57,937 bases of DNA. It comes from a virus. Made by a program: the position numbers and the translations under genes. A model generated the notes under the pieces. That model saw nothing but the letters and a program-made list of their open reading frames with translations. It was not told the origin of the DNA and did not search any database. Location of the stretch: positions 1-57,937 of IMG/VR virus record IMGVR_UViG_3300029135_000007, one strand, 5' to 3'. Positions 1-57,937 of this stretch are shown one piece after another; positions within the stretch are counted from its first letter, which is position 1, and each line of letters starts with the position of its first letter.

Positions 1-99
1 CTGCCAAGACCACGCACGGCGACAGAGACGGCTTCAAAGCCAAGAACTGCAAGGCCAGCAACGGGATGCCCGCTAATAGTCAAACCGATTCCGATAAGC
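1..99. repeat. terminal overlap, copy 1 (identical to 57839-57937); signature of a circular assembly
   Basis: Read directly: the first 99 nt (ctgccaagaccacgcacggc...ccgataagc) recur exactly as the last 99 nt of the window. Confidence 0.97.
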
Positions 100-2237
100 G
101 TCATGACCAAATCGCCCAAATCGAGGTCAAGGTCTTTGACGACTTTTTGAATTGTCTCGAATGCAGTAGAGATTTTCCCCTGCCATTCCTCAGGAATCAA
201 ATTCCAAATCGCTTGACCGAGATTAGAAAGAGCTTCTTTTAGCCATTTGATAGACTCGCCAAGTTTCCCATCAGTCAAAGAAATATTCCAGCCTTGCGTA
301 AACCCAAGACCCGCAAGGTAAATCAAATCTTTGATACGGACTAAACCTTGCCGGAAATTTTCGCTGTTTTGATAAAGCTGAACAAATCGGCCAACGATAA
401 GAGCCACCGTTCCGGCTACCAAAAGTAGCTCTGGATTAAGACCACCAACGATTTTGCCGAGCTTGTACGCCCAATCATGAGTGTCTTTTAACGCAGTAAG
501 AAGCGCATTCCCGATAGTCCATGCGGCAAAACCAGCGCCGATAGCAGCAACAATAGGAGCAAGTTTGCGAAGTTTTTCCTTGATTTCATCCACAGCATTG
601 CCGACATAGTTCTTGAACATATCGTAGCCAGACAGGTCTACATCGCCCAAGATGTTGCCAGCAGATGCGCCGCTGCCAGAGCCAGAGCTTCCCTGTGTGG
701 GGTCAATGATGTTCAGTTCATCAAAGCCCATCGTGTAGTCCTTGAGGGCTTTGGCGGCTTTCTTTGTCGAATCGGTTGTTTCGTCCATTGCGTCACCGAT
801 GCCGCCAACACTGTCAGCACTTTTGGCAAAGTCAGTGAGCACGACTTTTACGCCCATCAGCTTTGCCACCCACTGAACGAACTCCCGGATAAGTTCAACT
901 GCCGCAATCAGAGGAGGGAGAATGGATTTCATGGCAGGGTAAAGCAAAGAACCAACATCTCGCGCAAGACCAGACAACTGTGCTTTCAGAATGCGAATCA
1001 TATTCGCAGGGCTGGAGAGCGTTCGAGCAAAATCGCCCTGTGCATCGGTGGTCTGCTTCAAAATTGCAATGTATCTCAAGGTAGCTTTATCTGCCTGAGA
1101 AAGCGTGGAAACCTGTTTATTAAAGCCAAGCGCAAGAAGTTCTTGCTGAAGTCTCGCTTGAGAAATATCAACGCCAAGCTGAAGCATTGGCTCAAGTTCG
1201 CCAGCCATAGCCGAACGAATCTTCGTAAACGCTTGCGAAATAGGAATATTTTTCAGCGAAGAAAGGTCATAGCCTAACTGGGTAAGGCTTTTAGCCAAAG
1301 TATATGCTTGCTCTTTTGCAAGTCCGAAACTCTTTGTCATGCTATAAATGTTCGCCATAGCGTTCATGGCTTCTGACGGGTCGATTCCAAGCAATTGTTC
1401 CATCTTGTCAATGAAACCGCTTGCTTCGTTTGTCATGTCACCCATCGATACGCCAAACATATTAGCCGCTTCGTAGAAGTCATTGAACTTTGCAACAGCG
1501 TTGCCAAGATAATCAGCAATTGCTTTCAACGAAACCAACTTTGCCATGTTTCGCATAAAGCCGTTCATCTGATTGGACAGACTGAGATAGCTCTTACGCT
1601 GCTTTTCGTTGGCTGCGGTCACGCGGTTTGCCTGTGTGACCACTTTGCTCAACTGCGGAGGGAGCTTTGCAAAAGCATTGCCCACCTTGTCGAGCTGAGA
1701 TGCAAGGGGAGTAAGGGCGACGGAAATCTTCTGGCAAGAACTTGCAAAAGAATCGAGGTCGGTGGCTTTCAGCTTATCGGTTAGGTCAGGAACCTTCCCA
1801 ATCGCATTGAAAGCGCTACCAAGAGCTTTAAGGTTCGATGCGTCCAGAATGGACAGCGGAGCCAAAGCGTTAGTGAGCTGAGTAATGCTTCCAGACATGG
1901 AGTAAAAATCCACGCCGTTTAAGCCAGACACAGCCGCAGGAATCTTTTTGATTGCATTCACGACCGTGTTGATGCTCTTTGCGCTTGCGGTCGTGTTGAC
2001 GTTGGAAAGTCCATTCAGAAAGCTGGTAATTTTGTCCAGCCCAGACATTCCAGCGGATGCCTGTTTCAGCGTTGCAATAGAAGTAGCCAGTTTGTCAAGG
2101 CTGTTCACAACCTTTGTGACGTTGCCCTTTGTCCGCAAATTAGAAATGGCGGTAGCGAGCTTGTCGATATTAAGCTCTGCGCCCTGCGATTCCGCAGAAA
2201 TTTCTACGGATAAGCTCGTAATATCAACATCAGCCAT
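1..2237 (-). CDS. tail tape measure protein, N-terminal part (ORF continues across the circular junction into 57838..56191)
   Basis: Minus strand is stop-free from ATG 2237-2235 (MADVDITSLSVEIS...) to base 1. It sits directly after the G/GT chaperone pair. 2237+1648 nt = 3885 nt = 1295 codons, in frame with track ORF 56191..57921. Confidence 0.85.
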   Translation of the reverse strand, partial: MADVDITSLSVEISAESQGAELNIDKLATAISNLRTKGNVTKVVNSLDKLATSIATLKQASAGMSGLDKITSFLNGLSNVNTTASAKSINTVVNAIKKIPAAVSGLNGVDFYSMSGSITQLTNALAPLSILDASNLKALGSAFNAIGKVPDLTDKLKATDLDSFASSCQKISVALTPLASQLDKVGNAFAKLPPQLSKVVTQANRVTAANEKQRKSYLSLSNQMNGFMRNMAKLVSLKAIADYLGNAVAKFNDFYEAANMFGVSMGDMTNEASGFIDKMEQLLGIDPSEAMNAMANIYSMTKSFGLAKEQAYTLAKSLTQLGYDLSSLKNIPISQAFTKIRSAMAGELEPMLQLGVDISQARLQQELLALGFNKQVSTLSQADKATLRYIAILKQTTDAQGDFARTLSSPANMIRILKAQLSGLARDVGSLLYPAMKSILPPLIAAVELIREFVQWVAKLMGVKVVLTDFAKSADSVGGIGDAMDETTDSTKKAAKALKDYTMGFDELNIIDPTQGSSGSGSGASAGNILGDVDLSGYDMFKNYVGNAVDEIKEKLRKLAPIVAAIGAGFAAWTIGNALLTALKDTHDWAYKLGKIVGGLNPELLLVAGTVALIVGRFVQLYQNSENFRQGLVRIKDLIYLAGLGFTQGWNISLTDGKLGESIKWLKEALSNLGQAIWNLIPEEWQGKISTAFETIQKVVKDLDLDLGDLVMTLIGIGLTISGHPVAGLAVLGFEAVSVAVRGLG

Positions 2238-2652
2238 CACTACCACCATCACTTTCCATCATGGAGAACATCATTCTCTTGATTCGCTCCTGCGCCTCAA
2301 CTGCGCGTTGGTATTCATACTCGTCTTTCTCCTTTTGAGTAAGGGGAATCGGTCTATCCATGTACTTGATGGGTTTAGACCCTTTCTTTCGGAACATATT
2401 GCCAACCGTAGAGGAAAGCGCAGATGCCATGTAAAAACCATTTCTCCACGCTTCTGCATTGGCTCTGCGTTCTCGCAACTCCTCTGCATCACGGTATACC
2501 TTAGCCAGCCAAACATCGCCGTGCCAGAACTGCTCGTAGGTCATACCGATGGAGATGTAATAGGCTTCTACATCGTGGAACAACTTAGAGAAGGAAAACG
2601 GTTCTCCCTCTCCGTCTGATTCTTGAGATTGTGCGGTTACACAATCTCCCAC
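2230..2652 (-). CDS. tail assembly chaperone, -1 frameshift extension (gpT-like part of a G/GT pair)
   Basis: ORF overlaps the 3' end of 2637..2984 in the -1 frame. It is entered from the slippery heptamer at 2658-2664 and ends 4 nt before the tape-measure ATG. Confidence 0.7.
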   Translation of the reverse strand: MGDCVTAQSQESDGEGEPFSFSKLFHDVEAYYISIGMTYEQFWHGDVWLAKVYRDAEELRERRANAEAWRNGFYMASALSSTVGNMFRKKGSKPIKYMDRPIPLTQKEKDEYEYQRAVEAQERIKRMMFSMMESDGGSDG

Positions 2653-2984
2653 GTTGCGTTTTTTGCGGTCTTGTCCTCAGTGTCAGTCGCCAGCAGAGAC
2701 TTAGAAGCATCCATGAACATCTCAAGCAAAATGCCCATCAGTTCTTCCTTCTCCTCGGTATGCTGGAACATCTCGTCAACGTCCTTGCGCTTGATGCCCT
2801 TGTTCCGTGCAATGAAAGCGCCGTAGAACAGAGCACGGGAGTTGGACAGCAGATTGATCATCTGGGTGTACTGACCAATCTGAAAACCTGCACGTTCGGC
2901 GGCTTCCACGCTGTCACGGGTGAAAGTTAGTTCATAAGTGTTCTTGCCATCGGGGGAATGATAATTGATAACCTTTGCAGCCAT
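2637..2984 (-). CDS. tail assembly chaperone (gpG-like)
   Basis: 115-aa acidic ORF between the major tail protein and tape measure genes; carries the slippery site near its 3' end. Confidence 0.7.
   Translation of the reverse strand: MAAKVINYHSPDGKNTYELTFTRDSVEAAERAGFQIGQYTQMINLLSNSRALFYGAFIARNKGIKRKDVDEMFQHTEEKEELMGILLEMFMDASKSLLATDTEDKTAKNATWEIV
2658..2664 (-). promoter_or_regulatory. programmed -1 ribosomal frameshift slippery heptamer A_AAA_AAC
   Basis: Coding strand reads GCA AAA AAC. A -1 slip gives ...AKKRNVGDCVTAQSQESDGEGEPF, which is the 2230..2652 ORF. This matches the conserved G/GT arrangement of siphoviruses. Confidence 0.7.
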
Positions 2985-3009
2985 AATAAATGCTCTCCTT
3001 TATAAATAG

Positions 3010-3042
3010 GGGCAGAACCAAATCCAATGTTCAGTTCTGCCC
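3010..3042 (-). terminator. hairpin (attenuator or terminator-like) after the major tail gene
   Basis: 9-bp stem gggcagaac/gttctgccc followed on the minus strand by a T-rich stretch, between the 3069 stop and the 2984 start. Confidence 0.4.
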
Positions 3043-3068
3043 GGTTTGATTGATTCGATTTTTGCGGT

Positions 3069-3506
3069 TTAGCCGCCGTTGATGGTCAGCGCCTTAACGA
3101 ACTTCGGCTTGGTGTGGAAAATGCAGTTGATGGTCATTTCCACAACCTCATCCACGCCAAAGCCGGACAGACCAACCTGATGCATACCCTGCCAAGTGAA
3201 TCCGGAGCCGTCCTGCATCTTAATTGCATAGTACTTGTCGGGGTTCTCTTCGGCAGATTCATCGTAGCCAGCTTTCTGAACCGATTCGTAATCTTCCTTG
3301 TTGTAGTTTGCGGTAAACGCCTTAATATCGGACTGGTTAATACCAAAAATCTGCTTCTGCATCGGATCAGACAGGGTGGTGGCATCCAGAAGGTTCGGAT
3401 CGGAAATCATATCCGGGACATCCTTGATGTCACACAACTTCGTCAATGCAGACTCGGTAGCACCACAATACAGGGTGGTATTCAGACCGGAGATAGCAGT
3501 ACTCAT
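3069..3506 (-). CDS. major tail (tube) protein
   Basis: 145 aa; strong RBS (aaggaggt); position upstream of the chaperone pair and tape measure gene. Confidence 0.6.
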   Translation of the reverse strand: MSTAISGLNTTLYCGATESALTKLCDIKDVPDMISDPNLLDATTLSDPMQKQIFGINQSDIKAFTANYNKEDYESVQKAGYDESAEENPDKYYAIKMQDGSGFTWQGMHQVGLSGFGVDEVVEMTINCIFHTKPKFVKALTINGG

Positions 3507-3521
3507 AGAATGTTTACCTCC

Positions 3522-3923
3522 TTAGTTTCGGTAAATCATTCCGTCCTCTCCGATTGTTGCCCCATAGCTGCAATCAATCCGATAGACGGAATTGTTGTAC
3601 AGCCCATTCAACGGGGCAAACGATTTGCGATAGAACTTTTTGGGTTCGAGAACAGAATCCACGATTCCAACAATAAAGCGTGCTTCTGCACTGCGCCCGG
3701 GGTTCTTGTTAGAGTAGACACGCACACGCAGGGAAACGGCGGCGTACTTGCTGTGATCGGCAGAATCAAGATGCACAGGCAAATTGTTATTTTCCTCTAT
3801 CTGCACACACGGAAACCTCTTAACAGGGCTGTCACTAATTTCGCTAGTAACGAAGATACCGGGAACTTGCTTTCGCAGTTCCTTAGCAACAGCCGTGTAG
3901 ATGGAATTGAAATAATCAATCAA
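3522..3923 (-). CDS. tail terminator / tail completion protein (positional call)
   Basis: 133-aa ORF, start overlaps the upstream stop; lies between the HK97 gp10-like gene and the major tail gene. Confidence 0.4.
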   Translation of the reverse strand: MIDYFNSIYTAVAKELRKQVPGIFVTSEISDSPVKRFPCVQIEENNNLPVHLDSADHSKYAAVSLRVRVYSNKNPGRSAEARFIVGIVDSVLEPKKFYRKSFAPLNGLYNNSVYRIDCSYGATIGEDGMIYRN

Positions 3924-4441
3924 CTATTCCAAACCTCCCTCCACGTTGCTTCAACTTGAGAAGCCATTTCTTCAACAGCTCCCCACATAGCCATAGCTGG
4001 TTCGTTACCGCTGGTGTAATTCAACCGTCCCTTGACGGGAACGGTATCCACATAGGTTCCGGCATTACCGGGGTCACCGTAGTAGTACCAACGTCTGCCA
4101 GCACCTTTGCCTTGACCATAGGAGCCATGCGCACCAACACCGGGCGGCAGTTCGCCGCCATATCCGTTGTGATGCGCACCGGTACCAAACTCGATAAAGG
4201 CGACTGACTTGCCCTCTGCAATGATGGTGCAAATGTTTCCGTTCTGCTCAACACGACAAGAGACATCGTTGCTACCGGCATATTCTGCATTTGCAAAGCG
4301 AACTTTCGCTACATCAAGCCCTTTGTCAGCCAACGACTTTACAAACTCTTGCGCCTTTTTGTTCAGGGCGGTCTTGTACTCCTGTATCTGACGTTCCGCA
4401 TCACGAAGTCCGGCATCGCTCAGCCTCACTTTAATTTTCAC
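3920..4441 (-). CDS. HK97 gp10-like head-tail joining protein
   Basis: MKIKVRLS...IEFGTG motif pattern typical of the HK97 gp10 family; neck-module position. Confidence 0.55.
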   Translation of the reverse strand: MKIKVRLSDAGLRDAERQIQEYKTALNKKAQEFVKSLADKGLDVAKVRFANAEYAGSNDVSCRVEQNGNICTIIAEGKSVAFIEFGTGAHHNGYGGELPPGVGAHGSYGQGKGAGRRWYYYGDPGNAGTYVDTVPVKGRLNYTSGNEPAMAMWGAVEEMASQVEATWREVWNS

Positions 4442-4808
4442 TTGCAGCCACCTCTTTCAGCGCATACAGCGTGTCTGTAATATGCTCTGCGACCTTGACC
4501 ACAGTGTAATTGAAGGGCTTTGAAACGTCCGTTTGAAACCAGACGTGTGTACCTTCGTAAAGCGGTGTGTTGCGCTTTTTGCTCGACGAACTGACAACGT
4601 AGCTGTAATCCGTGAACGCTCCAAAAGGGTTTGCTTCCGCAGAACCAGTAGGCGGGCTGACATTCAGCATCAGCTTTGCGGGGTCGCTCCACGATTCGTA
4701 TGCGGATTCGCCAGTCTCATTTCCCCACTCGTCCACAACAGGCGTTTTCTCGCCGATAGGGTTTGAATACCAAAGCGGGCGCTTGTCCAGAGGGATTCCA
4801 TTGAACAT
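4431..4808 (-). CDS. head closure / neck protein (positional call)
   Basis: Start taken at ATG 4808 (MFNGIPL...), which overlaps the upstream stop in an ATGA arrangement; neck-module position. Confidence 0.4.
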   Translation of the reverse strand: MFNGIPLDKRPLWYSNPIGEKTPVVDEWGNETGESAYESWSDPAKLMLNVSPPTGSAEANPFGAFTDYSYVVSSSSKKRNTPLYEGTHVWFQTDVSKPFNYTVVKVAEHITDTLYALKEVAASEN

Positions 4809-5152
4809 CAGCCGATAACACCTACTCTCGGAACTACTTCGTTCAGCAGGGACTGCGCTACATCGGACGATTCCCACACACGAGTAATGCCATTATTGGT
4901 ATAGCTCGTCTGTCCGTTTGCGCCGATGTGGTTGTACAGTTCCGCTGCAATGCGTATCTGCAACGACTGATACTGCAAAGGCAGCTCGTCCGGTCTGTTG
5001 CCGAAGGGGTAGCCCTGTGCAAATATCTTGTCTTTGGCGAAATCAAGCAGCAGGTCGAAGAGTGGGTAGTCCTCGTCCGTGACTTCACGGTCAAGTGCTG
5101 GGGCAATGTACTGCCCCAGCTTGACTGCCGCTTCAGAATACTGATCTCCCAT
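4808..5152 (-). CDS. head-tail connector/adaptor (gp6-like)
   Basis: 114 aa directly after the capsid gene; RBS aaaggagga; sequence style (YPLFDLLLDFAKDKI...LQIRIAAELY) matches gp6-like connector proteins. Confidence 0.5.
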   Translation of the reverse strand: MGDQYSEAAVKLGQYIAPALDREVTDEDYPLFDLLLDFAKDKIFAQGYPFGNRPDELPLQYQSLQIRIAAELYNHIGANGQTSYTNNGITRVWESSDVAQSLLNEVVPRVGVIG

Positions 5153-5172
5153 GCTGCTTTCCTCCTTTCGCC

Positions 5173-6252
5173 TTAGTAAGCCTTGATGCAGTACACAGCG
5201 TCCATGCGCTCAAAGGACGGCAGGACGATTTCAGAAGCATAGACGTTGGCGTTGACCGGGTGAACGGTCAGTTCGGTGGTGATGGCAACGCCGGTGTTCA
5301 CAATGGACACAGATGCACCAGACTGGCCAGACAGCAGGTCGGCTTCCTCAGGAGTAGTGCCGTACCAGACATTGCCCAGCGCGCCAGCAGGGGTGATAAC
5401 CACCATGCCGTCAGGCAGATACTTCTCGCTTGCACTGTACTGGTCTGCCTTGAACATCTTGTCGTACAGATGGATGGTCAGACCGGTTGCAGATTCGATA
5501 ATCTGCCGTGCTTCAGCGTCCAGCAGAACGGCGTTCGCCTTTGCGGTGACGGTCATGAACCGGTTCTTCACCTCATCCGCAGCAATCATGTTGCGGAAGG
5601 TAGCGGTGTTCATGTACACCTCAGTCACAACATCGCCCACGCTTGCCAGAACAGCATCCTTTGCAGCGTTCAGGTCAGCAATGGGAGTGGCAGTTGCGGC
5701 AGACCATTTGGACTTGGCAACACCACTGATATCCTTGAAGTTGGTAGACTTCCAACCGCCGTCCGGGTCGTAATTGTAGGTGTAGTTCACGCCGTTTGCC
5801 TTGATGGTAATGCCAGGAGCGCCATTGGCGGGAGCCAGCAGCTGCCAGATCATGCGCTCAGGAACGATACGTGCGCCAGTGATAAGCTGTACGGTGTCAT
5901 CGTACAGACGGTTCATCACGTCACGGGCATAGGGGTCGTTGCTGTCCAGAACACGCAGGATTTCCTGACGGTCTTTCTCGCCCAGATGGTAGCCCTCACG
6001 GAAGAACGGCATCTCGGTCTCATCAAACTTGAAGCCCTTACGGGTGCGGAACGTAGCCTTTGCGTCAAATGCGCTGGGCATCAGAGACACGCCCACGCCC
6101 TTGTGACCGCGCAGCCACTTCAGGTCAAGACCGGCCTTCTTCTTAGCGGGGAACAGTGCATCAGATGCAAAGGGCATCGCATTTGTGGGGTCATTCGTCC
6201 AATAGGCGGCAATTGCAGCCGGGGCAAAGACTTCCTTAAGATTCAGTGCCAT
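5173..6252 (-). CDS. major capsid protein (lambda gpE-like family)
   Basis: 359 aa; N-terminus ...FPAKKKAGLDLKWLRG... and C-terminal ...LPDGMVVITPAGALGNVWYGTTPEE resemble major capsid protein E; follows the scaffold and decoration genes. Confidence 0.8.
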   Translation of the reverse strand: MALNLKEVFAPAAIAAYWTNDPTNAMPFASDALFPAKKKAGLDLKWLRGHKGVGVSLMPSAFDAKATFRTRKGFKFDETEMPFFREGYHLGEKDRQEILRVLDSNDPYARDVMNRLYDDTVQLITGARIVPERMIWQLLAPANGAPGITIKANGVNYTYNYDPDGGWKSTNFKDISGVAKSKWSAATATPIADLNAAKDAVLASVGDVVTEVYMNTATFRNMIAADEVKNRFMTVTAKANAVLLDAEARQIIESATGLTIHLYDKMFKADQYSASEKYLPDGMVVITPAGALGNVWYGTTPEEADLLSGQSGASVSIVNTGVAITTELTVHPVNANVYASEIVLPSFERMDAVYCIKAY

Positions 6253-6268
6253 GTTGTTTTACCTCCTA

Positions 6269-6637
6269 TTAAGCGTTCACGCTGATGTTGTCACGGCAGA
6301 AGATGCCGGGAACGGCAGTCTTAAGTGCCTTGATCGCGTCAGCGTCATAGGTGAAGCTGGAACTTGCTGCCGCCTTTTTGGTGTCGATAACACCGCGAAT
6401 CAGCAGGGAAGCATTGGGGTTCTCTGCCGGGTCAACGTCATACAGCAGAATACCGTCAGCGTTGATGGCCTTTGCACCAGTATCGCCGGTAACGGTAGCT
6501 TTCTTGCCAGCCAGCGTCATGGGGTAGCCAGCCTTAACCGCAGCATCTTCGGTCACGGTAAAGGGAATGGCAGTGTAGTCATTGGAAGCAAGGATGGTAT
6601 CGTTGATTCCGTTGACCGTGTTTCGGGTAAACTTCAT
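6269..6637 (-). CDS. head decoration / capsid accessory protein (tentative)
   Basis: Start taken at MKFTRNTV (RBS aaggagga). 122 aa between the scaffold and capsid genes, the usual slot for decoration-type proteins. Confidence 0.4.
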   Translation of the reverse strand: MKFTRNTVNGINDTILASNDYTAIPFTVTEDAAVKAGYPMTLAGKKATVTGDTGAKAINADGILLYDVDPAENPNASLLIRGVIDTKKAAASSSFTYDADAIKALKTAVPGIFCRDNISVNA

Positions 6638-6650
6638 GTTTTCCTCCTTG

Positions 6651-7232
6651 TTAATGAAAAGCACTCATTGCGTCACTCGATGCCTTAGAAGTATTTGCGT
6701 TCTGCTGTGCAAGGCTCTTAGCAAACGCCACACCTTCGCTGTCAGAGCCGCCCTTGCCATCCGCACCCGGAGGTGTAGGCATACCCTTCAGCAAGGAAGC
6801 CTTATATGCGGTGTCATGGGCGGTCATAAACTCCGACTGGAACTTAAACACCTTGTCCATGTCACCATCAGCTAGTGCAGACGCAGCCTTGCTAGCCAGT
6901 TCAGCGTCATAACCTTGTGCAACGAACTTCTCACGGTAAGATGCAAGGGTCTTTTCCTTGACAAGGTTCTCTTTGTCGGCAGCCAGGGCTTCAATCTGCT
7001 TCTGCATCTCTGCCAGCTTGTCAGCCTGTTCCTGTGCGGCATTCTCGTCATCGGTGCGCTTTGCTTTGAGCTGCTTCTTATACTCGGCAGCTTCGCCGTT
7101 GGCTTTCGTCACGGCGTTGCGCAGCTTCTCCACCTCTGCGCTAGGGTCTGCAACCTTTTCAAGCGCAGAAATGATTTCATCGGCGGTCATGCCCTCTTTG
7201 TAGGCATCACCAAGCAACACATTGAGTTTCAT
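6651..7232 (-). CDS. scaffolding protein
   Basis: Ala/Glu/Lys-rich predicted coiled coil (KLRNAVTKANGEAAEYKKQLKAK...); start at MKLNV after an aggagg RBS; upstream of the capsid gene. Confidence 0.65.
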   Translation of the reverse strand: MKLNVLLGDAYKEGMTADEIISALEKVADPSAEVEKLRNAVTKANGEAAEYKKQLKAKRTDDENAAQEQADKLAEMQKQIEALAADKENLVKEKTLASYREKFVAQGYDAELASKAASALADGDMDKVFKFQSEFMTAHDTAYKASLLKGMPTPPGADGKGGSDSEGVAFAKSLAQQNANTSKASSDAMSAFH

Positions 7233-7342
7233 ATCGTTAATTTCCTCCTGCGTTTTTTTACCGTTGCTTCCCTGCAACGCTGCGAAATTTGTATCCCGGC
7301 TTCCCTGCCGAAATATATCAGCCCGCTAATGCGGATTGATTT

Positions 7343-7726
7343 TTAGTCGATTAGTTCCCCTGCGCCGTTGTAAACCAGTTCTTCTTTCGCAACATCAGGA
7401 GCGGCGAAAACGGTCGGAACAAGATAGACTGGAACGCCATACAACTTTGCAGCATCAATTTCTACAGTACAGCCGTTATACTGAAAGGCGTTATCGCCGC
7501 AAATGCCGATAAAATAATCAGCCTGTGCGAGAAGTTCGATGCTCTTTCCAAGATACCAAAGCCCTTCAGTTCTGCACTTAGGCGGGTTATCTTCGATATA
7601 GGTCGGGATAACCTCAAGGCTTTCACCGTACACTGCTTCGGCAATCTTGTGCAAACGGTCAAACGTCATCCGAATATTTTCTTCCGACCGATTCTTCATC
7701 GGGCAGGAAATAAACAGCTTCTTCAT
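7343..7726 (-). CDS. nucleoside 2-deoxyribosyltransferase-like / DUF4406-like protein (tentative), in the slot usually held by a minor head protein
   Basis: 127 aa, MKKLFISCPM...LLAQADYFIGICG...EIDAAKLYGVPVYLV pattern; start overlaps the portal stop. Confidence 0.35.
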   Translation of the reverse strand: MKKLFISCPMKNRSEENIRMTFDRLHKIAEAVYGESLEVIPTYIEDNPPKCRTEGLWYLGKSIELLAQADYFIGICGDNAFQYNGCTVEIDAAKLYGVPVYLVPTVFAAPDVAKEELVYNGAGELID

Positions 7727-9225
7727 TTTTGTTCTCCTTCCTTTGTGTTAGTCTGTTCAACAACCATTTTGCCGTTGTTGGCAATATGGTCAGTCGGCTG
7801 TTCCTGCGGTTTCGGAGCTTTGCCATCCTCGCCCAGCTTGCCAGCGGCAATCAGGAAGGGCTTGCTCATTTCGTAAGCAGCCTGTGGGTCGGGGAACAGA
7901 CCGGGCGTAGTAAACGCCAGCTGCGGGTCAATGGTCTGTTGCAACATCTGTGCGAAAATCTGAACTTTGCTCTGTTGGTTATCGTACTGGCGGCGTGGCA
8001 GCTTGATGTTGATGTCACTTGCCATCAGCTTAGAACCAGCCGTGTCCCGCAAGATTTTCAGCATCACAGACAGGCTTTGGCGTTCTGAGAACTTGAACAT
8101 ATTCTCGTACTGCTGCGCCCTTGCTTCGGTGTGATTCCAGCCGTTGCGGACGATAACTGCTCCCACGTTGTCGGATGTTGCGTTCTCGCTGCCAGTGGCA
8201 CTGGGCATAGCGGTCAGGCTGCGGTACACATTCAACATGGAATCAAGCAATGTCTGGCTCTGCTGCTGGTCAAGCTCGTTTGCAAGCTGTGCGACCGAAG
8301 CTGGTTGACCGGAAGATGACTTCAGGCACATTGCGCCCATAGCCTTAACAGCTTTTAAGGCTTCTTCGTCCACAAGGCAGTTGGTAAACACCATGATAGA
8401 CTGAATGAACTGTGCCACGCCGTCCAAACGGTTGCTTTCAAGGTCGTTGATTGCATCCAGCACAGGGATAGCAGGTTCAAACAGACCCATTCGCTCCGGG
8501 TTCAGCTTGTATTCGACCATCGGTAGCATTCCGAGAGAATGGTTCTCCGATTTCGTAACCTTGCCATTGTCGATTTCAAAGTACTGGTTTTGCGTATACA
8601 CACAAATCAGGTCGTTTAGGTCATTCTGATAATTGCGTGGGATGTGCAGCACGTTAGCAATGGGCTTGTGCCCGATGCCGGAGTTGTAAATCACATACGC
8701 CATGTCTGGGTCGGGAACATCTACTAGTAGGGGCGTTTCGTCCGGGTAGTTGCCGCCATACCCCTTGTCAGGAAGAACAATGCGGTATCCCTGTCCGCAC
8801 TCCAACATCCACTGCCAGAGCCGCCGATCAAACGCGTCCTTGCCCTCATACTGCAAGGCATTAGACAGCCGAGCGATTTCCTCACCGTCACCTGTTGCCG
8901 TTTCAGACCGCACATAAGAGCACGGCGTGCCGCTCATATAACCTGTGTAGAAGCCCACACACTCGTTGGCGTGGTTTTCTACAATGCGGTTCGTGATTTC
9001 AGCGTGATATTCCTTCGTGCGGAGGAGGACAGGCTGACTGCCCAAGTAGTAGTTGTGCAGAAAGCGAATCTCATTCTTGTTCAGCAGATGAATAGGCTCC
9101 GCCTTGCCCATGACCACCTTCAGCACGTTTGTTCGATTGATTTCCGTCTCCGGCGTTTCAATCGGTCTGCGTCCGGTCAGCGGATTATTCAAAAAGCCGC
9201 CAACAACCATCTGATACTCAGCCAT
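7723..9225 (-). CDS. portal protein (SPP1 gp6-like)
   Basis: 500 aa; sequence features typical of SPP1-type portals; downstream of terL; RBS aaaggagga. Confidence 0.8.
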   Translation of the reverse strand: MAEYQMVVGGFLNNPLTGRRPIETPETEINRTNVLKVVMGKAEPIHLLNKNEIRFLHNYYLGSQPVLLRTKEYHAEITNRIVENHANECVGFYTGYMSGTPCSYVRSETATGDGEEIARLSNALQYEGKDAFDRRLWQWMLECGQGYRIVLPDKGYGGNYPDETPLLVDVPDPDMAYVIYNSGIGHKPIANVLHIPRNYQNDLNDLICVYTQNQYFEIDNGKVTKSENHSLGMLPMVEYKLNPERMGLFEPAIPVLDAINDLESNRLDGVAQFIQSIMVFTNCLVDEEALKAVKAMGAMCLKSSSGQPASVAQLANELDQQQSQTLLDSMLNVYRSLTAMPSATGSENATSDNVGAVIVRNGWNHTEARAQQYENMFKFSERQSLSVMLKILRDTAGSKLMASDINIKLPRRQYDNQQSKVQIFAQMLQQTIDPQLAFTTPGLFPDPQAAYEMSKPFLIAAGKLGEDGKAPKPQEQPTDHIANNGKMVVEQTNTKEGEQK

Positions 9226-9317
9226 GTGTTCCTCCTTTCCAGCAAAATAAAAAAGCGCAGCAAGACAAACCTGTTAAGGTCTATCTCACTGCGCCAAAAC
9301 TGCGCTTCAAAAGCTAT

Positions 9318-9500
9318 TTACTTTTCCGGTGGATGGATGATTTTTACCCATCCTTCCCTTGTGTCTCCTTCAATAACGCCCTTGCATCTGTCGCACTTGA
9401 AATGGTATCGTCCGTCTACTTCGCCAAGATAGCGGTTGCAGCGGACGTTCTTATAGATTGGGTTTTGCCTAATACAAGGGCAACAGATTCTAACTAGCAT
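9318..9500 (-). CDS. small Cys-rich zinc-ribbon-like protein
   Basis: 60 aa with CCPC and CDRC pairs; no recognisable family. Confidence 0.3.
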   Translation of the reverse strand: MLVRICCPCIRQNPIYKNVRCNRYLGEVDGRYHFKCDRCKGVIEGDTREGWVKIIHPPEK

Positions 9501-9651
9501 GAGTGCTCCTTTCGTTTGATTTCTGGAAACAGGCTGTTAAGCACAGACCTGTTAGAAGCTACTGGGAAACTGTTCGCACTACCAGTCATGCTAGGCTCTG
9601 ACTTGTCGGGTGTCAAAAGCCACGATTGCCCCGACTGGAGCAAATCGCTGA

Positions 9652-9728
9652 TGGACACAAAGGATGGATTTGAACCACCGACCTTCGGGCTATAAACCCG
9701 ACGAGCTACAAGACTGCTCTACTCTGTG
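9652..9728 (-). tRNA. tRNA-Ile, anticodon UAU, CCA encoded
   Basis: Manual cloverleaf: CACAGAG/CTTTGTG acceptor stem (one G-U pair), GAGC/GCTC D stem, TCGGG-TTTATAG-CCCGA anticodon arm, GGTGG-TTCAAAT-CCATC T arm, then T-CCA. The D loop lacks the usual GG. Confidence 0.75.
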
Positions 9729-9862
9729 TTATGTACCCGGCTTAATTTACCGTTGCTCGATGAAATGAGAAATAGCCTGAAACTCATTTCATCGAGAGCC
9801 GGGAATAACGGGGGAGGTTGTCATAAGGAGAATTTTCCCATGCAATCCTTGGAGAATCGTTG

Positions 9863-9941
9863 TGCTGCGTAACGGAATTGAACCGTCGCTCGCCAGAAGA
9901 GGGGGAATATTCTGGCATTCCCAACCAGCAGGGAACGCAAC
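9863..9941 (-). ncRNA. tRNA-like element (acceptor stem and T arm intact, aberrant anticodon arm); pseudo-tRNA or part of a larger RNA
   Basis: GTTGCGT/ACGCAGC acceptor pairing and a GACGG-TTCAATT-CCGTT T arm, but the central arm is a 7-bp stem (GCCAGAA/TTCTGGC) with an 11-nt loop and the D stem has only 3 bp. Confidence 0.3.
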
Positions 9942-10153
9942 ATATAAACCCGGCGAATGGAAAGAGTGAAAAGCATTCGCCGGTAAAGGAGGAATATGCT
10001 CGTTGGCACGCAAGCGAGTAAAAATGACAAAACCTCGCCATGTCGGGCTATTCCCTAGAGGAAGCTGCAAAACTTCCTGTGTACATTATAAGCGTTATCA
10101 AGTGGTAAAATCAAATAAATAGACCCAGCGAACACAATATATTGTGTTTTTAA

Positions 10154-11821
10154 TCAAAATGGCCTCTTGACAGGCTCGATTTTACTGATTCCGTTGTAAA
10201 GTTCATCGGCAAGCTGCGCCAGACTGTCCGGTGCATCATCGTGCGGAACTTTGCCAAGCTGCGTGAACATCGTCACCTGTTCCATGAACGCTTTGTACTC
10301 TTTCAACTGGTGCTTTTCGTCAAGGAAATAGAACCGTTTAATGTCCGGCGCATACTGGATGATTCTGGACAGCTTGCTTTGACCGCTGGGCGCACGCTGG
10401 CTGCGGACAGAGCAGTGATAGCCCTGCTGCCGGAGTTGGCTGTCTACCACATCACAGTATTCATCACCGCCGTTGTTGGCTTCTCCGCGCACCACGTTGA
10501 TTTTATGCTGGATGATTTTGCCCACGACTTCCGGTCTGGTCACGGTCTTATCGCCATTATTGAACACAAGGTCAGGAATGAACACGGCATCGCCGTACAC
10601 ATAGGCGATAGGACAGGCGGTGAAGTCACCGCCGCCCCATGCAATATCCATGACCATGAGCTTGCGATCAGGCTCTCCATCGGGCAGAACGCCGTTGAAA
10701 TACCGCAGTTCATCGGCAGGGAACAGCAATCCTTCACGCACATAAGGCTTACCCATGTACTTTGCCCACCATGTTGCATCGTCAATGCTGGCTTTCATGT
10801 CAGCATAGTAGGCATCGTCAAATCCCACGCCGTAATCATAATTGAAATTGCTGTGCCCGTTCTCGTCCACAGCAGGAATCACCCGGAATCTGTACTTAGG
10901 ATTGTCTGCATACTGGCTTTGGATGCGCCCCAGAGGGTCAAGCACGTTCCAGCGAGTGCCGACCATCAGCTCCAATGCGCCCTGCTTTTTGCGGTCTTTT
11001 AGCTGGTTCAGATAGGCATCGTACTTGTTGTTCAGACGCTCAACGTTTAGGCTTTCTTCCAAGTCCTCGATCAAGTCATCACTGTACAGAACGCCGCCCT
11101 CGCCAATTTCAACAGCACCAGTTAGCGTACCGCCAATGGAGCGGCAAGTAAGGGTAGGGAAGCGCTTTTTACGGTTCAGGTCAACGCTTTCGTCCTTTGA
11201 ACTTTTGTCCACAAGCTGAACATCAGGGAAGATTTTGCCCCAGTTGTAGGTCACAGGGTCAGTGATAATAGACAGCACTTCGCCATAGAAGCCGTTGGTC
11301 AGCTTGTCAGAATGTCCGCTCATAACCGATGCAACGTCCGGTCGGTTGCCCATCAACCATGTAATAAAGAAAATGCACAACGTGGATTTTCCGGTTCTCG
11401 GGGGCTGACTGACCCCAAGAAATTCTACTCGATGGAAAAACAAGTCCTCTAGGTCACGAACCAGCGTCAGAAGCACCTTTCTGCGTGGCTGGTAGAACTT
11501 CTTTTCCGGCGCACGGTTCCATTCAAGGTAGATGCAATAGCTGTCGAACACATCCTTTGCTTCAAACAGGTACGTCCGACCGATAATATCATAAACCTTC
11601 GCCACGTCCTCGCCTGTTTTCATCTTGCCCATCATGGCTGCGCAGACAGAGCGCAGTTCACCAGAGTATTTGTAGGCATCGAACCGCTTGTTTTTCGGCA
11701 GGGCATCTCTCAGGTTCACGACCGCCTGAAACCAGTCCTCGTAGACCTGTGCTTCTGTCGGATTCTGCTTTGCATACGCTTTGATGCTGTCAATGATAGC
11801 GATACACTGTTTTGGCTGCAT
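10154..11821 (-). CDS. terL: terminase large subunit
   Basis: Walker A motif in ...GVSQPPRTGKST...; C-terminal nuclease-like half; start taken at MQPKQCIAIID (ATG 11821); portal gene downstream. Confidence 0.85.
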   Translation of the reverse strand: MQPKQCIAIIDSIKAYAKQNPTEAQVYEDWFQAVVNLRDALPKNKRFDAYKYSGELRSVCAAMMGKMKTGEDVAKVYDIIGRTYLFEAKDVFDSYCIYLEWNRAPEKKFYQPRRKVLLTLVRDLEDLFFHRVEFLGVSQPPRTGKSTLCIFFITWLMGNRPDVASVMSGHSDKLTNGFYGEVLSIITDPVTYNWGKIFPDVQLVDKSSKDESVDLNRKKRFPTLTCRSIGGTLTGAVEIGEGGVLYSDDLIEDLEESLNVERLNNKYDAYLNQLKDRKKQGALELMVGTRWNVLDPLGRIQSQYADNPKYRFRVIPAVDENGHSNFNYDYGVGFDDAYYADMKASIDDATWWAKYMGKPYVREGLLFPADELRYFNGVLPDGEPDRKLMVMDIAWGGGDFTACPIAYVYGDAVFIPDLVFNNGDKTVTRPEVVGKIIQHKINVVRGEANNGGDEYCDVVDSQLRQQGYHCSVRSQRAPSGQSKLSRIIQYAPDIKRFYFLDEKHQLKEYKAFMEQVTMFTQLGKVPHDDAPDSLAQLADELYNGISKIEPVKRPF

Positions 11822-11829
11822 AAAAAAAT

Positions 11830-11863
11830 AGGCACCCCCTACCTGAAAATGTAAAGAGTGCCT
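11830..11863 (-). terminator. hairpin plus T-run immediately upstream of the terL start
   Basis: aggcac...gtgcct stem followed on the minus strand by ATTTTTTT, which runs into the terL ATG. Confidence 0.35.
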
Positions 11864-11892
11864 ACAACTGCACAAAAATCAAATATTCGGTT

Positions 11893-12054
11893 TTATTCTA
11901 GGTTGCGAAAAATGCCAAAAGTTCGCTTCAATCCAGACCCGATGGTTTTCTTCACATACCGCTTATACCACGAGCATCTGTGACCCTTTCGGCATCTATA
12001 ATCGCAATAGTGGCATTCACCTGTTGTCCTGCGCTTGTAAAGCCCTTTCTTCAT
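11893..12054 (-). CDS. small basic Cys-rich protein
   Basis: 53 aa from MKKGLYKRR; overlaps the recombinase stop; no family recognised. Confidence 0.3.
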   Translation of the reverse strand: MKKGLYKRRTTGECHYCDYRCRKGHRCSWYKRYVKKTIGSGLKRTFGIFRNLE

Positions 12055-12058
12055 AGAT

Positions 12059-12616
12059 TCACCTGTTCTGTTCAGCAATCCGATACCATGTCTGGCGGGT
12101 CACACCAAGCTGTTTGGCAGCATCGGTGACGGTCAGCAAACGTTTTTCCACCTGTTCGTGCAGAATATCAAAGAGGTTGCGGTCATACTCAGTGGGCTTG
12201 CGACCTTTATAAACGCCTTTCTGCTTTGCCACTTCGATACCCTCTTGCTGGCGGTCAAGCATATTCTGTCGTTCAAATTCGTTGATGGCTGCAATCATCG
12301 TCAGCATCAGTTTACCGGTGGGAGTGCCTGTATCTAGGTTTTCTTTATCACTTGCAAGGTGTACGCCGTTAGCTTGTAGCGTTTCGACCATTTCAAGCAA
12401 GTCCTTTGTGCTACGGGCAAGGCGGCTGAAATCGTGGATAAACACGGTATCGCCCGGCTGAACTGATTTAAGCATCTTCTGCAACTCTGGTCTATCCATA
12501 TTCTTGCCAGAGACCTTCTCGATAAACCAACGGTCAATGTTATGCCGCTTCAACGCTTCTACCTGTCGTGCTTCATTCTGTTCGACAGTAGACACACGAA
12601 CATACGCTACGTTCAT
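12059..12616 (-). CDS. small serine recombinase (resolvase/invertase family)
   Basis: 185 aa; N-terminal YVRVSTVEQ catalytic-serine motif, ...DFSRLARS..., C-terminal HTH (LTVTDAAKQLGVTRQTWYR). Confidence 0.9.
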   Translation of the reverse strand: MNVAYVRVSTVEQNEARQVEALKRHNIDRWFIEKVSGKNMDRPELQKMLKSVQPGDTVFIHDFSRLARSTKDLLEMVETLQANGVHLASDKENLDTGTPTGKLMLTMIAAINEFERQNMLDRQQEGIEVAKQKGVYKGRKPTEYDRNLFDILHEQVEKRLLTVTDAAKQLGVTRQTWYRIAEQNR

Positions 12617-12924
12617 TCAGAATCACTGTCCTTTTCAATTACAGTGCCTTCAACACGATAAGCACCAACGCCAATATCTCCCATGTCTGGTTCAACCACG
12701 ATTCGATAATTCATAGCTTTTAAGAGTTTATAAAAGCTAGAAAGATTTAAGCTCTCATTCTTAAAGCACTGATACAAAGCCTGTCTTGAAGTAAAGCCAG
12801 CTTCATTGGCAATATAAGCTGTTGTTATGCCATACTGCTTCATAAGTTCTTTAACTATCTCTACGCCATTCGTTGAAACATTAAAAGGCTCTTTCTTTTC
12901 TGTCACTTTTTTGTATTTCCCCAT
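12613..12924 (-). CDS. HTH DNA-binding protein co-transcribed with the recombinase
   Basis: 103 aa; stop overlaps the recombinase start; low-GC gene; HTH-like ...ITTAYIANEAGFTSRQALYQ... Confidence 0.45.
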   Translation of the reverse strand: MGKYKKVTEKKEPFNVSTNGVEIVKELMKQYGITTAYIANEAGFTSRQALYQCFKNESLNLSSFYKLLKAMNYRIVVEPDMGDIGVGAYRVEGTVIEKDSDSE

Positions 12925-12947
12925 TTCATGTCACCCTTTCTGATTAT

Positions 12948-12976
12948 ATTGTAAATAATTTTGTTTGGTTTGTCAA
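12948..12976 (-). promoter_or_regulatory. sigma-70-type promoter TTGACA-17-TACAAT for the HTH-recombinase operon
   Basis: Minus strand reads ttgacaaaccaaacaaaattatttacaat about 25 nt upstream of the 12924 start. Confidence 0.6.
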
Positions 12977-13016
12977 TAGGAAATTTTATTTACTATCATT
13001 AGGGTCACTTTTTATC

Positions 13017-13144
13017 AACACTTTTTTGTGTTAGTTTACAGCTTGTATAATTATCGTATTATCAAGTTTTACTATAAATTTCCGCCCCAATTCTAACACA
13101 TTAAAGTGTCAAAACCACTATCAAAAATGTACACTAAAACGTGT
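13017..13144. repeat. three imperfect palindromes AACAC-N5-6-GTGT(T) (13017-13032, 13095-13109, 13131-13144): operator or res-type recombinase sites
   Basis: aacacttttttgtgtt, aacacattaaagtgt and acactaaaacgtgt, read directly in the AT-rich gap between two divergent consensus promoters. Confidence 0.5.
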
Positions 13145-13174
13145 TTTAACGTACAAATTATACAAATTGGGCTG

Positions 13175-13203
13175 TTGACAACTATATACCAAACGTCTAT
13201 AAT
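13175..13203 (+). promoter_or_regulatory. perfect consensus promoter TTGACA-17-TATAAT for the plus-strand antirepressor operon
   Basis: ttgaca(13175-13180), a 17-nt spacer, tataat(13198-13203). Confidence 0.7.
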
Positions 13204-13415
13204 CTAAGACAGCAGAACACACGATAAATCAGCCAACAACGGAAGATTTATCCTTTGTGGCATAAAAAAATAGGCCGTCAGCATACCGACCAAAGTAGCA
13301 CTGACGACCTATTCCACCACAAAACAGAAGCTGCGCAACCAAGGGCGCAGTCTCGGTTTCTGTCAATTATTATAGCAGAAGCAAACGACTTCTGCAATAG
13401 AAAGGAGCAAAAAAC

Positions 13416-13574
13416 ATGAACTTTCCCACGACAACCGAAGAATTTCTGAAAACCCTCGCCCACGGCAAAGAGCCGACCAGCGAGGGCAGGGAGTACGCAG
13501 AAGCGCTGGGCAAGCTGTCCGAACTGAACTACCGGGCAGGGTACGAAGCGGGAGCAACCAAAAATAAGGGCTAA
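13416..13574 (+). CDS. small hypothetical protein (52 aa)
   Basis: ATG preceded by RBS aaaggagc; not in the track because it is under 60 aa; MNFPTTTEEFLKTLAHGKEP... Confidence 0.4.
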   Translation: MNFPTTTEEFLKTLAHGKEPTSEGREYAEALGKLSELNYRAGYEAGATKNKG

Positions 13575-13710
13575 GTTTTGCGCAAAACGTAGAAAGTGGT
13601 TTGTCAAGATGAACGAACACTAAATGTTGTGTTTCGTTGGTCTATTTCCGCTTGACTTTACTACATTTTGCGATTACACTTAATGCACCTCAAAGAAAGG
13701 AGATGAAAAC

Positions 13711-13884
13711 ATGGCAAGAAGTCCCTACATCGAAGCATACCGCCATCAGGTAGCCGTTGGCTTCACTGATCGTCAGTATGAGTTGCTGGTGGAGCACTGC
13801 AAGAAGTGCCGCGTGTCACTGTCACAGGCCGTCCGCGATGCCTACCTTGAGAAGTACCCCATGCCCGATGAAAACGAAAAATGA
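13711..13884 (+). CDS. ribbon-helix-helix (Arc/CopG-like) protein, 57 aa
   Basis: RBS aaaggaga; ...HQVAVGFTDRQYELLVEHCKKCRVSLSQAVRDAYLEKY fits a beta-strand plus two helices RHH pattern. Confidence 0.45.
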   Translation: MARSPYIEAYRHQVAVGFTDRQYELLVEHCKKCRVSLSQAVRDAYLEKYPMPDENEK

Positions 13885-14003
13885 TACGTCCGCTAAAGTT
13901 TGCCGACCTGAGCGAGCGTATCATGTAAACCCTGAGAGAAGCATTCTCTCGCCGTTATTATAGCAGAAAATTGCTTCTCTCACAAGTGAAAAGGAGCTTT
14001 TTA

Positions 14004-14786
14004 ATGCAACTTTCTTTGTCTGAGAACATCAAAATCTTCAACAACGCCGAGTTTGGCGAAATCCGCGTCATGCTCATTGACGATGGCCCTTGGTTTGTTG
14101 GCAAGGACATTGCGGTGGCTTTAGGCTACAATAACCCGCAGAAAGCAATCCGTGACCACGTTGATGAACAGGACAGAGGGGTGAACGAAATGGACACCCC
14201 CGGTGGTAAGCAGCCCATTGTCATCATCAACGAATCCGGCCTATACAGTCTGATTTTCAGTAGCAAGCTGGAAAGCGCACAGCGGTTCAAGCACTGGGTC
14301 ACTCACGAGGTCTTGCCGTCCATTCGCAAGCATGGGATGTACATGACCGACAACCTGTTGGAGACGGCTATTGCCAACCCGGACTTTGTGATCGGGCTGA
14401 TTCAAAACATGAAGGCCGAGAAGGAAAAGAGTGCAGCATTGCAGATGCAGAACAAGCAGCTCTACGAGAAGAACGAAGAGATGCAGCCTAAGGCGGACTA
14501 CTTCGATGACCTTGTGGCGTGGAACGTGTCTACCAATTTCCGCTCGACCGCAAAGGAACTGCGCATTCCAGAACGCCTGTTCATCAAGATGCTTATTTCT
14601 GACGGTTACATCTACCGTGACAAGAGCAAGGGCATCCTGCCGAAAGCTGGCAAGGGTGACGGTCTGTTTGCGGTCAAGGAATACTGCAACCAGAAGAACA
14701 AGCACGGTGGCGTACAAACCAGAGTAACGCCGAAAGGTCGTGAGACGTTCCGTCTGCTCTATGCAAGCATCCGTAGAAACGGATAA
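14004..14786 (+). CDS. BRO-N domain antirepressor-like protein
   Basis: N-terminus ...FNNAEFGEIRVMLIDDGPWFVGKDIAVALGY...ESGLYSLIFSSKLESAQRFKHWVTHEVLPSIRKHG is a classic BRO-N domain; the C-terminal half is antirepressor-like. Confidence 0.8.
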   Translation: MQLSLSENIKIFNNAEFGEIRVMLIDDGPWFVGKDIAVALGYNNPQKAIRDHVDEQDRGVNEMDTPGGKQPIVIINESGLYSLIFSSKLESAQRFKHWVTHEVLPSIRKHGMYMTDNLLETAIANPDFVIGLIQNMKAEKEKSAALQMQNKQLYEKNEEMQPKADYFDDLVAWNVSTNFRSTAKELRIPERLFIKMLISDGYIYRDKSKGILPKAGKGDGLFAVKEYCNQKNKHGGVQTRVTPKGRETFRLLYASIRRNG

Positions 14787-14858
14787 TTGATGTTTTTCTG
14801 AAAAATCCGAAAAACTCACACGGCGGACGTTTTTGTCCTCCGTGAAATAGTCCAATAG

Positions 14859-14899
14859 AAAAGCCAGTGGTTAGAAAACATCTAGCCGCTGGCTTTTTG
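14859..14899. terminator. bidirectional rho-independent terminator
   Basis: aaaagccagtgg...ccgctggcttttt: 9-bp stem flanked by an A-run and a T-run, between convergent genes. Confidence 0.65.
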
Positions 14900-14908
14900 T
14901 GTTATGCG

Positions 14909-15664
14909 TTAATCTTGAATGGCAACCACTTCATAAGAGCTATAACCAGTAAATCCACTCAAGGGATGAAGCTCAAATGATGCTGTTTGGCCCGAAGCAA
15001 GGCCGTCCATGATGTAAGTATATTCACCGCCAACAGGAACTTCATTTCCTTCGGTGTCTTTCATTTTGTAAAGAACAACGACCTTGACTGCGTTGCTTGT
15101 AAACTGGCTGTTGTTCGTAACCTGTCCAGTGAATCGCAAATCATAGCCGGAACCACGTTTGGAAACGTTGGTAACAGCAAGTTCTCCAGCACGAACAATC
15201 TGATTGGCAGGGCTTGCTTCGTGAACGTTCCAGTTCTCTGCGCTTGTCGTATATTCAATTCTTGCTGGCTTAACACCATCGGAATCAAAAGCGATATAAT
15301 CGCCATACCAATAAGAATCACCCTCGCCAATCCAGTCCAGCGTTTCAGAACCAGTCTTTAAGACGGAGCCATCTTCGCCGTATACCGTTACATTCAGCGA
15401 AACAAAATCGACAGCCCAATCGGTGTTGGGATTTTCAACCAATACAGCGTAGAACACATAGTATCTCGTTTTACCGTACTCGTATTTGGTTTCAAGGTGA
15501 CTATGGGATTCTTTAATGTTTATTGGCTGAACTTGCGTTGCGTTAATTTCTTCCAGCTCAACAGGAGCAGACCATTCATCAGGCTTTGTAGTTGCCATTG
15601 CGCTAATAGGCATAGCAAGCATCATAGCCGCTGCTAGAGCCGCCGCAATGATTTTCTTTCTCAT
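14909..15664 (-). CDS. secreted protein with signal peptide (moron; possible cell-surface or exclusion function)
   Basis: Start taken at MRKKIIAAALAAAMMLAMPISAMA (RBS aaggaaga); beta-rich mature part; has its own terminator. Confidence 0.55.
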   Translation of the reverse strand: MRKKIIAAALAAAMMLAMPISAMATTKPDEWSAPVELEEINATQVQPINIKESHSHLETKYEYGKTRYYVFYAVLVENPNTDWAVDFVSLNVTVYGEDGSVLKTGSETLDWIGEGDSYWYGDYIAFDSDGVKPARIEYTTSAENWNVHEASPANQIVRAGELAVTNVSKRGSGYDLRFTGQVTNNSQFTSNAVKVVVLYKMKDTEGNEVPVGGEYTYIMDGLASGQTASFELHPLSGFTGYSSYEVVAIQD

Positions 15665-15845
15665 TTTTGATTCTTCCTTTCTTTGGCGCGTTGCCTTTAG
15701 CTGATTATAACACAATCTAGCCCCCGAAAGGGGTCTTTTTGTATTTTTTGGAATTTTTGGAGACTTGCACAATCAGATGGGGTTTGATTTGTGAAGATGG
15801 GGTAGGTGTTGGCAAGGGAAACGCCTTTTTATGAGTTTCGGAATT

Positions 15846-16100
15846 CGGGAGACTGACCACCCGGCCCCCGGCTCTCCCTGTATACCCTGCCGGTGCACCC
15901 CTGCCCCATCCAGCGCACCAGGAAGGACTACACCGGGCAGGCCGTACTAGATGCAAGGGCAAACCATGCAAGACACGGCGCACCGACACACACGCCCGGA
16001 CGCTGGACACGCTGCATCGGTCTGCACCCGATACCAGACCGCCCACGCTGGGCAGATCGTAACGGCGGCGGGCGGGCAGTGTGTCCGATAGGGCACGCCC
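15846..16100. other. GC-rich ORF-free block A
   Basis: By eye about two-thirds G+C, against roughly half in the flanks. Only short implausible Arg/Pro/Cys-rich ORFs. Shares collinear short blocks with 17830-18316. Confidence 0.5.
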
Positions 16101-16153
16101 AAACGGACAGAATTATTGTAAACAAAAATATTCATTTTTTATGTGCAAACCCC

Positions 16154-16182
16154 TTGACAAAAGAAATAAAATTGTTTACAAT
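16154..16182 (+). promoter_or_regulatory. promoter TTGACA-17-TACAAT for the plus-strand small-gene cassette
   Basis: ttgaca(16154-16159), a 17-nt spacer, tacaat(16177-16182), about 55 nt upstream of ATG 16237. Confidence 0.65.
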
Positions 16183-16236
16183 ATAGACAGTAAACAAACT
16201 TATTTACACCACCACCAAAACAGGAGGACAAAAACC

Positions 16237-16575
16237 ATGAAAGCAAAAAGAACCATGCGGGATATTAAATCCCAGTATCCGACCATTATCCAAATCGGCT
16301 ATTGCGATTTGCAGAATATGCTCTGCATGGATGACTCCGCAGCGTATACCGCTGGTGTGTACGGCTGGAATGCAGACATCTACCCTATCACTTCTGGGGT
16401 TGCAATCTGCACCGGGTACCTCCCTTTTGGTAACGTCAAGCCCGACCTGGAAACTGTCAACCGCTACGAAAAGCGGGCGCGGGAAATGCGCCGGGATTTG
16501 TGGAACGCTGAGGAACTGGCGGCGCACCTGCACAACTTGCAGAAAGAATTTATTCGGGAGGTGTGCAACGTATGA
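16237..16575 (+). CDS. hypothetical protein (112 aa)
   Basis: Start taken at MKAKRTMRD after RBS aggagga; ...IGYCDLQNML...YGWNADIY... Confidence 0.55.
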   Translation: MKAKRTMRDIKSQYPTIIQIGYCDLQNMLCMDDSAAYTAGVYGWNADIYPITSGVAICTGYLPFGNVKPDLETVNRYEKRAREMRRDLWNAEELAAHLHNLQKEFIREVCNV

Positions 16576-16793
16576 ACAAGCTTGTTTTTGAGGTGAACAA
16601 CGGCAGAAAATTGGAACTTGTGCAGCGGGAGGATAACGGAACGGCCCTTATTTGCTCCCTTGATGCACCGGACAATGAAGCATATATAAGCGCTGGTGAC
16701 TTTGTGCAGCTGATTAACCTTTATCGCTATTGCAAGCGGTACGACATTAAGAACGATTGGATTAACCCCAACGGCAAAAATGCGGAGGTCTAA
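16572..16793 (+). CDS. hypothetical protein (73 aa)
   Basis: ATGA overlap with the upstream stop; MNKLVFEVNNGRKLELV... Confidence 0.5.
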   Translation: MNKLVFEVNNGRKLELVQREDNGTALICSLDAPDNEAYISAGDFVQLINLYRYCKRYDIKNDWINPNGKNAEV

Positions 16794-16795
16794 AA

Positions 16796-16891
16796 ATGAT
16801 TACTCTTGACTTTTCCCAGTGGGCTGCAATCTGGTACGTTGGCGGCATGATCTCCGGCGCACTCGTTATGATTGCATTTCTTAACAGCTAA
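16796..16891 (+). CDS. small membrane peptide (31 aa)
   Basis: RBS gcggaggt; MITLDFSQWAAIWYVGGMISGALVMIAFLNS; below the track size cutoff. Confidence 0.35.
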   Translation: MITLDFSQWAAIWYVGGMISGALVMIAFLNS

Positions 16892-16906
16892 GGAGGCGGG
16901 CAAATA

Positions 16907-17104
16907 ATGACAATCGATATTTACAAGCCGGAGCTTTCCACAGAGTATCGCGGCAACGTGAAAGCCGCAATTAATGCCGGTGCTTATAGTATATGGAACG
17001 CAGAACGCATTACAGGCGCTTTTAACTTTGGGCACGGAACGCAAGCCGATTTTGAGCGATACAAAAAGTTAAATTCCGCGTTGCATCTTTATATGGAGGT
17101 ATGA
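16907..17104 (+). CDS. hypothetical protein (65 aa)
   Basis: RBS aaggaggc; track ORF. Confidence 0.5.
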   Translation: MTIDIYKPELSTEYRGNVKAAINAGAYSIWNAERITGAFNFGHGTQADFERYKKLNSALHLYMEV

Positions 17105-17108
17105 AAAA

Positions 17109-17372
17109 ATGACGTTGTTTGAAGAAAAAGTGAACGAATACCGCGAAAATAAGCGGCTGTTGGAAGAGCTGGAAGCGATGAACGAAAGCATAAAAGCGGA
17201 TATTATAACCATGATGCAGGGCGCGCCGGAAATGGTACAAGGCACGGCAAAGGCCATTTATAAGGACGTGCAGAGCGTCCGGCTGGATAGCAAGCTTTTG
17301 AAGACGCTGCACCCGGATGTATACGCAGAGTGCAGCAGCAAGACCACATACAAGCGTTTTAGCGTGGTATAA
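17109..17372 (+). CDS. hypothetical coiled-coil protein (87 aa)
   Basis: Track ORF; ...NKRLLEELEAMNESIKADII... Confidence 0.5.
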   Translation: MTLFEEKVNEYRENKRLLEELEAMNESIKADIITMMQGAPEMVQGTAKAIYKDVQSVRLDSKLLKTLHPDVYAECSSKTTYKRFSVV

Positions 17373-17385
17373 GGGGGTGCAAGCT

Positions 17386-17451
17386 GTGATTTTATCTACA
17401 ATCTTGTTTTGTTTTTGGTTTTTCAGCGCCTTGTTTAAGGCGAGCAAGTAA
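17386..17451 (+). CDS. possible small hydrophobic peptide (21 aa, GTG start)
   Basis: RBS aaggggg 8 nt upstream; VILSTILFCFWFFSALFKASK. Confidence 0.2.
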   Translation: MILSTILFCFWFFSALFKASK

Positions 17452-17466
17452 GGAGGGCTATATATT

Positions 17467-17625
17467 ATGACTACTAATAAGGGATATGACGCAATGACCG
17501 GACTGTATACCACCCGTTACTATGCACGCAAGGCCGCAACCGGCGCAGATGTTGTTGTTAAGGTCTGCGGCGGTTATACCATCATGACGGCAGCAGATTA
17601 TAACATCTGGCGCAATCAGCGTTGA
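17467..17625 (+). CDS. small hypothetical protein (52 aa)
   Basis: RBS taaggaggg; MTTNKGYDAMTGLYTTRYYARKAATGADVVVKVCGGYTIM...; followed by two terminators. Confidence 0.45.
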   Translation: MTTNKGYDAMTGLYTTRYYARKAATGADVVVKVCGGYTIMTAADYNIWRNQR

Positions 17626-17642
17626 CACAATTTCAGATTCAA

Positions 17643-17700
17643 CCCCGCTTCGGCGGGGCTTTTCTTTTGCCTTGCATCGACTGATGCAGGGCTTTTATTT
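17643..17700 (+). terminator. tandem rho-independent terminators ending the plus-strand cassette
   Basis: ccccgc-ttcg-gcgggg followed by cttttctttt, then ccttgcatc...gatgcaggg followed by cttttattttt. Confidence 0.7.
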
Positions 17701-18310
17701 TTGCCCGGCGGCGCGTGAGCGGCTCACGAGCATTTACAGCGGTCTTTCTGCCGTCAATGCAATTATACGTCCAAAACACCAAAACCGTTTATAGAGCTTT
17801 ACAGCGGCATTTCCGTTAATTTGACCCATTCCAGCGCACACAATACAGCCGCCAAACAAGCCGCCTATACGCCAACTGCGCCACGCTGGAGGGCATACCC
17901 TCAAGCGCAGCACCTGCACCGATACCAGATACCGCCGCAACACCGGACACTGTACAGGGCAGGGTCGCCCCCTATTATAATAAGGTATATAAGGGTGCAG
18001 CTGTGCGCCCGTGTCGTGGATCCATGCCCGGCGGTGCAACATAGCGCAGACCATGCCAGCCTGGCGGCGGTCTGCTCCTACCGTCTGCGGATTGCTGGCA
18101 AGCGCTGACACACTGTCAGCAGTACAGACCCGGTGCACCTTCTGAGGGGTGCAGCGTCTCCACCTGTACAAGGTCAGCCCGGCGGCTTGCGATTTGGCAC
18201 CGGGTCAGCCTGGCGCCCTCCACCCGGCGGGGCAGTCAAGTGGCAGGGGCGCGGCGGGCGGCGCGGAACCATTGACGGCTACCGCCGCATCCCTTTTCGG
18301 GCTTTCGCCC
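17700..18310. other. GC-rich ORF-free block B
   Basis: High G+C by eye; multiple hairpins (gcagacc...ggtctgc, ctgaca-cac-tgtcag); only an implausible 145-aa Arg/Cys/Trp-rich ORF. Confidence 0.5.
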
Positions 18311-18902
18311 GATAGCCAATAGAGGTCAGCAATAGTCGCAGCGTTCCGGCTGGAATAGTCGTGGAATAGTCGTAAAATCGTCAGACAACCGCCGTTTGAA
18401 AGTCCCATATATAGTATAGTAACGAGTTGCCCGCTGATAGTCGCAGAGTAATATTCGTAGCGTTTTCTTGCGAGCTATCGTCAAATAGTCGTGTATTTTT
18501 TGTGTGAAATAGTCGTTCGTCTTTTAGAGAAAGAGAGGTGCGATAGTCGCTAAGTCATCAGACCACATAAAATTCATAATCCATTGCATATATTCACTCA
18601 TTTATTCACTCACTAGCCATACCAAATTCATATGCCAACCGTACTTATTATAATATACACTTATATATCCTAGTAACTATCTAGGGATTATTCTGCTAAA
18701 ATAGTCGTATCATCCGATTTGGTCTGTTCCTGCTCGATTTAATTCCCAGCAATGTGCTATGATATTTCAACTAATCCATACTACTTTGCTATGAATAGTT
18801 ATACCTGATAGTCGCAGTCAAGTTATGCAACATTTGTACATATCCAGCCGACTACAAAATGAAGTCAATTCTCCATGTGAAATAGTCGCAGATGGTGATA
18901 GG

Positions 18903-18941
18903 CTAGATGCTGCTACCCTTTTCAGACTAGATGCTGCTACC
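18903..18941 (+). repeat. 15-bp direct repeat ctagatgctgctacc x2, separated by 9 nt
   Basis: Read directly at 18903-18917 and 18927-18941. Confidence 0.9.
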
Positions 18942-19203
18942 GTTGAAGGTCACCCGGTCGGCGCGGTGCGCCGGACGATAGAGGGTGACGTAACGTAGAG
19001 GTTAGCTGGACGGTATGCCTATATTCAGCCAATAGAACCTGACGGTAAATGCCGGTCACGGTCTGGCCTGCTGGCTAACGGTATAGCTTTTGGAGATAGA
19101 GGGTTGTAGGGGGAAAGAACCTTTGCAAAGCATTTGGTTATCGTTTTCAGTTGTCGCAGTTGTCGCACCATTTTGGCGCGGGGGCCTCAAACAATTTATT
19201 TGT

Positions 19204-19275
19204 TTGAGGGGGGAGTTAGGGGGATTATAGGGGGTAATAGGGGTTGTAGGGGAAAGAGGGGGAAGAAAGGGGGGA
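19204..19275 (+). repeat. cluster of seven G4-G6 tracts (TAGGGG(G)-type), potential G-quadruplex region
   Basis: gaggggggagttagggggattatagggggtaataggggttgtaggggaaagagggggaagaaagggggg, plus an upstream copy ttgtaggggga at 19104. Confidence 0.8.
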
Positions 19276-19424
19276 AGATTGGATGTTTTTGCAATGTAAC
19301 ACCACTTTGCGCTGATAGTCGCAGCCGTTTTGTCTCATGCGCTTCGCTTTCGTCTCAATCTGCCCTGTGACTAGACGAATCTTTCTCAAATCCAGACCTT
19401 GCCGTTTTCCCCTGATAAATAACA

Positions 19425-19485
19425 AGAGAAAAAAGCACGGAATAGTCGCAGAGGGTAGTTTTACTACCTGACACCATTCCATGCT
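19425..19485 (-). terminator. rho-independent terminator for gene 19523..19825
   Basis: Outer stem agcacggaat/attccatgct (one G-T pair), inner hairpin ggtagt-ttt-actacc, T-run on the minus strand. Confidence 0.55.
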
Positions 19486-19522
19486 TTCTGATACAGTAGT
19501 TTTGTAGTCGTACGAGCTAAGA

Positions 19523-19825
19523 TTAGATATTCTTGGCTTCTCTCGCCTTACGCAGACGCTCTGCCAGTGCTTCACGCTGCTCTTCGCTAATCTCACGAGT
19601 GACAGGCGGCCGGAACTTCACAAGACGTTTCGGCATCGAATAGGTCTTGGATTCCTTGCACCGCTTGGCAGACAGCTCCGCCATAAACTTGTATGTATCG
19701 GGGAACTGCTCACAGAGCTTGTCCAGTTTGCGAATGTAAACTGGGTCTGCCGTGTAGATTTCTGCGGTATCTTCCGCTGCGTTGAAGTTGATGATAGTCT
19801 CACGTTCGATGTTGGCAAGTGCCAT
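19523..19825 (-). CDS. hypothetical protein (100 aa)
   Basis: Start taken at MALANIERETIINF; track ORF 19523..19891. Confidence 0.5.
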   Translation of the reverse strand: MALANIERETIINFNAAEDTAEIYTADPVYIRKLDKLCEQFPDTYKFMAELSAKRCKESKTYSMPKRLVKFRPPVTREISEEQREALAERLRKAREAKNI

Positions 19826-19844
19826 AGTTGTTTTCTCCTTTGCG

Positions 19845-20042
19845 TTATTTCTGATTGATTTTCTTCTTGGGGCATGATTCAGGAAATTCATCGTAGCAAG
19901 CCCAGCATGGAATCGTTTTTCGACAAATCAGCCGCTCTTCCCTTTCAAGTTTTTCACGTTTTTCTCGCTCCTTGCGTTCTTTCTCGTGCCGTCTGTGTGC
20001 ATTGGCAACGATTATATGAACAGCAGCCATGTTTGGAACCAT
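19845..20042 (-). CDS. small hypothetical protein, basic coiled coil plus Cys pair
   Basis: Track ORF, 65 aa. Confidence 0.35.
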   Translation of the reverse strand: MVPNMAAVHIIVANAHRRHEKERKEREKREKLEREERLICRKTIPCWACYDEFPESCPKKKINQK

Positions 20043-20140
20043 AGTCTTTTCCTCCTGTATTTTGTGTAGTGAAAAATATTTATGGGGTTCAGACGGTAAC
20101 TTTATCGCCCTGACCCTATTATCTGTTTTTCTTGCCTATT

Positions 20141-20707
20141 CTACTGTGACGATTTGAGCGCAGAAGCGATGTTATATACTCTTTTGTCCAATCTGCGCAA
20201 TTCAAGTCTAGTTGGAAGCAAACCACGGCAAAAGTATGCACTCCCAAAAGGAGTTCCTTTTACTGGACTATCCATGTGTTTTGGATTCATAAAATCTATT
20301 CTCTGGTCGAAACAAAGCATTTGAACGTCATTTTTGAAAATCTCAAATCTTGTTTTCCCTTGAATGCTATTTGCCGGAAGAAGTAATGCAAATGGTTTAT
20401 TTAACTCGTATGCTCTACGAAGAACAGCGTCTTTTTTGCTAAACGGCGGATTTGAAACAAGAATGTCCCATTTTTGAGGTTCGTAATCAAAAAAGTTCTG
20501 CCCATAGTCAATATGGCTATAAATCACTTTATTTCCATTGTTTTCCAAAACACTGACAAATGCAGACCATTCTTTGTCAAACGGACACCAAATAATCTTA
20601 TTGCTTGGAATAAATTCCAAAAGAGGTCTTACGGCATACCTTGGCGTATACTGTTCATCTCCGTTTTTTGAACTGTCAGATTGTAAATATCCTATATTTT
20701 CTGCCAC
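20141..20707 (-). CDS. DNA N6-adenine methyltransferase (NPPF motif)
   Basis: ...DEQYTPRY... near the N-terminus and catalytic ...LVSNPPFSKK...; markedly lower GC than the neighbouring genes. Confidence 0.7.
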   Translation of the reverse strand: MAENIGYLQSDSSKNGDEQYTPRYAVRPLLEFIPSNKIIWCPFDKEWSAFVSVLENNGNKVIYSHIDYGQNFFDYEPQKWDILVSNPPFSKKDAVLRRAYELNKPFALLLPANSIQGKTRFEIFKNDVQMLCFDQRIDFMNPKHMDSPVKGTPFGSAYFCRGLLPTRLELRRLDKRVYNIASALKSSQ

Positions 20708-20718
20708 AAGTTATCACC

Positions 20719-21942
20719 TCACATCCATACGCATTCTTTGAACTGCTGGGTCTCCATCTGAAACGTGATGTCCAGTGACCCTACGTTGCCCTCTTTGTTC
20801 TTTTCAAGCGCAAAGTGATAATGTTGCTCTGGCCTCTTTTTCGTGGTCACGTTCTGTGCCAGCAGAATGATTGCATCTGCGTCCTGTTCAATCTGTCCGC
20901 TCTCTCGCAGGTCTGCGGCAGTCGGTGGAATGCCTGTTCTTGCTGTCTCTCGATTGAGCTGCGCAAGAGCTATCACCAGTGTTCCTGTGGACTGTGCGAA
21001 CTCATGCAGCGCCATGCTGATTTCCGTTACGGCACTGTATCGGTCTTTTGCTCCGGCTTGATGGATAAGCTGCAAATAGTCGATGAACACCACTTTTGCC
21101 TGCATCCTGATGGACTGCGTTCTAATCCACCCAACGCTCTTACCGGCGGCAGAGCGGACGTACAGCGGATATTTCTTGATGGCTGCCAGTCGGTCAAGCT
21201 CGTCAATTCTGACGGTTTTGTTTTTGACCGTGTGCAGCGGTACGCCTAGCTGGTTTGCTATGATACGAGCGTAGAGCGTGTCCGGGTCGGTCTCTAGGCT
21301 GAAATACGCCACCTTGCGTCCGTTCTTGGCTATTTCACAGGCAAGTTGCAGGGATAGAGCAGTTTTACCGGCAGACGGTCTGCCGCCGATCACAACGAAG
21401 TTGCCCAGCACAAGATGCAAGTTGTTGTCCAGCACTTTAAGCCCTGTGCTGATATACTCCGGCTTATCATCCAGCCTGCGAATGTAATTGTCTATGCCAT
21501 CGCACATTGGGATGAAATCACTTCTCTCGCTGTGCAGGTTGATTGCTTCGCCTAGCTGTTCATAAATGCCTGTCAGGTCTGCGTATCTGGTCGAGCCATC
21601 AACGATTTTAAACGCAAGCTCTCTGGCTCTGGACAATGCTGCCTGTTCTTTGACGATTCCAGCCCATCCAAGCATCATGTCATGTGTGACGTTGCGGATA
21701 AACTCCGCACCGAAGGCATCAAGGCATTCACCCATTGCTTTCTTGCAGTTATCGTACCGCCCCATGACTTCTACCGGGTTCCACTTGTCGTTGTGTTCCC
21801 AATAGCCACGAATGGCGGCGAATGTATCACGCAGTTCAGGACAGAAATCGTCGATTTTAAGGTCTTGCAGCACATCGGCGTATTCCGAGAACGTAAGGGC
21901 TGCCCCCAGCAGGATGTATTGGGTCTGATTTTCAATATTCAC
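20719..21942 (-). CDS. DnaB-like replicative helicase
   Basis: Walker A in ...GGRPSAGKTALSLQLA...; ...IDYLQLI... and ...LAQLNRE... motifs of the DnaB C-terminal domain. Confidence 0.85.
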   Translation of the reverse strand: MNIENQTQYILLGAALTFSEYADVLQDLKIDDFCPELRDTFAAIRGYWEHNDKWNPVEVMGRYDNCKKAMGECLDAFGAEFIRNVTHDMMLGWAGIVKEQAALSRARELAFKIVDGSTRYADLTGIYEQLGEAINLHSERSDFIPMCDGIDNYIRRLDDKPEYISTGLKVLDNNLHLVLGNFVVIGGRPSAGKTALSLQLACEIAKNGRKVAYFSLETDPDTLYARIIANQLGVPLHTVKNKTVRIDELDRLAAIKKYPLYVRSAAGKSVGWIRTQSIRMQAKVVFIDYLQLIHQAGAKDRYSAVTEISMALHEFAQSTGTLVIALAQLNRETARTGIPPTAADLRESGQIEQDADAIILLAQNVTTKKRPEQHYHFALEKNKEGNVGSLDITFQMETQQFKECVWM

Positions 21943-22607
21943 CGCAGAAAGTCTCCCTCGTCAGGCAATTCAGCCATTGTCTGCTGATAGCCACCGTTCC
22001 AGTCCTTCACGTTACGCATCCAGTTCCGTGCAGCAGCTTTCCAGTCTTTCATAGGCGACTTGCCGACTTTCCAGCCATTCGCCGTGAAATGGTCAACGAA
22101 CCGTTCTGCTTCTGATTCTATGTAACCCTTTTCCGCAAAGTATTCTTTGGCTTGCTCGATAGTTGGTGACTTGAAGCGTTTGACTGCGTTGGTATTTTTC
22201 TTTTCACATTTTTCTTTTTTATCAGATTCAGATACAGAATCAGATACAGATAAGGCATCGTTTGCATCCATTTGCATATTTTGCATACCAGTGTATGCGT
22301 TTGCATCATTTGTATGCGTTTGTATGCACTTGCATTTTTCATCGTTCCAACGCTTATTTGCACTCCGTCTGTTTTTCTCAATTCGCTCCTGTCTTTTCTG
22401 TGCATTCATATCATCGAACGCCTTAACAACCTTCCAGAGCATCCGCATAGCACGGTCGTTGTCGTATGCTGGCTCAAGTCCAGTCTCAACATACTGTGCA
22501 TAGTTGCGGACGAATGCTCCAAATTCCTCGTCTGTCAGCTCGTCCATTGCATGGACGTGCTCCAACAGGAGAATCATTGATGTTCTCGGCTTGTGTTCCT
22601 GCTCCAT
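21939..22607 (-). CDS. replication organizer / helicase-loader-like protein (DnaD-type, tentative)
   Basis: Translationally coupled upstream of the dnaB-like gene. Two-domain protein joined by a low-complexity linker that is encoded by DNA repeats. Start taken at MEQEHK (ATG 22607). Confidence 0.5.
   Translation of the reverse strand: MEQEHKPRTSMILLLEHVHAMDELTDEEFGAFVRNYAQYVETGLEPAYDNDRAMRMLWKVVKAFDDMNAQKRQERIEKNRRSANKRWNDEKCKCIQTHTNDANAYTGMQNMQMDANDALSVSDSVSESDKKEKCEKKNTNAVKRFKSPTIEQAKEYFAEKGYIESEAERFVDHFTANGWKVGKSPMKDWKAAARNWMRNVKDWNGGYQQTMAELPDEGDFLR
22222..22335. repeat. short direct repeats inside the organizer gene (TCAGAT(ACAGA) x3; TTGCAT x5; GTATGC x3): candidate lytic origin
   Basis: tcagattcagatacagaatcagatacaga and tttgcatccatttgcatattttgcataccagtgtatgcgtttgcatcatttgtatgcgtttgtatgcacttgcat, read directly. 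Confidence 0.5.
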
Positions 22608-22609
22608 AT

Positions 22610-22840
22610 TCAATCCTCTTTGTAGCGTTTGTTCCATGCTTCGATAAGGTCTTTTTTAACCTTTTCTTTATCAGCTTCGGAGCAATCAGAGCTGTATAGC
22701 TTGCTTTCCATGAATACCCGGCACTTACATCCATTTTTGCCGTTTCCTCTTGTTATAAGCATCCAGCTTGTCAAATAGTCGCCTGCTTCTGCAATGGCAA
22801 CTTTCCCGCCGCAGAACGGGCATCTTTTGAGTTCTGTCAT
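22610..22840 (-). CDS. lar: Lar-family restriction alleviation protein (zinc ribbon)
   Basis: LKRCPFCGG near the N-terminus and ...LIEAWNKR near the C-terminus, the Lar-family signature. Confidence 0.6.
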   Translation of the reverse strand: MTELKRCPFCGGKVAIAEAGDYLTSWMLITRGNGKNGCKCRVFMESKLYSSDCSEADKEKVKKDLIEAWNKRYKED

Positions 22841-23037
22841 TTTCTAAATCCCTCTCTCGTTCTCATAATTCGTTTGAAAACTTCATGTAGCTTTGCACCT
22901 TTACGGTATACAGGTCGGTTGTGCTTCTGCTTGATGTAACCGCACTGCGTTTCGGACTGTCTGACAGCATTTGCAAAATGTTCAGCTGATGCAGCGCATC
23001 GGTTCATCGCTTCTGTTAATTCTTCAAATCCATCCAT
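22837..23037 (-). CDS. hypothetical protein (66 aa)
   Basis: Track ORF; RBS aaggagga. Confidence 0.45.
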   Translation of the reverse strand: MDGFEELTEAMNRCAASAEHFANAVRQSETQCGYIKQKHNRPVYRKGAKLHEVFKRIMRTREGFRK

Positions 23038-23138
23038 CTTTAATCCTCCTTACGCATACCATTTCGGTGCTTCGTTAAAGATTCCCACACCTTCTGCAAA
23101 TCACAGCTTTTCTAAGGTTTCACACATGATGCCGTCCA

Positions 23139-23246
23139 TCATGCTGTGAACGATTTCTTCATCATCACCGTACTTTTTGTAGCTTCCTGCATTTCCTCCG
23201 TGAATGCATCAACCATATCTTGCGTAACAACGACATTCTTTTCCAT
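23139..23246 (-). CDS. possible small protein (35 aa)
   Basis: ATG after a ggaggg RBS; MEKNVVVTQDMVDAFTEEMQEATKS... Confidence 0.3.
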   Translation of the reverse strand: MEKNVVVTQDMVDAFTEEMQEATKSTVMMKKSFTA

Positions 23247-23254
23247 AAGCCCTC

Positions 23255-23488
23255 CTACACCATCGGAAACGCCATCCAATGCGTCACCGTCACATCTTTC
23301 GGCAGTCTCTCGCCTATCTCGTCCCAGAACTGACCGTCTGCGTAACAGCCAAGAAAGTACGCTGTTGGCGAGATTCCTTGCAACATTTTTCCATCTTTAT
23401 CATGCCACGTTTTCTTAGTCGCAAGCAACAAAGGCTGCGTCCGCTCTCGTGGTGGTTCGCTTGCTGGATGCCAGGATGTATTAGCCAT
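23255..23488 (-). CDS. DUF551-like protein
   Basis: Start taken at MANTSWHPASEPP; C-terminal ...VTVTHWMAFP motif. Confidence 0.5.
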   Translation of the reverse strand: MANTSWHPASEPPRERTQPLLLATKKTWHDKDGKMLQGISPTAYFLGCYADGQFWDEIGERLPKDVTVTHWMAFPMV

Positions 23489-23550
23489 TGCCTTTTCTCC
23501 TTTCAATCTCCTTGCAAACCGCCTTGTAAAACGTATCCCACGTCTCATAA

Positions 23551-23715
23551 TCACAGGAATTTCCAGCCCTGCGACAAGGTGTTCTGCTCAACGCCTCGTG
23601 CGGAATAAACAACTCCGACATACCCAACAGGCACTCTCTCCAAACACAGCAAAAGAAATGCCGCAACAAGAAACGATGCTGCCACAGAAGAAATAATAGT
23701 TGCTACTTTTTTCAT
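23551..23715 (-). pseudogene. SPFH/band-7 (prohibitin-like) N-terminal fragment, 54 codons
   Basis: MKKVATIISSVAASFLVAAFLLLCLERVPVGYVGVVYSARGVEQNTLSQGWKFL then a stop. This is a TM helix plus the start of an SPFH domain; the rest of the domain is missing. Confidence 0.35.
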
Positions 23716-23718
23716 GTT

Positions 23719-23799
23719 TTACTCCTTATCGTTAAAATTGTTGATAATCAAAAAAGCTACCGCCCAAGATAATAAGAAGAAAGCTATGAGTTCTTTCAT
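23719..23799 (-). CDS. possible small membrane peptide (26 aa)
   Basis: ATGA overlap with the terS-like stop; MKELIAFFLLSWAVAFLIINNFNDKE. Confidence 0.25.
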   Translation of the reverse strand: MKELIAFFLLSWAVAFLIINNFNDKE

Positions 23800-24548
23800 T
23801 CTTCCGTTACCTCTCTGTACTCCACTTCAATCTCCTTCGGCAAAGCCGTCTGGTACTTCTGAGCCAACTGTTCTGCGCTCTGGGCATCGCCCAACGGCTG
23901 TTCCGGCGGTGCAACGGTGACTTCCACGTTGTCACGCATACCAAAGTAGTTCTTGGCTCGGAAAATCCACTCTGCCGGGTTCTCCTGACCGTACATACCG
24001 TTGTATGCCCACATGGACTGCATTTGCAGAATCAGCTTCAAGATGTACTTCTGCTGCAAGCTGTCGTCACGGCGTTTGCCTGTCATAATCTGTCTCAGGC
24101 TCACCCATTCGATGCCAAGCACTAGTGCAATCCATTCCACCACAGGGGAGATTCTGGCTTCGATGCAAGCGTCAAAGAAGAAGTCAAGGCGTTGCTGTAC
24201 CTCAATGGGGTTGTTCATGTCCACGCTCGGAAGGTCGCCAAAATACTTGGCTGCAATCATGCCGATGACTTTCTTATCCTCTTCGTCACCAATTCTTGAC
24301 TGCAAATCGCCTGTGCTCATCATCTTTGACTTCTCGATAGCCAACTCTTGTTGTTCTTTCACCTTTTTACTCACCTGTGAGCGGATAGATTTCCGCTTGT
24401 TAAGCATCTGTTGTTTTTTCTTCTCACGTTCTTTCTCACGCTTCGCAGCGGCTTCTTCTTTCGCCTTTTGCGCTCGCTTCTCACGCTTTTTCTTTTCAGC
24501 TTCGGTCAGCGGCGGTCTGCCACGACCACGCTTCGGGGGTGTTGCCAT
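23796..24548 (-). CDS. terS: terminase small subunit-like protein
   Basis: Basic N-terminus; ...RLDFFFDACIEARISPVVEWIALVLGIEWVSLRQ... and ...NPAEWIFRAKNYFGMRD... resemble TerS HTH and oligomerisation motifs. It lies about 12 kb upstream of terL. Confidence 0.55.
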   Translation of the reverse strand: MATPPKRGRGRPPLTEAEKKKREKRAQKAKEEAAAKREKEREKKKQQMLNKRKSIRSQVSKKVKEQQELAIEKSKMMSTGDLQSRIGDEEDKKVIGMIAAKYFGDLPSVDMNNPIEVQQRLDFFFDACIEARISPVVEWIALVLGIEWVSLRQIMTGKRRDDSLQQKYILKLILQMQSMWAYNGMYGQENPAEWIFRAKNYFGMRDNVEVTVAPPEQPLGDAQSAEQLAQKYQTALPKEIEVEYREVTEE

Positions 24549-24551
24549 GTG

Positions 24552-24926
24552 TCAAACCTCCTTTGGCGGTTCAGGAAGATACGCCCAATGAGTTACATCT
24601 CCAAATACAATGTACTCGTCGTGCTCTTGCCATAGTCCGTCATAAGATAAAAATGCAATTTCAATGCCGAACTTTTCTCTTTTTACGAGAACTTCTTTGT
24701 CTTTTTCGGGTAAAACTTTTTTGGCATCAAACCATATATTGGCGGGCTCAGATTTTTCCAATACGTTGGCTAAATCTAAAAACACATCTCCAATGCTACT
24801 TCTGATTTGTCCTTGTATGTATACGATTAAGTTTTTGCTATCCAAAAACGGCTTCGCTTCATTCTTTTTGTCAACGCCAACAGTTTTCCACGCCGCAATG
24901 ATTGGGTCAACATCAACCAGTTTCAC
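24552..24926 (-). CDS. DUF551-like protein
   Basis: C-terminal ...FGDVTHWAYLPEPPKEV motif. Confidence 0.5.
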   Translation of the reverse strand: MKLVDVDPIIAAWKTVGVDKKNEAKPFLDSKNLIVYIQGQIRSSIGDVFLDLANVLEKSEPANIWFDAKKVLPEKDKEVLVKREKFGIEIAFLSYDGLWQEHDEYIVFGDVTHWAYLPEPPKEV

Positions 24927-24930
24927 ACTC

Positions 24931-25095
24931 TCACCTCTTCATCTTCGTTTCGATGTTGTCCAGCTTCCGTGCAATCCACCAGACGGAACAGCAGTTGTCC
25001 AAATGCCGCCACCAAGCGCACTTCTCTTTTTCGCAGACGCACCGACCAAGCGGATTGCTGGTCATCTTCATCGGGCAGTAAAGTTCGTTGTCCAT
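24931..25095 (-). CDS. small Cys-rich protein (54 aa)
   Basis: MDNELYCPMKMTSNPLGRCVCEKEKCAWWRHLDNCCSVWW...; below the track size cutoff. Confidence 0.4.
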   Translation of the reverse strand: MDNELYCPMKMTSNPLGRCVCEKEKCAWWRHLDNCCSVWWIARKLDNIETKMKR

Positions 25096-25103
25096 GATTT
25101 TGC

Positions 25104-25325
25104 TTAGCCCTCCAACTGGAGATGAGCGTTTACCATCTTAACGGGAAAATCCTCATCTATTTGCAAAAAATCGCCGTTTTTCAGGTTGATGCCGCCAGAC
25201 AACTTGCTTACCGAAAGATTCACGTTAGATTTCATGAGAATTTCGCTGTTCAGTTCAAACACATCTCCATATTCCAGACACCCAAAATTGATTTCTTTTC
25301 TCTCAATGTCACAAATTTTCATCAT
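25104..25325 (-). CDS. hypothetical protein
   Basis: Track ORF 25104..25364; start taken at MMKICDIE. Confidence 0.4.
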   Translation of the reverse strand: MMKICDIERKEINFGCLEYGDVFELNSEILMKSNVNLSVSKLSGGINLKNGDFLQIDEDFPVKMVNAHLQLEG

Positions 25326-25504
25326 TCCCACCCCATCACAACAGCCGTACAAACGGCCAGACACACGTTGACGAACAGCCAGACGAGCACTGCCTGCCGT
25401 TCCTCAAACAGGCTGTTCGCCATGTTCTTAATTGTCCGTTCGGACTGAACTACTACCGCCAGCAGGACTAAGCAGACCAGCCAGCGGGTTACAAATTCAA
25501 ACAT
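25322..25504 (-). CDS. small membrane protein (two TM helices)
   Basis: Track ORF, 60 aa, hydrophobic stretches LVCLVLLAVVV and LVWLFVNVCLAVCTAVV. Confidence 0.4.
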   Translation of the reverse strand: MFEFVTRWLVCLVLLAVVVQSERTIKNMANSLFEERQAVLVWLFVNVCLAVCTAVVMGWE

Positions 25505-26378
25505 TGTTATCCTCCATCAAATCGTCCATGCTCAACTGACCGCTGATGTTGTCGTCCTCCATCCACCATCGAAAAACGTCCATTCCTGTTTGCCAGTCGC
25601 ACGGCAAGCCTTTTGCTTTTCTGACATCAAGCATTCGTTCAAACGCTGATATGTACATTTTTTCGTAGGCAGGCCAGCGCATAAACTCACGCTGTCTGCC
25701 TCCCCTGCCGGCCATAGGACAGCCAATGCAGCCAACACGCTTCTGCCCTTCGCAATACAGCGGATTGATGGGCAGGTGTTCGCTGTGCGTGTAATCCCAC
25801 ACATCATCATCCGACCAGTCAATAATCGGATTGACGGTCATCTTGCCTTTGACGTTGCACGTTTCAAAGAGCTTTCTCTTCTCGTCATTGTCACCCATGA
25901 GAATGATGCGCTTTTCTTTGTCATGATGGCTAAATTCCATTGTTCTACGGTTTTTCTTTCTGTTTGTGGATTCAGCCCAGCGGACACCTGTTGCAATGAA
26001 TCGGTTTTTGCCAGTGTTCTCTTTTAAAACGGCACAGCAATACCGCACAAGTCGTGTAGGCGGCATCAGCTTTTGCGGAATCAGCGTCCACATGGACACG
26101 GGCTTGTCCTTGTACCATGGCATGACAATGGAGCATTTGATTCCACGTTCTTCCATCGCTTTGAACTGCTCACGGATGAAATAGACCGTCTCCGGCGCAT
26201 CTGCTGTGGCGTGGCTATTAACCACCTCAAAGTTGATTCCGGCACGTTCAGCCAGTGCCACAAGCACTTGTGAATCCTTGCCGCCAGAGTATGTGACCAT
26301 CAACGGTTTCTTGTCCCGATGCTCTGATAGCCTTGCGGCGTCCTGCAACCGTGCGATTGCAAGCTGTTCCTTATCCAC
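25497..26378 (-). CDS. PAPS reductase-family (adenine nucleotide alpha-hydrolase) protein
   Basis: P-loop-like ...VTYSGGKDSQVL...; C-terminal Cys cluster ...CEGQKRVGCIGCPM... Confidence 0.75.
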   Translation of the reverse strand: MDKEQLAIARLQDAARLSEHRDKKPLMVTYSGGKDSQVLVALAERAGINFEVVNSHATADAPETVYFIREQFKAMEERGIKCSIVMPWYKDKPVSMWTLIPQKLMPPTRLVRYCCAVLKENTGKNRFIATGVRWAESTNRKKNRRTMEFSHHDKEKRIILMGDNDEKRKLFETCNVKGKMTVNPIIDWSDDDVWDYTHSEHLPINPLYCEGQKRVGCIGCPMAGRGGRQREFMRWPAYEKMYISAFERMLDVRKAKGLPCDWQTGMDVFRWWMEDDNISGQLSMDDLMEDNNV

Positions 26379-26489
26379 CTTTCCCTCAGCTCTTTTTCGA
26401 CCTGTTCTGACTTTGCGGTGATGTAATCCGCAAACTCGTCAGGGGTCATGTCCTCGTTTTTGAACTGCCCGACCATCTCCCAGTACCTG

Positions 26490-26732
26490 TCACCGTCCCA
26501 TCGGCTGGTATCGGTTCAGGCAGCGCGGGTTATTGCAAAATCGCTCGCTTCCGATGATGCGCAGCGGCTTCCCGCAGTAGGGGCAGAAGTCCGGGAGCTG
26601 CTGTGGCGTGGCAGATTCCATGTCTGCCTTTGACGCACCGGTTTGCATCAGCTTAATCACGCAGTAAACGGAACCCGGCTGCGCTGCCGCAATGCAGCTC
26701 TGACGTGCTGGGCATTTTGAGCAATCGTACAT
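26490..26732 (-). CDS. zinc-ribbon protein
   Basis: CSKCP...C and CPYCG...C pairs; start taken at MYDCSKCP. Confidence 0.4.
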   Translation of the reverse strand: MYDCSKCPARQSCIAAAQPGSVYCVIKLMQTGASKADMESATPQQLPDFCPYCGKPLRIIGSERFCNNPRCLNRYQPMGR

Positions 26733-26777
26733 CGTTAGCCCTCCATCTTCTTGCCACACACCGGGCAGTCTCCGTAC

Positions 26778-27080
26778 TTATTCATCCAACTGCTCCTTTG
26801 CTTCAAGGCGAGATAGCCAGCGGACTTCCTTTTCGTACTGCATTTTCCGCATTCGATCAAAGGCTGCAGCGTCCATATCCAACGCAATAATGCAGTTCAC
26901 AACGTCTGCGTACCCTTCTTCAAATGCGCTCCGGCACTCCTCAACACTCTTCGGTGTCGGGTTCGCGCCATCCAGCGCACGGCGCAGCTTTAACGCAGCC
27001 TGTGCCAGTTTGGACGCTTTTTCTGCCAACCGCGCCAAGATTTCGGTCTTGGGCAGAATGTCTGAAATTTTCCTTTGCAT
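26778..27080 (-). CDS. MazG-like all-alpha NTP pyrophosphohydrolase-like protein (tentative)
   Basis: Start MQRKIS after RBS aagagg; ...FEEGYADVVNCIIAL... resembles the EExxD metal-binding motif. Confidence 0.35.
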   Translation of the reverse strand: MQRKISDILPKTEILARLAEKASKLAQAALKLRRALDGANPTPKSVEECRSAFEEGYADVVNCIIALDMDAAAFDRMRKMQYEKEVRWLSRLEAKEQLDE

Positions 27081-27093
27081 ATCTCTACCTCTT

Positions 27094-27426
27094 TCAGTAG
27101 TATTCAATTTCAACCATTGAAGTGGATACAAGCTCAAATCGACCGTCTCCCAGAGGTATTTGGAGTAGTTTGTAATCTCTTGCACTAGAGATCGGAATCA
27201 GCTCGTTAAAGCTTTCCACCGTAATGGTGTACTTTAAATGCCGTGCGCTACCGTAGCCTACTTTTTCAATTTCCGGGGAATAAACTGTAACATGGTAGCA
27301 AGGGTGGTCAGCAATTTCAGTTTTAGTTTCAGCATCAGCAGATGTTGAACCACAGGATGTAAATAACAGTGTGAGTGACAGTGCCAGAATTGTAATCACA
27401 AGACAGATAAAACGATGATTGCTCAC
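27094..27426 (-). CDS. lipoprotein (possible superinfection exclusion)
   Basis: GTG start after RBS aaaggaga; signal sequence with lipobox ...LTLLFTSCGS. Confidence 0.5.
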   Translation of the reverse strand: MSNHRFICLVITILALSLTLLFTSCGSTSADAETKTEIADHPCYHVTVYSPEIEKVGYGSARHLKYTITVESFNELIPISSARDYKLLQIPLGDGRFELVSTSMVEIEYY

Positions 27427-27439
27427 TTCTGTTCTCCTT

Positions 27440-27844
27440 TCAGTCGATGTACCGCCATGCAACAATTTTGACATCACTTAAAACCCATTCACCACTACTT
27501 TGAAACCAGCGTTTATCGTTATATCTGCGGTACGCAATGTCGAGGTCTCCATTTTCAAACTTTATTTCGACAGCTTCACCGCATTGCGGTTGAACATTCA
27601 TGCTGTTCCACTCGTTTTTGTTTCCAGTGTCGGGCTTCTGTTCATCAGGTGTTAGCCAGTCATTCAGTTCTTTCATGCAGGACGGACAAAGCTGAATCGG
27701 TTCTTCGCCCAGTCCAAAACGGTTGCGTTCCACCGTGCAATCTAAGAACAGAATCGAATTTGCAGTACCGTAGCAATCGTTTATGTCAGGCACTTTCCGA
27801 TTAAAAATCTCACCGCACCTGTCGCACTTAAAGACAACGCTCAC
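27440..27844 (-). CDS. zinc-ribbon N-domain fused to a DUF551-like C-domain
   Basis: CDRCGE...LCPSCMKELNDWL N-domain, paralogous to that of the next gene; C-terminal ...KIVAWRYID. Confidence 0.45.
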   Translation of the reverse strand: MSVVFKCDRCGEIFNRKVPDINDCYGTANSILFLDCTVERNRFGLGEEPIQLCPSCMKELNDWLTPDEQKPDTGNKNEWNSMNVQPQCGEAVEIKFENGDLDIAYRRYNDKRWFQSSGEWVLSDVKIVAWRYID

Positions 27845-28212
27845 TCTTTTATTCCCTCCATTCTTGAACCACAGTTAGGGCAATAATCAAAATCCGATAC
27901 ACGTTCATACGGCGAGAGTTTGTATTCTGCTCTGCACTTGTCACACTCGATTGAGTTGCTTTCATGGTCGTAAATCCATTTTGCTTGTCGTTTCTGTTCT
28001 CCTTTCAGCCATTCGTTCAGCTTTTCCATGCAAGAGGGGCAAAGGACAACGGTTTCATCTCTTATCGAGTAAATTCCTTTATCATCGCCAGAAAGGCACT
28101 TTACAATAGAATTGCTTTCAAATTGGTCAAGTTCGTCATCAAACGGTGTCATGTATTTCACATCGTTGGAAAGCGGAAACGCTTCACCGCACCTATCGCA
28201 TACCATTGTCAT
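27841..28212 (-). CDS. double zinc-ribbon protein (N-domain paralog of 27440..27844)
   Basis: CDRCGEAF...LCPSCMEKLNEWL plus C-terminal CDKC...CPNCG. Confidence 0.45.
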   Translation of the reverse strand: MTMVCDRCGEAFPLSNDVKYMTPFDDELDQFESNSIVKCLSGDDKGIYSIRDETVVLCPSCMEKLNEWLKGEQKRQAKWIYDHESNSIECDKCRAEYKLSPYERVSDFDYCPNCGSRMEGIKE

Positions 28213-28214
28213 TT

Positions 28215-28451
28215 TCACCACAACTCCCAACTAGCCTTGAGCTCTTTTCCGATTTCAACAGAAAGTTTCTTGATGATGATTCTTGCGTGTTCATACTGAG
28301 CTTTTACACCGTATGAATAATCTGTGACAACCTTCTTCGGGCTTTCATTGCTTCTCATTTTCTTTCTAAGGTTTTCTTCGTTCTCCATAAGAAGTTCGCT
28401 TTGGTACAGCCCCAGAAGCCTTACCAATTCTTGTTTTTCAGGCAGTTGCAT
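28215..28451 (-). CDS. hypothetical protein (78 aa)
   Basis: Track ORF. Confidence 0.4.
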   Translation of the reverse strand: MQLPEKQELVRLLGLYQSELLMENEENLRKKMRSNESPKKVVTDYSYGVKAQYEHARIIIKKLSVEIGKELKASWELW

Positions 28452-28968
28452 TTTCTTTCTCCAATCTCTTTAGCAACCCGTCCACGTCATATCGCCAATG
28501 GACACGCAGCCTTTTTGCTTTGACCTCTATTCCCTCTTGCTCTGCCCACTGCCAAGGGATGCTCTTGCGGTTTTCATTGTATCGGAACGCCAGAACCTTG
28601 CTGGCAGGGATTGCAAAGGTGCGGTTGACCGACCGGTAATTGACTATCACATGGGCGGTCTGACCGCTGTACCCCATTGCATCCACCATGTCCGTGATGT
28701 GCTTTTCCTTGCGGTATTTGCACTTTGCCTTGTCGTATTTGCCGAACACCTTTTCCAGAGGGATAGAGGGCGTTTCAATGGTTTTTAGCTCAAACAGGTG
28801 GTTCATCGGGTATCGGTACACAAGGAAGTCGCAGATGTTGTCGATGGAAAAAGACAGGTTCTCGTTGCCACCGTAGTAGGTGGCAGCACTGTCCTTCAAG
28901 CGGTAGCACCACGCATCGGACGGGACGGATGCCTTAAAGTCCGCTTCAAACTGCTTGCCGGTGTTCAT
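28438..28968 (-). CDS. RecU-like Holliday junction resolvase (PD-(D/E)xK)
   Basis: N-terminal GKQFEADF; ...NICDFLVYRYPMNHLFELKT... gives a D...E-x-K catalytic pattern; size is typical of RecU. Confidence 0.55.
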   Translation of the reverse strand: MNTGKQFEADFKASVPSDAWCYRLKDSAATYYGGNENLSFSIDNICDFLVYRYPMNHLFELKTIETPSIPLEKVFGKYDKAKCKYRKEKHITDMVDAMGYSGQTAHVIVNYRSVNRTFAIPASKVLAFRYNENRKSIPWQWAEQEGIEVKAKRLRVHWRYDVDGLLKRLEKENATA

Positions 28969-29153
28969 TTGTTGTCTTTTGGTTGTTTGGGGAGTGGCAT
29001 CCAGAACGGCATAATGTCAGGAAACGACACCGCAACGGTCATTTTCACAACTTCTGCGCGTTTCGTATTGCTATACCAAACCAAAATGTTCCCCCTCGAA
29101 TCTCCATCCAATTTGTGAGGTGGATTTTTTACTATATCTCTCCATTCGTTCAT
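28965..29153 (-). CDS. DUF551-like protein (short)
   Basis: ...WRDIVKNPP... and C-terminal ...FWMPLPKQP. Confidence 0.5.
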   Translation of the reverse strand: MNEWRDIVKNPPHKLDGDSRGNILVWYSNTKRAEVVKMTVAVSFPDIMPFWMPLPKQPKDNK

Positions 29154-29368
29154 CCTTGTTCACCTCTAAATTCACTTCCGAGAAACCGCTTCTTGCCACG
29201 TTCCCGGTGCTTATCCTCGTAGTTGTGGTGGTACACGCTCTGGCTGTGGTTCAACTCGTACACGAATGCCTTGCGTTCTTCAAAGTCTTTTTTTCCCGCC
29301 TTGTACTTCTCGCAAGTGTCGTGGCAAGCTTGGTGGCGTGATGTGCAGTTGAGACAACAGGTAATCAT
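29150..29368 (-). CDS. small Cys/His-rich protein
   Basis: Start taken at MITCCLNCTSRHQACHDTCEKY; ATGA overlap with the methylase stop. Confidence 0.35.
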   Translation of the reverse strand: MITCCLNCTSRHQACHDTCEKYKAGKKDFEERKAFVYELNHSQSVYHHNYEDKHRERGKKRFLGSEFRGEQG

Positions 29369-30468
29369 TCTTCGCCGAATCTCCTTTTTGTGACGGCAAT
29401 GGGGAACTCCTCGATCTCGGAAGCCCATCGTGCCGTACCGTTTCCATAGGTCTTTTGCCAGACAAGCGGGAAGCCCCCTATACCATCGAACAGACTTCCT
29501 AGCGTGGCATTTTCGCCCAGATAAGGTTTCATCTTCTGTGCAATCCAGAACCACTGCGGTAGAGCAATGCTGTTTCCGAGTGCTTTGTAACGTGGGCTGT
29601 CAGCATACTTATGCTTCTTGCCTTTGCTATCCACCCATTCGCCGATGTCCGTCCATCCATCAGGGAAACCCTGCAACCGTTCACACTCAACAGGTGTCAA
29701 GCGGCGAACAATCCAGCGGACGATTTTCTCTGTAACCAGACACTCGCTACCGTTACCGATGTTCCCTGCTTTCGCTTTCAAGGTTGAGCATTTTCCGCTT
29801 TCTTTGTAGTGGCTAAAAGACTGTTCGTTAAAGGTATGGCGCTCAATCGCAATAGCCGTATAATCTGTGATTCTGTTTTCGTGGTCGCCGGTGATTGTCG
29901 GCACGATTTTGACATCACCATTTCCGCGAGCGTCATAAACAACAGGCTGAAACAAAGTCTGGTCTTGCAACGTGGAAAGTGTTGCGCTCTTTTCGGTCTG
30001 TACCAGTGCGCCTTTTCCGCCTCCGGAACATCTGCTACGGATTTTCAGGGTGTAGGAATTGCCCCCCCACCCCCCTATCACGTCCAGAAGGGCTTGCCTG
30101 AGAACTTCCGGAAGCGGCTTCCCACGCCTTGATGCTCTCGTCAAGATTCCCTGACAGGCTCGTGCGCTCAAATAGTATTTCTGTGGCACGTTGTCCTCTA
30201 AAATCCACGACAAGAGCGATTCTCTTTCGGCGTTGGGGAACTCCCCAACATTGAGCGTCAAGCTGTCGCCAAGCCAGAGACCATCCGTTTCCAGCGATTG
30301 CTCCGGCTTTGCTCCATCTGCCCCCCCTGCCCGAAGGTCGAGGAATTGAAACGTCTGGCTGCTCGATGCGGGCAAGTTCTTCCAGCACGGCTCTGAAATC
30401 TTCTCCTCCGTTGGAGCTGAACGCTCCTGGTACATTTTCCCAAATAGCGAAAGTTGGGTACATTCCAT
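29365..30468 (-). CDS. DNA (cytosine-5) methyltransferase, downstream ORF: target-recognition region, motifs IX and X, then motifs I and II at the C-terminus
   Basis: ...RRLTPVECERLQGFPDGWT (IX), KALGNSIALP (X), then TLGSLFDGIGGFPL (I, FxGxG) and WASEIEEFP (II) just before the stop. The true translation start is unknown; the upstream 434 nt overlap ORF 30035..30652. Confidence 0.75.
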   Translation of the reverse strand: MECTQLSLFGKMYQERSAPTEEKISEPCWKNLPASSSQTFQFLDLRAGGADGAKPEQSLETDGLWLGDSLTLNVGEFPNAERESLLSWILEDNVPQKYYLSARACQGILTRASRRGKPLPEVLRQALLDVIGGWGGNSYTLKIRSRCSGGGKGALVQTEKSATLSTLQDQTLFQPVVYDARGNGDVKIVPTITGDHENRITDYTAIAIERHTFNEQSFSHYKESGKCSTLKAKAGNIGNGSECLVTEKIVRWIVRRLTPVECERLQGFPDGWTDIGEWVDSKGKKHKYADSPRYKALGNSIALPQWFWIAQKMKPYLGENATLGSLFDGIGGFPLVWQKTYGNGTARWASEIEEFPIAVTKRRFGEE

Positions 30469-30652
30469 TTGTCGCTTTCCTCATTTCCTTGATGATTCGC
30501 GCGGCATCAACAAAAAGACCAGACCGCCCTCCGGCAAGTCCCGCCCTGCGTCCTGCAATGGACAAATCCTGGCATGGGCTGCCAAACGTGATGCAATCCA
30601 CAGGCTCTATCTGGTCGCCGTGAATCTTTGTAATGTCGCCCAAGTGCTTCAT
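30035..30652 (-). CDS. DNA (cytosine-5) methyltransferase, upstream ORF: motifs IV, VI and VIII only
   Basis: ITFGSPCQDLS (IV, catalytic PC), WENVPG (VI), GVPQRRKRIAL (VIII). No FxGxG upstream: an in-frame stop lies 13 codons before the ATG. Confidence 0.8.
   Translation of the reverse strand: MKHLGDITKIHGDQIEPVDCITFGSPCQDLSIAGRRAGLAGGRSGLFVDAARIIKEMRKATNGMYPTFAIWENVPGAFSSNGGEDFRAVLEELARIEQPDVSIPRPSGRGGRWSKAGAIAGNGWSLAWRQLDAQCWGVPQRRKRIALVVDFRGQRATEILFERTSLSGNLDESIKAWEAASGSSQASPSGRDRGVGGQFLHPENP
30062..30075 (-). repeat. homopolymer pair G6-T-G7 (coding strand) about 25 nt before the stop of the upstream methylase ORF
   Basis: Plus strand ccccccc a cccccc at 30062-30075; a further C7 run at 30321-30327. 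Loss of one base here would fuse the two methylase ORFs. Confidence 0.9.
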
Positions 30653-30705
30653 CTTTCTAAACGCCCGTCCAGCCAGATAGCGCAGCTCTTATATAAGGTA
30701 GGCGG

Positions 30706-31311
30706 TCAGGACTTCGCCGAAGCGAAAGCCTTGCTCATATCAGCGATAATGTCGTATCGATCTTGATATTTGCTGTACACAGTCGTTCCGGTTCCAAGAC
30801 CAATCTGCGTCTGGTTGATGGAAGCAGGAACTATATAAATGCTTTCCTTCTCTTCGTTTTTTGCAATCAGAAAATAAACATCGCAAGTAGGGAATCGTTT
30901 TTCAAGATTAAACGAATAGCAAAAACTCTTATTTGCTCTGCTCGGCCTTGCCGTTTTCACATCAACCTTAACGCTGCCATTAACATAAAGGTCATAGGCG
31001 TATCTAGTTGACATTCGCTCAACCGCAAATCCATGTTCTTCCAGCAGTTTTGTAGCAAGGTCTTCGCCATACTTTCCGAATTGCGTTTCGCTTTCTTTCA
31101 TTTCGATATTAAGGATTTCAGCTATTTTGTAATAGCCACCCGGAAAACGGCGAATTGCATTTGTCAACTTGTCGTTTCCGTAATACTTGCTCAATTCACT
31201 TCTTGATGGCATTCTAGTTAAACCAGTGGCAGACATACAGGCTTTCACATACAGCAAGATTTTATCTTGCGTCCAATGCGTTTTTTCTTCCCGATTCATG
31301 CGCATCTCCAA
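30706..31311 (-). CDS. PD-(D/E)xK nuclease with N-terminal homing-endonuclease-associated-repeat-like module
   Basis: ...YAYDLYVNGSVKVDVKTA... gives D...D-x-K; N-terminal ...WTQDKILLYVKAC...SRSELSKYYG...AIRRFPGGYYKIAEIL; GC clearly lower than the flanks. Confidence 0.5.
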   Translation of the reverse strand: MEMRMNREEKTHWTQDKILLYVKACMSATGLTRMPSRSELSKYYGNDKLTNAIRRFPGGYYKIAEILNIEMKESETQFGKYGEDLATKLLEEHGFAVERMSTRYAYDLYVNGSVKVDVKTARPSRANKSFCYSFNLEKRFPTCDVYFLIAKNEEKESIYIVPASINQTQIGLGTGTTVYSKYQDRYDIIADMSKAFASAKS

Positions 31312-31728
31312 TCAGAAGGGCAACGAACCATCATCGTCAATCACAGAGAAGTCGTCTGCGTTACCCTGAGAATAGTTCTGTGGTGCATCCTGCGCCCGAT
31401 CGGCGGGTTTGCTGTCAGACTTGCCACCGCAGAAGTCAACCTTGTTCGCCATAATTTCTGTTGCGGTGCGGTTGTTTCCCTGCTTGTCGATATATTTCCG
31501 GGTCTGGATGCTGCCAGTCACCAGAATTAGGCTACCCTTCTGGAACCACTTGGAAACGAACAGTGCCGTATTACCAAATGCGGTGCAGTTGAAGAAGTCG
31601 GTTTCCTTCTGACCGCCACTCTGACGGTCACAAGCAATGCTGAACGTGCAAACATCCTTGCCAGACTTCGTGACCTTAGCTTCAGGCGTGTGAACCAGAC
31701 GCCCCTGAATTGCGATAGAGTTGAGCAT
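31312..31728 (-). CDS. ssb: single-stranded DNA-binding protein
   Basis: OB-fold N-terminus (MLNSIAIQGRLVHTPE...) and acidic tail ...DDDGSLPF. Confidence 0.9.
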   Translation of the reverse strand: MLNSIAIQGRLVHTPEAKVTKSGKDVCTFSIACDRQSGGQKETDFFNCTAFGNTALFVSKWFQKGSLILVTGSIQTRKYIDKQGNNRTATEIMANKVDFCGGKSDSKPADRAQDAPQNYSQGNADDFSVIDDDGSLPF

Positions 31729-31746
31729 TGTTTAGCCCTCCTTCGG

Positions 31747-32373
31747 CTATTTCTGTGCACAGTCCCAACACAGGACGCGCCCAAAGCGTTTTTTCGTGCT
31801 TCTTGCAGTTTCCAGCGGAGTGACTGTGCGGTTGTTGTACTGAATAGGCTGCAACTGCTTTCCGCAGCAAGCGCATGGGGGGATGGTTTCCGCTTCCGTT
31901 TGCTTCTGCTCAGGCTTGTTTGACCTGCTTGTAGTCTGCTTCTGGTACTCGTCCGTGTCAGCGTCCTTCGTATCGTCAATGCAAAACAAACCGTTCAGAG
32001 CGTACTTTCTGGCGTAGCTGCTTGCAGTGCCGGTAATCTGCGAATCGTCCATGCCCTTCTTAAACTCAGGCTCACGAGCGTATGCAGTTACCGTGTAGGT
32101 GGCACCATCCTGCGATTCAACTGTTGCGGTGGCTTCGATGTAGTGCCAACTGTCAACAATAACAGGCTTGTCGGAAAGCCGTAGCACAAGGCTATGTGCT
32201 TTCAAGATTGGCTTGACCGCTTCGAGGATGTCCTCACAGGAACGGTACTTGTAACCGCCAAATTTGTTCATCTGCCCTTTGGGGGCTTTCAGCTCTGACT
32301 GAACAGCCATCAGAGCTTCATGGATTTTGCTGTTGTCCATACGTTTCCTTTCTTTGGCTTCATTAGGCTTCAT
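31747..32373 (-). CDS. ERF-family single-strand annealing protein
   Basis: ...KFGGYKYRSCEDILEAVKPIL... and ...GTASSYARKYALNGLFCIDD... are typical ERF motifs. The start could instead be the internal MDNSK. Confidence 0.8.
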   Translation of the reverse strand: MKPNEAKERKRMDNSKIHEALMAVQSELKAPKGQMNKFGGYKYRSCEDILEAVKPILKAHSLVLRLSDKPVIVDSWHYIEATATVESQDGATYTVTAYAREPEFKKGMDDSQITGTASSYARKYALNGLFCIDDTKDADTDEYQKQTTSRSNKPEQKQTEAETIPPCACCGKQLQPIQYNNRTVTPLETARSTKKRFGRVLCWDCAQK

Positions 32374-32407
32374 TGTTCTTACTTCGGCTTAACTTGGCTA
32401 TATAAAA

Positions 32408-32602
32408 TCAACCAGCCATCAGTTCTGCCAGCTGTGCATGGAGGTCTTTCAGCTCCGCTTCCCTGTCCTCAATCTCAGACTGTAAGTCCTCAATCGCTGC
32501 CAGCCGGTCAGCTTCTTTGGCTTCCGCCATCTGTTCGTTGGTCATGAAGTACACGCCGTCCTCCGGCTCTGTCACGCCACCGAATCTGTCAAGGTTAATC
32601 AT
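32408..32602 (-). CDS. small acidic coiled-coil protein
   Basis: Start taken at MINLDRF after RBS gagggaag; the rest of track ORF 32408..32767 overlaps the next gene. Confidence 0.4.
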   Translation of the reverse strand: MINLDRFGGVTEPEDGVYFMTNEQMAEAKEADRLAAIEDLQSEIEDREAELKDLHAQLAELMAG

Positions 32603-32786
32603 TTTTTGACTTCCCTCTCTTGCGCTGTTCTTTGATTTGCAACGCACTGTGCCACTGGTCTTTGTCGATTTCAATGGTAGACCACCGGTAGTTACATACA
32701 AGGCACTTCTTGCGTCGAGCGATGCTGTCATAGTCTGATCGGCTATCAACCGTTGTGATGTTGTCACTACCGCACATCGGGCATTT
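32595..32786 (-). CDS. NrdR-like zinc-ribbon protein (no ATP-cone)
   Basis: MKCPMCGSDNITTVDSRSDYDSIARRKKCLVCNYRWSTIE matches the NrdR N-terminal zinc-ribbon pattern. Confidence 0.55.
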   Translation of the reverse strand, partial: KCPMCGSDNITTVDSRSDYDSIARRKKCLVCNYRWSTIEIDKDQWHSALQIKEQRKRGKSKND

Positions 32787-33061
32787 CATCGTGCATCCCT
32801 CCACTCGTTGGTGTGGTGAGGAATGCGTTTTACTTTGCGATTTTCCCGTTCGATACGTTCATTTTCAGAGCTGACCCCAATGGCGCACAAGACGAGTGCT
32901 GCGGCGAGGAAACTACACGAAAGGAAAACGTATCCAAACATTGCTGCCACGCTTTGGCTTTTTTGGATTGCATCGCCGCATCCTACCGAAAAAATCGCTA
33001 ACGCGATTCCAAGCGTACAAAGGACATTAGCTTTCAGGCTTTTCACTCTTATTACCTCCAA
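32786..33061 (-). CDS. membrane protein
   Basis: Track ORF, 91 aa, two hydrophobic helices. Confidence 0.4.
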   Translation of the reverse strand: MEVIRVKSLKANVLCTLGIALAIFSVGCGDAIQKSQSVAAMFGYVFLSCSFLAAALVLCAIGVSSENERIERENRKVKRIPHHTNEWRDAR

Positions 33062-33236
33062 AACTCAGTATCCATGCCGTAGCCATCGCCACAGATACCG
33101 TGATGATTCCACGGGTAGCTGATGCACCTACCAGAATACCGATGTGATGCACCATCCAGAAGTTCAGCAGAAATACCGCCAAAACCACTGCCAGTGCTAT
33201 GCCCCACATCAGGGCAACTTCAATAAACGCTTTCAT
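33027..33236 (-). CDS. membrane protein
   Basis: Start taken at MKAFIEVALMWG after RBS aaaggaga; two or three TM helices. Confidence 0.4.
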   Translation of the reverse strand: MKAFIEVALMWGIALAVVLAVFLLNFWMVHHIGILVGASATRGIITVSVAMATAWILSFGGNKSEKPES

Positions 33237-33254
33237 CTTGTCTCCTTTCATTTT

Positions 33255-33573
33255 TTGCCATTGCAAATCACGGCTATACCATGCTTTGCCTTTGCTTTTC
33301 TGCTCCTAGCTACTCAATGCCAAAGCATGTCGTATCTACTTATTGCCATCGCTTCGCTACGCCTTGCATCGCCTTTGCATATCAAAGCTACGCCTTGCAT
33401 CCATAGCCTTTGCTCTCCCCAACTTTTCCTTGCCATTCCATTGCTCGTCTGAGCCTTGCTCCGCCATTCCTTTGCAGATCTTATTAAATCAGCGCATCGC
33501 CATTGCCACTCAAATCGCTTCGTCTTCAAGCATTGCCTTAGCATTTCTGAGCCAATCGTCACTATGCCGTTGC
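33255..33573 (+). repeat. strand-biased TTGC-motif array (16 copies; includes GCCTTGCATC x2, TTGCAT x3, CCATTGC x3) in an ORF-poor gap
   Basis: TTGC counted at 33255, 33261, 33286, 33292, 33343, 33364, 33375, 33395, 33410, 33430, 33441, 33456, 33472, 33503, 33533 and 33570. The 15-bp direct repeat gctacgccttgcatc occurs at 33356 and 33387. Confidence 0.8.
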
Positions 33574-33616
33574 CGTTCCACGCCGAGTGCAGCACGGCCC
33601 CACCCTGCCATAGCGG

Positions 33617-34240
33617 TTAATTGAGGATTTCGTAGGTATAGCGGCCTTTGCCGCTGTTTCTCCACTGGCCGATGCCACGCAGAGCGCCGTAGTCCAGCCA
33701 TTCACGCACGACCTTCTCGTGAGAATCGTCCAGCAGAACGATTTCAAACTCGCAGGTCGAACCAGCGGGAATCTGCTCGCTGTTGGCGAGGCTTACCCTC
33801 TCGCCCTGCGCCGTCTGTGCACGGAGAGGGCGCTGACACTCGGTAATCTCACCGTTCACATGAATGGGAATCATCCGGGGAGACACGAAAATCAGACCAT
33901 CAATGACCTTCTTGTAGGCCGTCAGCTTTCCGGATTCGTTGACAGCTTTCTTCTTGCCAGTTTCGGTTTTTCCGCCGATACGACCCAACATACCACAGGA
34001 ATCCTTGAAGAAGCCTTTAATCTGGTAGTCATACAAGATAGGCTCGCCGTTTTCGTTGCGAGGAAACACCGTCATGCCCTTATCTGCCACAGCATCAGCG
34101 CCCAGAGCAGCAACCTCGTCCTCGATGGTATTTGCATCCGGGGACTTGCTGGCGATGAACTCGCGTGCAATGTTCTGATTGCTAGGCCAAGTGCCGAGAA
34201 CGGCTTCGATGAATGTGATTCTTACTTTGATTTTTTTCAT
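33617..34240 (-). CDS. hypothetical protein with RAMP-like glycine-rich C-terminal loop (tentative)
   Basis: 207 aa; ...PILYDYQIKGFFKDSCG... and C-terminal ...GALRGIGQWRNSGKGRYTYEI. Confidence 0.45.
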   Translation of the reverse strand: MKKIKVRITFIEAVLGTWPSNQNIAREFIASKSPDANTIEDEVAALGADAVADKGMTVFPRNENGEPILYDYQIKGFFKDSCGMLGRIGGKTETGKKKAVNESGKLTAYKKVIDGLIFVSPRMIPIHVNGEITECQRPLRAQTAQGERVSLANSEQIPAGSTCEFEIVLLDDSHEKVVREWLDYGALRGIGQWRNSGKGRYTYEILN

Positions 34241-34435
34241 TTTTGCTCTCTCTTTCTTTCTCGATATGTTCCAGTCTTAAAGGTTCACGCTCTTTCCAGC
34301 GCTTCTGCCACAGACTGCTTTTGTTAAAGTTGCTTATTGCTTTCTTCATTGTTTGCCATCCTTCGCTTGCGTTGGATGTGCTCCAGCCGGTCTTTCTCCC
34401 GGCTGTGCCAGCGGATTTCCCGCTTGCCGTAGTAC

Positions 34436-34915
34436 TTACCGTTCATCAGGGGCCTTCACCTTTCCCTGTGCAAGTAAAGTACTGTAATGGCCGTAGCTCA
34501 TGCCGTATCGTTTTGCGGCATCGTTCATCTGTCGCACGGTATACTTTGGAGGCTCGTGCTTTTGAGGTCTCGCACGTTCTGGCTCCTGCACATCCCAAGT
34601 AATTTTGAACTCACCAGATGCTTTTAGCTCATTCAGCTCTTTTTGCTTTTTGGCTTTGTACTTTTTGGTCAAAGCCTTGTTTGCATCTGCTGCACATTCA
34701 GGGTGATACTTCTGAGACCAGACCTTCCGAACCATTGGCTTCTTGCACCAAGCGCATAAAGCCGGTTCCGGCTTAGCCTTGATTCCTTTCTTTATAAGAG
34801 CCTGCCGTTCTCTGCGAACAATGATTTTACATTCTTCACAGTATTTCTTGCACGGATTTACAAGGCCAAGAAAGACACCGCAGCGCTCACAGTATTTAAT
34901 TTCCATCCACTTCAC
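34436..34915 (-). CDS. zinc-finger protein
   Basis: CERCG...CKKYCEEC and CAWCKK...HPEC clusters; basic middle region. Confidence 0.4.
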   Translation of the reverse strand: MKWMEIKYCERCGVFLGLVNPCKKYCEECKIIVRRERQALIKKGIKAKPEPALCAWCKKPMVRKVWSQKYHPECAADANKALTKKYKAKKQKELNELKASGEFKITWDVQEPERARPQKHEPPKYTVRQMNDAAKRYGMSYGHYSTLLAQGKVKAPDER

Positions 34916-35141
34916 TTGCCTTTCTTAAGGCTCTTTCATTGTGTTCAGAAAAACACTGGTCAAGAAACTGGATGAACTTTGCGATTTTCTTTGCATCTTC
35001 CGGCGTACAACCATTTTCCACAAAACGTCTTGTCGCCTGTTCACGCTTGAAATCCGAGTAGGTCTTGGCCGCAGCGTCAATGGCAAACTTGGCTTCTTCT
35101 GGGTATTCAAGGTCTACCTTCAAGGTGATAATCTTCTCCAT
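34896..35141 (-). CDS. hypothetical protein
   Basis: Start taken at MEKIITLKVDLEY. Confidence 0.4.
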   Translation of the reverse strand: MEKIITLKVDLEYPEEAKFAIDAAAKTYSDFKREQATRRFVENGCTPEDAKKIAKFIQFLDQCFSEHNERALRKASEVDGN

Positions 35142-35143
35142 GT

Positions 35144-35929
35144 TCAGTCCTCCCATCCTCCGAAATCTTGCTGTTCTGCAACAGCCCTGGTCTCGATTCT
35201 CGGCGTGATGCCAAGCTTCTTGAGTTGCTCATGGATGAGCTTTTCACCCTCGACCGTCCAGACCGTTGTATTTGGAATGTAAGTCTTGCCGTTAGAGCGC
35301 TGAATGGCCTTGCCCTTGCGGTTCTTGGTGTAGCCCTTACCCTGATAGGGTTTGTACAGCACCCACTGACCATCGCTGTCTTTGTACTGGACTCGCTGGC
35401 TGTAAAGCAGCTTGTTCAGCTTTTCAGCAGTCAAACCGTAGTCCTTTGCGATGCTGGTGGCTGTCCGGCAGTTGTCTGCAATACACACGGCCCTGGCAAA
35501 CTCTGCATCCGGTGTCAGCTCTGCAATCCGTTTGTCCTTCTCTTCCAGCTCTTCGTGCGCTGCGATCAGCGCAGTTGCAAGGAGCTGTGAGCGGGTAAGC
35601 TGCGGTGCGTTGTAGCTTCCAGTCTTACGGATTGCAGGAAGCACATCGTTCGTTACCCATCTGCGGAACGGTGCCGCTTCTGACTTGTCGCTGCGGAGGA
35701 TGACGTGGTACAAACCGCTCTCGTTGACAATTACCATTTCCTGTTTGCCGCCAAGGGTGTCAATCAGGCTGACACCCTTTTCGTCATCATCTAATCGGTC
35801 AGCAGCCATGCGGTTATTGCTAATACCAAGCACAGCGCACACGTCTTTCAGAACGAACCATGCTTCGCCGTCCATATCAACCGTGCGAACTTTGCTGTTC
35901 TGATATTCAAAAACTTGAATGTTTGCCAT
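35144..35929 (-). CDS. BRO-N / KilAC-type phage antirepressor
   Basis: N-terminus ...FEYQNSKVRTVDMDGEAWFVLKDVCAVLG...ESGLYHVILRSDKSEAAPFRRWVTNDVLPAIRKTG; C-terminal half is KilAC-like (...ATSIAKDYGLTAEKLNKLL...). Confidence 0.8.
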   Translation of the reverse strand: MANIQVFEYQNSKVRTVDMDGEAWFVLKDVCAVLGISNNRMAADRLDDDEKGVSLIDTLGGKQEMVIVNESGLYHVILRSDKSEAAPFRRWVTNDVLPAIRKTGSYNAPQLTRSQLLATALIAAHEELEEKDKRIAELTPDAEFARAVCIADNCRTATSIAKDYGLTAEKLNKLLYSQRVQYKDSDGQWVLYKPYQGKGYTKNRKGKAIQRSNGKTYIPNTTVWTVEGEKLIHEQLKKLGITPRIETRAVAEQQDFGGWED

Positions 35930-35944
35930 TTTTTCTCTCCCTTC

Positions 35945-36166
35945 TTACACTCCCGAATCCTGAATATTCAAAATCCGGCAGATGCTTTTCTTGATGCCGG
36001 GCGTTTCCAGCTTTCCTGTCTTAACCTTGAAAAGGTAAGAACGGTCAAAATATCGTCCGGTGTCCTCCTTGACTTTTTCAATCAACCAGTCATTGGTCTT
36101 GTCTTTTTGGATAAGAGCAATCTCGATTTGTTTGCCAAAGTCACACAGAGGCTTTTTTTCAGCCAT
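35945..36166 (-). CDS. Cro-like small DNA-binding protein
   Basis: 73 aa, divergent from the XRE repressor gene across an operator-rich 177-bp gap. Confidence 0.45.
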   Translation of the reverse strand: MAEKKPLCDFGKQIEIALIQKDKTNDWLIEKVKEDTGRYFDRSYLFKVKTGKLETPGIKKSICRILNIQDSGV

Positions 36167-36343
36167 TATTTCACCTCCGGCTATTGATTTTTACGCATAA
36201 GTGTAATATAATGAAGTTGCTAGAAATCATTCATTACGCCTTCGCGGTACGGTCTTAGTATAATACGCTTTCGCGTAAAATGCAAGGCCTTTTTTAAGCG
36301 TTCGCGTAATTTCAGCAAACCTTACAATGCGAGGACTGGAATT
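36167..36343. promoter_or_regulatory. genetic-switch region: divergent promoters and repeated TTACGC/GCGTAA operator half-sites
   Basis: TTGATT-17-TATAAT at 36184-36212; a second TATAAT at 36259; TTACGC at 36191 and 36234; GCGTAA at 36273 and 36304; near-palindrome TACGCTTTCGCGTA at 36264-36277. Confidence 0.6.
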
Positions 36344-36673
36344 ATGGCAAACTTGTACGAAAATATTGAAAAACTCTGCAAGCAGCGTGGAGTAAACGTG
36401 ACCACTATGTGCAAGGAATCGGGCGCAAGTCGTGGGTCTTTGACCGATTTGAAGAACGGAAGAAAGCAAACATTGAAATATGAAACGCTTGATAAGATAG
36501 CTTCTTATTTTGAAACAAGCGTGGATGCTTTGGTTTCTGGCGAGCAAAAAGAAAACCCGCCCCAGCAGCCGCAAAGTGAAGTCGATGCAGCAGTGGAGCG
36601 GATTAGAAAAAAGCTTGAATCTATGCCGACAGCGCAGCGTGAAGCGCTGATGAACCTGATCGAGAAGATGTGA
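36344..36673 (+). CDS. XRE-family HTH repressor (CI-like)
   Basis: ...NIEKLCKQRGVNVTTMCKESGASRGSLTDLKNGRKQ... is a canonical XRE HTH. Confidence 0.75.
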   Translation: MANLYENIEKLCKQRGVNVTTMCKESGASRGSLTDLKNGRKQTLKYETLDKIASYFETSVDALVSGEQKENPPQQPQSEVDAAVERIRKKLESMPTAQREALMNLIEKM

Positions 36674-36682
36674 GGTAAGCCC

Positions 36683-36817
36683 GTGTATTACTTGTTGTGC
36701 GGCTGTGCCTTTTGCTTTTGGTTCATGCAGGCCTTGTTAAAAGGCAATGACCGTGTACTATATGGCAACAGCAGAAAATATCGTTACCGTAGAAACCGAA
36801 AAAAGAAATGGTTCTGA
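36683..36817 (+). CDS. small hydrophobic/basic peptide (44 aa, GTG start); type I toxin-like or membrane peptide
   Basis: RBS gagg 7 nt upstream; VYYLLCGCAFCFWFMQALLKGNDRVLYGNSRKYRYRRNRKKKWF. Confidence 0.3.
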   Translation: MYYLLCGCAFCFWFMQALLKGNDRVLYGNSRKYRYRRNRKKKWF

Positions 36818-36830
36818 CCCGGTAAAATAA

Positions 36831-36876
36831 AAACCCCCTTGTACCGGGCTGGTGTAGCTCTGCGCAAGGGGTTTTC
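36831..36876. terminator. bidirectional terminator shared by convergent small transcription units
   Basis: aaaaaccccttg...caaggggtttt: stem flanked by an A-run and a T-run. Confidence 0.5.
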
Positions 36877-36878
36877 TG

Positions 36879-36980
36879 TTATTCCAGGTCTAGGACTTGC
36901 TCAGCTGCCGGAATCTTTTCAGGGTGTTCCAACAACCATGCGATAAACCTGTCAATCTCCGCTCTTTCTTGTTCGCTCAT
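36879..36980 (-). CDS. small ORF (33 aa) in its own promoter-to-terminator unit; the transcript could act as an RNA
   Basis: RBS gggagga; MSEQERAEIDRFIAWLLEHPEKIPAAEQVLDLE. Confidence 0.35.
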   Translation of the reverse strand: MSEQERAEIDRFIAWLLEHPEKIPAAEQVLDLE

Positions 36981-37027
36981 TGCAGCATATCCTCCCGATC
37001 AGTAAATACGAATGTTCATTTGATATG

Positions 37028-37055
37028 ATTATACATCTTTTGGTTGTGTAGTCAA
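37028..37055 (-). promoter_or_regulatory. promoter TTGACT-16-TATAAT driving the 36980..36879 unit
   Basis: Minus strand reads ttgactacacaaccaaaagatgtataat. Confidence 0.55.
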
Positions 37056-37171
37056 TATAATTTGAACAACTTCGCAAAAATCGAATGTTTTCTTCACATC
37101 CGTTACTTTTCATCGGGGAAGCCACGAGCGTTCAAGTCAAAAGGGACAACGCCTATCCATCTTTCCTCCAA

Positions 37172-37378
37172 TCACAGCTCTACGAGCTGTCCGTCAATGC
37201 GTTCGATGTTATCTGCCGGGTCGCGTCCATCGTCTAAGGCAGCTACGGCACGTTCCAGGATGCCTTTCGCTTCGAGGTAAGCATCTTTATCAGCTTCGTA
37301 CCCAGAAAGGCTCAGGACAAGCTCCAGCGTCCGTCTGCGGGCGTATGGGACAATCAGAGCATCTACAGTTCGGTTCAT
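37172..37378 (-). CDS. hypothetical protein (68 aa)
   Basis: Start taken at MNRTVDAL; overlaps the upstream stop. Confidence 0.4.
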   Translation of the reverse strand: MNRTVDALIVPYARRRTLELVLSLSGYEADKDAYLEAKGILERAVAALDDGRDPADNIERIDGQLVEL

Positions 37379-37488
37379 TAGCTTTCCTCCCATGGTTCAG
37401 GTGTGTGTGGCTGCCCATCGGTAATGCTGGCGGGCATTCCGTCGATGATTAGCATACGTTCATGGTTCCAGATTGCAGTTTCTTTCAT
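37378..37488 (-). CDS. small hypothetical protein (36 aa)
   Basis: MKETAIWNHERMLIIDGMPASITDGQPHTPEPWEES. The rest of track ORF 37378..37842 is antisense to the HTH gene. Confidence 0.3.
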   Translation of the reverse strand: MKETAIWNHERMLIIDGMPASITDGQPHTPEPWEES

Positions 37489-37630
37489 TTTGTGTTTCCT
37501 TTCTATTTGGAATTTTTTGACAATACAGTTATAACACAGGCTGCTGTTGGTTCTCCATAGCAGCTTTTTCCATTTTTTGGCTTGTCGAATCCAGCAGTTT
37601 TGCAGAATTTTGTTGAAAAGGCGTGAATTT

Positions 37631-38224
37631 ATGGATGAATATTTGGTAAGAACGGCCAAAACATTAGAGATGGCACGGATGCGTTCCGGCTTAAGCCAAC
37701 AGAAATTAGCAGCACGAATGGGCGTGAATCGTGGCACGATTGCCAACTGGGAGCAAGGTCTGGCAGCCATTTCCCTGCCAATGGCTATGCGCTGGTTCAC
37801 CTGTTGCGGCGTATCGGCGGCTCGATACATGGACGCTTGCATTTATCCTGGATTGCTGGAGCATCTGGAAGACGACCTTCCTGGTCTGGAGAAGCGGCAG
37901 ATTCTCATAGATGCTATGATGGAATGTTCTTCCTATGAGATAGATGCCTTGTTGTATATCCGGTACGGAGATCACGGCTCAGACCATATGGGTGTGCTGA
38001 CGGAGGTTCTGGCAAACCTCCACACACCATTGAAGGACAGGGTCTCTGTTTGCCGGATGGTATCGGGCAATTACGAGATAGCGCAAGCTACCGGAACAGA
38101 CCCAGACCCGAATGGAACCGCCCCGAAGATGGAAATACTCTATCAGGCGCAAGATGCCGGGACGGAAGCCGCTATGAAGTCCAACGATTCTTATACCGTG
38201 AATCCGAATAATATAAGCGGCTGA
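37631..38224 (+). CDS. XRE-family HTH regulator with C-terminal extension
   Basis: Start taken at MDEYLVRTAK; ...MARMRSGLSQQKLAARMGVNRGTIANWEQG... Confidence 0.65.
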   Translation: MDEYLVRTAKTLEMARMRSGLSQQKLAARMGVNRGTIANWEQGLAAISLPMAMRWFTCCGVSAARYMDACIYPGLLEHLEDDLPGLEKRQILIDAMMECSSYEIDALLYIRYGDHGSDHMGVLTEVLANLHTPLKDRVSVCRMVSGNYEIAQATGTDPDPNGTAPKMEILYQAQDAGTEAAMKSNDSYTVNPNNISG

Positions 38225-38295
38225 TTGTCGAATTATCGCAGTTTTTGAAGAACATTTTGTCCACTTTTTGTACACCTATCGGGCGAATTCGCCTT

Positions 38296-38410
38296 GTCAT
38301 TCCGTCCCCCATAGGCTATGAATCGACAACATTTGCGCGGAATAAATAACGTAGTAGCGATAATATATAGCTTGCATTTAATCGGCTCGTCAATCCGTCC
38401 CCCATAACAC
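38296..38410 (-). repeat. two inverted iteron cores GTCCCCCAT (38304-38312, 38397-38405) with the flanking repeat cactttttgtacac (38262, 38431)
   Basis: Read directly; these are reverse complements of the ATGGGGGAC iteron core. Confidence 0.75.
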
Positions 38411-38500
38411 CGGCTCAAAAGTTTTTCATACACTTTTTGTACACGTTAGATAAGACTAATCATTGCCGGAAAGACTTTATTCAGCAAATGGAAGGTTGAG

Positions 38501-38509
38501 TTATCCACA
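38501..38509 (+). promoter_or_regulatory. DnaA box, perfect consensus TTATCCACA
   Basis: gagttatccacaagc, read directly; followed by a roughly 90-bp AT-rich stretch (38520-38612). Confidence 0.7.
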
Positions 38510-38614
38510 AGCTGGAATGGGAAAATAAAGAAATTGTTGAAAATTATCGTCATCGCCTATTTAACGATGATATTTAACCTCTTGTTTATTTCTTGTTTAA
38601 TATATAATATGTAG

Positions 38615-38725
38615 ATGGGGGACGAAATGACAAAGCATGGGGGACGTTTTGACAAGTCACGGGGGACGTTTTGACGACCCTATGGGGGACAAAAAGACAA
38701 ACCATGGGGGACGGAGTGTATTGAC
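38615..38725 (+). repeat. five direct 22-bp iterons (A(T/C)GGGGGAC-N13), plasmid-type oriV
   Basis: Starts at 38615, 38637, 38659, 38682 and 38704 (spacing 22, 22, 23, 22), directly upstream of the rep promoter. Confidence 0.9.
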
Positions 38726-38749
38726 TTGTCCCCCGGTCTGTGCTATACT
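38721..38749 (+). promoter_or_regulatory. rep promoter TTGACT-17-TATACT with an inverted iteron core in the spacer
   Basis: ttgact tgtcccccggtctgtgc tatact; GTCCCCC at 38728-38734 suggests Rep autoregulation. Confidence 0.6.
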
Positions 38750-38778
38750 GTTTTTGGGCTGATAAAGGAGGCGAACAG

Positions 38779-39858
38779 ATGCCTAAAATATCCGACAACA
38801 ACCTTGTTGAAAAAAGCAAATCCCTTGTGTGGGCAAAGTTTAGGGACTACACGGCAGGTGAGCTTCGATTGCTAGAGGTTTACTTGTCAAGAATAAATCC
38901 GAGAGACCCAAACAGCAGCCGCGTGGAGTTCTCGCTGGCAGAGTACAGAGACCTTCTGGGTTTAAAAAGCCTTGATGCACGAAGGATTGAGCCGCAGATC
39001 AAGCACTTTCTGGGCAATACGGTGTCGATTCCCATTGACAAAGAGAAGGGGACGTTTGAGAGCTTTGTCCTTTTCACAAGGGCAAAACTGGACTATGCGC
39101 CAGAAACAAGGTCTTATGTTGTGGCAATCACTTGCAACCCTGACCTTCGTCCCATCTTTTTTGATATTGCCGAAAGCGGGTACGTTCGGTATCGTCTACG
39201 TTACACATCACGAATGAAGTCTCAGTACAGCATTCTGCTTTATTCGATTCTTCGGGACTGGATGAACATGGACAACAAGCCGCATGAAATCAGTCTGAAA
39301 AAACTGAGAGAACAGCTCGGTGCGATGGAAGCGAGCTACGATGTTTACAAGAACCTTCGCAAACGAGTGCTTGACGTTGCAGTAGATGAAATCAATGCTG
39401 TGTCTGACATTGTGGTGACCTATGAACCGGTTCTTGTGGCACGAAAGGCTGTGGCAGTCAAGTTTAAGCCAAAAATTAAAGCGTCTGAGACGTTGATTGA
39501 AGCTCAGTCAAGCGAAGTATCAACCGAACCTCAAAAAAACGCCAGAAAGCCCCGCAGAAGCGGATACGAGGATTTTGACTGGTCTGTATGTGACGAGCTG
39601 GAAAAGCAAGACTGCATTGACGTGGCAAAAGTGGTTGAGAAGTGGATGAAGAAAGAGCATCCAGAAATCAAGTTGCCAAGACGCAGAGAAGCGGTTTACG
39701 ATACGGTAAAGGCAGCATATAAGGACATCTTATCTTTGGACAGGTCTCCGTTTCCCGACAGACCTGTTGGCTATCTGATTAGAAGCGTGGACAAAGCGGG
39801 TATCGTAGACAAGTATATGCCAGCGTTTTATTCCATTGAAGCGCTTAACAGCAAATAA
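38779..39858 (+). CDS. plasmid replication initiator (Rep_3 / RepB-like, iteron-binding)
   Basis: Start at ATG 38779 after RBS aaaggagg. ...LVWAKFRDYTAGELRLLEVYLSRIN...RYTSRMKSQYSILLYSILRDW... is typical of winged-helix Rep_3 initiators; iterons lie immediately upstream. Confidence 0.75.
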   Translation: MPKISDNNLVEKSKSLVWAKFRDYTAGELRLLEVYLSRINPRDPNSSRVEFSLAEYRDLLGLKSLDARRIEPQIKHFLGNTVSIPIDKEKGTFESFVLFTRAKLDYAPETRSYVVAITCNPDLRPIFFDIAESGYVRYRLRYTSRMKSQYSILLYSILRDWMNMDNKPHEISLKKLREQLGAMEASYDVYKNLRKRVLDVAVDEINAVSDIVVTYEPVLVARKAVAVKFKPKIKASETLIEAQSSEVSTEPQKNARKPRRSGYEDFDWSVCDELEKQDCIDVAKVVEKWMKKEHPEIKLPRRREAVYDTVKAAYKDILSLDRSPFPDRPVGYLIRSVDKAGIVDKYMPAFYSIEALNSK

Positions 39859-39873
39859 AGAAAGAGTGATAAA

Positions 39874-40644
39874 ATGGCAAAAATCATAGCTGTCGCCAAC
39901 CAGAAAGGCGGCACAGGAAAGACTACCACAAGCACCTGTCTAGCAGGTGCGTTGCAGTTGCTTGGCAAGAAGGTGTTGCTGGTGGACTGCGATGCCCAGT
40001 GCAACGCAACGGACACCTACGGCGCACAGACAGAGGATGTGTGTACCCTGTTCGATGTAATGACCCGGCAAGGAACAGTGGAAGAAGGAATCCAGCACTG
40101 CGAAGCCGGTGACATTCTGCCGTCAGACAACGCATTGAAGGACATTGACGAGCAGCTTGTCCGGGACATGGGCAAGAACTTCCGGCTGCGAGAAGCCCTT
40201 GAAAGCGTGTCTGGGCAGTATGATTACATTGTGTTGGACACTCCCCCGCAGCTTGGTCTTGCGCTTGTGAATGCGCTGATCGCCGCTAACAGCATCATCG
40301 TGCCCATTACAGCAGACCGATATGCGCTTGCCGGATTGAGCCAGCTTTCGCAGACCATTGGTGACGTTCGCAGATACTTCAATCCGACTTTGAAGATTGA
40401 AGGTCTGCTTCTAAACCAGTACAAGAGCCGTGAGAACCTGTCCAAAGAGGTCGTAGAGCAGCTTCCTGTGATTGCAGAAAGTATGGGAACAAGGCTGTTG
40501 GACGTGAAGATTAGACCATCTATGGGCGTTCGTAAGGCGCAGGCAGAGCGGCACAGCCTGTTTAGTGGTGACACGGCAAAGAGTACAAGCGCAGAGGACT
40601 TCAAGGCGTTGGCGAAGATGATTGTAGAGGGGAAAGAAAAATGA
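39874..40644 (+). CDS. parA: ParA/Soj-family partition ATPase
   Basis: Deviant Walker A in MAKIIAVANQKGGTGKTTT...; ...VLLVDCDAQ...; 15 nt downstream of rep. Confidence 0.9.
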   Translation: MAKIIAVANQKGGTGKTTTSTCLAGALQLLGKKVLLVDCDAQCNATDTYGAQTEDVCTLFDVMTRQGTVEEGIQHCEAGDILPSDNALKDIDEQLVRDMGKNFRLREALESVSGQYDYIVLDTPPQLGLALVNALIAANSIIVPITADRYALAGLSQLSQTIGDVRRYFNPTLKIEGLLLNQYKSRENLSKEVVEQLPVIAESMGTRLLDVKIRPSMGVRKAQAERHSLFSGDTAKSTSAEDFKALAKMIVEGKEK

Positions 40645-41036
40645 GCGATTTGTACCCACATCTTTTGAATGCAACTTGTTCTGATGACACGGAGCAAGTC
40701 TACATTATCAATTTTGGTTTTTCATTTAATGACCTTTCCGATAAAGAGAAAGAAATGGCGTTTCATTCTCAGTGGTATCTAGCTGAAAAATATTGCAAAA
40801 AGTGGCAGAAAGAACTTGCAAATAATCAATGGGCGAAATCAGAAGATGAAATGCCAGATGAACTAAACCCATACGTTATCGGGTTTAGCAAAGACGAATA
40901 CGATGTAGAAATTGTAGGCTATGAAAAAGATTTTAAGGAATGGCGGGACAAAAGCGGAAAACCGCATAATATAACTCACTGGATGCCATTGCCGACCGTT
41001 CCTGATCTTGATGAAGATTGGGAGGAAGATGAATGA
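40641..41036 (+). CDS. DUF551-like protein
   Basis: C-terminal ...KPHNITHWMPLPTVPD motif. Confidence 0.55.
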   Translation: MSDLYPHLLNATCSDDTEQVYIINFGFSFNDLSDKEKEMAFHSQWYLAEKYCKKWQKELANNQWAKSEDEMPDELNPYVIGFSKDEYDVEIVGYEKDFKEWRDKSGKPHNITHWMPLPTVPDLDEDWEEDE

Positions 41037-41605
41037 AATCAACCAGCAAAAAACCCACAGGCTTGCTTGGCGGATTTGATTTCCAGCCTATTTTTTCGGA
41101 ACAGAAATTAAGCCGAAGTGAGCCAAAGGAAGAAGAAGTAAGCCAAGCAAAGCCGAATAATGCCGAACAAGCACTAATTAAGCCTAGTGATGCCATAGAC
41201 AGCCATGCGCAGCCAAGTGAAGCGGAATTAAGCAGTATTAAGCCGAAGCAAGCCAAAGACAGCGAAAGACAGCCAAATGATGCCGTATTAGGCGAAGGTA
41301 AGCCAAAGAAGCTGAAACAGGCAAAAGAAGTGCAACGCTTGATTGAACAGGGCAATGTTCCCGGCGCACTGGCTGAAGCTGGCTTGACAAAGAAAAAAAT
41401 CCCGATGCCAGAATCGCATCAGGGCGTTGCAAGTGGTGACGGCAAGCGTTCTAAGCGCATTACCATCCTTATGAGCGAGGAAGAACGCAAGTACATCAAC
41501 CGTGAAGCCAGACGGCACGGAATGACGATAGGGCAGTATGTGTACGCTCTGGCAGTTGCGGCGGCAGAAGGAAAGATTGAACTGGAAGATTTCTTGGAGG
41601 ATTGA
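41033..41605 (+). CDS. RHH DNA-binding protein with repetitive disordered N-terminus (candidate centromere-binding ParG/ParB analogue)
   Basis: C-terminus ...KRITILMSEEERKYINREARRHGMTIGQYVYALAV fits a ribbon-helix-helix; the N-terminus has seven decapeptide repeats; located in the parA operon. Confidence 0.5.
   Translation: MKSTSKKPTGLLGGFDFQPIFSEQKLSRSEPKEEEVSQAKPNNAEQALIKPSDAIDSHAQPSEAELSSIKPKQAKDSERQPNDAVLGEGKPKKLKQAKEVQRLIEQGNVPGALAEAGLTKKKIPMPESHQGVASGDGKRSKRITILMSEEERKYINREARRHGMTIGQYVYALAVAAAEGKIELEDFLED
41120..41329 (+). repeat. seven tandem 30-bp coding repeats ((K/Q/E)P-x-x-A-x-x-x-x-x decapeptides)
   Basis: Units start at 41120, 41150, 41180, 41210, 41240, 41270 and 41300 (gagcca/aagccg/aagcct/cagcca...). 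This produces an AGCC motif about every 10 nt. Confidence 0.8.
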
Positions 41606-41609
41606 AAAT

Positions 41610-41807
41610 ATGAAAAAGTTTGTTGCTCTTTTTGAAGGGTGGAACGAAAAGCACGACCATGAATGTATGTGCTATGTTATTGATGTGGATGATGACTTTG
41701 AAAGCATTTTGAGTGTTGAAGAACAGGCAGAGAAGATGGCTCGAAACGAGTATCCTCATCTGAAAAGTTTTGAGACGCTTTACATCAAAGAACTGCTTAA
41801 TAGATAA
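41610..41807 (+). CDS. hypothetical protein (65 aa)
   Basis: Start taken at MKKFVALFEGW. Confidence 0.4.
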   Translation: MKKFVALFEGWNEKHDHECMCYVIDVDDDFESILSVEEQAEKMARNEYPHLKSFETLYIKELLNR

Positions 41808-41834
41808 AAGCTGAAATTTAAGAGGAAAGTGTGC

Positions 41835-42083
41835 ATGGACAAGGTAAAGTATTCTGATTACAACATAGAAGACTTAAAACAGAGAAGAAAGACTTATGGA
41901 GATGGCATAGAAATTTGCAGGAGTGGAGACGGAATTGACACTTCAATCGGTAGCAAAGTATGTTTTCCTGGAAAAACATTGTTGCCGGATGAGGCGATTG
42001 CTTTTGCGGAGAATCTGATTAAGGCCGCGAATGAGGCAAAAGAGTTTAAGTACAACGGATATTTCATCAATTGGCTTGAGTAA
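41835..42083 (+). CDS. hypothetical protein (82 aa)
   Basis: Start taken at MDKVKYSDY. Confidence 0.4.
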   Translation: MDKVKYSDYNIEDLKQRRKTYGDGIEICRSGDGIDTSIGSKVCFPGKTLLPDEAIAFAENLIKAANEAKEFKYNGYFINWLE

Positions 42084-42154
42084 AACCAATCATTTATAGG
42101 ACTGCACAAGATAGAATGGAAAGATTACCGAAAGATTTCTTGGAGGATTGACGT

Positions 42155-42712
42155 ATGATTGTTTATAGACCTCATCGTGGCTCTTTGGAAGATGCCATGA
42201 AAGAAGCAAAAACATTTGACAACTGGTATCAGATGACACATTATATTGCAAATAATTGGAATTTGGCGGTTGGCAAGAAAGTGATAGACCCTGACGATAT
42301 TGTTATGGACGATAAACCGGTTAATGATGACCGTGTTGGTTGGAAAGACGTTCATATGGTTTTGGCAACTCGTATTGGAAATGACAATTTTATGGAAAAA
42401 TACGGAAACTCGCAGTGTATCGGGTATTGCACTTACGATGTCTCAAGTGTAAAAAAATACTTAACACCGAAAGAAGTAGGGGGTGAAAACTTTTATTGGG
42501 TCAAAATCCAGTACGATGACGACGAAAAATGCAGACACTTTCAAGCTCCGTTCGTCTTGTTTGCAAACAACAAAGAAGAAGCAAAGGCTAAAATCGAGCG
42601 AGAAGTCCCCGGCAAATTCTCCATCGTTGGCATAGTTGAGCTTGATAAAAGCCTTGTATTTCATCCGCAAGACTTATTTGACATAAAAGCCAAATCTGTA
42701 CTTTCGGAATGA
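42155..42712 (+). CDS. hypothetical protein (185 aa)
   Basis: Track ORF; MIVYRPHRGSLEDAMKEAKTF... Confidence 0.5.
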   Translation: MIVYRPHRGSLEDAMKEAKTFDNWYQMTHYIANNWNLAVGKKVIDPDDIVMDDKPVNDDRVGWKDVHMVLATRIGNDNFMEKYGNSQCIGYCTYDVSSVKKYLTPKEVGGENFYWVKIQYDDDEKCRHFQAPFVLFANNKEEAKAKIEREVPGKFSIVGIVELDKSLVFHPQDLFDIKAKSVLSE

Positions 42713-42713
42713 T

Positions 42714-42723
42714 GGGGGGGGGG
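42714..42723 (+). repeat. poly-G(10) tract between a stop codon and the next start, doubling as the RBS
   Basis: tgatggggggggggagagattgtg, read directly. Confidence 0.9.
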
Positions 42724-42730
42724 AGAGATT

Positions 42731-43144
42731 GTGCGGACATATAAGCCACACAAGCACAGAAGCAAAGAGGAACAAGCCAAAATAAACGCAGAGGTAGCAA
42801 AACGTAAAGCAAAACTGGCTGAAAAATACAATACTGACACTCAATATTACAAGGGCATTCCTGTTGAGCTGATTGTAAGAGAGGACTACGGATGCTACAA
42901 AGCAAAGCGTTTCAAAATCAACGGTAGTAATCAAAACGTGTGGATTCCAAACTGCTATCTTGAAGATGACGGAACAATCAAGGCGAACATGAACATTGAT
43001 TTTGTATTCCGTAAGTCTGTAAACCAGTTAAACAAAGCTGGAATCACGCAAGCGATTATTGGTATAAAACGTAAAATGCAGGAAGTGGATGTGCCAAATC
43101 TCAAAAGCACCATGCAAAAAATCGGAGATACAGGAACTTGCTAA
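42731..43144 (+). CDS. hypothetical basic protein (137 aa, GTG start)
   Basis: Track ORF. Confidence 0.45.
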   Translation: MRTYKPHKHRSKEEQAKINAEVAKRKAKLAEKYNTDTQYYKGIPVELIVREDYGCYKAKRFKINGSNQNVWIPNCYLEDDGTIKANMNIDFVFRKSVNQLNKAGITQAIIGIKRKMQEVDVPNLKSTMQKIGDTGTC

Positions 43145-43195
43145 AGCAAAAACCCTGTGTAGTCACAATGACAGCACATAGGAGAAAGGAAGAAT

Positions 43196-43642
43196 ATGAT
43201 GGGAGTAGAACACTCTAGCGAAACAGATTCATTGGCGTATGAAGAATGGGCTAAAGGACGGCGGGATTATACAAATGTCAATTATGTTGAAACGGGATGT
43301 ATAATTTGGCACTCTATCAAGAAAGAAGGGCTCCCACCAGAACAAACTGACGAGAAATATATTATTTCTGTTGAGGATGGGCATACGGGAAAAAGTTATG
43401 TAAATGCCGCATATTTTATTAGGAAAGGATGGTTCGACAGCACGTATACGGAAGAAGAGGAAATAATACCAGAACGTGACATTGTAACGCACTGGGCAAA
43501 TTTGCCAAAACCGGCACAACTCCCCAAAAAACCAAGATTCCCATTGAACAATCAAACGCCAGAAGAAAAAGAAGCTGAAGCAAAAGAAAAAGCAAAGCGA
43601 CTGCAAGAAAAAATAATGAAAGCGTTTGGTTATAACGTATAG
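43196..43642 (+). CDS. DUF551-like protein
   Basis: ...RDIVTHWANLPKPAQLP motif. Confidence 0.55.
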   Translation: MMGVEHSSETDSLAYEEWAKGRRDYTNVNYVETGCIIWHSIKKEGLPPEQTDEKYIISVEDGHTGKSYVNAAYFIRKGWFDSTYTEEEEIIPERDIVTHWANLPKPAQLPKKPRFPLNNQTPEEKEAEAKEKAKRLQEKIMKAFGYNV

Positions 43643-43648
43643 AAAAAA

Positions 43649-43680
43649 CCCCTGTGTAGCTTTTAACGGCTACACAGGGG
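43649..43680. terminator. bidirectional terminator (12-bp stem)
   Basis: cccctgtgtagc-ttttaacg-gctacacagggg flanked by an A-run and T-rich sequence, between convergent genes. Confidence 0.7.
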
Positions 43681-43687
43681 TTCTTCT

Positions 43688-44326
43688 TCACTTGTCAGCA
43701 ATGCAATTCCAGTAGAGATATGCCTTGCCGTCCACAGCGTCCGTGTCATCAAGGAACGCCTTTGCCATGTCAGCGTAGAAGCCCGGAGTATCAACAGACT
43801 GGCGCTTTGCGACTTGACAATAATCCGAGTACATCATGTTCATGACTGCCCAGAAATCATTCGGGTCACAAGTGATATTCCGCTGTTTCGCAACGTCCTG
43901 TGTCTGTTCCAGCGTCCAGTGACAGCCCTTCGTACCGTCAGCGTTCACCATGCTGTCGCACCATTCCTCTGCTTCATCGTGGGTGAGGTGCTGGCGTGGC
44001 ATCTTGATAGAGCGGCTGTCTGCGCCGCCACGTTCGTACTGTCCAGACCGTTTGTCCCAGTCTCCGTTCTGCGAGAAGCCAATCTGCGGCATCTTGCGCC
44101 CATACTCTACGTCAGGGTAGCGGGGGATGGGGTAGGGGTCAATGTAGCGGTTCTCCTCCTGCGGATAATAGGGATAGCGGTCGTTGCCATCTTCCAGCTT
44201 GCGCAGACGGCGTTCCAGCTCACGTTCCCTGCGGTCACGCTCTTCCTCAAGGCGGTCACGTTCCGGCTCACGGTCTTTTTCGTGGTCGCGGAGCATCATC
44301 ATGCGGCGAAAATTAGTCTTGCCCAT
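43688..44326 (-). CDS. hypothetical protein, Arg/Glu-rich N-terminus (cassette gene 5)
   Basis: Track ORF, 212 aa. Confidence 0.5.
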   Translation of the reverse strand: MGKTNFRRMMMLRDHEKDREPERDRLEEERDRRERELERRLRKLEDGNDRYPYYPQEENRYIDPYPIPRYPDVEYGRKMPQIGFSQNGDWDKRSGQYERGGADSRSIKMPRQHLTHDEAEEWCDSMVNADGTKGCHWTLEQTQDVAKQRNITCDPNDFWAVMNMMYSDYCQVAKRQSVDTPGFYADMAKAFLDDTDAVDGKAYLYWNCIADK

Positions 44327-44339
44327 AATCTATACCTCC

Positions 44340-44711
44340 TCAAGAAATGGACGCAGGCGCGCCAGCGTGTGAGCGGCAGAAGCAGCCAAGATACTTGAAC
44401 GTGCCGGTGCCGGTTGCAGACGTTGCCACACGGGTAGCGTAGCGAGTGCGAGTGTGGATGCTCTCAGCGGTTGCCTGAGCGCAGTTGCAGTCGGTCAGAG
44501 GGTATGCGGTCGTGCCTGCGCCTATGGTAATGACCACAGGTGCGTTGATGGTAGTCGTGTCCGGCAAGCTCTGAGCAACGACAATGCAATATTTTTCGCC
44601 TGCTGCGTAAGACCCGGCAGGGATGTTGATGGTCAGAGTATCGTCGGCAAACGTGACTGCCTGACTGATGACCAAGTGCGGGCAGAGTTTGCAACTTGTT
44701 TTGCAAGCCAT
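44340..44711 (-). CDS. hypothetical Cys-rich protein (cassette gene 4)
   Basis: 123 aa; CKTSCKLCP, TDCNC and GCFC clusters. Confidence 0.5.
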   Translation of the reverse strand: MACKTSCKLCPHLVISQAVTFADDTLTINIPAGSYAAGEKYCIVVAQSLPDTTTINAPVVITIGAGTTAYPLTDCNCAQATAESIHTRTRYATRVATSATGTGTFKYLGCFCRSHAGAPASIS

Positions 44712-44796
44712 AGTATTTTCCTCCTAAAAAATCAGGGGCAGAGGTGTCTTGCCCCTGCCCCGATGGTTCACCCGGTGTTATCGGGGAGTGTGTAGG

Positions 44797-45669
44797 TTAG
44801 CAGCAGCCGCAGCAGTTCACGCCCACGTTGGGGTTTGCCACCTGATAAGCGGGAATCGGACGAGGATTGACCCGGTTCAGGATGGTATCGGTCTGCTGGG
44901 ACATCACAGTGGTCAGAAGCGCATTCTGACGATCCTGAGAAGCGGCGAACTTCAGGCTCTGGTTCTCAGCGGTCAGAGTGGCAATCTTATCCTGCGTGAA
45001 GTAGTCCATCATGCTGCGGAAATTGGCGTTGCAGTTGTCCACGATGGCGCGGGCGTTGTCTGCAATAGCCTGACGTGTAGCGCAGTCCTGCTGTGCAATG
45101 GTGTACTTCAGGTCGCCGATGAGCTGCTTGTTCTCGCAGCAGCAAGATGCAAGCTGCGTGGAAAGTGCGGTCTGACCCGCCTGCCGTGCGTTGCCCTCCT
45201 GCATGATGGCGAGGCTGATGGCGTTGTCGCCGTTGGACACGCTGCGTTCCAGACCGTTCACGAGCTGTGCGTTCTGGTAGCCGAGCTGACAGATGGCGCT
45301 ATTCACGCCCGCAAAGCCGTTTGCGATGTTGGCGTTCACGCCGTTCATCTGCACCAGCTGGTCATAGCCCAGAGAGCAGATGCCGCTTTGGATGCCAGCC
45401 AGAGAACGGGAAGTGTCCTGCTGGTAGAAGCCCTCCGACAGCGCCGCGCGAGTATCTGCGCCGCCCTGACCGGTTGCGCCAGTACCAACCAGATAGGGGA
45501 TGTAGCTGTTCATGCCGTTGTCACCACCGTTCCGACCGTAGCCGCCGTTGCCCCAGCCGAAGATGATGGCGAGGATGATAACCGCCCACAGACCTTCGTT
45601 GCCGAAAAATCCGCCGTTGTTATTGCCGCCGTCCTGCCCAGCCAGATAACCAGTTGCAAAATCGTCCAT
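44797..45669 (-). CDS. hypothetical membrane-anchored Gly/Asn/Gln-rich protein ending in CCGCC (cassette gene 3)
   Basis: 290 aa; TM helix LWAVIILAIIFGW; internal CCC; C-terminal ...NVGVNCCGCC. Confidence 0.55.
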   Translation of the reverse strand: MDDFATGYLAGQDGGNNNGGFFGNEGLWAVIILAIIFGWGNGGYGRNGGDNGMNSYIPYLVGTGATGQGGADTRAALSEGFYQQDTSRSLAGIQSGICSLGYDQLVQMNGVNANIANGFAGVNSAICQLGYQNAQLVNGLERSVSNGDNAISLAIMQEGNARQAGQTALSTQLASCCCENKQLIGDLKYTIAQQDCATRQAIADNARAIVDNCNANFRSMMDYFTQDKIATLTAENQSLKFAASQDRQNALLTTVMSQQTDTILNRVNPRPIPAYQVANPNVGVNCCGCC

Positions 45670-45791
45670 AACAAAACTCCTTTCAGTTTTGCGTTATGCC
45701 ATCCCACCGCCGTGTGCGGTGGGCGAAGCCAAATAAAAGCGGTTTTTATCAAGTCCGCAAAACTGAGAAGCGTTTCGCTTAGAGGGATGCG

Positions 45792-46043
45792 TTATCGGGG
45801 CAGCGTCAGGTTCAGGACGCTTGCCAGCTGGTTCAGGTCAATACCCCGCTCTTTTGCGAGGTTCTGTGCCATCGTCCTGAGCTGCGTTTCGTTCTTACCC
45901 TGAATCAGGTTCAAGCCCTGCATGATAGGCGCGTTCTGTCCGCTCAACTGCTGGATAAGCCCCATCGGGTTCTGCCCGGCACGAGCCAGATTTGCAAGCT
46001 GCATGATGGGGCTGTGCGTAATCACATCAAACGGAGAGGACAT
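45792..46043 (-). CDS. hypothetical protein (cassette gene 2)
   Basis: Track ORF, 83 aa. Confidence 0.45.
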   Translation of the reverse strand: MSSPFDVITHSPIMQLANLARAGQNPMGLIQQLSGQNAPIMQGLNLIQGKNETQLRTMAQNLAKERGIDLNQLASVLNLTLPR

Positions 46044-46045
46044 TG

Positions 46046-46564
46046 TTATTCTCCTTTCTTTGCTGTGGCAGCGGGCTTAGAAAAGCTCTTCTGCCACTTT
46101 TCCAGTTCATCCAGCCTGTGGACGAGGGCATCGTACTGCTCAATAGGCACATACTGCTGTGTCGGTGCAGCGGTCTGCTGTGCCTGTTGTACCTGCATCT
46201 GCCGCCACGCTTCCGGGCTGTAAAACTCCTGTACATAGGATTCGCAGGTGTCCGGGTTCAGTCGCTTGCAGTAGATCACGCCGCTCCGCAAGTCTGGACA
46301 GTAGGTCGGTCTGCCATACAGGTCAGACGGTATCGCCAAAAATTCCTCCCTGCTGGAAACAGGTCTGCCCAGTAACCAACCGCCGTCCTGTACCGACTGC
46401 TGAACAGGCTGTTGCCCATTCATCGGCTGCGGACGCTGCGGTTGTGCCTGTTGCATCTGCGTGTTGGGCAGGGGAGTGGCAAGCCCTACCGTACCCATGC
46501 CGCCGTAAGGGTTGACAGGCTGCTGTGGAACATAGGGCGCTCCGGGTGTTGGATAATAGCTCAT
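46046..46564 (-). CDS. hypothetical protein with Pro/Gln-rich N-terminus (cassette gene 1)
   Basis: Start taken at MSYYPTPGAPYVPQQPV (RBS aaggaggg). Confidence 0.5.
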   Translation of the reverse strand: MSYYPTPGAPYVPQQPVNPYGGMGTVGLATPLPNTQMQQAQPQRPQPMNGQQPVQQSVQDGGWLLGRPVSSREEFLAIPSDLYGRPTYCPDLRSGVIYCKRLNPDTCESYVQEFYSPEAWRQMQVQQAQQTAAPTQQYVPIEQYDALVHRLDELEKWQKSFSKPAATAKKGE

Positions 46565-46778
46565 AATACATCCCTCCTTGTGCATCCAGTGTACCGCTTT
46601 AAGCCGCCGTAAGAGACAACGAACGCACAACGAAGGACAAATATAAACTGATACAACTGCTACAAAATAGACAAAAAAATAAGGCAAAGTCTAGCAACTG
46701 TGCCTGTATCACTTGTGGCAGTTTTGTGGTATAATCAGTACAACAAAACCAAGAACATAGTTTTAGGAGGAAACGACT

Positions 46779-47273
46779 ATGGACGCAAAAACCATCCAGA
46801 ATCTGGGTAAGCTGTACCGCTTGCTTGATGAGGCCTGCTCCAACCGCGTGAATCAGGCAGACCTTGACAACGCTACGAGGTTTCCCGTGCGTGGCGTGAT
46901 GATGAAAATTACGCTGGCACATAAGCTCCACAAGATGACCCCGGAGCTTGACAACGCCTGCGCTTACGTCCTGAAGGATGTAGACCTTGAGGACGTGGAT
47001 AACAGCTTTGCGCTCAAAGCATTGCCGTTGCAGCAGCAGGGTATATTCCAAATCGGATATATGTCACCCGATTATAAGACACTCGGCGTGTCTGCCGTAA
47101 AAATCAAAGCCGCTCGGGAAAACGCCGGGCTGACCATTCGTGCGCTGTCGGAGAAGACCGGGTTGTCTACCGCGACCATCCAACACGCAGAAGCCAGAAA
47201 ACCTATCCGGATGACCACGCTCAAGAAAATTGCTGTGGCCTGCAACGTATCAGTAGAAGAGTTGCAAGGGTAA
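46779..47273 (+). CDS. HTH (XRE-type, C-terminal) regulator, divergent from the Cys-rich cassette
   Basis: C-terminus ...IKAARENAGLTIRALSEKTGLSTATIQHAEARK...; RBS taggagga; a TGgTATAAT promoter upstream. Confidence 0.6.
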   Translation: MDAKTIQNLGKLYRLLDEACSNRVNQADLDNATRFPVRGVMMKITLAHKLHKMTPELDNACAYVLKDVDLEDVDNSFALKALPLQQQGIFQIGYMSPDYKTLGVSAVKIKAARENAGLTIRALSEKTGLSTATIQHAEARKPIRMTTLKKIAVACNVSVEELQG

Positions 47274-47399
47274 AAGAAAAGCGCCCACACGGAAAAATCC
47301 GCATGAGCGCTTAACTGTTAAGGGCCTCACATTGGAAGCAAAAATAAAATATCACGTTTTGACTTGCAAGACAAGAGTTTCGACAGAACTAGTGAGAAT

Positions 47400-47630
47400 A
47401 AAACAAAATCCACCAGCCTAAAAGCTGATGGATTATAAGTGAGCGAGTAATCGCCCTGCCACCGAAGCAGCAAAATTGCGTCTCCCGCATGGTACGCACT
47501 GCAAGTAGGCGGGCGGGAGACTGGTCGGCGCCTATCTAGCAACCGCTTTTTTCATTCCCAGATAAAGCACTGGGCTAGCTGGCAAATATCCACCCTAATG
47601 CGCTTCTTCGAGAGGCCGGGTGGATTTGTT
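47400..47630 (-). ncRNA. candidate structured non-coding RNA, about 230 nt, with its own promoter and terminator
   Basis: Extended -10 TGgTATAAT (minus strand, 47637-47646); stems atccaccc/gggtggat and gtctcccgc/gcgggagac; a C(UUCG)G hairpin; terminator atccatcagc-ttttag-gctggtggat followed by TTTTGTTTT. No plausible ORF. Confidence 0.4.
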
Positions 47631-47655
47631 GAGATAATTATACCACAATTCGTGC

Positions 47656-47693
47656 AAAAAGAAAAGCGGCAAGCTCTGGAATAGCCTGCCGCT
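47656..47693 (-). terminator. rho-independent terminator after the sigma-r4-like gene
   Basis: agcggcaggc...gcttgccgct stem followed by TTTTCTTTTT on the minus strand. Confidence 0.6.
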
Positions 47694-47760
47694 TTGTTGC
47701 GTTTGTAGAATCAGCCTTAAACATGCGTCCTACATACACTCAGCCCGTAAAAATATTATA

Positions 47761-47928
47761 TCACACATCCAGCATTTTTTCAATGCTTTTCAGCCGGTAG
47801 CCTACCGCCGTCCGGCTGTAATGTGTCTGTGCTGCAATCTCCGGCAGCGGGAGCCGCTCAACGTACCGCAGTAAGGCTATCTTACGGTCTACCCTCCCAA
47901 GCGGTGCGCTTTTGATCGCGGCGGTCAT
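47761..47928 (-). CDS. sigma-70 region-4-like HTH protein (late regulator candidate)
   Basis: ...RKIALLRYVERLPLPEIAAQTHYSRTAVGYRLKSIEKML is a region-4 type HTH; the start is uncertain (track ORF extends to 48045). Confidence 0.45.
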   Translation of the reverse strand: MTAAIKSAPLGRVDRKIALLRYVERLPLPEIAAQTHYSRTAVGYRLKSIEKMLDV

Positions 47929-48194
47929 CTGCTGTCGGTCAAGTCCTTGCAGCGCAGGGGGCAGCACTACACGAGCCGCCGCCACAGGCAGCACCGAGCC
48001 AGAAGGGCTGCGGCAGCTGTCCGGCGTTGCGCACCATAGTGCCAAGCACGGCGAAACGGTGACAAAACGTCACCATTTTGTTGACGTTACCAAAATCGCA
48101 ATGAGTTCGACTTTTAACAGCTAAAAAGTTGAACTCATTTGCTAAAATGGCCGTTTTGGGCCACTTTTGGGAATATGTAGTGCTGCTCATAGTC

Positions 48195-48536
48195 TTACTC
48201 CTTACTCAGTGCCGCCTTCATGCGGTCAAAGAAAAACTGGATCACCCGCCCGATGGTCTCATCAGTGATGGCCCAGCTGATGAGCCTGCCGTATTTGCTG
48301 GCGCTCAGAGCGGCCCGGAGCATCTTGACGACCCACGCCTTGCGCTCTGCGCCCCGCTTTGTACCCTGTATCTCGTGCTCGGCCCGCTCGATGAGGTCAA
48401 GCACCAGAGGCTTCACGGCGGCACCATAGCCCAGCCGGATGCAGCCGAGGGCGTAGAAAATAAAGCCCCCCAGCATCAGCACAGCCGCCACCGGGGCGGG
48501 GATAAGGTCAAAAAGCTTAGTTGCCAGTGCTTCCAT
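48195..48536 (-). CDS. holin (LL-H-like)
   Basis: N-terminal TM (IPAPVAAVLMLGGFIFYAL), then a charged helical tail; immediately downstream of the endolysin and TM-protein genes. Confidence 0.55.
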   Translation of the reverse strand: MEALATKLFDLIPAPVAAVLMLGGFIFYALGCIRLGYGAAVKPLVLDLIERAEHEIQGTKRGAERKAWVVKMLRAALSASKYGRLISWAITDETIGRVIQFFFDRMKAALSKE

Positions 48537-48909
48537 GATTGGTCACTCCTTTTAACAGATAGTTGTCGATGTCGGCGCGGCTCTTCTGCATCCCCTCGCG
48601 ATTGTTGCCGGACAGCTGCGCGTCCAGCAGATTGCGCACCCCGTCGAGGGTCAGACGGCTCACCTCGTCGATTTCGTCAAAGCGGCGCTGGTCACGGGCG
48701 AGGGCCTGAGTGTGCTGAAGCTGGCCCTGCTCTAAGGTGCCGATGCGCTTGTCCATCTCATCCAGCCGCTTGTTCTGCACGTTGTCCGGCTCCTGCGCCT
48801 TTTTGATGTACTTGTGGATGATTTCCAGCACCTTGTCGATGGTGATGGCTGCAGCGCACAGGCTGCCCAGGATGCCCAGTACCCACAGCAAAGCTTCTTT
48901 TTCGGTCAT
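48517..48909 (-). CDS. membrane-anchored coiled-coil lysis-cassette protein
   Basis: TM helix LLWVLGILGSLCAAAI plus a coiled coil; lies between the endolysin and holin genes. Confidence 0.45.
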   Translation of the reverse strand: MTEKEALLWVLGILGSLCAAAITIDKVLEIIHKYIKKAQEPDNVQNKRLDEMDKRIGTLEQGQLQHTQALARDQRRFDEIDEVSRLTLDGVRNLLDAQLSGNNREGMQKSRADIDNYLLKGVTNHGSTGN

Positions 48910-49718
48910 TTGCCCTCCCGAAGACGGGTCAAGCCCTTCTTGCGGATGATTTTTGGGTAGTTGCGCTCGGTGACGTTGAGGTCCACGTTGCCCGTGATGC
49001 CCGGCACAGCGCCCTTGCTGGTGTGCTGGTGGGCGTTGTAGTTAAACGTCACGTTGGGCGTTTTGCCGGTGTAGTCGGCAAGCCACACGTCATAGGGCTG
49101 CAAAGCTGCGCCGCCCACATAGAGATGCGCATTTGCAAAGCTGGTGTAGGTGTACAGCTGGGCATAAAAGCCCATCTGCTCTACCTCATGCAGAGCGTAG
49201 GCGGTCAGGTCAGTCAGGCTCTGCTTGTCCAGATTGCCCAGCCGGTTGTCCTCCACGTCCACCGCCACCGGCAGGGTCAGCTCCTTGCCCCGCAGCGCCT
49301 GCCGCAGCAGGGCAAGCTCTGCATCAGCCATCGCCTCGCTGGTAGCGTAGGTGTAGTAGTAGACGCCCACGTCCAGCCCGGCGGCCCGGGCGTTGCGGTA
49401 GTTGGTCTCAAAGGTGGGGTCGATATAAAGGCCGTCTGCCCGCTTGGAGAGCTTGCGGTTGGTGCTCACGGTCTTGAGCATTGCCCCCTTGTAGCCCGCC
49501 GCTTTGACCTTTCGCCAGCCGTCGAGGGTAATTTTGCCCTGATACCGGCTCACGTCGATGTACCGGTAGGGCGGGTCGCCCTCCCAGCCGGTGACAGCCT
49601 CTGCCCCGGTGGGTTCGGGAGGCTCCGGTGCGGGCTTTGCCTCTTCGGCATCCTGCTTGTCCCCCGGACCAAAGATGGCCCGCACAAGCTTTTCCAGCAG
49701 CTCCAGCAGTTTATCCAT
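48906..49718 (-). CDS. endolysin, GH25 muramidase type
   Basis: Start taken at MDKLLELL (RBS gggggagg); ...YIDVSRYQGKI...GAMLKTV...DVGVYYYTYA...VAVDVEDN... are GH25 motifs. Confidence 0.8.
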   Translation of the reverse strand: MDKLLELLEKLVRAIFGPGDKQDAEEAKPAPEPPEPTGAEAVTGWEGDPPYRYIDVSRYQGKITLDGWRKVKAAGYKGAMLKTVSTNRKLSKRADGLYIDPTFETNYRNARAAGLDVGVYYYTYATSEAMADAELALLRQALRGKELTLPVAVDVEDNRLGNLDKQSLTDLTAYALHEVEQMGFYAQLYTYTSFANAHLYVGGAALQPYDVWLADYTGKTPNVTFNYNAHQHTSKGAVPGITGNVDLNVTERNYPKIIRKKGLTRLREGK

Positions 49719-49881
49719 TGTAGTAGTCCTCCCCCGTGATCTCCTTGTACTGTTCAGGGGTGATCTCCCCCTCGGCCACCCTCTTGGCCAGCTCCCGCTT
49801 GACCCCGGGGCGGCGGCTTGCGGGCATCTCTGCCCAGGTCTTGGTACCGGCAATCAATCTGTTTGCCCAGATTTTGTCCAT
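49711..49881 (-). CDS. XkdX-like small protein
   Basis: MDKIWANRLIAGTKTW...GEITPEQYKEITGEDY; RBS aaggagga. Confidence 0.55.
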   Translation of the reverse strand: MDKIWANRLIAGTKTWAEMPASRRPGVKRELAKRVAEGEITPEQYKEITGEDYYNG

Positions 49882-49894
49882 TTTGATGTCCTCC

Positions 49895-50257
49895 TTACTT
49901 GTTGACGGCGGTATCCAGCTCGCACAGTGAGTCCTCAATAGCCGCCAGTCTCTCATCAGCGGCCATATCCTGCTCGCAGAGGGCGTCTTCCATCTCCGCA
50001 GCGGTCTTCGCCGCCTGTTCTGCCAAAGGGCCGGTCTTGTCGGTCATCCGGTAGTGGCGGTCGATCTCGTACCAGTCATAGCAGCGGCCCTCCGCGTCCT
50101 CCGCGCTGCGCAGCTTGCAGACGACGCGGAAGCTGTCGGTGATGGTCTGGTCGGGATACTCCCGCTCGATCTGGTGATACCCGGTCAGATCAGTGTGGTG
50201 GTCGCCCTTGGTCTTGAGGACTTCGATGCGGCCCTTTGTGCCAAATACGTATTCCAT
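49895..50257 (-). CDS. hypothetical protein downstream of the tail fibre gene
   Basis: Track ORF, 120 aa; RBS aaggagga. Confidence 0.5.
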   Translation of the reverse strand: MEYVFGTKGRIEVLKTKGDHHTDLTGYHQIEREYPDQTITDSFRVVCKLRSAEDAEGRCYDWYEIDRHYRMTDKTGPLAEQAAKTAAEMEDALCEQDMAADERLAAIEDSLCELDTAVNK

Positions 50258-50305
50258 GCGGTCTCCTCCTTATAAAGTTCAGCGCCTTACGGCGCGGTTA
50301 TCTGC

Positions 50306-50321
50306 GGGGGCTGCGGCCCCC
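50306..50321 (-). other. GC hairpin (6-bp stem, 4-nt loop) abutting the tail-fibre stop codon
   Basis: Coding strand reads TGA-GGGGGC-CGCA-GCCCCC; a second hairpin gcgcc-ttac-ggcgc at 50282-50295; no T-run follows. Confidence 0.7.
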
Positions 50322-52256
50322 TCAGACTCCCCCGTTGGGGAGTTCCTGGAGGCGGCAGCCGATGCTCCCGCCATAGACCGACGCGCTGTTGCAGCTGACG
50401 TAGAACAAACCATAGTTGAAGCTGCGGCTATAGTAACCACCGACGTAGAGGCACGGGTACGACGAGCCGAAGTACCAGTGATCGCACGAGTACGTTGCGT
50501 CACTACCGGACGCGGATGTGGGGATAAACACCGGGAAGTCGCCGTTTGCCTTGACCCTGAATGCGGACGGCCAGCCATCGGACGGAACGCCGACCGCCGT
50601 GCCATTGCTGCTGTCGCTGAAGTTTGCGGGGTTCAGGATGATGTTGAGGCCATTGCTGTTGTAGTAGCAGCCATCGCACCAGTCATAACAATTATCCCAC
50701 AATCCCTCGATGTTGCGGTACTGCGTGCCGCAGCCGTAAGTGGTGCGGCGGCTTTGGGTCGTGCCGGTGTGGTAGGGCATCGAGTCGGTATACCCCATCG
50801 ACTGCGCGGAGCGGTTGTCTCCGCAGCCGTACCCGATGGCGTTCTGACTGTTCCAGTCGCAAAATTCGACGATATAGAGCAGCCAGATGGTAAACCGCAT
50901 CGCAAAATCGCTCTGCCAGATGGTCGAGCCAAGATTGTGGATGCCGGAGCGGGCCGAAGAGCGGGTCATGTTCGCCCTGGGGCTGCCGGTGCCGCTCTTA
51001 TAGGTGTCGTTGCAGTGGTATCTGCCGATGTACACCACGTCCCGCTCACCGTGACCGTCGCCTCTGTCCATGTGGGCAGGGCTGACGCTGTAACCCTCTA
51101 CCGCGCGTTCGGCAATTTGGATAGTCATGCCAGCGCCATTTTGCTCCAGTTTATACCAGAATTTGGGGATAGCCACCATCGTGCCGCCGGTGCGTTCACT
51201 TTTTACCATGCCAGCCCAAGGCTGCAAGTTATCGAAAGGACTGCCATAGCTGCTTGCACCCGCGACGTATGGCACAGGGTCGGTAAATTCTTCTGCCTCG
51301 TCGGTGCGGCTCCACTTGGTGGTGCTGGTGCCGTCCCAGCTTGCGCCGTAGATGTGGATATAGGAAAGCTTAAGGGGGTAGTCCCTATACTCGCTCACCT
51401 TCACTCTGCGCTCGGTGGTCTCGTCGCCCAGCGTGGCCGTCACGGTCCATGTACCAGCGATGGGCAGATAGAGCTTGATGCTGCCGCTCTCCGGCACCGT
51501 GCCGGAGACGGTCTTGTCCCCGCACTGGGCGGTGACGGTGCTGCCCGCCTTGATCGTCACGGTCAGGGTGTAGTAGGTCAGAGTCAGGGTCTTGGTGCGG
51601 CAGTATTCCGCCTGCACCGTCTCCGTGGCCACGCCGGTGCCGAGCGTGGCGGTGACGGTCCACTCTCCGTCGTGGGGCAGGGCCGCAGAAAAGCTGCCGT
51701 CCGCAGCCACGCCGCTCACGTCTTTCTCGCCGTCCGAGAGGACGATGGAGCTGCCCGCCTCGGTCTGCACCACCACCCGGGGCAGCACGATGCCGCCTAC
51801 AGCCGCAGCGTCTGCCGCCGCGCCGGAGATGGTGAGGGTCTTGTCGGTCTCGATTTTGATAGCGTTGATGCGGTCACCCACGGCCTTGGCGTCTGCGGGC
51901 GCGCCGGAGATGGTGAGGGTGGGGTCGGTGCTCACTACAGCAGCCGCCTTGTCGGCGCTTTTTTTCGCTTCTTCTGCGGATGAGGCCGCAGCGTCTCTGC
52001 TTGCGGTTGCAGAGTTTGCGGCTAACTCAGCAGCGTCTTTTGCGGTTGACGCAACGGTTGCGGCGGCCTCCGCCTTTTCCTTTGCAATGTCAGCCCCTGC
52101 AACATCACTCAAAGTGTTGAGGGTGTCGGCGTTCATTGGAGTACCCTCGACAACAGGTTCATCATTACGAATCAAAGTGATGATTTCTGATGTGCCATCA
52201 GATTTCATCATAGTCCAACGCCCGGGATATTTTGCTTTTCGGTCAACAAAATGCAT
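50322..52256 (-). CDS. tail fibre / receptor-binding protein with C-type-lectin (FGE-sulfatase-like) C-terminal domain
   Basis: Start MHFVDRKAKYPGRW (RBS ggaggtg), a conserved fibre N-terminus ...EPVVEGTPMNADTLN...; repeats ...TISGA(P/A)ADA(K/A)AVG...; C-terminus ...WDNCYDWCDGCYYN...YVGGYYSRSFNYGLFYVSCNSASVYGGSIGCRL. Confidence 0.7.
   Translation of the reverse strand: MHFVDRKAKYPGRWTMMKSDGTSEIITLIRNDEPVVEGTPMNADTLNTLSDVAGADIAKEKAEAAATVASTAKDAAELAANSATASRDAAASSAEEAKKSADKAAAVVSTDPTLTISGAPADAKAVGDRINAIKIETDKTLTISGAAADAAAVGGIVLPRVVVQTEAGSSIVLSDGEKDVSGVAADGSFSAALPHDGEWTVTATLGTGVATETVQAEYCRTKTLTLTYYTLTVTIKAGSTVTAQCGDKTVSGTVPESGSIKLYLPIAGTWTVTATLGDETTERRVKVSEYRDYPLKLSYIHIYGASWDGTSTTKWSRTDEAEEFTDPVPYVAGASSYGSPFDNLQPWAGMVKSERTGGTMVAIPKFWYKLEQNGAGMTIQIAERAVEGYSVSPAHMDRGDGHGERDVVYIGRYHCNDTYKSGTGSPRANMTRSSARSGIHNLGSTIWQSDFAMRFTIWLLYIVEFCDWNSQNAIGYGCGDNRSAQSMGYTDSMPYHTGTTQSRRTTYGCGTQYRNIEGLWDNCYDWCDGCYYNSNGLNIILNPANFSDSSNGTAVGVPSDGWPSAFRVKANGDFPVFIPTSASGSDATYSCDHWYFGSSYPCLYVGGYYSRSFNYGLFYVSCNSASVYGGSIGCRLQELPNGGV
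50325..50441 (-). other. DGR variable-region-like segment (last 38 codons of the fibre gene)
   Basis: GGYYSRSFNYGLFYVSCNSASVYGGSIGCRLQELPNGGV; 21 of the 29 codons after GG end in C (TAC AGC CGC AGC TTC AAC ... GTC AGC TGC AAC AGC ...). Confidence 0.4.
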
Positions 52257-53166
52257 AATAGGGTTCACCTCCGCATATTGTATCTGAACAATAAAGTAAA
52301 TGGTCCTTTGCCATCGCTTCAATGTCAGACAAAACTTTTTCTATTTGGTTGATAACCGCAAAATGATAACTCAGCGCCTCGGGAACTCCTGGGGTAGAAC
52401 TTTTGCCGCTGCATTTGGAGCGAATGGCTTTCACGTTATCAATCCACCGAGTGGCATCCGCAATGGTCAGATAATCATTGATTGTCCAACCAGCTTCCAC
52501 AGGCACAGTTAAACCGATTGTTCCTGAAAAAATAAGCTTGCTGTCGTCGCCGTAATAAGCGCTTCCATTTGTAATGTTGACGTAGTCGTTTGCGACGACC
52601 CATGAGGGCTCGACAGAGGGCGGGTAGAAGTTGTTGGAGGCGGCGAAATAGAGCTGGTATTCGACACCCTTTTCCAGCGGGAAATCGCCCATGTCCAACA
52701 CCACGTCGTTGTAGCCGCGGATAATGTCGATGAACTTATCCACTAGGGCGGTCGTGGAGCCGAACTTGCGCAGAACGGTGCGCATCGTACCCGGCACATA
52801 GCCTTTGACGCGGAACTCCAGCGAGCGGAGTCGCAGGCCCGCTTTCTTGGCCGTCAGCGGCATAAAGAACTCGTATTTGGCGGGATAAGCGTCCCATGCA
52901 GGAATGTCGCCGCTTTCATTTTTCGCAGTAACAACTTGAATGTTTTGCTGTACAATCCTTGCAGAATAAGATGCGCCAACGATTTCAGCAAGTTCTTTGA
53001 TTCCGTTTTCAATGCGGTTGTAATCGGTGTAGCTGAGCGCACCTTTCATACCAGAAGCCCATTCTTGCTGCTCCTCTTCTGTCCATGTGCCGGTTCTGGC
53101 TTTGGCTGTTAGCTCTTTTACACGGTCAATATCTGCCTGTGTGCGGTCTGTAATCCACGTTGCCAT
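52243..53166 (-). CDS. tail-associated protein
   Basis: 307 aa; N-terminus MATWITDRTQADIDRVKEL... is typical of Firmicutes prophage tail and fibre neighbourhoods. Confidence 0.5.
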   Translation of the reverse strand: MATWITDRTQADIDRVKELTAKARTGTWTEEEQQEWASGMKGALSYTDYNRIENGIKELAEIVGASYSARIVQQNIQVVTAKNESGDIPAWDAYPAKYEFFMPLTAKKAGLRLRSLEFRVKGYVPGTMRTVLRKFGSTTALVDKFIDIIRGYNDVVLDMGDFPLEKGVEYQLYFAASNNFYPPSVEPSWVVANDYVNITNGSAYYGDDSKLIFSGTIGLTVPVEAGWTINDYLTIADATRWIDNVKAIRSKCSGKSSTPGVPEALSYHFAVINQIEKVLSDIEAMAKDHLLYCSDTICGGEPYYAFC

Positions 53167-53176
53167 ACTTCACCTC

Positions 53177-55792
53177 TTAAAAAATCAGTTTGCCGTCAGC
53201 GTCAATAGCAAGAGACTTTGGGACGGTAAATGCAGGGTGAACAACATTATCATACTTACGGGGGGAATCGTCATTCGTAGCGTAAGAAATCGTCTCTGCG
53301 TTGGTATTCACTTGTAACGTAGAATCATACACGGCGTATGCATTTACAAGTTTGCTGACCAACAGAGGTCGCCAGTACTTGTTGGCGCTTGAACTTGTGC
53401 CAGCAATATCACGAAGCATCTGAAGCGAGTATAGGTAAGGAGTTCTCGTCCAAATGGAACGCCCTCTCTCAGAACCTTCCATGTCGGAGGCAAGCATTGT
53501 CTTCAAGACTTCAGATGCATTTTGCAGGGGAGTACCCTCGTTGTGCTTATAGCTCGGGCTGCTAGTTGTCCAATTCGGAGCATCAGAGCCTTCCGTGTCG
53601 TATCCAAACTCGTGGTGAGAAAGCAGAAAAATGCTTTTTGCCATCGTAGTCACTTTGCTACTGCCAGAATTGCAATAAGAGTCAAAAAAACCGGGAGTAT
53701 AATAGATAGTCGTCTTGTCGATAGCTTGCTTCTGGGCGGAGCTGAACGAGTTGAAGTACTCTTCGTTGAGCCAGCTGTTTACGCTGCTGCTGGCGTAAGT
53801 AGACCATGTAGAGCTCCAAGCCATGATAGCCGCGTAGTGTTTTCGAACCAGAAGAGTTCGCCCGACTCCATTCAGCTCGCTTTCGTAGTCATGCTTTGCA
53901 ACGATGAACTCGGCCACGTTGCCACCCTCATTCATAAGAACGGTGCTGCCTTCCGCAACATCAAACAGATTGTAAGACGCCGTAGCGAAGGAGCATTCTG
54001 CGGAGACGCCGCCTGCTGAAGCTGTGACAACAGCCTTGCCCGGAGAGTTCCACTTGACTTGGCAGGTGGATTTTCCTTCTGCATTCGTCAGAACGTGAAG
54101 GGAGACGATTCCTTCGGGAGAAGCTGCCCAGTTGATTTTAGGAGAGTCAATAGAAGCAGGGGAGAGGGTGGCAGACAAAATAACGGACTCGCCCCAATCG
54201 AGCTGTTCGCTGGTATGGTCAAGAGACATAGCCTGAGCGTCTGCCATCATGTACCCCTCTACAGCACCTTTGAAACACCCATTGAAAGTGTACTTTACAT
54301 TGGTCGCCAGCAAGACAGCATCGTAATTGAACTGATGGTGAATCTTTACCATATCAAGGGCGTCAATAGTAGGGCTTGCCCGATATGTGAGAGAAGCCTT
54401 GCGGCGGTTGGAAAGGACTCCATAAGACTCTGTAAGGGCATTCCTGGATTTTGCAAGGATGTCCTTTGTGAGCATAACATTGCTCAGAGTCTGGCTGACG
54501 CCTTTGCCCGAAGGGCTTTCGGGATAAGCGTAGGTAACGCCACCTGCGGTAGTCACAACGTTGAGCATATTTTGAGCAAAGGTGATTTCCGGCCAAGAAT
54601 AATTGTTCAGTACTGGAATGTCCAACACGGGATTGGAGGTATCGGCTCCGTAGACTCTTTTAATTTTTATCACGCCATCACGAGTCTGGTACAAAGCCAT
54701 TCCAGCAGCGTTTGCCGCAAGCTGCAAAATATCGGAATTGTGATAAGTAGACTCATCGCTTGTAATGTCGGTGGAGTAATCTTTCAGTTCATTCGAAATA
54801 TCGAAGGTAATTTCATCCGCTTCCAACAGCTCCAAGGCATCGTAGCACATCTCATAGAGCGTGCCGTATTTTCTTCCGGTGTACTTCGTGCTGGATAGAT
54901 ACAGGAAAGCGTCTCGCGCCTGAAAGGACGCCTCAATACTGTTGGCAGGGACGCTCCACTCCGACAGGAAGAACATTCCTCCGCTCACCCATTCAGTCTT
55001 TCCGTCAACATCCATTCCATAACGAACGGTGACAGGCTGGCGCTCATAGATGTACTTGTAAATCCCTTGAGGGTTTACGGAGTCCCATGTGCGGTCACTG
55101 TTGTCTAAACTAAAGGAAATCGACTCCTGAGAAAGCTGCCCGGAGATAGGGTCTCTTGCAGAAGAATGGCTGTAGGACAAGATTTTGGTCTTGTCAAACA
55201 CCAGATACCTTCCGATTTTCACTTGCTCGACCCTTACTCGGCGGTCGGGAAGGCACCACTTCAGCACCTCTAGCTCTACAGCATCAAACCCGGAAAGTTC
55301 TACTTCAACGTCAGAACGAATGGATTTGTTTCTGTTCACAGTCACGGTTTTCAGCTTTTTGGCCCCAAGATATGCGCTGACCGAAAAATCTGTAGCGTAC
55401 TCCCCAAATACTGTAGACCAGCAAATCGAAACGCCGGGAATCGAAGATTTGTTTTCGCTCGGAAGCTCAAGCCGAATAACAGGGTGACTTGAATCGTCAA
55501 AAATATTAGCGCTCAAAAACCCGGTGGCTTCATACGGAGCGGAAGAAGGAACGATACCGCAGCTTCCATCAAGTACGGTAAGGTTAAGTTCCCCTGTAGA
55601 ATACCTCGAGATGGATGCGTTATCCGAAAGAGCAATGTCGTGAAAGGTAGAGAACGGGGCTGCCGGTGACGTGACAACGGTTGCCTTTTTATTGATGCCA
55701 GGCTCGGTGATTCCGCACGTAATCTCCACAAAAGCCTCAGGGACAAGGGTTTCGTTGAACTTTTCTTTCCACTTATCGGAGACTTCAACCAT
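53177..55792 (-). CDS. large tail protein (Tal-position) with Ig-like (Big_2-type) domain and C-terminal binding-domain-like region
   Basis: 871 aa, after the small distal tail gene; Ig-like segment ...VILSATLSPASIDSPKINWAASPEGIVSL...VVTASAGGVSAECSF. Confidence 0.6.
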   Translation of the reverse strand: MVEVSDKWKEKFNETLVPEAFVEITCGITEPGINKKATVVTSPAAPFSTFHDIALSDNASISRYSTGELNLTVLDGSCGIVPSSAPYEATGFLSANIFDDSSHPVIRLELPSENKSSIPGVSICWSTVFGEYATDFSVSAYLGAKKLKTVTVNRNKSIRSDVEVELSGFDAVELEVLKWCLPDRRVRVEQVKIGRYLVFDKTKILSYSHSSARDPISGQLSQESISFSLDNSDRTWDSVNPQGIYKYIYERQPVTVRYGMDVDGKTEWVSGGMFFLSEWSVPANSIEASFQARDAFLYLSSTKYTGRKYGTLYEMCYDALELLEADEITFDISNELKDYSTDITSDESTYHNSDILQLAANAAGMALYQTRDGVIKIKRVYGADTSNPVLDIPVLNNYSWPEITFAQNMLNVVTTAGGVTYAYPESPSGKGVSQTLSNVMLTKDILAKSRNALTESYGVLSNRRKASLTYRASPTIDALDMVKIHHQFNYDAVLLATNVKYTFNGCFKGAVEGYMMADAQAMSLDHTSEQLDWGESVILSATLSPASIDSPKINWAASPEGIVSLHVLTNAEGKSTCQVKWNSPGKAVVTASAGGVSAECSFATASYNLFDVAEGSTVLMNEGGNVAEFIVAKHDYESELNGVGRTLLVRKHYAAIMAWSSTWSTYASSSVNSWLNEEYFNSFSSAQKQAIDKTTIYYTPGFFDSYCNSGSSKVTTMAKSIFLLSHHEFGYDTEGSDAPNWTTSSPSYKHNEGTPLQNASEVLKTMLASDMEGSERGRSIWTRTPYLYSLQMLRDIAGTSSSANKYWRPLLVSKLVNAYAVYDSTLQVNTNAETISYATNDDSPRKYDNVVHPAFTVPKSLAIDADGKLIF

Positions 55793-55795
55793 ACA

Positions 55796-56173
55796 TCATA
55801 CCTCCACCAGCGATAATTTGCATCCAGTCCAGCCCATGACATTTCCGCTGGTCGGGCTTCTGCGCCACATCCCACCCGTCCGGTCAGAAACGTACATCTG
55901 CCGGGTAGTATAGGATGCCGTCGTTTGATTGTAGAATCGAACGGAACAATAGAAGTTCGTGGTAAACAGGCTCAGTACGTCAGCCCACTGTCGTGCGGTG
56001 AGATAGTTCCAAGAAAGTGACACCTTGGCCACATCATGCCGGATGACAGCGCCAACAGCCTTGCCTTGAACATTTCGCCCGGAGTTCACAATGGTGCTTG
56101 TAGTTCCTTCGTATGAAGACGGCTCAGGCAGTTCCACGCCGTTGACCGTGACCAGAGCAGGGATATTTGCCAT
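55796..56173 (-). CDS. small distal tail component (Dit-position)
   Basis: 125 aa immediately after the tape measure gene. Confidence 0.4.
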   Translation of the reverse strand: MANIPALVTVNGVELPEPSSYEGTTSTIVNSGRNVQGKAVGAVIRHDVAKVSLSWNYLTARQWADVLSLFTTNFYCSVRFYNQTTASYTTRQMYVSDRTGGMWRRSPTSGNVMGWTGCKLSLVEV

Positions 56174-56190
56174 GCGTCATCTTCCTTTCA

Positions 56191-57838
56191 TCAGTAAGAG
56201 TAGACCTCAGTTCCCATGATAGGGATGCCGCGGTCTTTCTGGGTCTTTTCGACAGAAGAGGTGAGCTGTCTGCCATCAAGGTAGACTTTGACCTCTTGAC
56301 CGTTCAGCAATTCTTCGCCATAACGCTGCATTATATCGAGAAATGCGTTATAGCAGCCATTGTACACAGCATCTCTCATCTCTTCGGAGTTTCCACTTGC
56401 GGCAGAATAGGTGCCACTATACGAACCAGACCCATAGGTAGAATCATAACTGGATGTGCCAGCATACTGAGAGCTGTCGCTATAGTTAGAACGGCTGATA
56501 CTGCCAATAATGCCTGCGATAGCAGCGGCAATCGCCACGCCACCGGCAACCATTGCAAAGCCGGTAGGAATACCAAGCACGGACAACGTGCCGCCGATTG
56601 CTTCCAGCATGGCGGTAAAAGCGCCGCCAATCGTAGTAATCAAACCAGCTACGCCAGCAAGCATCTTCGGGAACTGGCTCAGTAATCCGCCAGACAAGCC
56701 TTTACTGATTGCAAGCGCTGCGGTCGAGAGCGGAGTCTTCGATTTAGTGAACACGCTGGTAATGTTCTCGACCATCTTTGCCGTATTTTGTGTGGCAGCG
56801 CCAAAATTCTGAGTCAGTGCGCTCACCAGATTTTTGCCAATGGTAGCGGCTGTATTCAGCAGGGAAGAAGCTTGGCTTTTCAATTCTTTGCTCAGTCTGC
56901 CAAGCAAATCGCTTGCAACGGACTTGACGCGTTTACGCTGCTCATCGCCCATAGCGCCCCAAATGCCAGCGGCAATGGTAGTGCCGACCGTTTTCCAATC
57001 TCCGCTCTGCGCGGCCTGAATGAAAGTTTGCACCGTACCGAAGAAGTTGGTCTTGAGGTTGTTGTCAAGCTCAGACCACTTGGAATCCAGTCCGGAAATG
57101 ATTCCGTTGACGTAGCTTGTGCCGCAGTCAATGCCATAGTTCGCCATCTCTTCGCCCTTGAGCTTGGTGGCGTCTACAAGTTTATTCATAGCATCGTTGA
57201 CATAACCGAGAGAACCAGTGATACCGTTTGCAAGGCCTTGAACGACGTAGCTGCCAATTCCTTCAAACCACTTAGAGGGAGAGTGAATATCAAGTTCATC
57301 TTGAGCGGTTTTCTTGATTCCATCGGTCAACTGTTTGGTCGCGTCATTTGACACATTGGTGTTCCCCGTGATGCCCTTCGTGATGCCATCAATAATGTTT
57401 TTGCCGACGCTTAACGGATTAAACTTAGAAACTTTATCAATCAGTTTTCCGAACCACGTTACAGCGTCTTTGATTCCATTGATTACATCAGCAATCAAGA
57501 GAACAAATTTTTCCGCAAAGTTTCCATTGGCGGCGATGGCAAGGCGGTCTGATTCGTCTACGCCTTTAATAATCCATCCAATGAACACGCCCATGTCGTG
57601 GATAACTTGCGCAAGAGACGCGATTGCACCTTCAAGAAAATTTCCATTCATCTGGATGTCGAGCATTTCTGTTTCAGAAACGCCATTTTGAATCCATCCG
57701 ATAAGAATTGCAAAATCATTGATAAGATTTCCGAGAGCAGTTATGATGTCTGCCACTGTTTCGGCCGCAATCGTGCCGAAATTTACGAAAGCATCGTGCC
57801 AATCAGATTTCAGCTGAAATGCTTCTGCTTCGCTTTCA
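56191..57838 (-). CDS. tail tape measure protein, C-terminal part (continuation of 2237..1 across the junction)
   Basis: Track ORF 56191..57921; its first residues lie inside the 99-bp overlap. Internal repeats ...IGWI(Q/I)(N/K)GV.E...NGNF(L/A)E...; Gly/Ala-rich TM-like C-terminal region. Confidence 0.85.
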
Positions 57839-57937
57839 CTGCCAAGACCACGCACGGCGACAGAGACGGCTTCAAAGCCAAGAACTGCAAGGCCAGCAAC
57901 GGGATGCCCGCTAATAGTCAAACCGATTCCGATAAGC
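57839..57937. repeat. terminal overlap, copy 2 (identical to 1-99)
   Basis: Read directly. Confidence 0.97.

Follow-up and report, generated by a model that had tools for sequence, protein, structure and literature searches.

The repeat array and its setting

The DNA analyzed here (the window; 57,937 nucleotides, IMG/VR record IMGVR_UViG_3300029135_000007) represents a circular phage-plasmid of ~57.8 kb that carries Rep3 and ParA; the ends of the circular assembly overlap by 99 bp. Searches of phage and plasmid collections yielded no annotated or cultured close relative of the window, and a host search with its large terminase (TerL) returned MAG labels solely from Bacillota and Bacteroidales. 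Between positions 18333 and 19510, the hexamer TAGTCG occurs 13 times on the plus strand, plus once inverted at 18849; our recount thus agrees with a preliminary description of this DNA. Twelve of the 13 copies extend to ATAGTCG (starts at 18332, 18355, 18366, 18437, 18485, 18509, 18543, 18701, 18808, 18882, 19315, and 19442), and six copies share the longer form ATAGTCGCAG, as had been reported. Distances between neighboring copies of the array are irregular, from 11 to 433 bp, again in agreement with the preliminary description. The array has a single polarity, with 12 of 12 ATAGTCG heptads on the plus strand within 1.1 kb. In the whole window, ATAGTCG was found 16 times versus 3.54 ± 2.10 times expected from dinucleotide-preserving shuffles; since none of 100 shuffles reached 16 copies, the 12 same-strand copies are far beyond chance, and the comparison with shuffled sequence that the preliminary description had suggested came out in favor of enrichment.

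The left part of the array is a cluster of seven heptads (18332 to 18549, plus strand), each of them 0.87 to 0.99 conserved among 72 family sequences, whose first heptad is adjoined by a junction block (18255 to 18330) with 87 to 96% conservation. Three spaced heptads (18701, 18808, and 18882; 18701 to 18888, plus strand) lie in or beside an AT-rich spacer (18550 to 18800, 33% GC), and the single inverted TAGTCG (18849 to 18854, minus strand) is part of an 11-nt inverted repeat with positions 19500 to 19510. The 433-bp gap of the array contains a G-rich block of TAGGGG repeats (19175 to 19290, plus strand; 0.88 to 0.93 conserved at 19175 to 19254), and the right-hand copies comprise ATAGTCGCAG at 19315 and 19442 and TAGTCG at 19505 (19315 to 19510, plus strand). 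The degenerate copies mentioned earlier are also present, namely, GTTGTCGCA twice at 19148 to 19165, CTATCGTCA, and GAATAGTTA; the two at 19148 to 19165 (plus strand) are arranged in tandem as CAGTTGTCGCA, a repeat family in the window.

Isolated copies, previously noticed near 21078 and 22776, were located at 21077 and 22776. In the rest of the window, there is no enrichment of TAGTCG (9 copies versus ~14 expected for the whole window), but the copies show a strand bias of 8:1, within the top 0.6% of 6-mers. This bias would fit a polar signal that is read by a DNA translocase or nuclease of the host or the phage, similar to Chi, KOPS, or SRS, and that is concentrated in the array and co-oriented genome-wide, as would the skew of AGTCG outside the arrays of distant loci and the FtsK/SpoIIIE-like genes adjoining some arrays. 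The numbers behind the skew are small, however, and part of it may represent codon usage, because most genes are located on one strand. A single conserved host reader is disfavored because the motif differs among related phages with MAG contigs that all have Clostridia-type labels; overall, we regard a translocase or nuclease signal as very unlikely.

The array region is non-coding. Its mechanically called open reading frames are open in only 2, 15, 26, and 50 of 72 relatives, the last one being disrupted by 107-nt indels, and only 154 of 787 indels in the region are multiples of three. The earlier statement that no credible open reading frame exists there consequently holds, whereas the claim that one array copy lies within the terminator hairpin of the gene at 19523 to 19825 was not reproduced, as a terminator scan detected no minus-strand intrinsic terminator after this gene. 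The GC-rich block at 17730 to 18330, considered as a gene or a structured RNA, was neither coding nor convincingly structured. Embedded in this non-coding block is an AT-rich palindromic element, CCTATTATAATAAGGTATATA (17966 to 17986, plus strand), which was identified by a promoter scan as promoter-like (−10-like) and points to the array; in 40 sequences it is invariant except for the 14th base (G/T), while its flanks are merely 73 to 85% identical. Such an element aimed into a long region free of open reading frames might indicate a non-coding transcript, starting near 17975 and/or 18650, that serves as a sponge or scaffold by offering repeated AUAGUCG motifs to an RNA-binding protein. A search of Rfam with positions 15.5 to 19.7 kb, at gathering thresholds and at E ≤ 1, gave nothing relevant (one chance-level sRNA match at terminators), and RNAalifold found almost no conserved structure in the upstream block of 40 sequences (−4.5 kcal/mol). 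Moreover, the arrays of the distant phages described below overlap or adjoin the 3′ end of the small-terminase gene on the antisense strand, past the sense-strand terminator, and some of them include contiguous heptads (ATAGTCGATAGTCG), like protein-bound DNA repeats. A role at the RNA level therefore appears rather improbable.

Within the close family, the motif is conserved more strongly than the intervening sequence. In the 72 relatives, motif columns are 0.884 identical versus 0.695 for other columns, and the array is kept in related elements, a point whose examination had been recommended in the preliminary description. The heptads at 18882 (0.98 versus 0.62 in the flanks) and 19315 (0.97 versus 0.58) are islands of conservation; the one at 19442 reaches 0.98, and that at 18808 is poorly conserved (0.18). 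These alignments show the motif positions of the array to be under selection. Every family relative with sufficient flanking sequence possesses 9 to 16 same-strand copies.

The array is located beside the gene for DnaB (20719 to 21942), which is itself followed by a replisome-organizer-like gene (DUF6291; 21939 to 22637). Given this neighborhood and the direct repeats flanking the 33%-GC stretch at 18550 to 18800, the heptads might be taken for the iterons of a lytic origin with an AT-rich unwinding element, bound by the DUF6291 organizer or loaded with DnaB, or, in a variant, for an array titrating an initiator. Yet relatives in which DnaB is only ~50% identical and the DUF6291 organizer is absent or only 46% identical retain 14 to 17 copies in an unchanged array, and distant arrays adjoin the small-terminase gene, several kilobases away from replication genes of a different type, e.g., a PriCT_2 primase-helicase. 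In addition, the iterons belonging to the Rep3 initiator are different ones, 22 bp long and located at 38290 to 38716, ~20 kb from the array. We consequently see little probability for an origin. Even less can be said for a partition centromere of the plasmid prophage's ParA system, which we hold to be extremely improbable: the phage-plasmid does carry ParA besides Rep3, and short direct-repeat arrays are common as centromeres, but the par operon with its ParA/RHH module (39.9 to 41.6 kb), at a distance of 20 kb, is equipped with a separate block of ~21 10-bp AAGCC repeats (41107 to 41313) adjoining the RHH gene, and arrays next to the small-terminase gene also occur on chromosomal contigs of 180 to 630 kb. 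By these comparisons, the array is independent of the replication and partition modules.

The small terminase and its linkage to the array

The gene at 23796 to 24548 (minus strand) encodes a small terminase (TerS) resembling P22 gp3, as concluded from its homologues and structure matches. The protein has an N-terminal KRGRGRPP/charged helix followed by a P22-gp3-like domain, which includes an HTH-like stretch, PVVEWIALVLGIEWVSLRQI, and an FRAKNYFGM motif; the family comprises 4475 clusters. When Pfam and PHROG models were searched directly, the protein itself gave no match. Its homologue P0033 (37% identical, E = 2e-37), together with P0034, P0036, and P0040, scored 36 to 51 bits against PF16677 (GP3_package; cutoff 29.4), and the same four proteins matched phrog_606, "terminase small subunit." Because the window protein is without a match of its own and the homologues lie above the cutoff, its putative membership in PF16677 is one of transitive homology. 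The predicted structure (mean pLDDT, 76.6) had P22 gp3 (3p9a) as its top three PDB matches, with a probability of 0.82 to 0.85, a TM score of 0.40 to 0.57, and an E value of ~1. In BFVD, nearly all matches (E values of 1e-8 to 7e-4) were small terminases or gp3, and a 96%-identical protein carries the name TerS; the modeled fold thus resembles solved and predicted TerS structures. The hhalign comparison of the TerS profile with P22 gp3 was colinear but statistically weak (P = 0.03), and a search of PDB sequences with this profile gave weak HTH matches only.

A motif-only scan of IMG/VR revealed arrays in distant phages whose TerL proteins are 33 to 40% identical, located immediately after the homologue of the 23796 to 24548 gene and always on the strand opposite to it. 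Some scan hits had no nearby terS and were set aside. They were members of the window family, with terS several kilobases off and outside the fetched locus, or came from outside this family, where the hits inspected were mostly tandem repeats in coding sequence. Independently of the motif, 53 distant TerS homologue loci were sampled from MAGs and metagenome assemblies by protein alone, an array being defined as a cluster of at least four AGTCG. In 29 of these 53 loci, an A-(A/T/G)-AGTCG array was present in the expected orientation relative to terS, and in 28 of the 29 the cluster starts at or just past the 3′ end of terS (within ~220 bp); an AGTCG cluster in the opposite orientation was found in none of the 53. 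A locus retrieved via TerL alone displayed the same arrangement of terS and array. Across the loci, the terS-like gene is followed by the array, (cargo), the serine recombinase gene, terL, and the portal gene, in this order, and terS-adjacent arrays are also present on large chromosomal contigs (180 to 630 kb) resembling integrated prophages. Taken together, these loci show that the array is inherited along with the TerS family, always oriented the same way and situated between terS and terL, in very distant phages.

The type of motif varies between elements (ATAGTCG, AAAGTCG, or AGAGTCG), and other clades have other repeats in the same position past terS, such as GCTTTCTGC in 8 copies and GAAAGTTACAT in 17 copies. 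There is a weak association of motif type with TerS clade (permutation P = 0.039; the nearest neighbor has the same type in 20 of 28 cases), which could reflect shared ancestry only, and no co-variation of the HTH-like region of TerS with motif type was visible by eye. The median copy number of the distant arrays is 8, a value that may correspond to the subunit number of TerS rings.

The interval between array and terL raises the question of another phage protein as the reader. In the window, it includes an XRE-like HTH gene (12613 to 12924), a small serine recombinase gene (12059 to 12616, minus strand; PF00239, E = 1e-42), and terL (10154 to 11875, minus strand; phrog_38, E = 2e-54), encoding the presumed nuclease/motor. 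Throughout the distant group, the recombinase gene immediately precedes terL, and genes similar to HTH103 recur in the same interval of distant loci. The heptads could accordingly be sites for the XRE-like protein, accessory sites of the recombinase, or sites for a repressor, and would then form a regulatory insulator or roadblock where the early operon gives way to the cargo/late genes. The array is always situated at the end of the early operon, before the late operon, and in one locus (L285) it follows an intrinsic terminator. The stoperators of cluster A mycobacteriophages are a precedent for co-oriented asymmetric sites that block transcription. Against these proposals, one locus (L303) lacks a recombinase between terS and terL but has an 8-copy array, only a few loci yielded HTH103 homologues, a distance of ~5.4 kb separates the window array from the beginning of the late operon, and the consistent neighbor of the array is terS. 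A reader or roadblock of this kind is unlikely in our estimation.

A candidate packaging site

Because the motif travels with the small-terminase gene across thousands of related gut phages, the array is most likely a recognition site of the packaging enzyme. Specifically, we propose, with a probability of about 0.6, that it would serve as a polar, multivalent, pac-like terminase site marking the start of packaging. We infer TerS to be the binder, binding to be multivalent, and cleavage as well as the start and direction of packaging to be set at the array. Oligomeric TerS (23796 to 24548) would bind several co-oriented A-T-AGTCG-Y heptads at once, and the DNA would be organized around the TerS ring; TerL (10154 to 11875) would then be recruited and cut nearby, with the direction of packaging given by the polarity of the heptads. 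As is looked for in a pac or cos site, the array lies within the packaging module, i.e., between terS and terL in both the window and the distant relatives, and it is inherited with one TerS family independently of other modules.

The preliminary description had proposed a landing pad at which a sequence-specific DNA-binding protein would occupy multiple sites, a reading that fits the evidence, and had listed four roles without choosing between them. Its pac or TerS region is favored by the comparative data, i.e., the co-occurrence with the TerS gene in fixed orientation in very distant phages. The ParA centromere is disfavored by that system's own repeats 20 kb off, and an initiator-titration or origin role by the Rep3 iterons and an array unchanged in module swaps; the long RNA found no support in Rfam or RNAalifold.

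Several observations count against a packaging site. In the window, replication and cargo genes place the array at distances of 4.3 kb from terS and 6.5 kb from terL, and 24 of the 53 distant terS-like loci have no AGTCG array, some of them being devoid of any obvious repeat. With a span of 1.2 kb, the array is to our knowledge larger than any characterized pac or cos recognition region. Furthermore, the in vitro binding of characterized TerS proteins to their own pac DNA is often weak and of low specificity (PMC9611059). In a more far-reaching variant, which we consider quite unlikely, the heptad array, the P22-gp3-like TerS, and the serine recombinase would constitute an undescribed system of packaging initiation, in which the TerS ring is placed through multivalent, sequence-specific contacts with the heptads and the recombinase, rather than or together with TerL, processes the concatemer or plasmid multimer. 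If true, such a system would be a natural and strongly specific substrate for the disputed model in which DNA wraps around TerS.

With respect to genome ends, seven independent contigs or records terminate inside 19147 to 19267, and more than 70 contigs read through the G-rich block there; the former could mark a physical end or an assembly break. A scan of IMG/VR for a conserved G-rich 20-mer, performed as a test for terminal repeats, gave one copy per contig, mostly internal, and G-runs beside the array are not a general feature of the distant loci. For the cultured Clostridium phage Maintenon, PhageTermVirome assigned a 478-bp direct terminal repeat at 27,277 (PMC10197239). Whichever way the 57,045-bp record is read, this position lies between terS and terL; the published coordinate frame is uncertain, as the published cos of the sister phage Amboise falls in the integrase gene in the GenBank frame. 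Maintenon, merely a distant TerS relative, has no AGTCG array but just a two-copy 14-bp repeat.

How small terminases recognize viral DNA is still unsettled, and a TerS family of ~4,500 clusters paired with a polar 7-bp repeat that differs in sequence from clade to clade would offer a directly testable substrate for models of multivalent rings and DNA wrapping. The array would point to the packaging signal in a phage-plasmid lineage that is very common in the human gut, and in many Clostridia prophages. It could help to locate genome termini and to interpret transduction, could serve to build packageable vectors for poorly tractable gut Firmicutes, and would provide a simple DNA signature for annotating terS and the packaging module in uncultivated phages. 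Our literature search, of incomplete coverage, found no earlier description of these arrays.

Comparison with known systems

Plasmid iterons and repeat centromeres resemble the array as direct repeats of 7 to 22 bp that are bound cooperatively by a dedicated protein, and contiguous heptads occur in some distant arrays. The heptads of pSM19035 bound by the omega protein are an example of a repeat centromere. Such repeats adjoin their own rep or par genes, whereas the ATAGTCG array follows terS and the element's own repeats of this type are separate from it.

T7 resembles the window in having irregularly spaced 7-bp repeats on one strand of non-coding DNA, located in its packaging or terminus region, as the window array would be. 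The T7 sequence has CCTAAAG 11 times within its initial 340 bp and 5 times at the right end, with no inverted copy. These heptamer repeats, named SRL and SRR, are linked to concatemer processing. Motif and terminase family of T7 are unlike those of the window, and its arrays extend over ~170 bp beside a 160-bp terminal repeat, while the window array covers 1.2 kb.

In P1 pac with its seven hexanucleotide repeats, lambda cosB, and SPP1 pacL-pacR, which are terminase recognition sites, several short repeats or contact points flank the cut site (PMC11260489, PMC9611059). These sites differ from the window array in spanning 100 to 300 bp beside or inside the terminase genes, and none has 12 or more copies across 1.2 kb; the TerS families are unrelated, and recognition in P1 depends on the methylation state.

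P22 is probably related through its TerS, as gp3 and, by transitive homology, the TerS of the window would belong to the same protein family (PF16677). Its pac is asymmetric and located in the 3′ part of terS, comparable to the distant arrays, which start in or just past the 3′ end of terS, but it is a single 22-bp site on the coding strand. The AAGTCG within P22 pac was considered as a shared recognition element and rejected: nine functional P22 pac-like sites in Salmonella have the consensus AAGnT...TCTGnnnTC (PMC11260489), and since they do not conserve AAGTCG, the resemblance is coincidental. Overall, with the probability of about 0.6 given to the packaging reading, the array may be viewed by analogy as a variant of the known types of terminase sites represented by the T7 heptamers, the P1 pac hexamers, and lambda cosB.

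Genome layout and motif array

The exact 99-bp direct repeat at the window ends (1-99 and 57839-57937) is the hallmark of an assembly that is circular or circularly permuted, which puts the true length at about 57.8 kb (about 57,838 bp). The window represents a tailed-phage genome plus a plasmid module. Genes for the major head protein (5173-6252) and the portal (7723-9225) are followed by tRNA-Ile with anticodon TAT (9652-9728, minus strand), located between the portal and terL genes, by terL (10154-11875, minus strand), and, upstream of terL, by a small serine recombinase and an XRE-like HTH gene (12059-12924). Cargo genes extend from about 13 to 17.7 kb and end in two plus-strand terminators (17643-17700); next come the non-coding stretch with the array (17700-19522) and a long minus-strand early operon (19523 onward) including a phrog_1709 gene and genes for a methyltransferase, DnaB, a DUF6291 replisome-organiser-like protein, and a Lar-like protein, among others. 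A 250-aa protein without direct family match is encoded at 23796-24548 (minus strand). Two Bro-N/KilAC anti-repressor paralogues lie on opposite strands (13971-14786, plus; 35144-35929, minus). Three DUF551-domain genes are also present (23255-23554, with a marginal Pfam match, E=0.067; 24552-24926; and 40641-41036), one of them separating parA from the RHH gene.

The array is real, non-coding, polar, and under selection at its motif positions. As the preliminary description had claimed, 13 TAGTCG copies are found on the plus strand at 18333-19510, plus an inverted copy at 18849; 12 of the 13 read ATAGTCG, six share the form ATAGTCGCAG, and neighboring copies are 11 to 433 bp apart. The window as a whole contains 16 copies of ATAGTCG, compared with 3.54 ± 2.10 expected from 100 dinucleotide-preserving shuffles, none of which reached 16, and 12 of these copies lie within 1.1 kb, all on one strand. 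The region is also non-coding in related sequences: the mechanical ORFs are open in just 2, 15, 26, and 50 of 72, and only 154 of 787 indels are divisible by three. A copy had further been assigned to a terminator hairpin of gene 19523-19825; this was not reproduced, as a scan revealed no minus-strand intrinsic terminator after that gene.

Close relatives comprise at least 238 IMG/VR contigs with a replisome-organiser gene more than 90% identical; three human-faecal 'Bacteriophage sp.' records match as well. The array occupies the same place in these relatives despite varying flanking genes, with 9 to 16 same-strand copies in all those whose flanks are long enough. When 72 distinct sequences are aligned, identity is 0.884 in the motif columns versus 0.695 elsewhere; specifically, conservation reaches 0.98 for the heptad at 18882 (flanks, 0.62) and 0.97 for that at 19315 (flanks, 0.58). 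A 21-nt direct repeat, AGGCTAGATGCTGCTACCCTT / AGACTAGATGCTGCTACCGTT, is present at 18895-19014, a segment that is missing in 70 to 75% of relatives and thus constitutes an insertion inside an array gap.

Outside 18300-19520, TAGTCG occurs eight times on the plus strand and once on the minus strand, an asymmetry that ranks in the top 0.6% among 6-mers present eight or more times; inverted copies may be avoided there. AGTCG alone displays no skew in the same part of the window (27:21). The 8:1 bias prompted us to consider a polar signal read by a translocase or nuclease, a possibility we regard as very improbable. In the distant relatives L284 (5993-6712) and L287, genes with an FtsK/SpoIIIE domain come directly after the terS-like gene plus the intergenic stretch downstream of it; the AGTCG array is absent from both.

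The adjoining block at 17730-18330 is GC-rich (62-68%), non-coding, and just 73 to 85% conserved in the family, with mostly single-base indels and no codon periodicity; RNAalifold gave no convincing structure for it. Its last 75 nt next to the array (18255-18330) are 87 to 96% conserved, and another short island of high GC content (62-67%) is present within the cargo region (15800-16100). Within the block, an AT-rich palindromic element at 17966-17986, CCTATTATAATAA(G/T)GTATATA, with a related element at 18640-18675, is identical in 40 of 40 aligned relatives except for one base, whereas its flanks diverge. Its sequence resembles a promoter, including a -10 TATAAT, and is oriented towards the array. 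Such a near-invariant element pointing into the array would suit a motif acting at the RNA level, but neither an RNA family nor a conserved structure was found, and we consider this reading slightly less probable than a role in replication, itself improbable (see below).

Coupling of the array to a small terminase family

The plasmid module has repeats of its own. The gene for the Rep3-type initiator (38740-39858) is preceded by 22-bp iterons TGACAAAGCATGGGGGACGTTT (region 38290-38716), with three to four direct copies at 38615-38716 and inverted ones at 38291-38312 and 38384-38406, which identifies the element as a phage-plasmid with a separate plasmid origin. Downstream of ParA (39874-40644) and just upstream of an RHH (NikA/TacA-like) domain, the C-terminal part of a protein within the mechanical ORF 41033-41605, about 21 units of an AAGCC repeat are located at 41107-41313. 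Since its period is 10 bp, this is not a coding repeat; it is a candidate for the partition centromere, and the actual RHH gene probably covers less than the full ORF. With separate repeats belonging to Rep3 and RHH/ParA, the ATAGTCG array is neither the Rep3 iteron set nor the obvious centromere, and its service as a ParA centromere is the least probable of the readings considered.

An IMG/VR scan for three closely spaced ATAGTCG copies retrieved many far more distant phages (TerL, 33 to 40% identical), in which the array directly adjoins a 26 to 39% identical homologue of gene 23796-24548, always on the opposite strand. To remove motif-search bias, 53 loci were gathered by protein similarity alone from GTDB genomes and MAGs and from ENA and Logan assemblies. 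In 29 of them, four or more AGTCG copies cluster in the expected orientation, and no locus has an opposite-orientation cluster. In 28 of the 29, the cluster begins no more than about 220 bp from the 3′ end of the terS-like gene; in the remaining one (L283) it is found 5.2 kb downstream, after a DnaB module, an arrangement like that of the window. Only five more clusters occurred elsewhere in the 53 loci, and L434, found via TerL alone, has the same layout. The distant consensus is A-(A/T)-AGTCG-Y, single elements using ATAGTCG, AAAGTCG, or AGAGTCG, in some with contiguous heptads, at a median of eight copies; other clades carry other repeats at this position (GCTTTCTGC, eight copies; GAAAGTTACAT, 17 copies).

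The order in the distant group is terS-like gene, array, cargo (0.3 to 3.4 kb, often oppositely oriented), small serine recombinase, terL, and portal. The recombinase (12059-12616 in the window, minus strand), of the resolvase/invertase type and about 185 to 196 aa across the group, lies directly upstream of terL, an unusual position, in the window, L284-L335, and L434 (24 to 60% identity); it is not required for the array, as L303 carries eight copies despite lacking a recombinase. In the window lineage, replication genes now separate terS from the array, which still marks the border between the early operon and the cargo and late genes. At this early/late boundary it might serve another DNA-binding protein or act as a transcriptional insulator, an unlikely reading though the foremost alternative. 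A lytic origin or initiator titration array is improbable, given that the array adjoins terS and persists across swapped replication modules: 14 to 17 copies are kept where DnaB is only about 50% identical and the DUF6291 gene is absent, which speaks against replication proteins as motif readers. Judged from these comparisons, the array is genetically coupled to this TerS family, not to replication or partition genes.

The window protein itself has no match in Pfam or PHROG. Its homologue P0033 (37% identical, E=2e-37), together with P0034, P0036, and P0040, scores 36 to 51 bits on Pfam PF16677 'DNA-packaging protein gp3' (cut-off, 29.4) and matches phrog_606 'terminase small subunit'. For the AlphaFold model (pLDDT 76.6), the three best PDB matches are P22 small terminase 3p9a, with probabilities of 0.82 to 0.85 and target TM-scores of 0.40 to 0.57 but E values of about 1; BFVD matches at E values of 1e-8 to 7e-4 are nearly all small terminases. 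The name TerS is already in use for a 96%-identical protein, the family comprises 4,475 clusters at 50% identity (E ≤ 1e-3), and the neighborhood of terL revealed no alternative TerS candidate. From homology and the predicted fold, we conclude that 23796-24548 is the putative terS gene of the phage.

DNA ends and packaging

Clostridium phage Maintenon, whose annotated TerS is 38% identical to P0034, was the only cultured relative found. A 478-bp short direct terminal repeat at 27,277 was assigned to it by PhageTermVirome (PMC10197239). In the GenBank frame the repeat spans the terS 3′ end and the next intergenic DNA, whereas reversal of the frame puts it a short way upstream of terL. Both placements fall within the terS-terL interval, but which frame applies is uncertain, as the published cos coordinate of the sister phage Amboise lies within an integrase gene. 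Maintenon has no AGTCG array, just a two-copy 14-bp repeat. In the window, a G-rich block of TAGGGG-type repeats (19100-19290; GC skew, +0.6), highly conserved at 19175-19254, is situated in the array's large gap. Within 19147-19267, seven independent contigs or GenBank records stop, coming from both sides, and most contigs (more than 70) read through; the stops could reflect either a physical end of the DNA or a break in assembly.

The general reading of the preliminary description, a putative protein landing pad, stands, with coupling to the TerS family added; among its listed candidates terminase recognition is the most likely, whereas the ParA centromere and origin or titration proposals are disfavored. 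We infer that TerS is the binder, that binding is multivalent, and that cleavage and packaging start at the array. A ring of TerS subunits would bind several co-oriented heptads at once and bend or wrap the DNA; the complex would recruit TerL, which would cut nearby, and heptad polarity would set the direction of packaging. We assign a probability of roughly 60% to the array being a terminase recognition region that works in this way. The median of about eight copies is similar to the number of subunits in known TerS rings, a resemblance that is no more than suggestive. The array type occurs widely among gut Firmicutes phages, has apparently not been described before, and offers an unusually clear, testable candidate DNA substrate for a small terminase.

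Comparison with known packaging sites

P22 TerS belongs to the same protein family as the window TerS, but the P22 site is a single 22-bp sequence inside gene 3. An AAGTCG in P22 pac was rejected as shared recognition, as nine functional Salmonella pac-like sites do not conserve its bases, and the resemblance is treated as coincidence. Multiple elements are known from P1 pac, with seven hexanucleotide repeats, and from lambda cosB and SPP1 pacL/pacR, with several TerS contact sites (PMC11260489, PMC9611059). The closest formal analogue is provided by the heptamer arrays beside the terminal repeat of T7, in whose sequence we counted 11 co-oriented CCTAAAG copies in the first 340 bp, five at the right end, and none inverted.

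Follow-up and report, generated by a model that had tools for sequence, protein, structure and literature searches.

A predicted natural circular permutant among the C5-cytosine methyltransferases of human gut phages, with a putative nested gene and length-variable G-tracts

Several described methyltransferase systems share single features with the phage locus presented here. M.AquI is a two-subunit C5-methyltransferase with canonical motif order, a constitutive split and a short overlap. In Escherichia coli, the C5-methyltransferase gene dcm overlaps a second, functionally linked gene, vsr, on the same strand and in another frame, by a few codons at the gene end. Bacterial phase-variable methyltransferases, such as the Type III mod "phasevarions" and the homopolymer-controlled R-M genes of Helicobacter, Campylobacter and Neisseria, carry a homopolymer within the ORF, the length of which varies between near-identical genomes and shifts the gene in and out of frame; these are simple on/off systems of the chromosome. 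The Type H natural permutants M.BssHII, M.Alw26I, M2.Eco31I, M.Esp3I and M2.BsaI, which presumably arose by duplication and trimming, contain the ten motifs in a circularly permuted order with the breakpoint in the variable region, so that motifs IX-X come ahead of I-VIII and neither structural domain is interrupted (PMC5944983). Another topology, Type B, has been engineered: cp62M.MpeI, cp58M.SssI and evolved cpM.HaeIII variants begin between motifs II and III, and their native C-terminal helix (motif X) is connected directly with motif I (PMC5944983). According to a 2018 survey, this topology, made by engineering, had no natural example. Protein engineers, in whose hands Type B was the most active C5-methyltransferase permutant, found this absence puzzling. 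No description of natural Type B permutants after 2018 was found in the literature searched.

The window, which is the whole stretch of 57,937 nucleotides analyzed here, represents a human-gut phage of ~58 kb related to the Faecalibacterium phages FP_Toutatis and Lelie. Judged from motifs and profile matches, its early/recombination module harbors an orphan C5-cytosine DNA methyltransferase gene, and SRR27405642 is 100% identical to the window across the 6.1-kb locus. The first-pass annotation had described the gene as two long ORFs overlapping in different frames, and all its coordinates and motifs were confirmed on re-check:

30652..30035, minus strand: ORF1, 205 aa, predicted N-terminal half of the permuted C5-methyltransferase with a PF00145 match; motifs III (LGDITKI), IV (GSPCQDLS), VI (ENVPG) and VIII (QRRKR); ends in an 8-residue out-of-frame tail, QFLHPENP and stop, past a G-tract.
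30468..29365, minus strand: ORF2, 367 aa; the first ~130 codons belong to a putative nested +1-frame gene and are joined by a frameshift to the predicted methyltransferase C-half with TRD, IX and X, then I and II; motifs RRLTPVECERLQGFPDGWT and GNSIALP, the last 50 residues comprising LGSLFDGIGGFPL and WASEIEEFP.
29365..29526, minus strand: permuted C-terminal segment with the linker after motif X (KPYLGENAT), motif I, motif II (WASEIEEFP) and the stop.
29490-29473, minus strand: motif I, FDGIGG.

The overlap spans 30035-30468 (434 nt), and an in-frame TAA is located 13 codons 5' of the ORF1 ATG. Across both ORFs the full set of catalytic and cofactor motifs I, IV, VI, VIII, IX and X is present, as FDGIGG, GSPCQDLS, ENVPG, QRRKR, the motif IX-type block RRLTPVECERLQGFPD and GNSIALP. 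In Pfam, PF00145 (cut-off 22 bits) matches ORF1 with 84.1 bits at profile positions 46-132 and ORF2 with 36.9 bits at positions 269-323, and intact relatives reach 113-119 bits; TIGR00675 matches one such relative, L002, with 103.5 against a cut-off of 100.65.

The motifs of the window run III-IV-VI-VIII-TRD-IX-X-I-II. This departs from the canonical arrangement, in which a single chain carries I through X in sequence, since III-X come first and I-II follow, and in the window the series is also split over two frames. The finding goes well beyond chance: the permuted architecture recurs in 80/80 related viral loci, where the single-ORF form measures 425-680 aa (L001 and L002 are examples), and permuted proteins of 425-426 aa are abundant in the databases. 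When a permuted enzyme was compared by BLASTP with the canonical-order enzyme of Javan105, residues 1-380 aligned with 49-495 and residues 375-424 with 1-48; the C-terminal segment of the window itself is 52% identical to Javan105 residues 1-48 (E 2e-9). On the canonical relative the breakpoint falls between …TKRMPE and VKHLGD…, and the contiguous junction from motif X to motif I is seen in 11 annotated phage records in addition to the 80 viral loci. Moreover, purifying selection acts on the C-terminal region with motifs I and II (pS 0.415, pN 0.067; pN/pS 0.16 for the C-terminal 130 codons). AlphaFold2 modeling of the intact permuted enzyme gave a mean pLDDT of 35.6 from a shallow alignment of 26 rows, consisting of near-identical sequences and trimmed fragments. 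Since this model is unusable, the integrity of the fold can be judged from the sequence evidence and from the published engineered analogs.

On these grounds the enzyme is predicted to be circularly permuted by nature, its new termini falling between motifs II and III. It corresponds to Type B, as the termini lie between II and III and helix X is joined to motif I, and not to Type H, where the N-terminus lies in the variable region and IX-X come before I-VIII, because its N-terminus is at motif III and its C-terminus at motif II. The breakpoint is thus inside the AdoMet-binding subdomain, unlike that of the Type H enzymes, with which the window family presumably shares an origin by duplication and trimming. 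The permuted order with a breakpoint unlike that of M.BssHII, as proposed from the sequence before, is therefore borne out by the 80 loci and the Javan105 alignment; the site proposed then, between II and IV, has to be moved, since LGDITKI is motif III. Whereas the engineered Type B enzymes are laboratory constructs, the window family is natural, abundant and under purifying selection, and its target-recognition domains are swappable. The gut-phage family would accordingly be the natural counterpart of the engineered topology, with exchangeable target-recognition domains, and could offer ready scaffolds for split or targeted methylation tools.

The second open frame of the overlap had been associated with the variable regions of phage and ICE methylases. 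On the sequence evidence it is instead most probably a separate gene nested in the +1 frame, which relatives stop just past the G-tract:

30062..30468, minus strand: putative nested +1-frame gene proper, with a dual-coding signature and a conserved ATG.
30466..30482, minus strand: predicted start of the nested gene, with GAGG at 30482-30479, a 10-nt spacer and the ATG at 30468-30466.
30070..30213, minus strand: predicted three-helix C-terminal module, nested-protein residues 86-133, LLSWILEDNVPQKYYLSARACQGILTRASRRGKPLPEVLRQALLDVIG.

In intact relatives the nested gene is a separate ORF of 131-220 codons with its stop a few codons past the G-tract; in L227, the intact sibling of the window, it ends with …GGWGAIPTP and a stop. 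Its ATG is located 61 codons inside the methyltransferase gene and the predicted product has ~140 aa. Shine-Dalgarno (SD) motif and ATG are made of the methyltransferase codons E-M-R…T-N-G. Among the intact phage loci the ATG is kept in 66/66, and an SD-like motif precedes it in 66/66 as well, compared to a background of ~20%; around this start (codons 55-66) the synonymous diversity of the methyltransferase frame collapses. That both frames look protein-like, as the first reading of the sequence had it, agrees with the second frame being open in nearly all of the 80 related viral loci and with purifying selection on both frames within the overlap. A homolog alignment with frame-specific conservation, the check proposed at the outset, revealed synonymous suppression and +1-frame constraint: in the methyltransferase frame pS is halved in the overlap (0.198 vs. 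0.39-0.415), and in the +1 frame pN/pS is 0.47 vs. 1.4 in control +1 frames. Genuine dual coding, then one of several options, is supported by these values together with the conserved start. In a sliding codon-position scan the signal switches at the internal ATG and is fully inverted over codons 169-205. Lineage-specific insertions resemble coiled coils when read in the +1 frame and give low-complexity filler when read as methyltransferase. The nested-protein family comprises 3,210 cluster representatives, and in seven cultured phages the match falls in the +1 frame. Unlike the dcm-vsr overlap, ~140 codons are nested here in the gene interior, and the predicted product does not resemble Vsr.

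The nested gene also appears to be much older than the permutation, as judged from its presence in unsplit canonical-order C5-methyltransferases of phages and prophages of Firmicutes, Proteobacteria (including P1 dmt) and Actinobacteria. Therefore, dual coding as a result of the split was rejected. As a replicate, 80 Proteobacterial loci were chosen by the methyltransferase frame alone, without regard to the +1 frame. In 81/81 Proteobacterial loci the +1 frame is open across motif VIII for at least 139 codons and the three-helix module is intact in ~78/81, and ATG and SD are conserved in 72/72 and 64/72, respectively, the SD background over both sets of loci being 14-20%. In this clade the module has a pN/pS of 0.44 in the +1 frame and of 1.20 in the methyltransferase frame; as the +1-frame constraint is limited to the C-terminal ~45 codons, the rest of the nested ORF may serve as nothing more than a leader. 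P1 dmt contains a homologous +1-frame ORF that carries no annotation in the P1 record:

AF234172, position 66728: predicted initiation of the P1 nested ORF, with the predicted +1-frame peptides YFLSSK and SLPPLLQMALQSVAK.

P1 Dmt and its prophage relatives belong to the same C5-methyltransferase subfamily as the window enzyme (…QRRRRxFVV…xLFE…) and contain the same putative nested gene with conserved ATG, SD and three-helix module, but they have the canonical motif order, and in P1 a Dam domain is fused to the enzyme. The inspected P1 sequence gave no sign of G-tract variation. No description of an overlapping gene in cytosine methyltransferases, P1 Dmt included, was found in the literature searched.

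The frame relation between both genes in the window is set by two G-tracts, the positions of which had been given correctly before:

30062..30075, minus strand: G-run 2, G6-T-G7 (read 30075-30062), the frameshift site; the ORF1 stop lies 25 nt past it.
30321..30327, minus strand: G-run 1, G7 (read 30327-30321), the second hypervariable tract; it keeps the frame in the window and borders the frame-switchable segment on its upstream side.

Between them lies a segment of ~250 nt in which both frames appear to be coding. Compared to L227, which has an in-frame G6TG6, G-run 2 of the window contains one additional G, and compared to the common in-frame G7 allele it is 7 nt longer; relatives carry G6, G7, G8 or G9. 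L227 is one G and three substitutions away from the window. Loss of one G had been predicted to fuse the ORFs into a polypeptide of ~430 aa, and indeed removal of one G from the window gives a single ORF of 428 aa, the natural form of which is L227. G-run 1 occurs as G4, G6, G7 and G8 among relatives and ranges from 7 to 14 in the Toutatis lineage, where the cultured phages FP_Toutatis (G9) and Lelie (G14) have no other difference in 1.5 kb. Likewise, L209 (G8) and L050 (G7) are 99.9% identical and one G apart. Slipped-strand variation, which had also been considered, is thus supported by the tract-length spectra and by these near-identical pairs, and the locus shows one characteristic of contingency loci, namely a homopolymer of at least 7 nt within an ORF and frame-changing length differences between near-identical genomes. 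Among near-identical phages the slips lead to split, fused and double-switched products. Because the alternative frame itself appears to be coding, they yield not only truncations but also chimeric methyltransferase-nested-methyltransferase proteins, as predicted for L220 and P0138. This sets the locus apart from the bacterial phase-variable methyltransferases, since it is phage-borne and has two tracts and a coding alternative frame. It also differs from M.AquI, as the split in the window is an allele-specific homopolymer frameshift and the 434-nt overlap belongs to an independent nested gene. No description of phase-variable phage methyltransferases with such features was found in the literature searched.

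Taken together, the locus is quite probably best explained by three layers, a natural permutant, an older nested +1 gene and two slipping G-tracts that re-join the frames. In the permutant, the old C-terminal helix X would be joined to the old N-terminus through a linker of ~10 residues. Since dual coding fixes the Gly-Gly codons in both frames, the G-tract cannot be broken silently and would form a built-in mutational switch. Both tracts would readily gain or lose Gs, each slip re-joining the two frames differently. In the window the extra G in the second tract (G6TG6 to G6TG7) ends the methyltransferase frame after motif VIII and at the same time runs the nested gene into the TRD-IX-X-I-II half. 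It is most likely that full-length methyltransferase is thereby switched off or strongly reduced in the window allele, as at contingency loci. Provided that the switch is reversible, a phage population could hedge in this way, with protection from methylation-sensitive restriction on one side and exposure to the methylation-dependent kind on the other. The allele itself is widespread: at least 57 contigs, derived from independent samples, carry the exact 367-aa ORF2. These stem from unrelated projects and two assembly pipelines and have mosaic backbones differing in gene content, and all seven contigs inspected share the G6TG7 tract, the 205-codon ORF1 and the 367-aa ORF2. Fixed over these contigs without any change, the allele resembles a stable variant rather than a rapid switch. 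Its stability argues against very fast switching at this T-interrupted tract, and the T should by itself make slippage slower.

It is possible, albeit doubtful, that the window encodes a functional two-subunit enzyme, in which ORF1 (III-VIII) and ORF2 assemble non-covalently into an active methyltransferase. Fragments of a Type B permutant, Mpe[62-279] and Mpe[280-61], gave active enzyme, although they complemented each other only in part (PMC5944983). The arrangement in the window would be suited to this: ORF1, which pairs collinearly with residues 1-196 of L227, ends 25 nt past the tract and hence after the motif VIII region, and ORF2 starts with its own SD and ATG, those of the nested gene. 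Moreover, the split allele is widespread, alleles in which the nested frame is fused with the C-half are commoner than those of the opposite frameshift (6 to 1 among the 84 loci examined first), and in the IMG/VR scan the fusion direction was again commoner, with three G8 alleles vs. one G6 allele. However, the split is not a conserved, selected state, as most relatives and the nearest sibling L227 have a single ORF, and ORF2 would carry ~130 foreign residues at its N-terminus. In addition, the C-half of the window has acquired G207R, G247V and A307T, which are derived in its lineage at otherwise invariant positions, whereas the branch of L227 shows no change. In the polarized dN/dS comparison of frameshifted and intact lineages, which comprises two close pairs and three informative substitutions without statistics, these nonsynonymous changes hint that the split enzyme is inactive, and conserved motifs are altered in the G8 allele too, e.g., TGDHE to TDDHE.

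Recoding, by which ribosomal +1 or RNA-polymerase slippage on the G-run would restore some full-length methyltransferase, is unlikely. RNA-polymerase slippage at homopolymers is an established phenomenon, from sequence reasoning a G7 run would allow perfect re-pairing of tRNA-Gly after a one-base slip, and out-of-frame alleles are common and persistent. However, by far most alleles of the window lineage are in frame (34/38 in the IMG/VR scan), which argues against an obligatory recoding design, and the three about equally common frame states of the Toutatis lineage are more readily explained by mutation than by a programmed unidirectional shift.

A further alternative, to which we give little credence, is that the +1 frame is untranslated. 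Its conservation would then be a by-product of methyltransferase constraint, codon bias, nucleic-acid structure or an antisense gene, and the "proteins" in the databases would be gene-caller artefacts of frameshifted contigs. In fact, many database members are fusions or fragments of frameshifted genes, and GC-rich genomes give long spurious ORFs, the median of the +2 frame being 99 codons. The N-terminal two-thirds share codons with the highly conserved motifs VI-VIII, which forces some +1-frame similarity, and the corresponding part in Proteobacteria lacks +1-frame constraint. The three-helix module, however, overlies the methyltransferase linker after motif VIII, and there the codon-position diversity is inverted and the +1 frame alone is constrained. 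Position 3 of the methyltransferase codons is the least and position 1 the most variable, an order that indicates reading of the sense +1 frame, with its own position 2 lowest, and neither methyltransferase-only nor antisense coding. An antisense gene was rejected for this reason and because no antisense ORF spans the module. Furthermore, two independent clades show a lower pN/pS in the +1 frame (0.44-0.47) than in control frames (1.1-1.5), ATG and SD are kept, and the alignment gives a confident helical fold: AlphaFold predicts helices at residues 86-92, 102-115 and 121-133 with pLDDT ~91 in a basic C-terminal module, and the N-terminal part is predicted to be disordered. Finally, an assembly or sequencing artefact of a true single ORF had been suggested before. 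G-homopolymers are error-prone on some platforms and L227 is one G apart, but the artefact can practically be dismissed, since the same tract, ORF1 and ORF2 recur on the at least 57 independent contigs, three private linked substitutions travel with the G6TG7 allele, and a simple one-G error relative to the common allele does not apply, G6TG7 being 7 nt from G7 and one G only from the rarer G6TG6.

We therefore return to the reading of a nested gene coupled to the methyltransferase. The searches gave no function for it: nothing significant was obtained with the nested protein in Pfam, NCBIfam, PADLOC, the PDB sequence profile or Foldseek against the PDB, Foldseek against BFVD retrieved family members only, and PHROGs gave only a weak match, phrog_16143, which is labeled "DNA methyltransferase". 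We consider it fairly likely that a very large clade of phage, prophage and plasmid C5-methyltransferase genes, represented in Firmicutes, Proteobacteria and Actinobacteria, contains an undescribed nested gene for a small protein with a conserved basic three-helix module and a methyltransferase-coupled function, to which the Faecalibacterium-phage branch has added a combinatorial frame switch by G-tracts. Depending on its state, this switch would give the enzyme together with the small protein, the enzyme in two pieces, or chimeras with nested sequence in place of motifs VII-VIII. That the nested gene is obligatorily linked to a DNA-modification enzyme points to a role in the restriction arms race between phage and host, and the nested protein might act as a partner of the methyltransferase, as a regulator or as a counter-measure to methylation-dependent restriction. 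A conserved gene would thus have been hidden in methyltransferase genes annotated for decades, P1 dmt among them. If it is translated, it is missing from the annotation of thousands of genomes, and mutational studies of these methyltransferases may have confounded two proteins. The locus is also a testable example of how overlapping genes could generate contingency loci in phages, and gene callers handle it wrongly in hundreds of assemblies. In Porcelain, the nested ORF was considered to run into gp117, which was rejected as a stop at locus position 2158-2160 lies between them. Upstream of the methyltransferase gene in the window, a 201-aa ORF is a candidate for a cognate restriction enzyme, with a weak match only (E 0.0097).

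The locus in the window resolves into a natural Type B permuted C5-cytosine methyltransferase family, i.e., one with its new N-terminus between motifs II and III, together with a conserved nested gene and a putative two-tract homopolymer switch, of which the window is one widespread state. The first-pass annotation had reported two overlapping methyltransferase ORFs, a G6-T-G7 and a G7 run and a stop 13 codons 5' of ORF1, and its description as well as its list of options proved accurate: the recomputed coordinates agree and the runs and the stop were found as claimed.

30652-30035, minus strand: ORF1, 205 aa, with motifs III, IV, VI, and VIII of a C5-cytosine methyltransferase
30468-29365, minus strand: ORF2, 367 aa, with the target-recognition region, motifs IX and X, then I and II as last 50 residues
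30327-30321, minus strand: G-run 1 (tract 1), G7
30075-30062, minus strand: G-run 2 (tract 2), G6-T-G7
29150-29368, minus strand: 72-aa Cys/His-rich ORF (MITCCLNCTSRHQACHDTCEKYK…)
30706-31311, minus strand: 201-aa ORF directly 5' of the methyltransferase, inserted between it and the SSB gene
31312-31728, minus strand: SSB gene
31312-32373, minus strand: ERF-family recombinase and SSB genes, an early recombination module 5' of the methyltransferase

ORF inspection shows that ORF1 and ORF2 overlap by 434 nt in different frames, and Pfam PF00145 matches both (profile positions 46-132 and 269-323, respectively). The permutation is genuine and conserved, and its type has no report from nature. Two gut-phage GenBank records (83-87% nucleotide identity) have the same arrangement without interruption, in one ORF each (453 and 591 aa) that share the N-terminus MKHLGDITKIHG… and the C-terminus …LGSLFDGIGGFPL…WASE…AVTKRRFGEE followed by the stop. 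A scan of IMG/VR gave 80 permuted loci, nearly all on 55-60-kb phage contigs. All 80 match over the full length of the protein, and exchange of the central recognition region makes the genes vary between 1.27 and 2.5 kb; the methyltransferase ORF is uninterrupted in ~66 of 84 loci. In BLASTP against the canonical-order enzyme of Streptococcus phage Javan105, residues 1-380 of the intact relative P0285 (425 aa) align with 49-495 (E 2e-73) and residues 375-424 with 1-48 (52% identity, E 2e-9), and therefore the breakpoint falls between …TKRMPE and VKHLGD…. Thus, the permuted order proposed earlier stands, whereas its breakpoint between motifs II and IV moves to between II and III. The relocated motif I-II segment evolves under ordinary purifying selection (pS 0.415, pN 0.067) and is therefore no dead remnant. 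Engineered Type B permutants are the most active ones (Slaska-Kiss et al., PMC5944983); that 2018 survey reported the topology as absent from nature, and a literature search found no report of a natural one later than that study. Among annotated phages, the contiguous X-to-I junction is confined to 11 records of human-gut phages, with FP_Toutatis and Lelie, both cultured on Faecalibacterium, among them. The model of the intact enzyme reached a pLDDT of 35.6, the alignment being too shallow; from the conservation and the engineered precedents we infer that the fold is probably intact. Across loci L004-L083 the N- and C-terminal parts are identical and the central recognition regions are swapped cassette-like, and in P0242 (605 aa), a distant member, the motif IX-X loop harbours an inserted HNH endonuclease and a helix-turn-helix.

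The second frame of the overlap can be taken to be a gene, as its substitution pattern and start signals indicate. In intact relatives the +1 frame, corresponding to the N-terminal third of ORF2, forms an ORF of its own (131-220 codons) that opens with an ATG 61 codons downstream of the methyltransferase start and ends just past the G-tract. Among 61 unique intact loci, the regions outside the overlap behave as single-coding (pS 0.39-0.415, pN 0.067-0.068; control +1 frame pN/pS 1.4), whereas inside it the pS of the methyltransferase frame is halved to 0.198, pS and pN of the +1 frame are 0.211 and 0.099 (ratio 0.47), and the third frame looks non-coding (ratio 1.37). In a sliding scan, codon position 3 is the most variable until about codon 54, and this pattern collapses at the internal Shine-Dalgarno sequence and ATG; at codons 169-205, in the linker after motif VIII, it is fully inverted (position 1 0.22-0.53, position 3 0.04-0.18). 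A lowest methyltransferase position 3 is predicted for a sense +1 reading, and an antisense gene as source of the constraint was rejected, since it implies the wrong codon-position order and no antisense ORF crosses the region. The nested ATG is present in 66 of 66 loci, each with GAGG 10 nt upstream (background ~20%). In insertion lineages, the same bases give low-complexity filler (GAGRGRKGDGDADCRRTKTDKTGEAG…) in the methyltransferase frame and a coiled-coil-like protein (EPGAAAKAMEMLIAEEQKRIRREKLAALNERKE…) in the +1 frame. AlphaFold (52-sequence alignment) predicts residues 1-85 of the nested protein to be disordered and residues 86-133, the module, to form three helices (pLDDT ~91), with the consensus ES.LSQILE.NVP.KYYLSAKAC.GILRRA..RGK.LP..L..AL. 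Hence, the dual coding suspected from two protein-like frames is supported by frame-specific conservation.

An exhaustive search for the nested protein family yielded 3,210 cluster representatives (959 at E ≤ 1e-10), among which Pfam domains were absent besides methyltransferase fragments in fusions. By tblastn, the module lies within genes annotated as methyltransferases in cultured phages of Faecalibacterium, Streptococcus, Vibrio, Pseudomonas, Caulobacter, and Mycobacterium, and also in dmt of phage P1 and 531 mostly P1-like plasmids; in all seven isolates inspected the match is read in frame +1 relative to the annotated CDS. As an unbiased replicate, 80 Proteobacterial genome loci were fetched solely with the methyltransferase-frame P1 Dmt protein (51-98% identity). 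In 81/81 loci the +1 ORF across motif VIII reaches 139 codons or more, ~78/81 have an intact module, the ATG occupies a single alignment column (72/72 sequences) and GGAG lies 7 nt upstream in 64/72. In P1 this ATG is at record position 66728, 18 codons 5' of WENVPG, which matches its relative location in the phage clade. Within the module, the +1 frame has a pN/pS of 0.44 and the methyltransferase frame one of 1.20; outside it, the values are 1.1-1.5 and 0.29-0.39, respectively, and the N-terminal part of the nested ORF is without constraint of its own in this clade. The nested gene thus predates the permutation by far. The nested protein had no match in Pfam, NCBIfam, PADLOC, PDB sequences or Foldseek-PDB, its entries are named "hypothetical" or "Uncharacterised protein", and a literature search found no paper describing such a gene, which is deeply conserved and apparently undescribed. 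In the finished genome of Mycobacterium phage Porcelain (MF072690, 63845-65045; L088), the C5-methyltransferase is annotated as two CDSs, gp116 and gp117, in different frames and split downstream of the module, and gp104 of its relative Thibault, an 81-aa "hypothetical protein", is the module's counterpart. Gene callers are inconsistent at the locus (L003, L085, and many database entries), calling the nested ORF, fragments or chimeras separately as "hypothetical proteins" or "DNA methyltransferases", which leads to hundreds of artefactual fusion entries beside real products.

The split represents a genuine allele that arose at a hypermutable tract. Tract 2 reads GATA-G7-CAATTCC in the commonest in-frame relatives vs. 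GATA-G6-T-G7-CAATTCC in the window; G8 (16 contigs) and GGTG5 give the +1 state of the window and G9 the +2 state. The intact sibling L227 (IMG/VR contig 3300045988_071131) has G6TG6, a single 428-aa methyltransferase ORF, in line with the ~430 aa expected earlier for one G less, and, distinct from it, a nested ORF of 140 aa. Its gene and that of the window are the same at all but 4 of 1,288 positions, which are the extra G plus three substitutions. A homopolymer assembly error, one of the options raised, is ruled out: the exact 367-aa ORF2 recurs on at least 57 contigs (95 index blocks), which stem from samples in ENA and Logan that are unrelated, all seven loci inspected have an identical tract and 205-codon ORF1, and the allele lies in a ~2.2-kb block identical among phages with completely different flanking modules. 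Slipped-strand variation, another option, is supported by length differences among relatives: G-run 1 occurs as G4, G6, G7, G8, and interrupted forms, the sole difference between FP_Toutatis and Lelie within 1.5 kb is G9 vs. G14, neither in frame, and L209 (G8) is 99.9% identical to the intact L050 (G7). Across 15 genomes of the FP_Toutatis/Lelie lineage, the length ranges from 7 to 14, with the frame states represented 5, 6, and 4 times. G-run 1 reads AGG GGG GGC in the methyltransferase and GGG GGG GCA in the nested frame; with Gly-Gly in both, any single-base change should be nonsynonymous in at least one, so dual coding may preserve the mutable homopolymer and explain its persistence.

Frame states of the two tracts, their products and occurrence (L, related loci; P, related protein)
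Both tracts in frame: enzyme and small nested protein; majority state
Tract 2 at +1: N-half, plus nested gene fused to C-half; window, L073, L076, L080, L081, L083
Tract 2 at +2: L003
Tract 1 at -1: III-VI fused to nested C-part; FP_Toutatis gp14, L015, L032
Tract 1 at +1: nested N-part fused to VII-…-II; Lelie orf49, L033, L209
Both tracts shifted: one ORF with methyltransferase, nested and methyltransferase frame in turn; L220, P0138

For the window allele, an off or attenuated state that arose by tract slippage, with the nested module still encoded, is tentatively favoured over an active split enzyme, since the nearest sibling and most relatives are single-ORF and all three substitutions relative to L227 (G207R, G247V, A307T), small as their number is, are nonsynonymous, derived in the window lineage and at positions invariant in 24 other unique sequences. 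By our own estimate, three of three nonsynonymous changes have a probability of ~0.04 under the gene's usual pN/pS of ~0.15 and an unremarkable ~0.47 under neutrality; the G8 allele is also altered in conserved motifs. The active split enzyme remains as the alternative: the division is exactly at the site where natural and engineered C5-methyltransferases complement, the equivalent double cut of a Type B permutant gives partial activity (PMC5944983), ORF2 has its own start signals and the fusing (+1) direction is over-represented.

The 201-aa ORF matches phrog_28936 (1e-34; function unknown) and, weakly, a PADLOC model of a Type II restriction enzyme (E 0.0097), contains a PD-(D/E)xK-like stretch, YDLYVNGSVKVDVKT, and is missing from this site in L001 and L002. 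Should it prove to be a nuclease that works with the methyltransferase, it would bear on whether the split enzyme has to remain active. The 72-aa ORF, without family match, is kept 3' of the methyltransferase in L001, L002, and L091-L097, and the overlap of its start with the methyltransferase stop (ATGA) suggests translational coupling. The flanking modules differ wholly among phages with an identical methyltransferase block (window, L091-L097), so these genomes are mosaic; L094, an otherwise near-identical phage, has an extra MT-A70-family methyltransferase gene downstream.

Follow-up and report, generated by a model that had tools for sequence, protein, structure and literature searches.

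The window analysed here, the complete 57,937-nt stretch of IMG/VR record IMGVR_UViG_3300029135_000007, very probably represents a complete circular, temperate siphovirus-type phage of a human-gut Firmicute. Because it has no integrase and combines an origin, an initiator and a partition system of plasmid type, the prophage most likely persists as a low-copy plasmid. As defines a phage-plasmid, a complete phage morphogenesis, packaging and lysis set lies together with plasmid replication and partition genes on one replicon. The same reading had been proposed in an earlier note on this DNA, and is supported by the closed circle, the phage gene set, the absence of an integrase, the Rep/iteron/ParA module and the 50–62 kb contigs of the relatives, from which we infer plasmid maintenance.

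Genome organization and gene content

The first 99 bases of the window (1..99) recur exactly as its last 99 (57839–57937), an assembly overlap that closes a unique circle of 57,838 bp, and a 1299-aa tape-measure-like ORF spans the circle junction, in line with the complete circular tailed-phage genome described earlier. Circularity alone is no proof of a plasmid prophage, since a packaged headful-type virion genome also yields a circular or permuted contig. The circle encodes terminase, an SPP1-type portal, a major capsid protein and tail proteins, as well as a GH25 lysin, two Bro-N/ANT antirepressors and HTH repressor-type genes. Every morphogenesis and lysis gene is an intact ORF, and the annotation agrees with the earlier claim of full morphogenesis and lysis modules and two antirepressors. 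Outside a maintenance module of about 4 kb, the circle holds phage-type genes only; none for conjugation, mobilisation or another plasmid backbone function was found. The PF00589 and PF07508 integrase domains are absent from all called genes and from alternative ORFs of at least 230 aa, as anticipated by the claim that neither a tyrosine nor a large serine integrase is present.

A repressor-type HTH gene (36344..36673, plus strand), HTH_26/RstR-like by Pfam and matching NCBIfam RstR at 4e-7, is located at the strand switch and shares its strand with the maintenance operon, and the cumulative GC skew has its minimum near 36 kb. Directly upstream of the origin lies an HTH_3 regulator (37631..38224, plus strand; 197 aa from an internal ATG) that is conserved in all relatives. 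Judged by the portal (32% identity), the closest cultured phage is Clostridium phage Maintenon of [Clostridium] innocuum (57 kb), which is comparable in size and layout and shares a DnaB-like helicase, PAPS reductase, SSB and antirepressor. Unlike the present genome, Maintenon carries a tyrosine integrase beside its repressor, and lacks the Rep_3, ParA and RHH module.

Replication origin and initiator

All features listed for this region in the earlier note (DnaA box, AT-rich stretch, iterons, Rep_3, ParA and RHH genes) were recovered at their positions. The origin is ordered as DnaA box, AT-rich stretch, iterons, promoter operator and rep. The DnaA box TTATCCACA (38501..38509, plus strand) has no second perfect copy in the window, but is not significant by itself, since chance would give about 0.4 perfect matches; its position is kept in the relatives, as TTATCCACA or TTTTCCACA (TTWTCCACA). 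The adjoining 105-bp AT-rich stretch (38510..38614), with 73% A+T as compared with 51% window-wide, contains a 28-nt imperfect inverted repeat and is presumed to be the DNA-unwinding element. Repeat analysis identified five direct 22-bp iterons ATGGGGGACGnnnTGACAAnn (38615..38725, plus strand), starting at 38615, 38637, 38659, 38682 and 38704, i.e., at a spacing of 22–23 bp. The iteron core GGGGGACRNWNWGAC has six matches, all confined to 38296–38698, against 0.2 expected, and none of 100 shuffles reached six. Two inverted copies of the cognate ‘A-type’ iteron on the minus strand (38291..38312, core at 38304; 38384..38406, core at 38397) are 85–91% complementary to the direct copies. The rep promoter TTGACT-17-TATACT (38721..38749, plus strand; TTGACT at 38721, TATACT at 38744) holds an inverted core, GTCCCCC (38728–38734), within its 17-nt spacer, and this core forms a palindrome with iteron 5 that is presumed to be the operator for rep autorepression. 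Direct repeats at about two helical turns, next to a DnaA box and an AT-rich region, together with an inverted repeat within the promoter, are the hallmarks of a Rep_3-type origin.

The Rep protein (38779..39858, plus strand; 359 aa) is a Rep_3 (RepE-like) replication initiator, in which both Rep3_N (WH1; 4.8e-23, 82.5 bits) and Rep3_C (WH2; 8.7e-13, 48.8 bits) exceed the Pfam gathering scores of 22.4 and 21.1, respectively, the curated cut-offs for these domains. The best PDB match is F-plasmid RepE (E 5e-9). Relatives occur in 1916 PLSDB plasmids, where all are annotated as initiators; in phage records they number just 7 of 50,697. The best protein-level matches in PLSDB have 36% identity for Rep and 27% for the portal, and Rep relatives at 40–46% identity lie on contigs of about 3.5 kb.

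Co-variation between iterons and Rep alleles provides the strongest in-silico evidence that the origin is likely to work. Rep alleles of 50–97% identity sit in one phage backbone, and across 234 loci the iterons switch in register with the Rep allele (157 of type A, 63 of type B, and 14 of the other types C, D and E). There are at least five iteron specificities, all in one register, and the switches leave the DnaA box and the AT-rich stretch conserved. The number of iterons varies as well, with seven in locus L026. Inverted iterons of a foreign Rep specificity, which the earlier note did not include, are conserved in every element. In the window they comprise two minus-strand ‘B-type’ copies with the specificity of a different Rep allele, GTGTACAAAAAGTGGA at 38258..38276 and a second copy (15/16 match) at 38428..38446.

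An alternative interpretation is that the Rep_3/iteron unit is a lytic (early theta) origin, in a phage that is virulent, pseudolysogenic, or integrating by an unrecognised route (e.g., with a small serine recombinase), and that ParA and the RHH protein have another role. Iteron-type initiators can serve lytic phage replication too; iteron-binding initiators occur in phages (lambda O, lactococcal phages), and lambdoid phages also diversify their initiator and origin specificities. The PHROGs ‘replication initiation protein’ family matches Rep at 3e-32, and the serine recombinase matches integrase-class PHROG and NCBIfam models via its catalytic domain. However, the module is located on the repressor strand beside the switch, at the place where Maintenon has its integrase, and is co-transcribed with a ParA ATPase, for which we know of no role in lytic growth. 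Also against a lytic origin, the Rep relatives are almost exclusively plasmid proteins, a separate DnaB/SSB/ERF set sits in the early lytic operon, the recombinase is of the short type described below, and the element is on no contig larger than 200 kb. We consider a lytic origin improbable, and prefer replication as a plasmid.

Based on the initiator family, we infer that Rep monomers would bind the five direct iterons (38615–38725), and that Rep and host DnaA at the 38501 box would melt the 105-bp AT-rich stretch, leading to theta replication. Rep bound at the palindrome of iteron 5 and the promoter spacer would repress rep, and the inverted iterons 230–320 bp upstream probably act in copy control via looping or handcuffing.

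Partition genes and a candidate centromere

The parA gene (39874..40644, plus strand) starts 15 nt past the rep stop codon, as the earlier note had it, and encodes a small Walker-type ParA of 256 aa (AAA_31 9e-54, residues 2–175). The protein has a deviant Walker A motif (KGGTGKT, residues 11–17), lacks an N-terminal HTH, and matches Soj/ParA structures at 1e-41 to 1e-32. The RHH protein, a candidate centromere-binding protein (41033..41605, plus strand), belongs to the same operon as claimed, with the addition that a variable DUF551 ORF of 131 aa (40641..41036, plus strand), passed over in the earlier note, intervenes after parA and overlaps the stop and start codons of its neighbours. Profile searches, proposed earlier as a check, confirm Rep_3 and ParA by Pfam, and place the RHH protein at 26.9 bits against a cut-off of 27, i.e., 0.1 bit short (NikA-like, 5.6e-6). 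In this protein, a conserved peptide at the N-terminus is followed by a disordered middle part and, at the C-terminus, by a ribbon-helix-helix domain; the PDB gave no match to its sequence. The AF2 model shows residues 1–90 as disordered, and its C-terminal beta-alpha-alpha unit has pLDDT 85–93 over residues 141–180. Among the Foldseek matches, Arc, CopG, NikA and ParG rank highest, their target TM-scores being 0.45–0.9 at non-significant E-values. The predicted model and these matches support an RHH fold.

As in type Ib partition systems, ParA is small and devoid of an HTH, and the RHH partner is encoded downstream, here with one variable ORF between. Type Ib centromeres are normally located upstream of parA. 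No centromere array was found upstream of parA in this case, where the gap to rep is just 15 nt. The only phased array found, which had not featured in the earlier note, lies inside the RHH gene and consists of twenty consecutive phased 10-bp units with the consensus AAGCCAAAGT (41110..41309). These repeats are constrained at the DNA level, and in three lineages the array sequence and period change in step with the RHH beta-strand, divergent lineages having units of 10 bp or 9 bp whose different sequences correspond to the beta-strand changes. Because of this constraint and co-variation, we regard the array as a candidate intragenic centromere that may be bound by the RHH protein.

In such a scheme, the RHH protein would coat a repeat array, for which the 20 × 10-bp array in its own gene is the best candidate, and its N-terminal peptide would stimulate the small Walker ParA, so that plasmid copies are moved apart on the nucleoid. 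If the centromere is intragenic, the 20 phased units would dictate the peptide of the disordered linker in the RHH protein. If the foreign iterons are functional, every member would retain, under purifying selection, iterons that suit a Rep of another specificity than its own, and could use them to titrate or handcuff a rival relative's initiator. Among co-circulating phage-plasmids, incompatibility between replicons would in that case serve for superinfection exclusion or competition. The joint reading, with a centromere within the RHH gene and the foreign iterons as a competition device, is one that we hold tentatively and with less than even confidence.

Recombinase and candidate lytic replication genes

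The small serine recombinase reported at 12059..12616 (minus strand) proved to be a resolvase/invertase-type protein of 185 aa (PF00239 2.6e-41, residues 3–135), and is the only recombinase of the resolvase/integrase kind in the genome. It consists of a resolvase catalytic domain and a short C-terminal HTH, without the large C-terminal recombinase domain or other domains of large serine recombinases, and its best PHROG match is a DNA invertase (1.5e-61). These properties make it a candidate multimer-resolution enzyme rather than an integrase, and it may resolve plasmid dimers.

With respect to a separate phage replication set, a DnaB-like helicase, SSB, ERF and a Holliday-junction resolvase were found as claimed, but the proposed ‘organizer’ is a DUF6291 protein. 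The gene for the latter (21939..22637, minus strand) is upstream of the DnaB-like gene (20719..21942, minus strand) and contains short direct repeats at 22223–22335; together (20719..22637) they are a candidate second, lytic replication module. Upon induction, the DnaB-like helicase, SSB and ERF recombinase would serve lytic replication and packaging. Two modes of replication, plasmid maintenance and lytic, are therefore plausible.

Relatives and population structure

Relatives number 282 in IMG/VR, and the module recurs on hundreds of metagenome contigs. Near-complete contigs are nearly all 50–62 kb and broken at different points, with Rep anywhere along them. In histograms of contig sizes, 8, 30 and 24 blocks fall at 50–200 kb, and no contig above 200 kb has the element. 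IMG/VR contigs beyond unit length measure 63, 68.5, 77, 84.5, 90, 100.6, 110 and 115 kb; the 115-kb contig is a head-to-tail concatemer of two units, and the others (63–110 kb) might conceivably include host DNA. A search of 185,579 species genomes gave no close relative, and no isolate genome carries the element.

That the combination of phage and plasmid genes is an assembly chimera might be suspected from the metagenome-style assembly and the terminal overlap of k-mer length. This explanation is effectively refuted, because the gene order around the module recurs across ENA, JGI, Logan and NCBI, in hundreds of assemblies that are independent of one another. The contig could also be a plasmid that has acquired a prophage, possibly a defective one, rather than a phage behaving as a plasmid. 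Prophages exist on gut plasmids and megaplasmids, the best PLSDB matches of the portal are prophage portals on plasmids of 285 kb–1.1 Mb, and a Rep relative of 44% identity was found once on a 358-kb contig. Against this, phage-type genes alone make up the remainder of the circle, with no plasmid backbone and with morphogenesis and lysis genes all intact, the circle has the length of a single phage genome and keeps that length across hundreds of assemblies, and relatives are catalogued both in IMG/VR and as faecal ‘Bacteriophage sp.’ records. A plasmid with a prophage is highly unlikely in our estimate, and a phage maintained as a plasmid remains the preferred reading.

Comparison with known systems

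Elements of this class are known from the same habitat. In the human gut, 399 vOTUs (6.2%), flagged by similarity to a phage-plasmid database, cluster with known phage-plasmids, mostly of Firmicutes and Actinobacteria (bioRxiv 10.1101/2025.02.07.636470). At the DNA level, neither any PLSDB plasmid nor any of the reference phage-plasmids named in that study is a relative. The phage-plasmid kind is thus known and this widespread gut lineage is undescribed, though possibly among those 399 vOTUs.

Like P1, the element appears from its genes to be a temperate tailed phage that persists as a low-copy plasmid. The two have in common an iteron-binding winged-helix initiator, DnaA boxes and extra iterons for copy control (RepA/oriR in P1), a Walker ParA partition system and a possible dimer-resolving recombinase (ParA-ParB-parS and Cre-lox in P1), and a separate lytic replication function. 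The phage backbones, however, have no detectable sequence relation, and the host here is probably a gut Firmicute. The P1 ParA is of type Ia with an N-terminal HTH, an HTH ParB and parS downstream, whereas the present element pairs a small ParA with an RHH protein and has its candidate centromere within a gene; P1 uses a tyrosine recombinase, and the present phage encodes one of serine type.

As for the Rep_3 plasmids (F RepE/ori2, pSC101 RepA, pPS10 and R6K pi), the initiator has WH1 and WH2 domains, and a DnaA box, an AT-rich stretch and direct iterons are followed by an inverted-repeat operator in the rep promoter. The present system differs in that Rep is extended at its C-terminus by 120 aa without a known domain, in that conserved inverted iterons of a second, foreign specificity precede the DnaA box, and in that the replicon is located inside a phage genome.

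Similarities to the type Ib systems (TP228 ParF-ParG-parH, pCXC100 ParA-ParB and pSM19035 delta-omega) include the small HTH-free ParA, the partner's flexible N-terminus and C-terminal RHH domain, and uninterrupted short direct repeats. The pCXC100 centromere has nine 9-nt repeats (PMC3074162), parH of TP228 is built from tetramer boxes (PMC3130281), and pSK41 parC has 10-bp repeats (PMC5016525). In contrast to type Ib systems, the only array here is inside the RHH gene instead of upstream of parA, parA is followed by a variable gene before the RHH gene, and the par genes share the rep operon.

Replication origin and initiator

The elements of a plasmid-type origin that the earlier note had described from the sequence alone were all found in place. 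The perfect DnaA box TTATCCACA at 38501–38509 is the only perfect box in the window; finding one in 58 kb is close to what chance would give, so its weight rests on its position and conservation. It is followed by an AT-rich stretch of 105 bases (38510–38614; 73% A+T compared with 51% overall), and then by five direct 22-bp iterons starting at 38615, 38637, 38659, 38682, and 38704. The iteron core GGGGGACRNWNWGAC has six occurrences where 0.2 are expected, a count reached in none of 100 shuffles, and all six lie inside 38296–38698. The two inverted iterons are full-length copies (38291–38312 and 38384–38406), and the inverted core in the rep promoter spacer is GTCCCCC at 38728–38734, within the 17-nt spacer of TTGACT/TATACT, a promoter that carries a TG extension. 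Together with iteron 5, this inverted core forms a palindrome, as operators for Rep autorepression usually do.

The Rep_3-like initiator (38779–39858) matches Rep3_N and Rep3_C well above the Pfam cut-offs, and its closest solved structure is RepE of F. In tblastn searches, Rep matches 1916 PLSDB plasmids, where all annotations among the matches listed are of replication initiators; the best match, at 36% identity, is to a 6.9-kb plasmid of Mediterraneibacter gnavus. Relatives at 40–46% identity reside on contigs of ~3.5 kb, a size typical of small cryptic plasmids. Seven of 50,697 phage records are matched, two of them unannotated faecal fragments of the window's own lineage.

Co-variation of Rep and iterons

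Within one and the same phage backbone, Rep alleles of 50–97% identity are found, and the direct repeats before rep switch with the Rep allele while their register is unchanged. Type A iterons, cognate to the Rep of the window, have the sequence ATGGGGGACGTTTTGACAAG, and type B iterons, with the specificity of a different Rep allele, have the sequence CGTGTACAAAAAGTGGAG; the 234 loci with the region comprise 157 of type A, 63 of type B, and 14 others. At least three further types (C, D, and E) occur in the same register and backbone (L125/L138; L155/L177/L196/L199/L205-L207; L239/L271, where L-numbers denote individual loci or contigs of relatives carrying module genes). Neither the DnaA box (TTATCCACA or TTTTCCACA) nor the AT-rich stretch moves when the iterons switch, and in one relative (L026) the direct iterons number seven, not five. 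Across these loci, the co-variation shows that the predicted origin is real, and its pattern is the one expected if an initiator and its binding sites were diversifying into incompatibility groups. With at least five Rep–iteron specificities in one backbone, the lineage could serve as a natural series for studying the evolution of initiator specificity and incompatibility.

In every A-type and B-type element examined, four inverted sites, two of type A and two of type B, lie upstream of the DnaA box, arranged as B-A-(93 bp)-A-B. In the window, the B-type iterons, which are foreign to its Rep, are located on the minus strand at 38258–38276 and 38428–38446, and the same positions are kept in L001–L014, L097–L100, and ~220 IMG/VR loci. 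Column entropy in A-type elements is 0.17 at A sites, 0.19 at B sites, and 0.59 in the columns between; the corresponding values in B-type elements are 0.12 at B sites, 0.25 at A sites, and 0.77 in the remainder. Since the entropy of the foreign sites is near that of the cognate sites and well below that of the intervening columns, the foreign sites are not decaying. One idea is that they might titrate the initiator of a rival or engage it in cross-handcuffing, which gives a hypothesis on competition between related replicons.

Partition genes and a repeat array within the RHH gene

ParA is encoded at 39874–40644, its start being 15 nt past the rep stop codon as the earlier note had claimed. 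It is a 256-aa Walker ATPase (KGGTGKT) without an N-terminal HTH, and its nearest structures are Soj/ParA. The RHH protein assigned to the same operon is likewise present (41033–41605), with a borderline Pfam match to RHH (NikA-like), and a variable DUF551 ORF (40641–41036), its stop and start codons overlapping, separates parA from the RHH gene. DUF551 ORFs recur at 24552–24926 in the window and in the relatives L097 and L384, and in the operons of relatives they occupy either the rep/parA gap or the parA/RHH gap; given this varying place, the rep-parA-RHH operon tolerates small gene insertions.

The family of the RHH protein is narrow: 1.84 billion clustered proteins yielded 23 representatives. 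The protein has a conserved N-terminal peptide (MKxTSKKxSGLLGGFDFQ), a variable middle, and a conserved C-terminus (KRITILMSEEERKYINREARRHGMTIGQYVYALAVAAA). In the AlphaFold model, residues 1–90 are disordered and the C-terminus forms a strand-helix-helix with pLDDT 85–93. The top Foldseek matches are almost all RHH proteins (Arc, CopG, RHH antitoxins, NikA, and ParG), none reaching a significant E-value with this small domain, and comparison with PDB sequences gave no match at E up to 10. The ParA–RHH pair fits the description of type Ib partition systems (PMC3074162, PMC5016525) except for the centromere: a repeat array upstream of parA, as in type Ib, is absent.

A phased array is located inside the RHH gene itself. 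At 41110–41309, in the 5' half of the gene, 20 back-to-back 10-bp units with the consensus AAGCCAAAGT give a period-10 information content of 1.00 bit/position, compared with a genome mean of 0.134 (sd 0.054) and 0.36 for the next-best segment. The array is present in all relatives, and its length differs solely by 30 or 60 nt, steps that are common multiples of 3 and 10. Over 56 distinct arrays, variability tracks the position in the unit (0.12–0.14 at positions 1, 3, and 7; 0.59 at position 6) and does not follow codon position (0.27, 0.23, and 0.35); the C-terminal part of the gene has a normal coding pattern (0.15, 0.15, and 0.60). As judged from this variability, the arrays are constrained at the DNA level. 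Two divergent homologues have repeats of their own in the corresponding part of the gene: one has twelve 10-bp units AGTCAGnGGA (L380, 2507–2626) and belongs to an element that shares the phage backbone and encodes Rep_3 and ParA; the other has approximately eighteen 9-bp units AGAWTGMRC (L378, 126–287). The β-strands of the two homologues are TRMAIAM and SRVSVPM, compared with KRITILM, and the array sequence thus differs in step with the RHH β-strand. Based on the constraint at the DNA level, and on homologues with altered β-strands having arrays of their own, we propose that the array is a putative centromere, or at least an operator, of the RHH protein. The intragenic array in this way leads to a hypothesis on partition, and both it and the foreign iterons could turn out to be new variants.

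Phage backbone, possible lytic replication, and serine recombinase

The window begins and ends with the same 99 bases, and a tape-measure-like ORF of 1299 aa is continuous across the end junction, which gives a unique circle of 57,838 bp. Genes were called with a codon-usage model, and all called genes were scanned against Pfam in concatenated chunks. The scan identified a large terminase, an SPP1-type portal, an E-type major capsid protein, tail proteins, and a GH25 lysin, as well as several HTH regulators, PAPS reductase, and C5 methylase; the two antirepressors claimed earlier are of the Bro-N/ANT type. The absence of an integrase was also borne out, in that tyrosine-integrase and large-serine-recombinase domains are lacking in the called genes and in alternative ORFs of at least 230 aa. 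Integrase-less phages are called virulent by lifestyle predictors, and phage-plasmids constitute a recognised, under-counted persistence route for temperate phages. The maintenance operon is on the same strand as a repressor-type HTH gene (36344–36673) and adjoins the strand switch. In Clostridium phage Maintenon, the closest cultured phage by portal protein (32% identical; genome of 57 kb), the corresponding position holds an integrase.

The phage-style replication set proposed in the earlier note stands in part. A DnaB-like helicase, SSB, and ERF (Pfam), together with a Holliday-junction resolvase added by PHROGs, are encoded in an early leftward operon, but the replisome organizer was rejected because the gene upstream of the DnaB-like helicase encodes a DUF6291 protein with PHROG matches without known function. 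The DUF6291 protein has no similarity to the 'replication initiation protein' of Maintenon. Its gene contains short direct repeats (22223–22335, minus strand), which consist of ATGCAAA-type units with a period of ~10, plus 19-nt and 6-nt repeats. By analogy, these repeats recall the origins inside phage initiator genes, as in lambda O and SPP1 G38P, and are a candidate lytic origin within an initiator-like gene; a second, lytic origin in the window is plausible.

The small serine recombinase is confirmed as a 185-aa resolvase/invertase and is the window's only recombinase. It is 95–100% conserved across the 80 loci kept for comparison out of 137 in IMG/VR that encode a relative, a conservation that suits a possible core role such as multimer resolution. 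The region upstream of its gene is a variable cargo zone. A 40-nt inverted repeat (12937–12976 and 16154–16193, 83% complementary), with arms that rank among the genome's most AT-rich spots, surrounds a 3.2-kb segment adjoining the recombinase. An invertible segment (12937–16193) was rejected, since the arms represent a duplicated outward promoter, both containing a strong outward-facing TTGACA-17-TACAAT, and the inner genes are in opposite orientation in none of 80 relatives.

Distribution and relation to known phage-plasmids

The two Rep clusters at 90% identity contain 1,488 and 1,381 member sequences, and 282 IMG/VR loci encode a relative. The lineage recurs very often in human gut metagenomes and is without a cultured or annotated representative. 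NCBI-sourced copies are metagenome assemblies and not isolates, and searches of 185,579 species genomes with the Rep protein and a Rep alignment returned no close relative, the only match being a Rep of 35% identity encoded on a 22-kb contig of a Faecalibacterium MAG.

Module-bearing contigs concentrate at 50–62 kb, with Rep at any position along them, as expected from random breakage of a circle. Contig-length histograms for three module proteins have 8, 30, and 24 blocks in the 50–200 kb class and none above 200 kb. A few module-bearing IMG/VR contigs exceed one unit (63–115 kb). In the 115-kb contig 3300045988_050806 (L257, L274, L092, and L108), two same-strand copies of a ParA 21-mer are 59,910 bp apart, which identifies it as a head-to-tail concatemer of two differing units. 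The 21-mer has one copy each in the 100.6- and 110-kb contigs (among 80 of 83 matches listed), and strain-specific 24-mers have a single occurrence in the 110- and 115-kb contigs. The remaining over-unit contigs (63–110 kb) constitute the main risk to the phage-plasmid reading.

The DNA of the window has no match in PLSDB, and in the comparison with phage-plasmid collections suggested in the earlier note, kin of the lineage at the DNA level are absent from both reference phage-plasmids and PLSDB plasmids. In outline the element resembles P1, likewise a temperate phage with an iteron replicon, ParA partition, and a site-specific recombinase. The backbone is not shared, however, and the partition system of P1 is type Ia, unlike the type Ib-like system in the window. 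Phage-plasmids as a class are already well known, and 399 gut vOTUs (6.2%) resemble known ones (bioRxiv 10.1101/2025.02.07.636470); searches of the literature turned up no account of the present lineage. For gut Firmicutes that are genetically intractable, the minimal segment at 38.2–41.6 kb could serve as a stable, low-copy vector backbone.

Other features of the genome

A tRNA-Ile gene with anticodon TAT (9652–9728, minus strand) lies between the portal and terminase genes, and is the only RNA-family match in an Rfam scan of the window. In some relatives, a 398-aa ORF beside the tail-fibre gene has a faint reverse-transcriptase match (L383, 18646–19842; L391, 10826–12022), and possibly represents a diversity-generating retroelement; in the window itself, no RT domain turned up. 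Approximately 1.7 kb of poor coding potential (17800–19500), without Pfam matches, contains several small tandem or direct repeats (18351, 18482/18855, 18587, 18900/18924, 19148, and 19209–19278). At 44000–52000, which holds a DUF7841 gene cluster, the lysis genes, and a 666-aa tail-fibre-like gene, G+C is 57–63% compared with ~47% elsewhere in the window, a contrast suggestive of mosaic exchange or a separate evolutionary origin.
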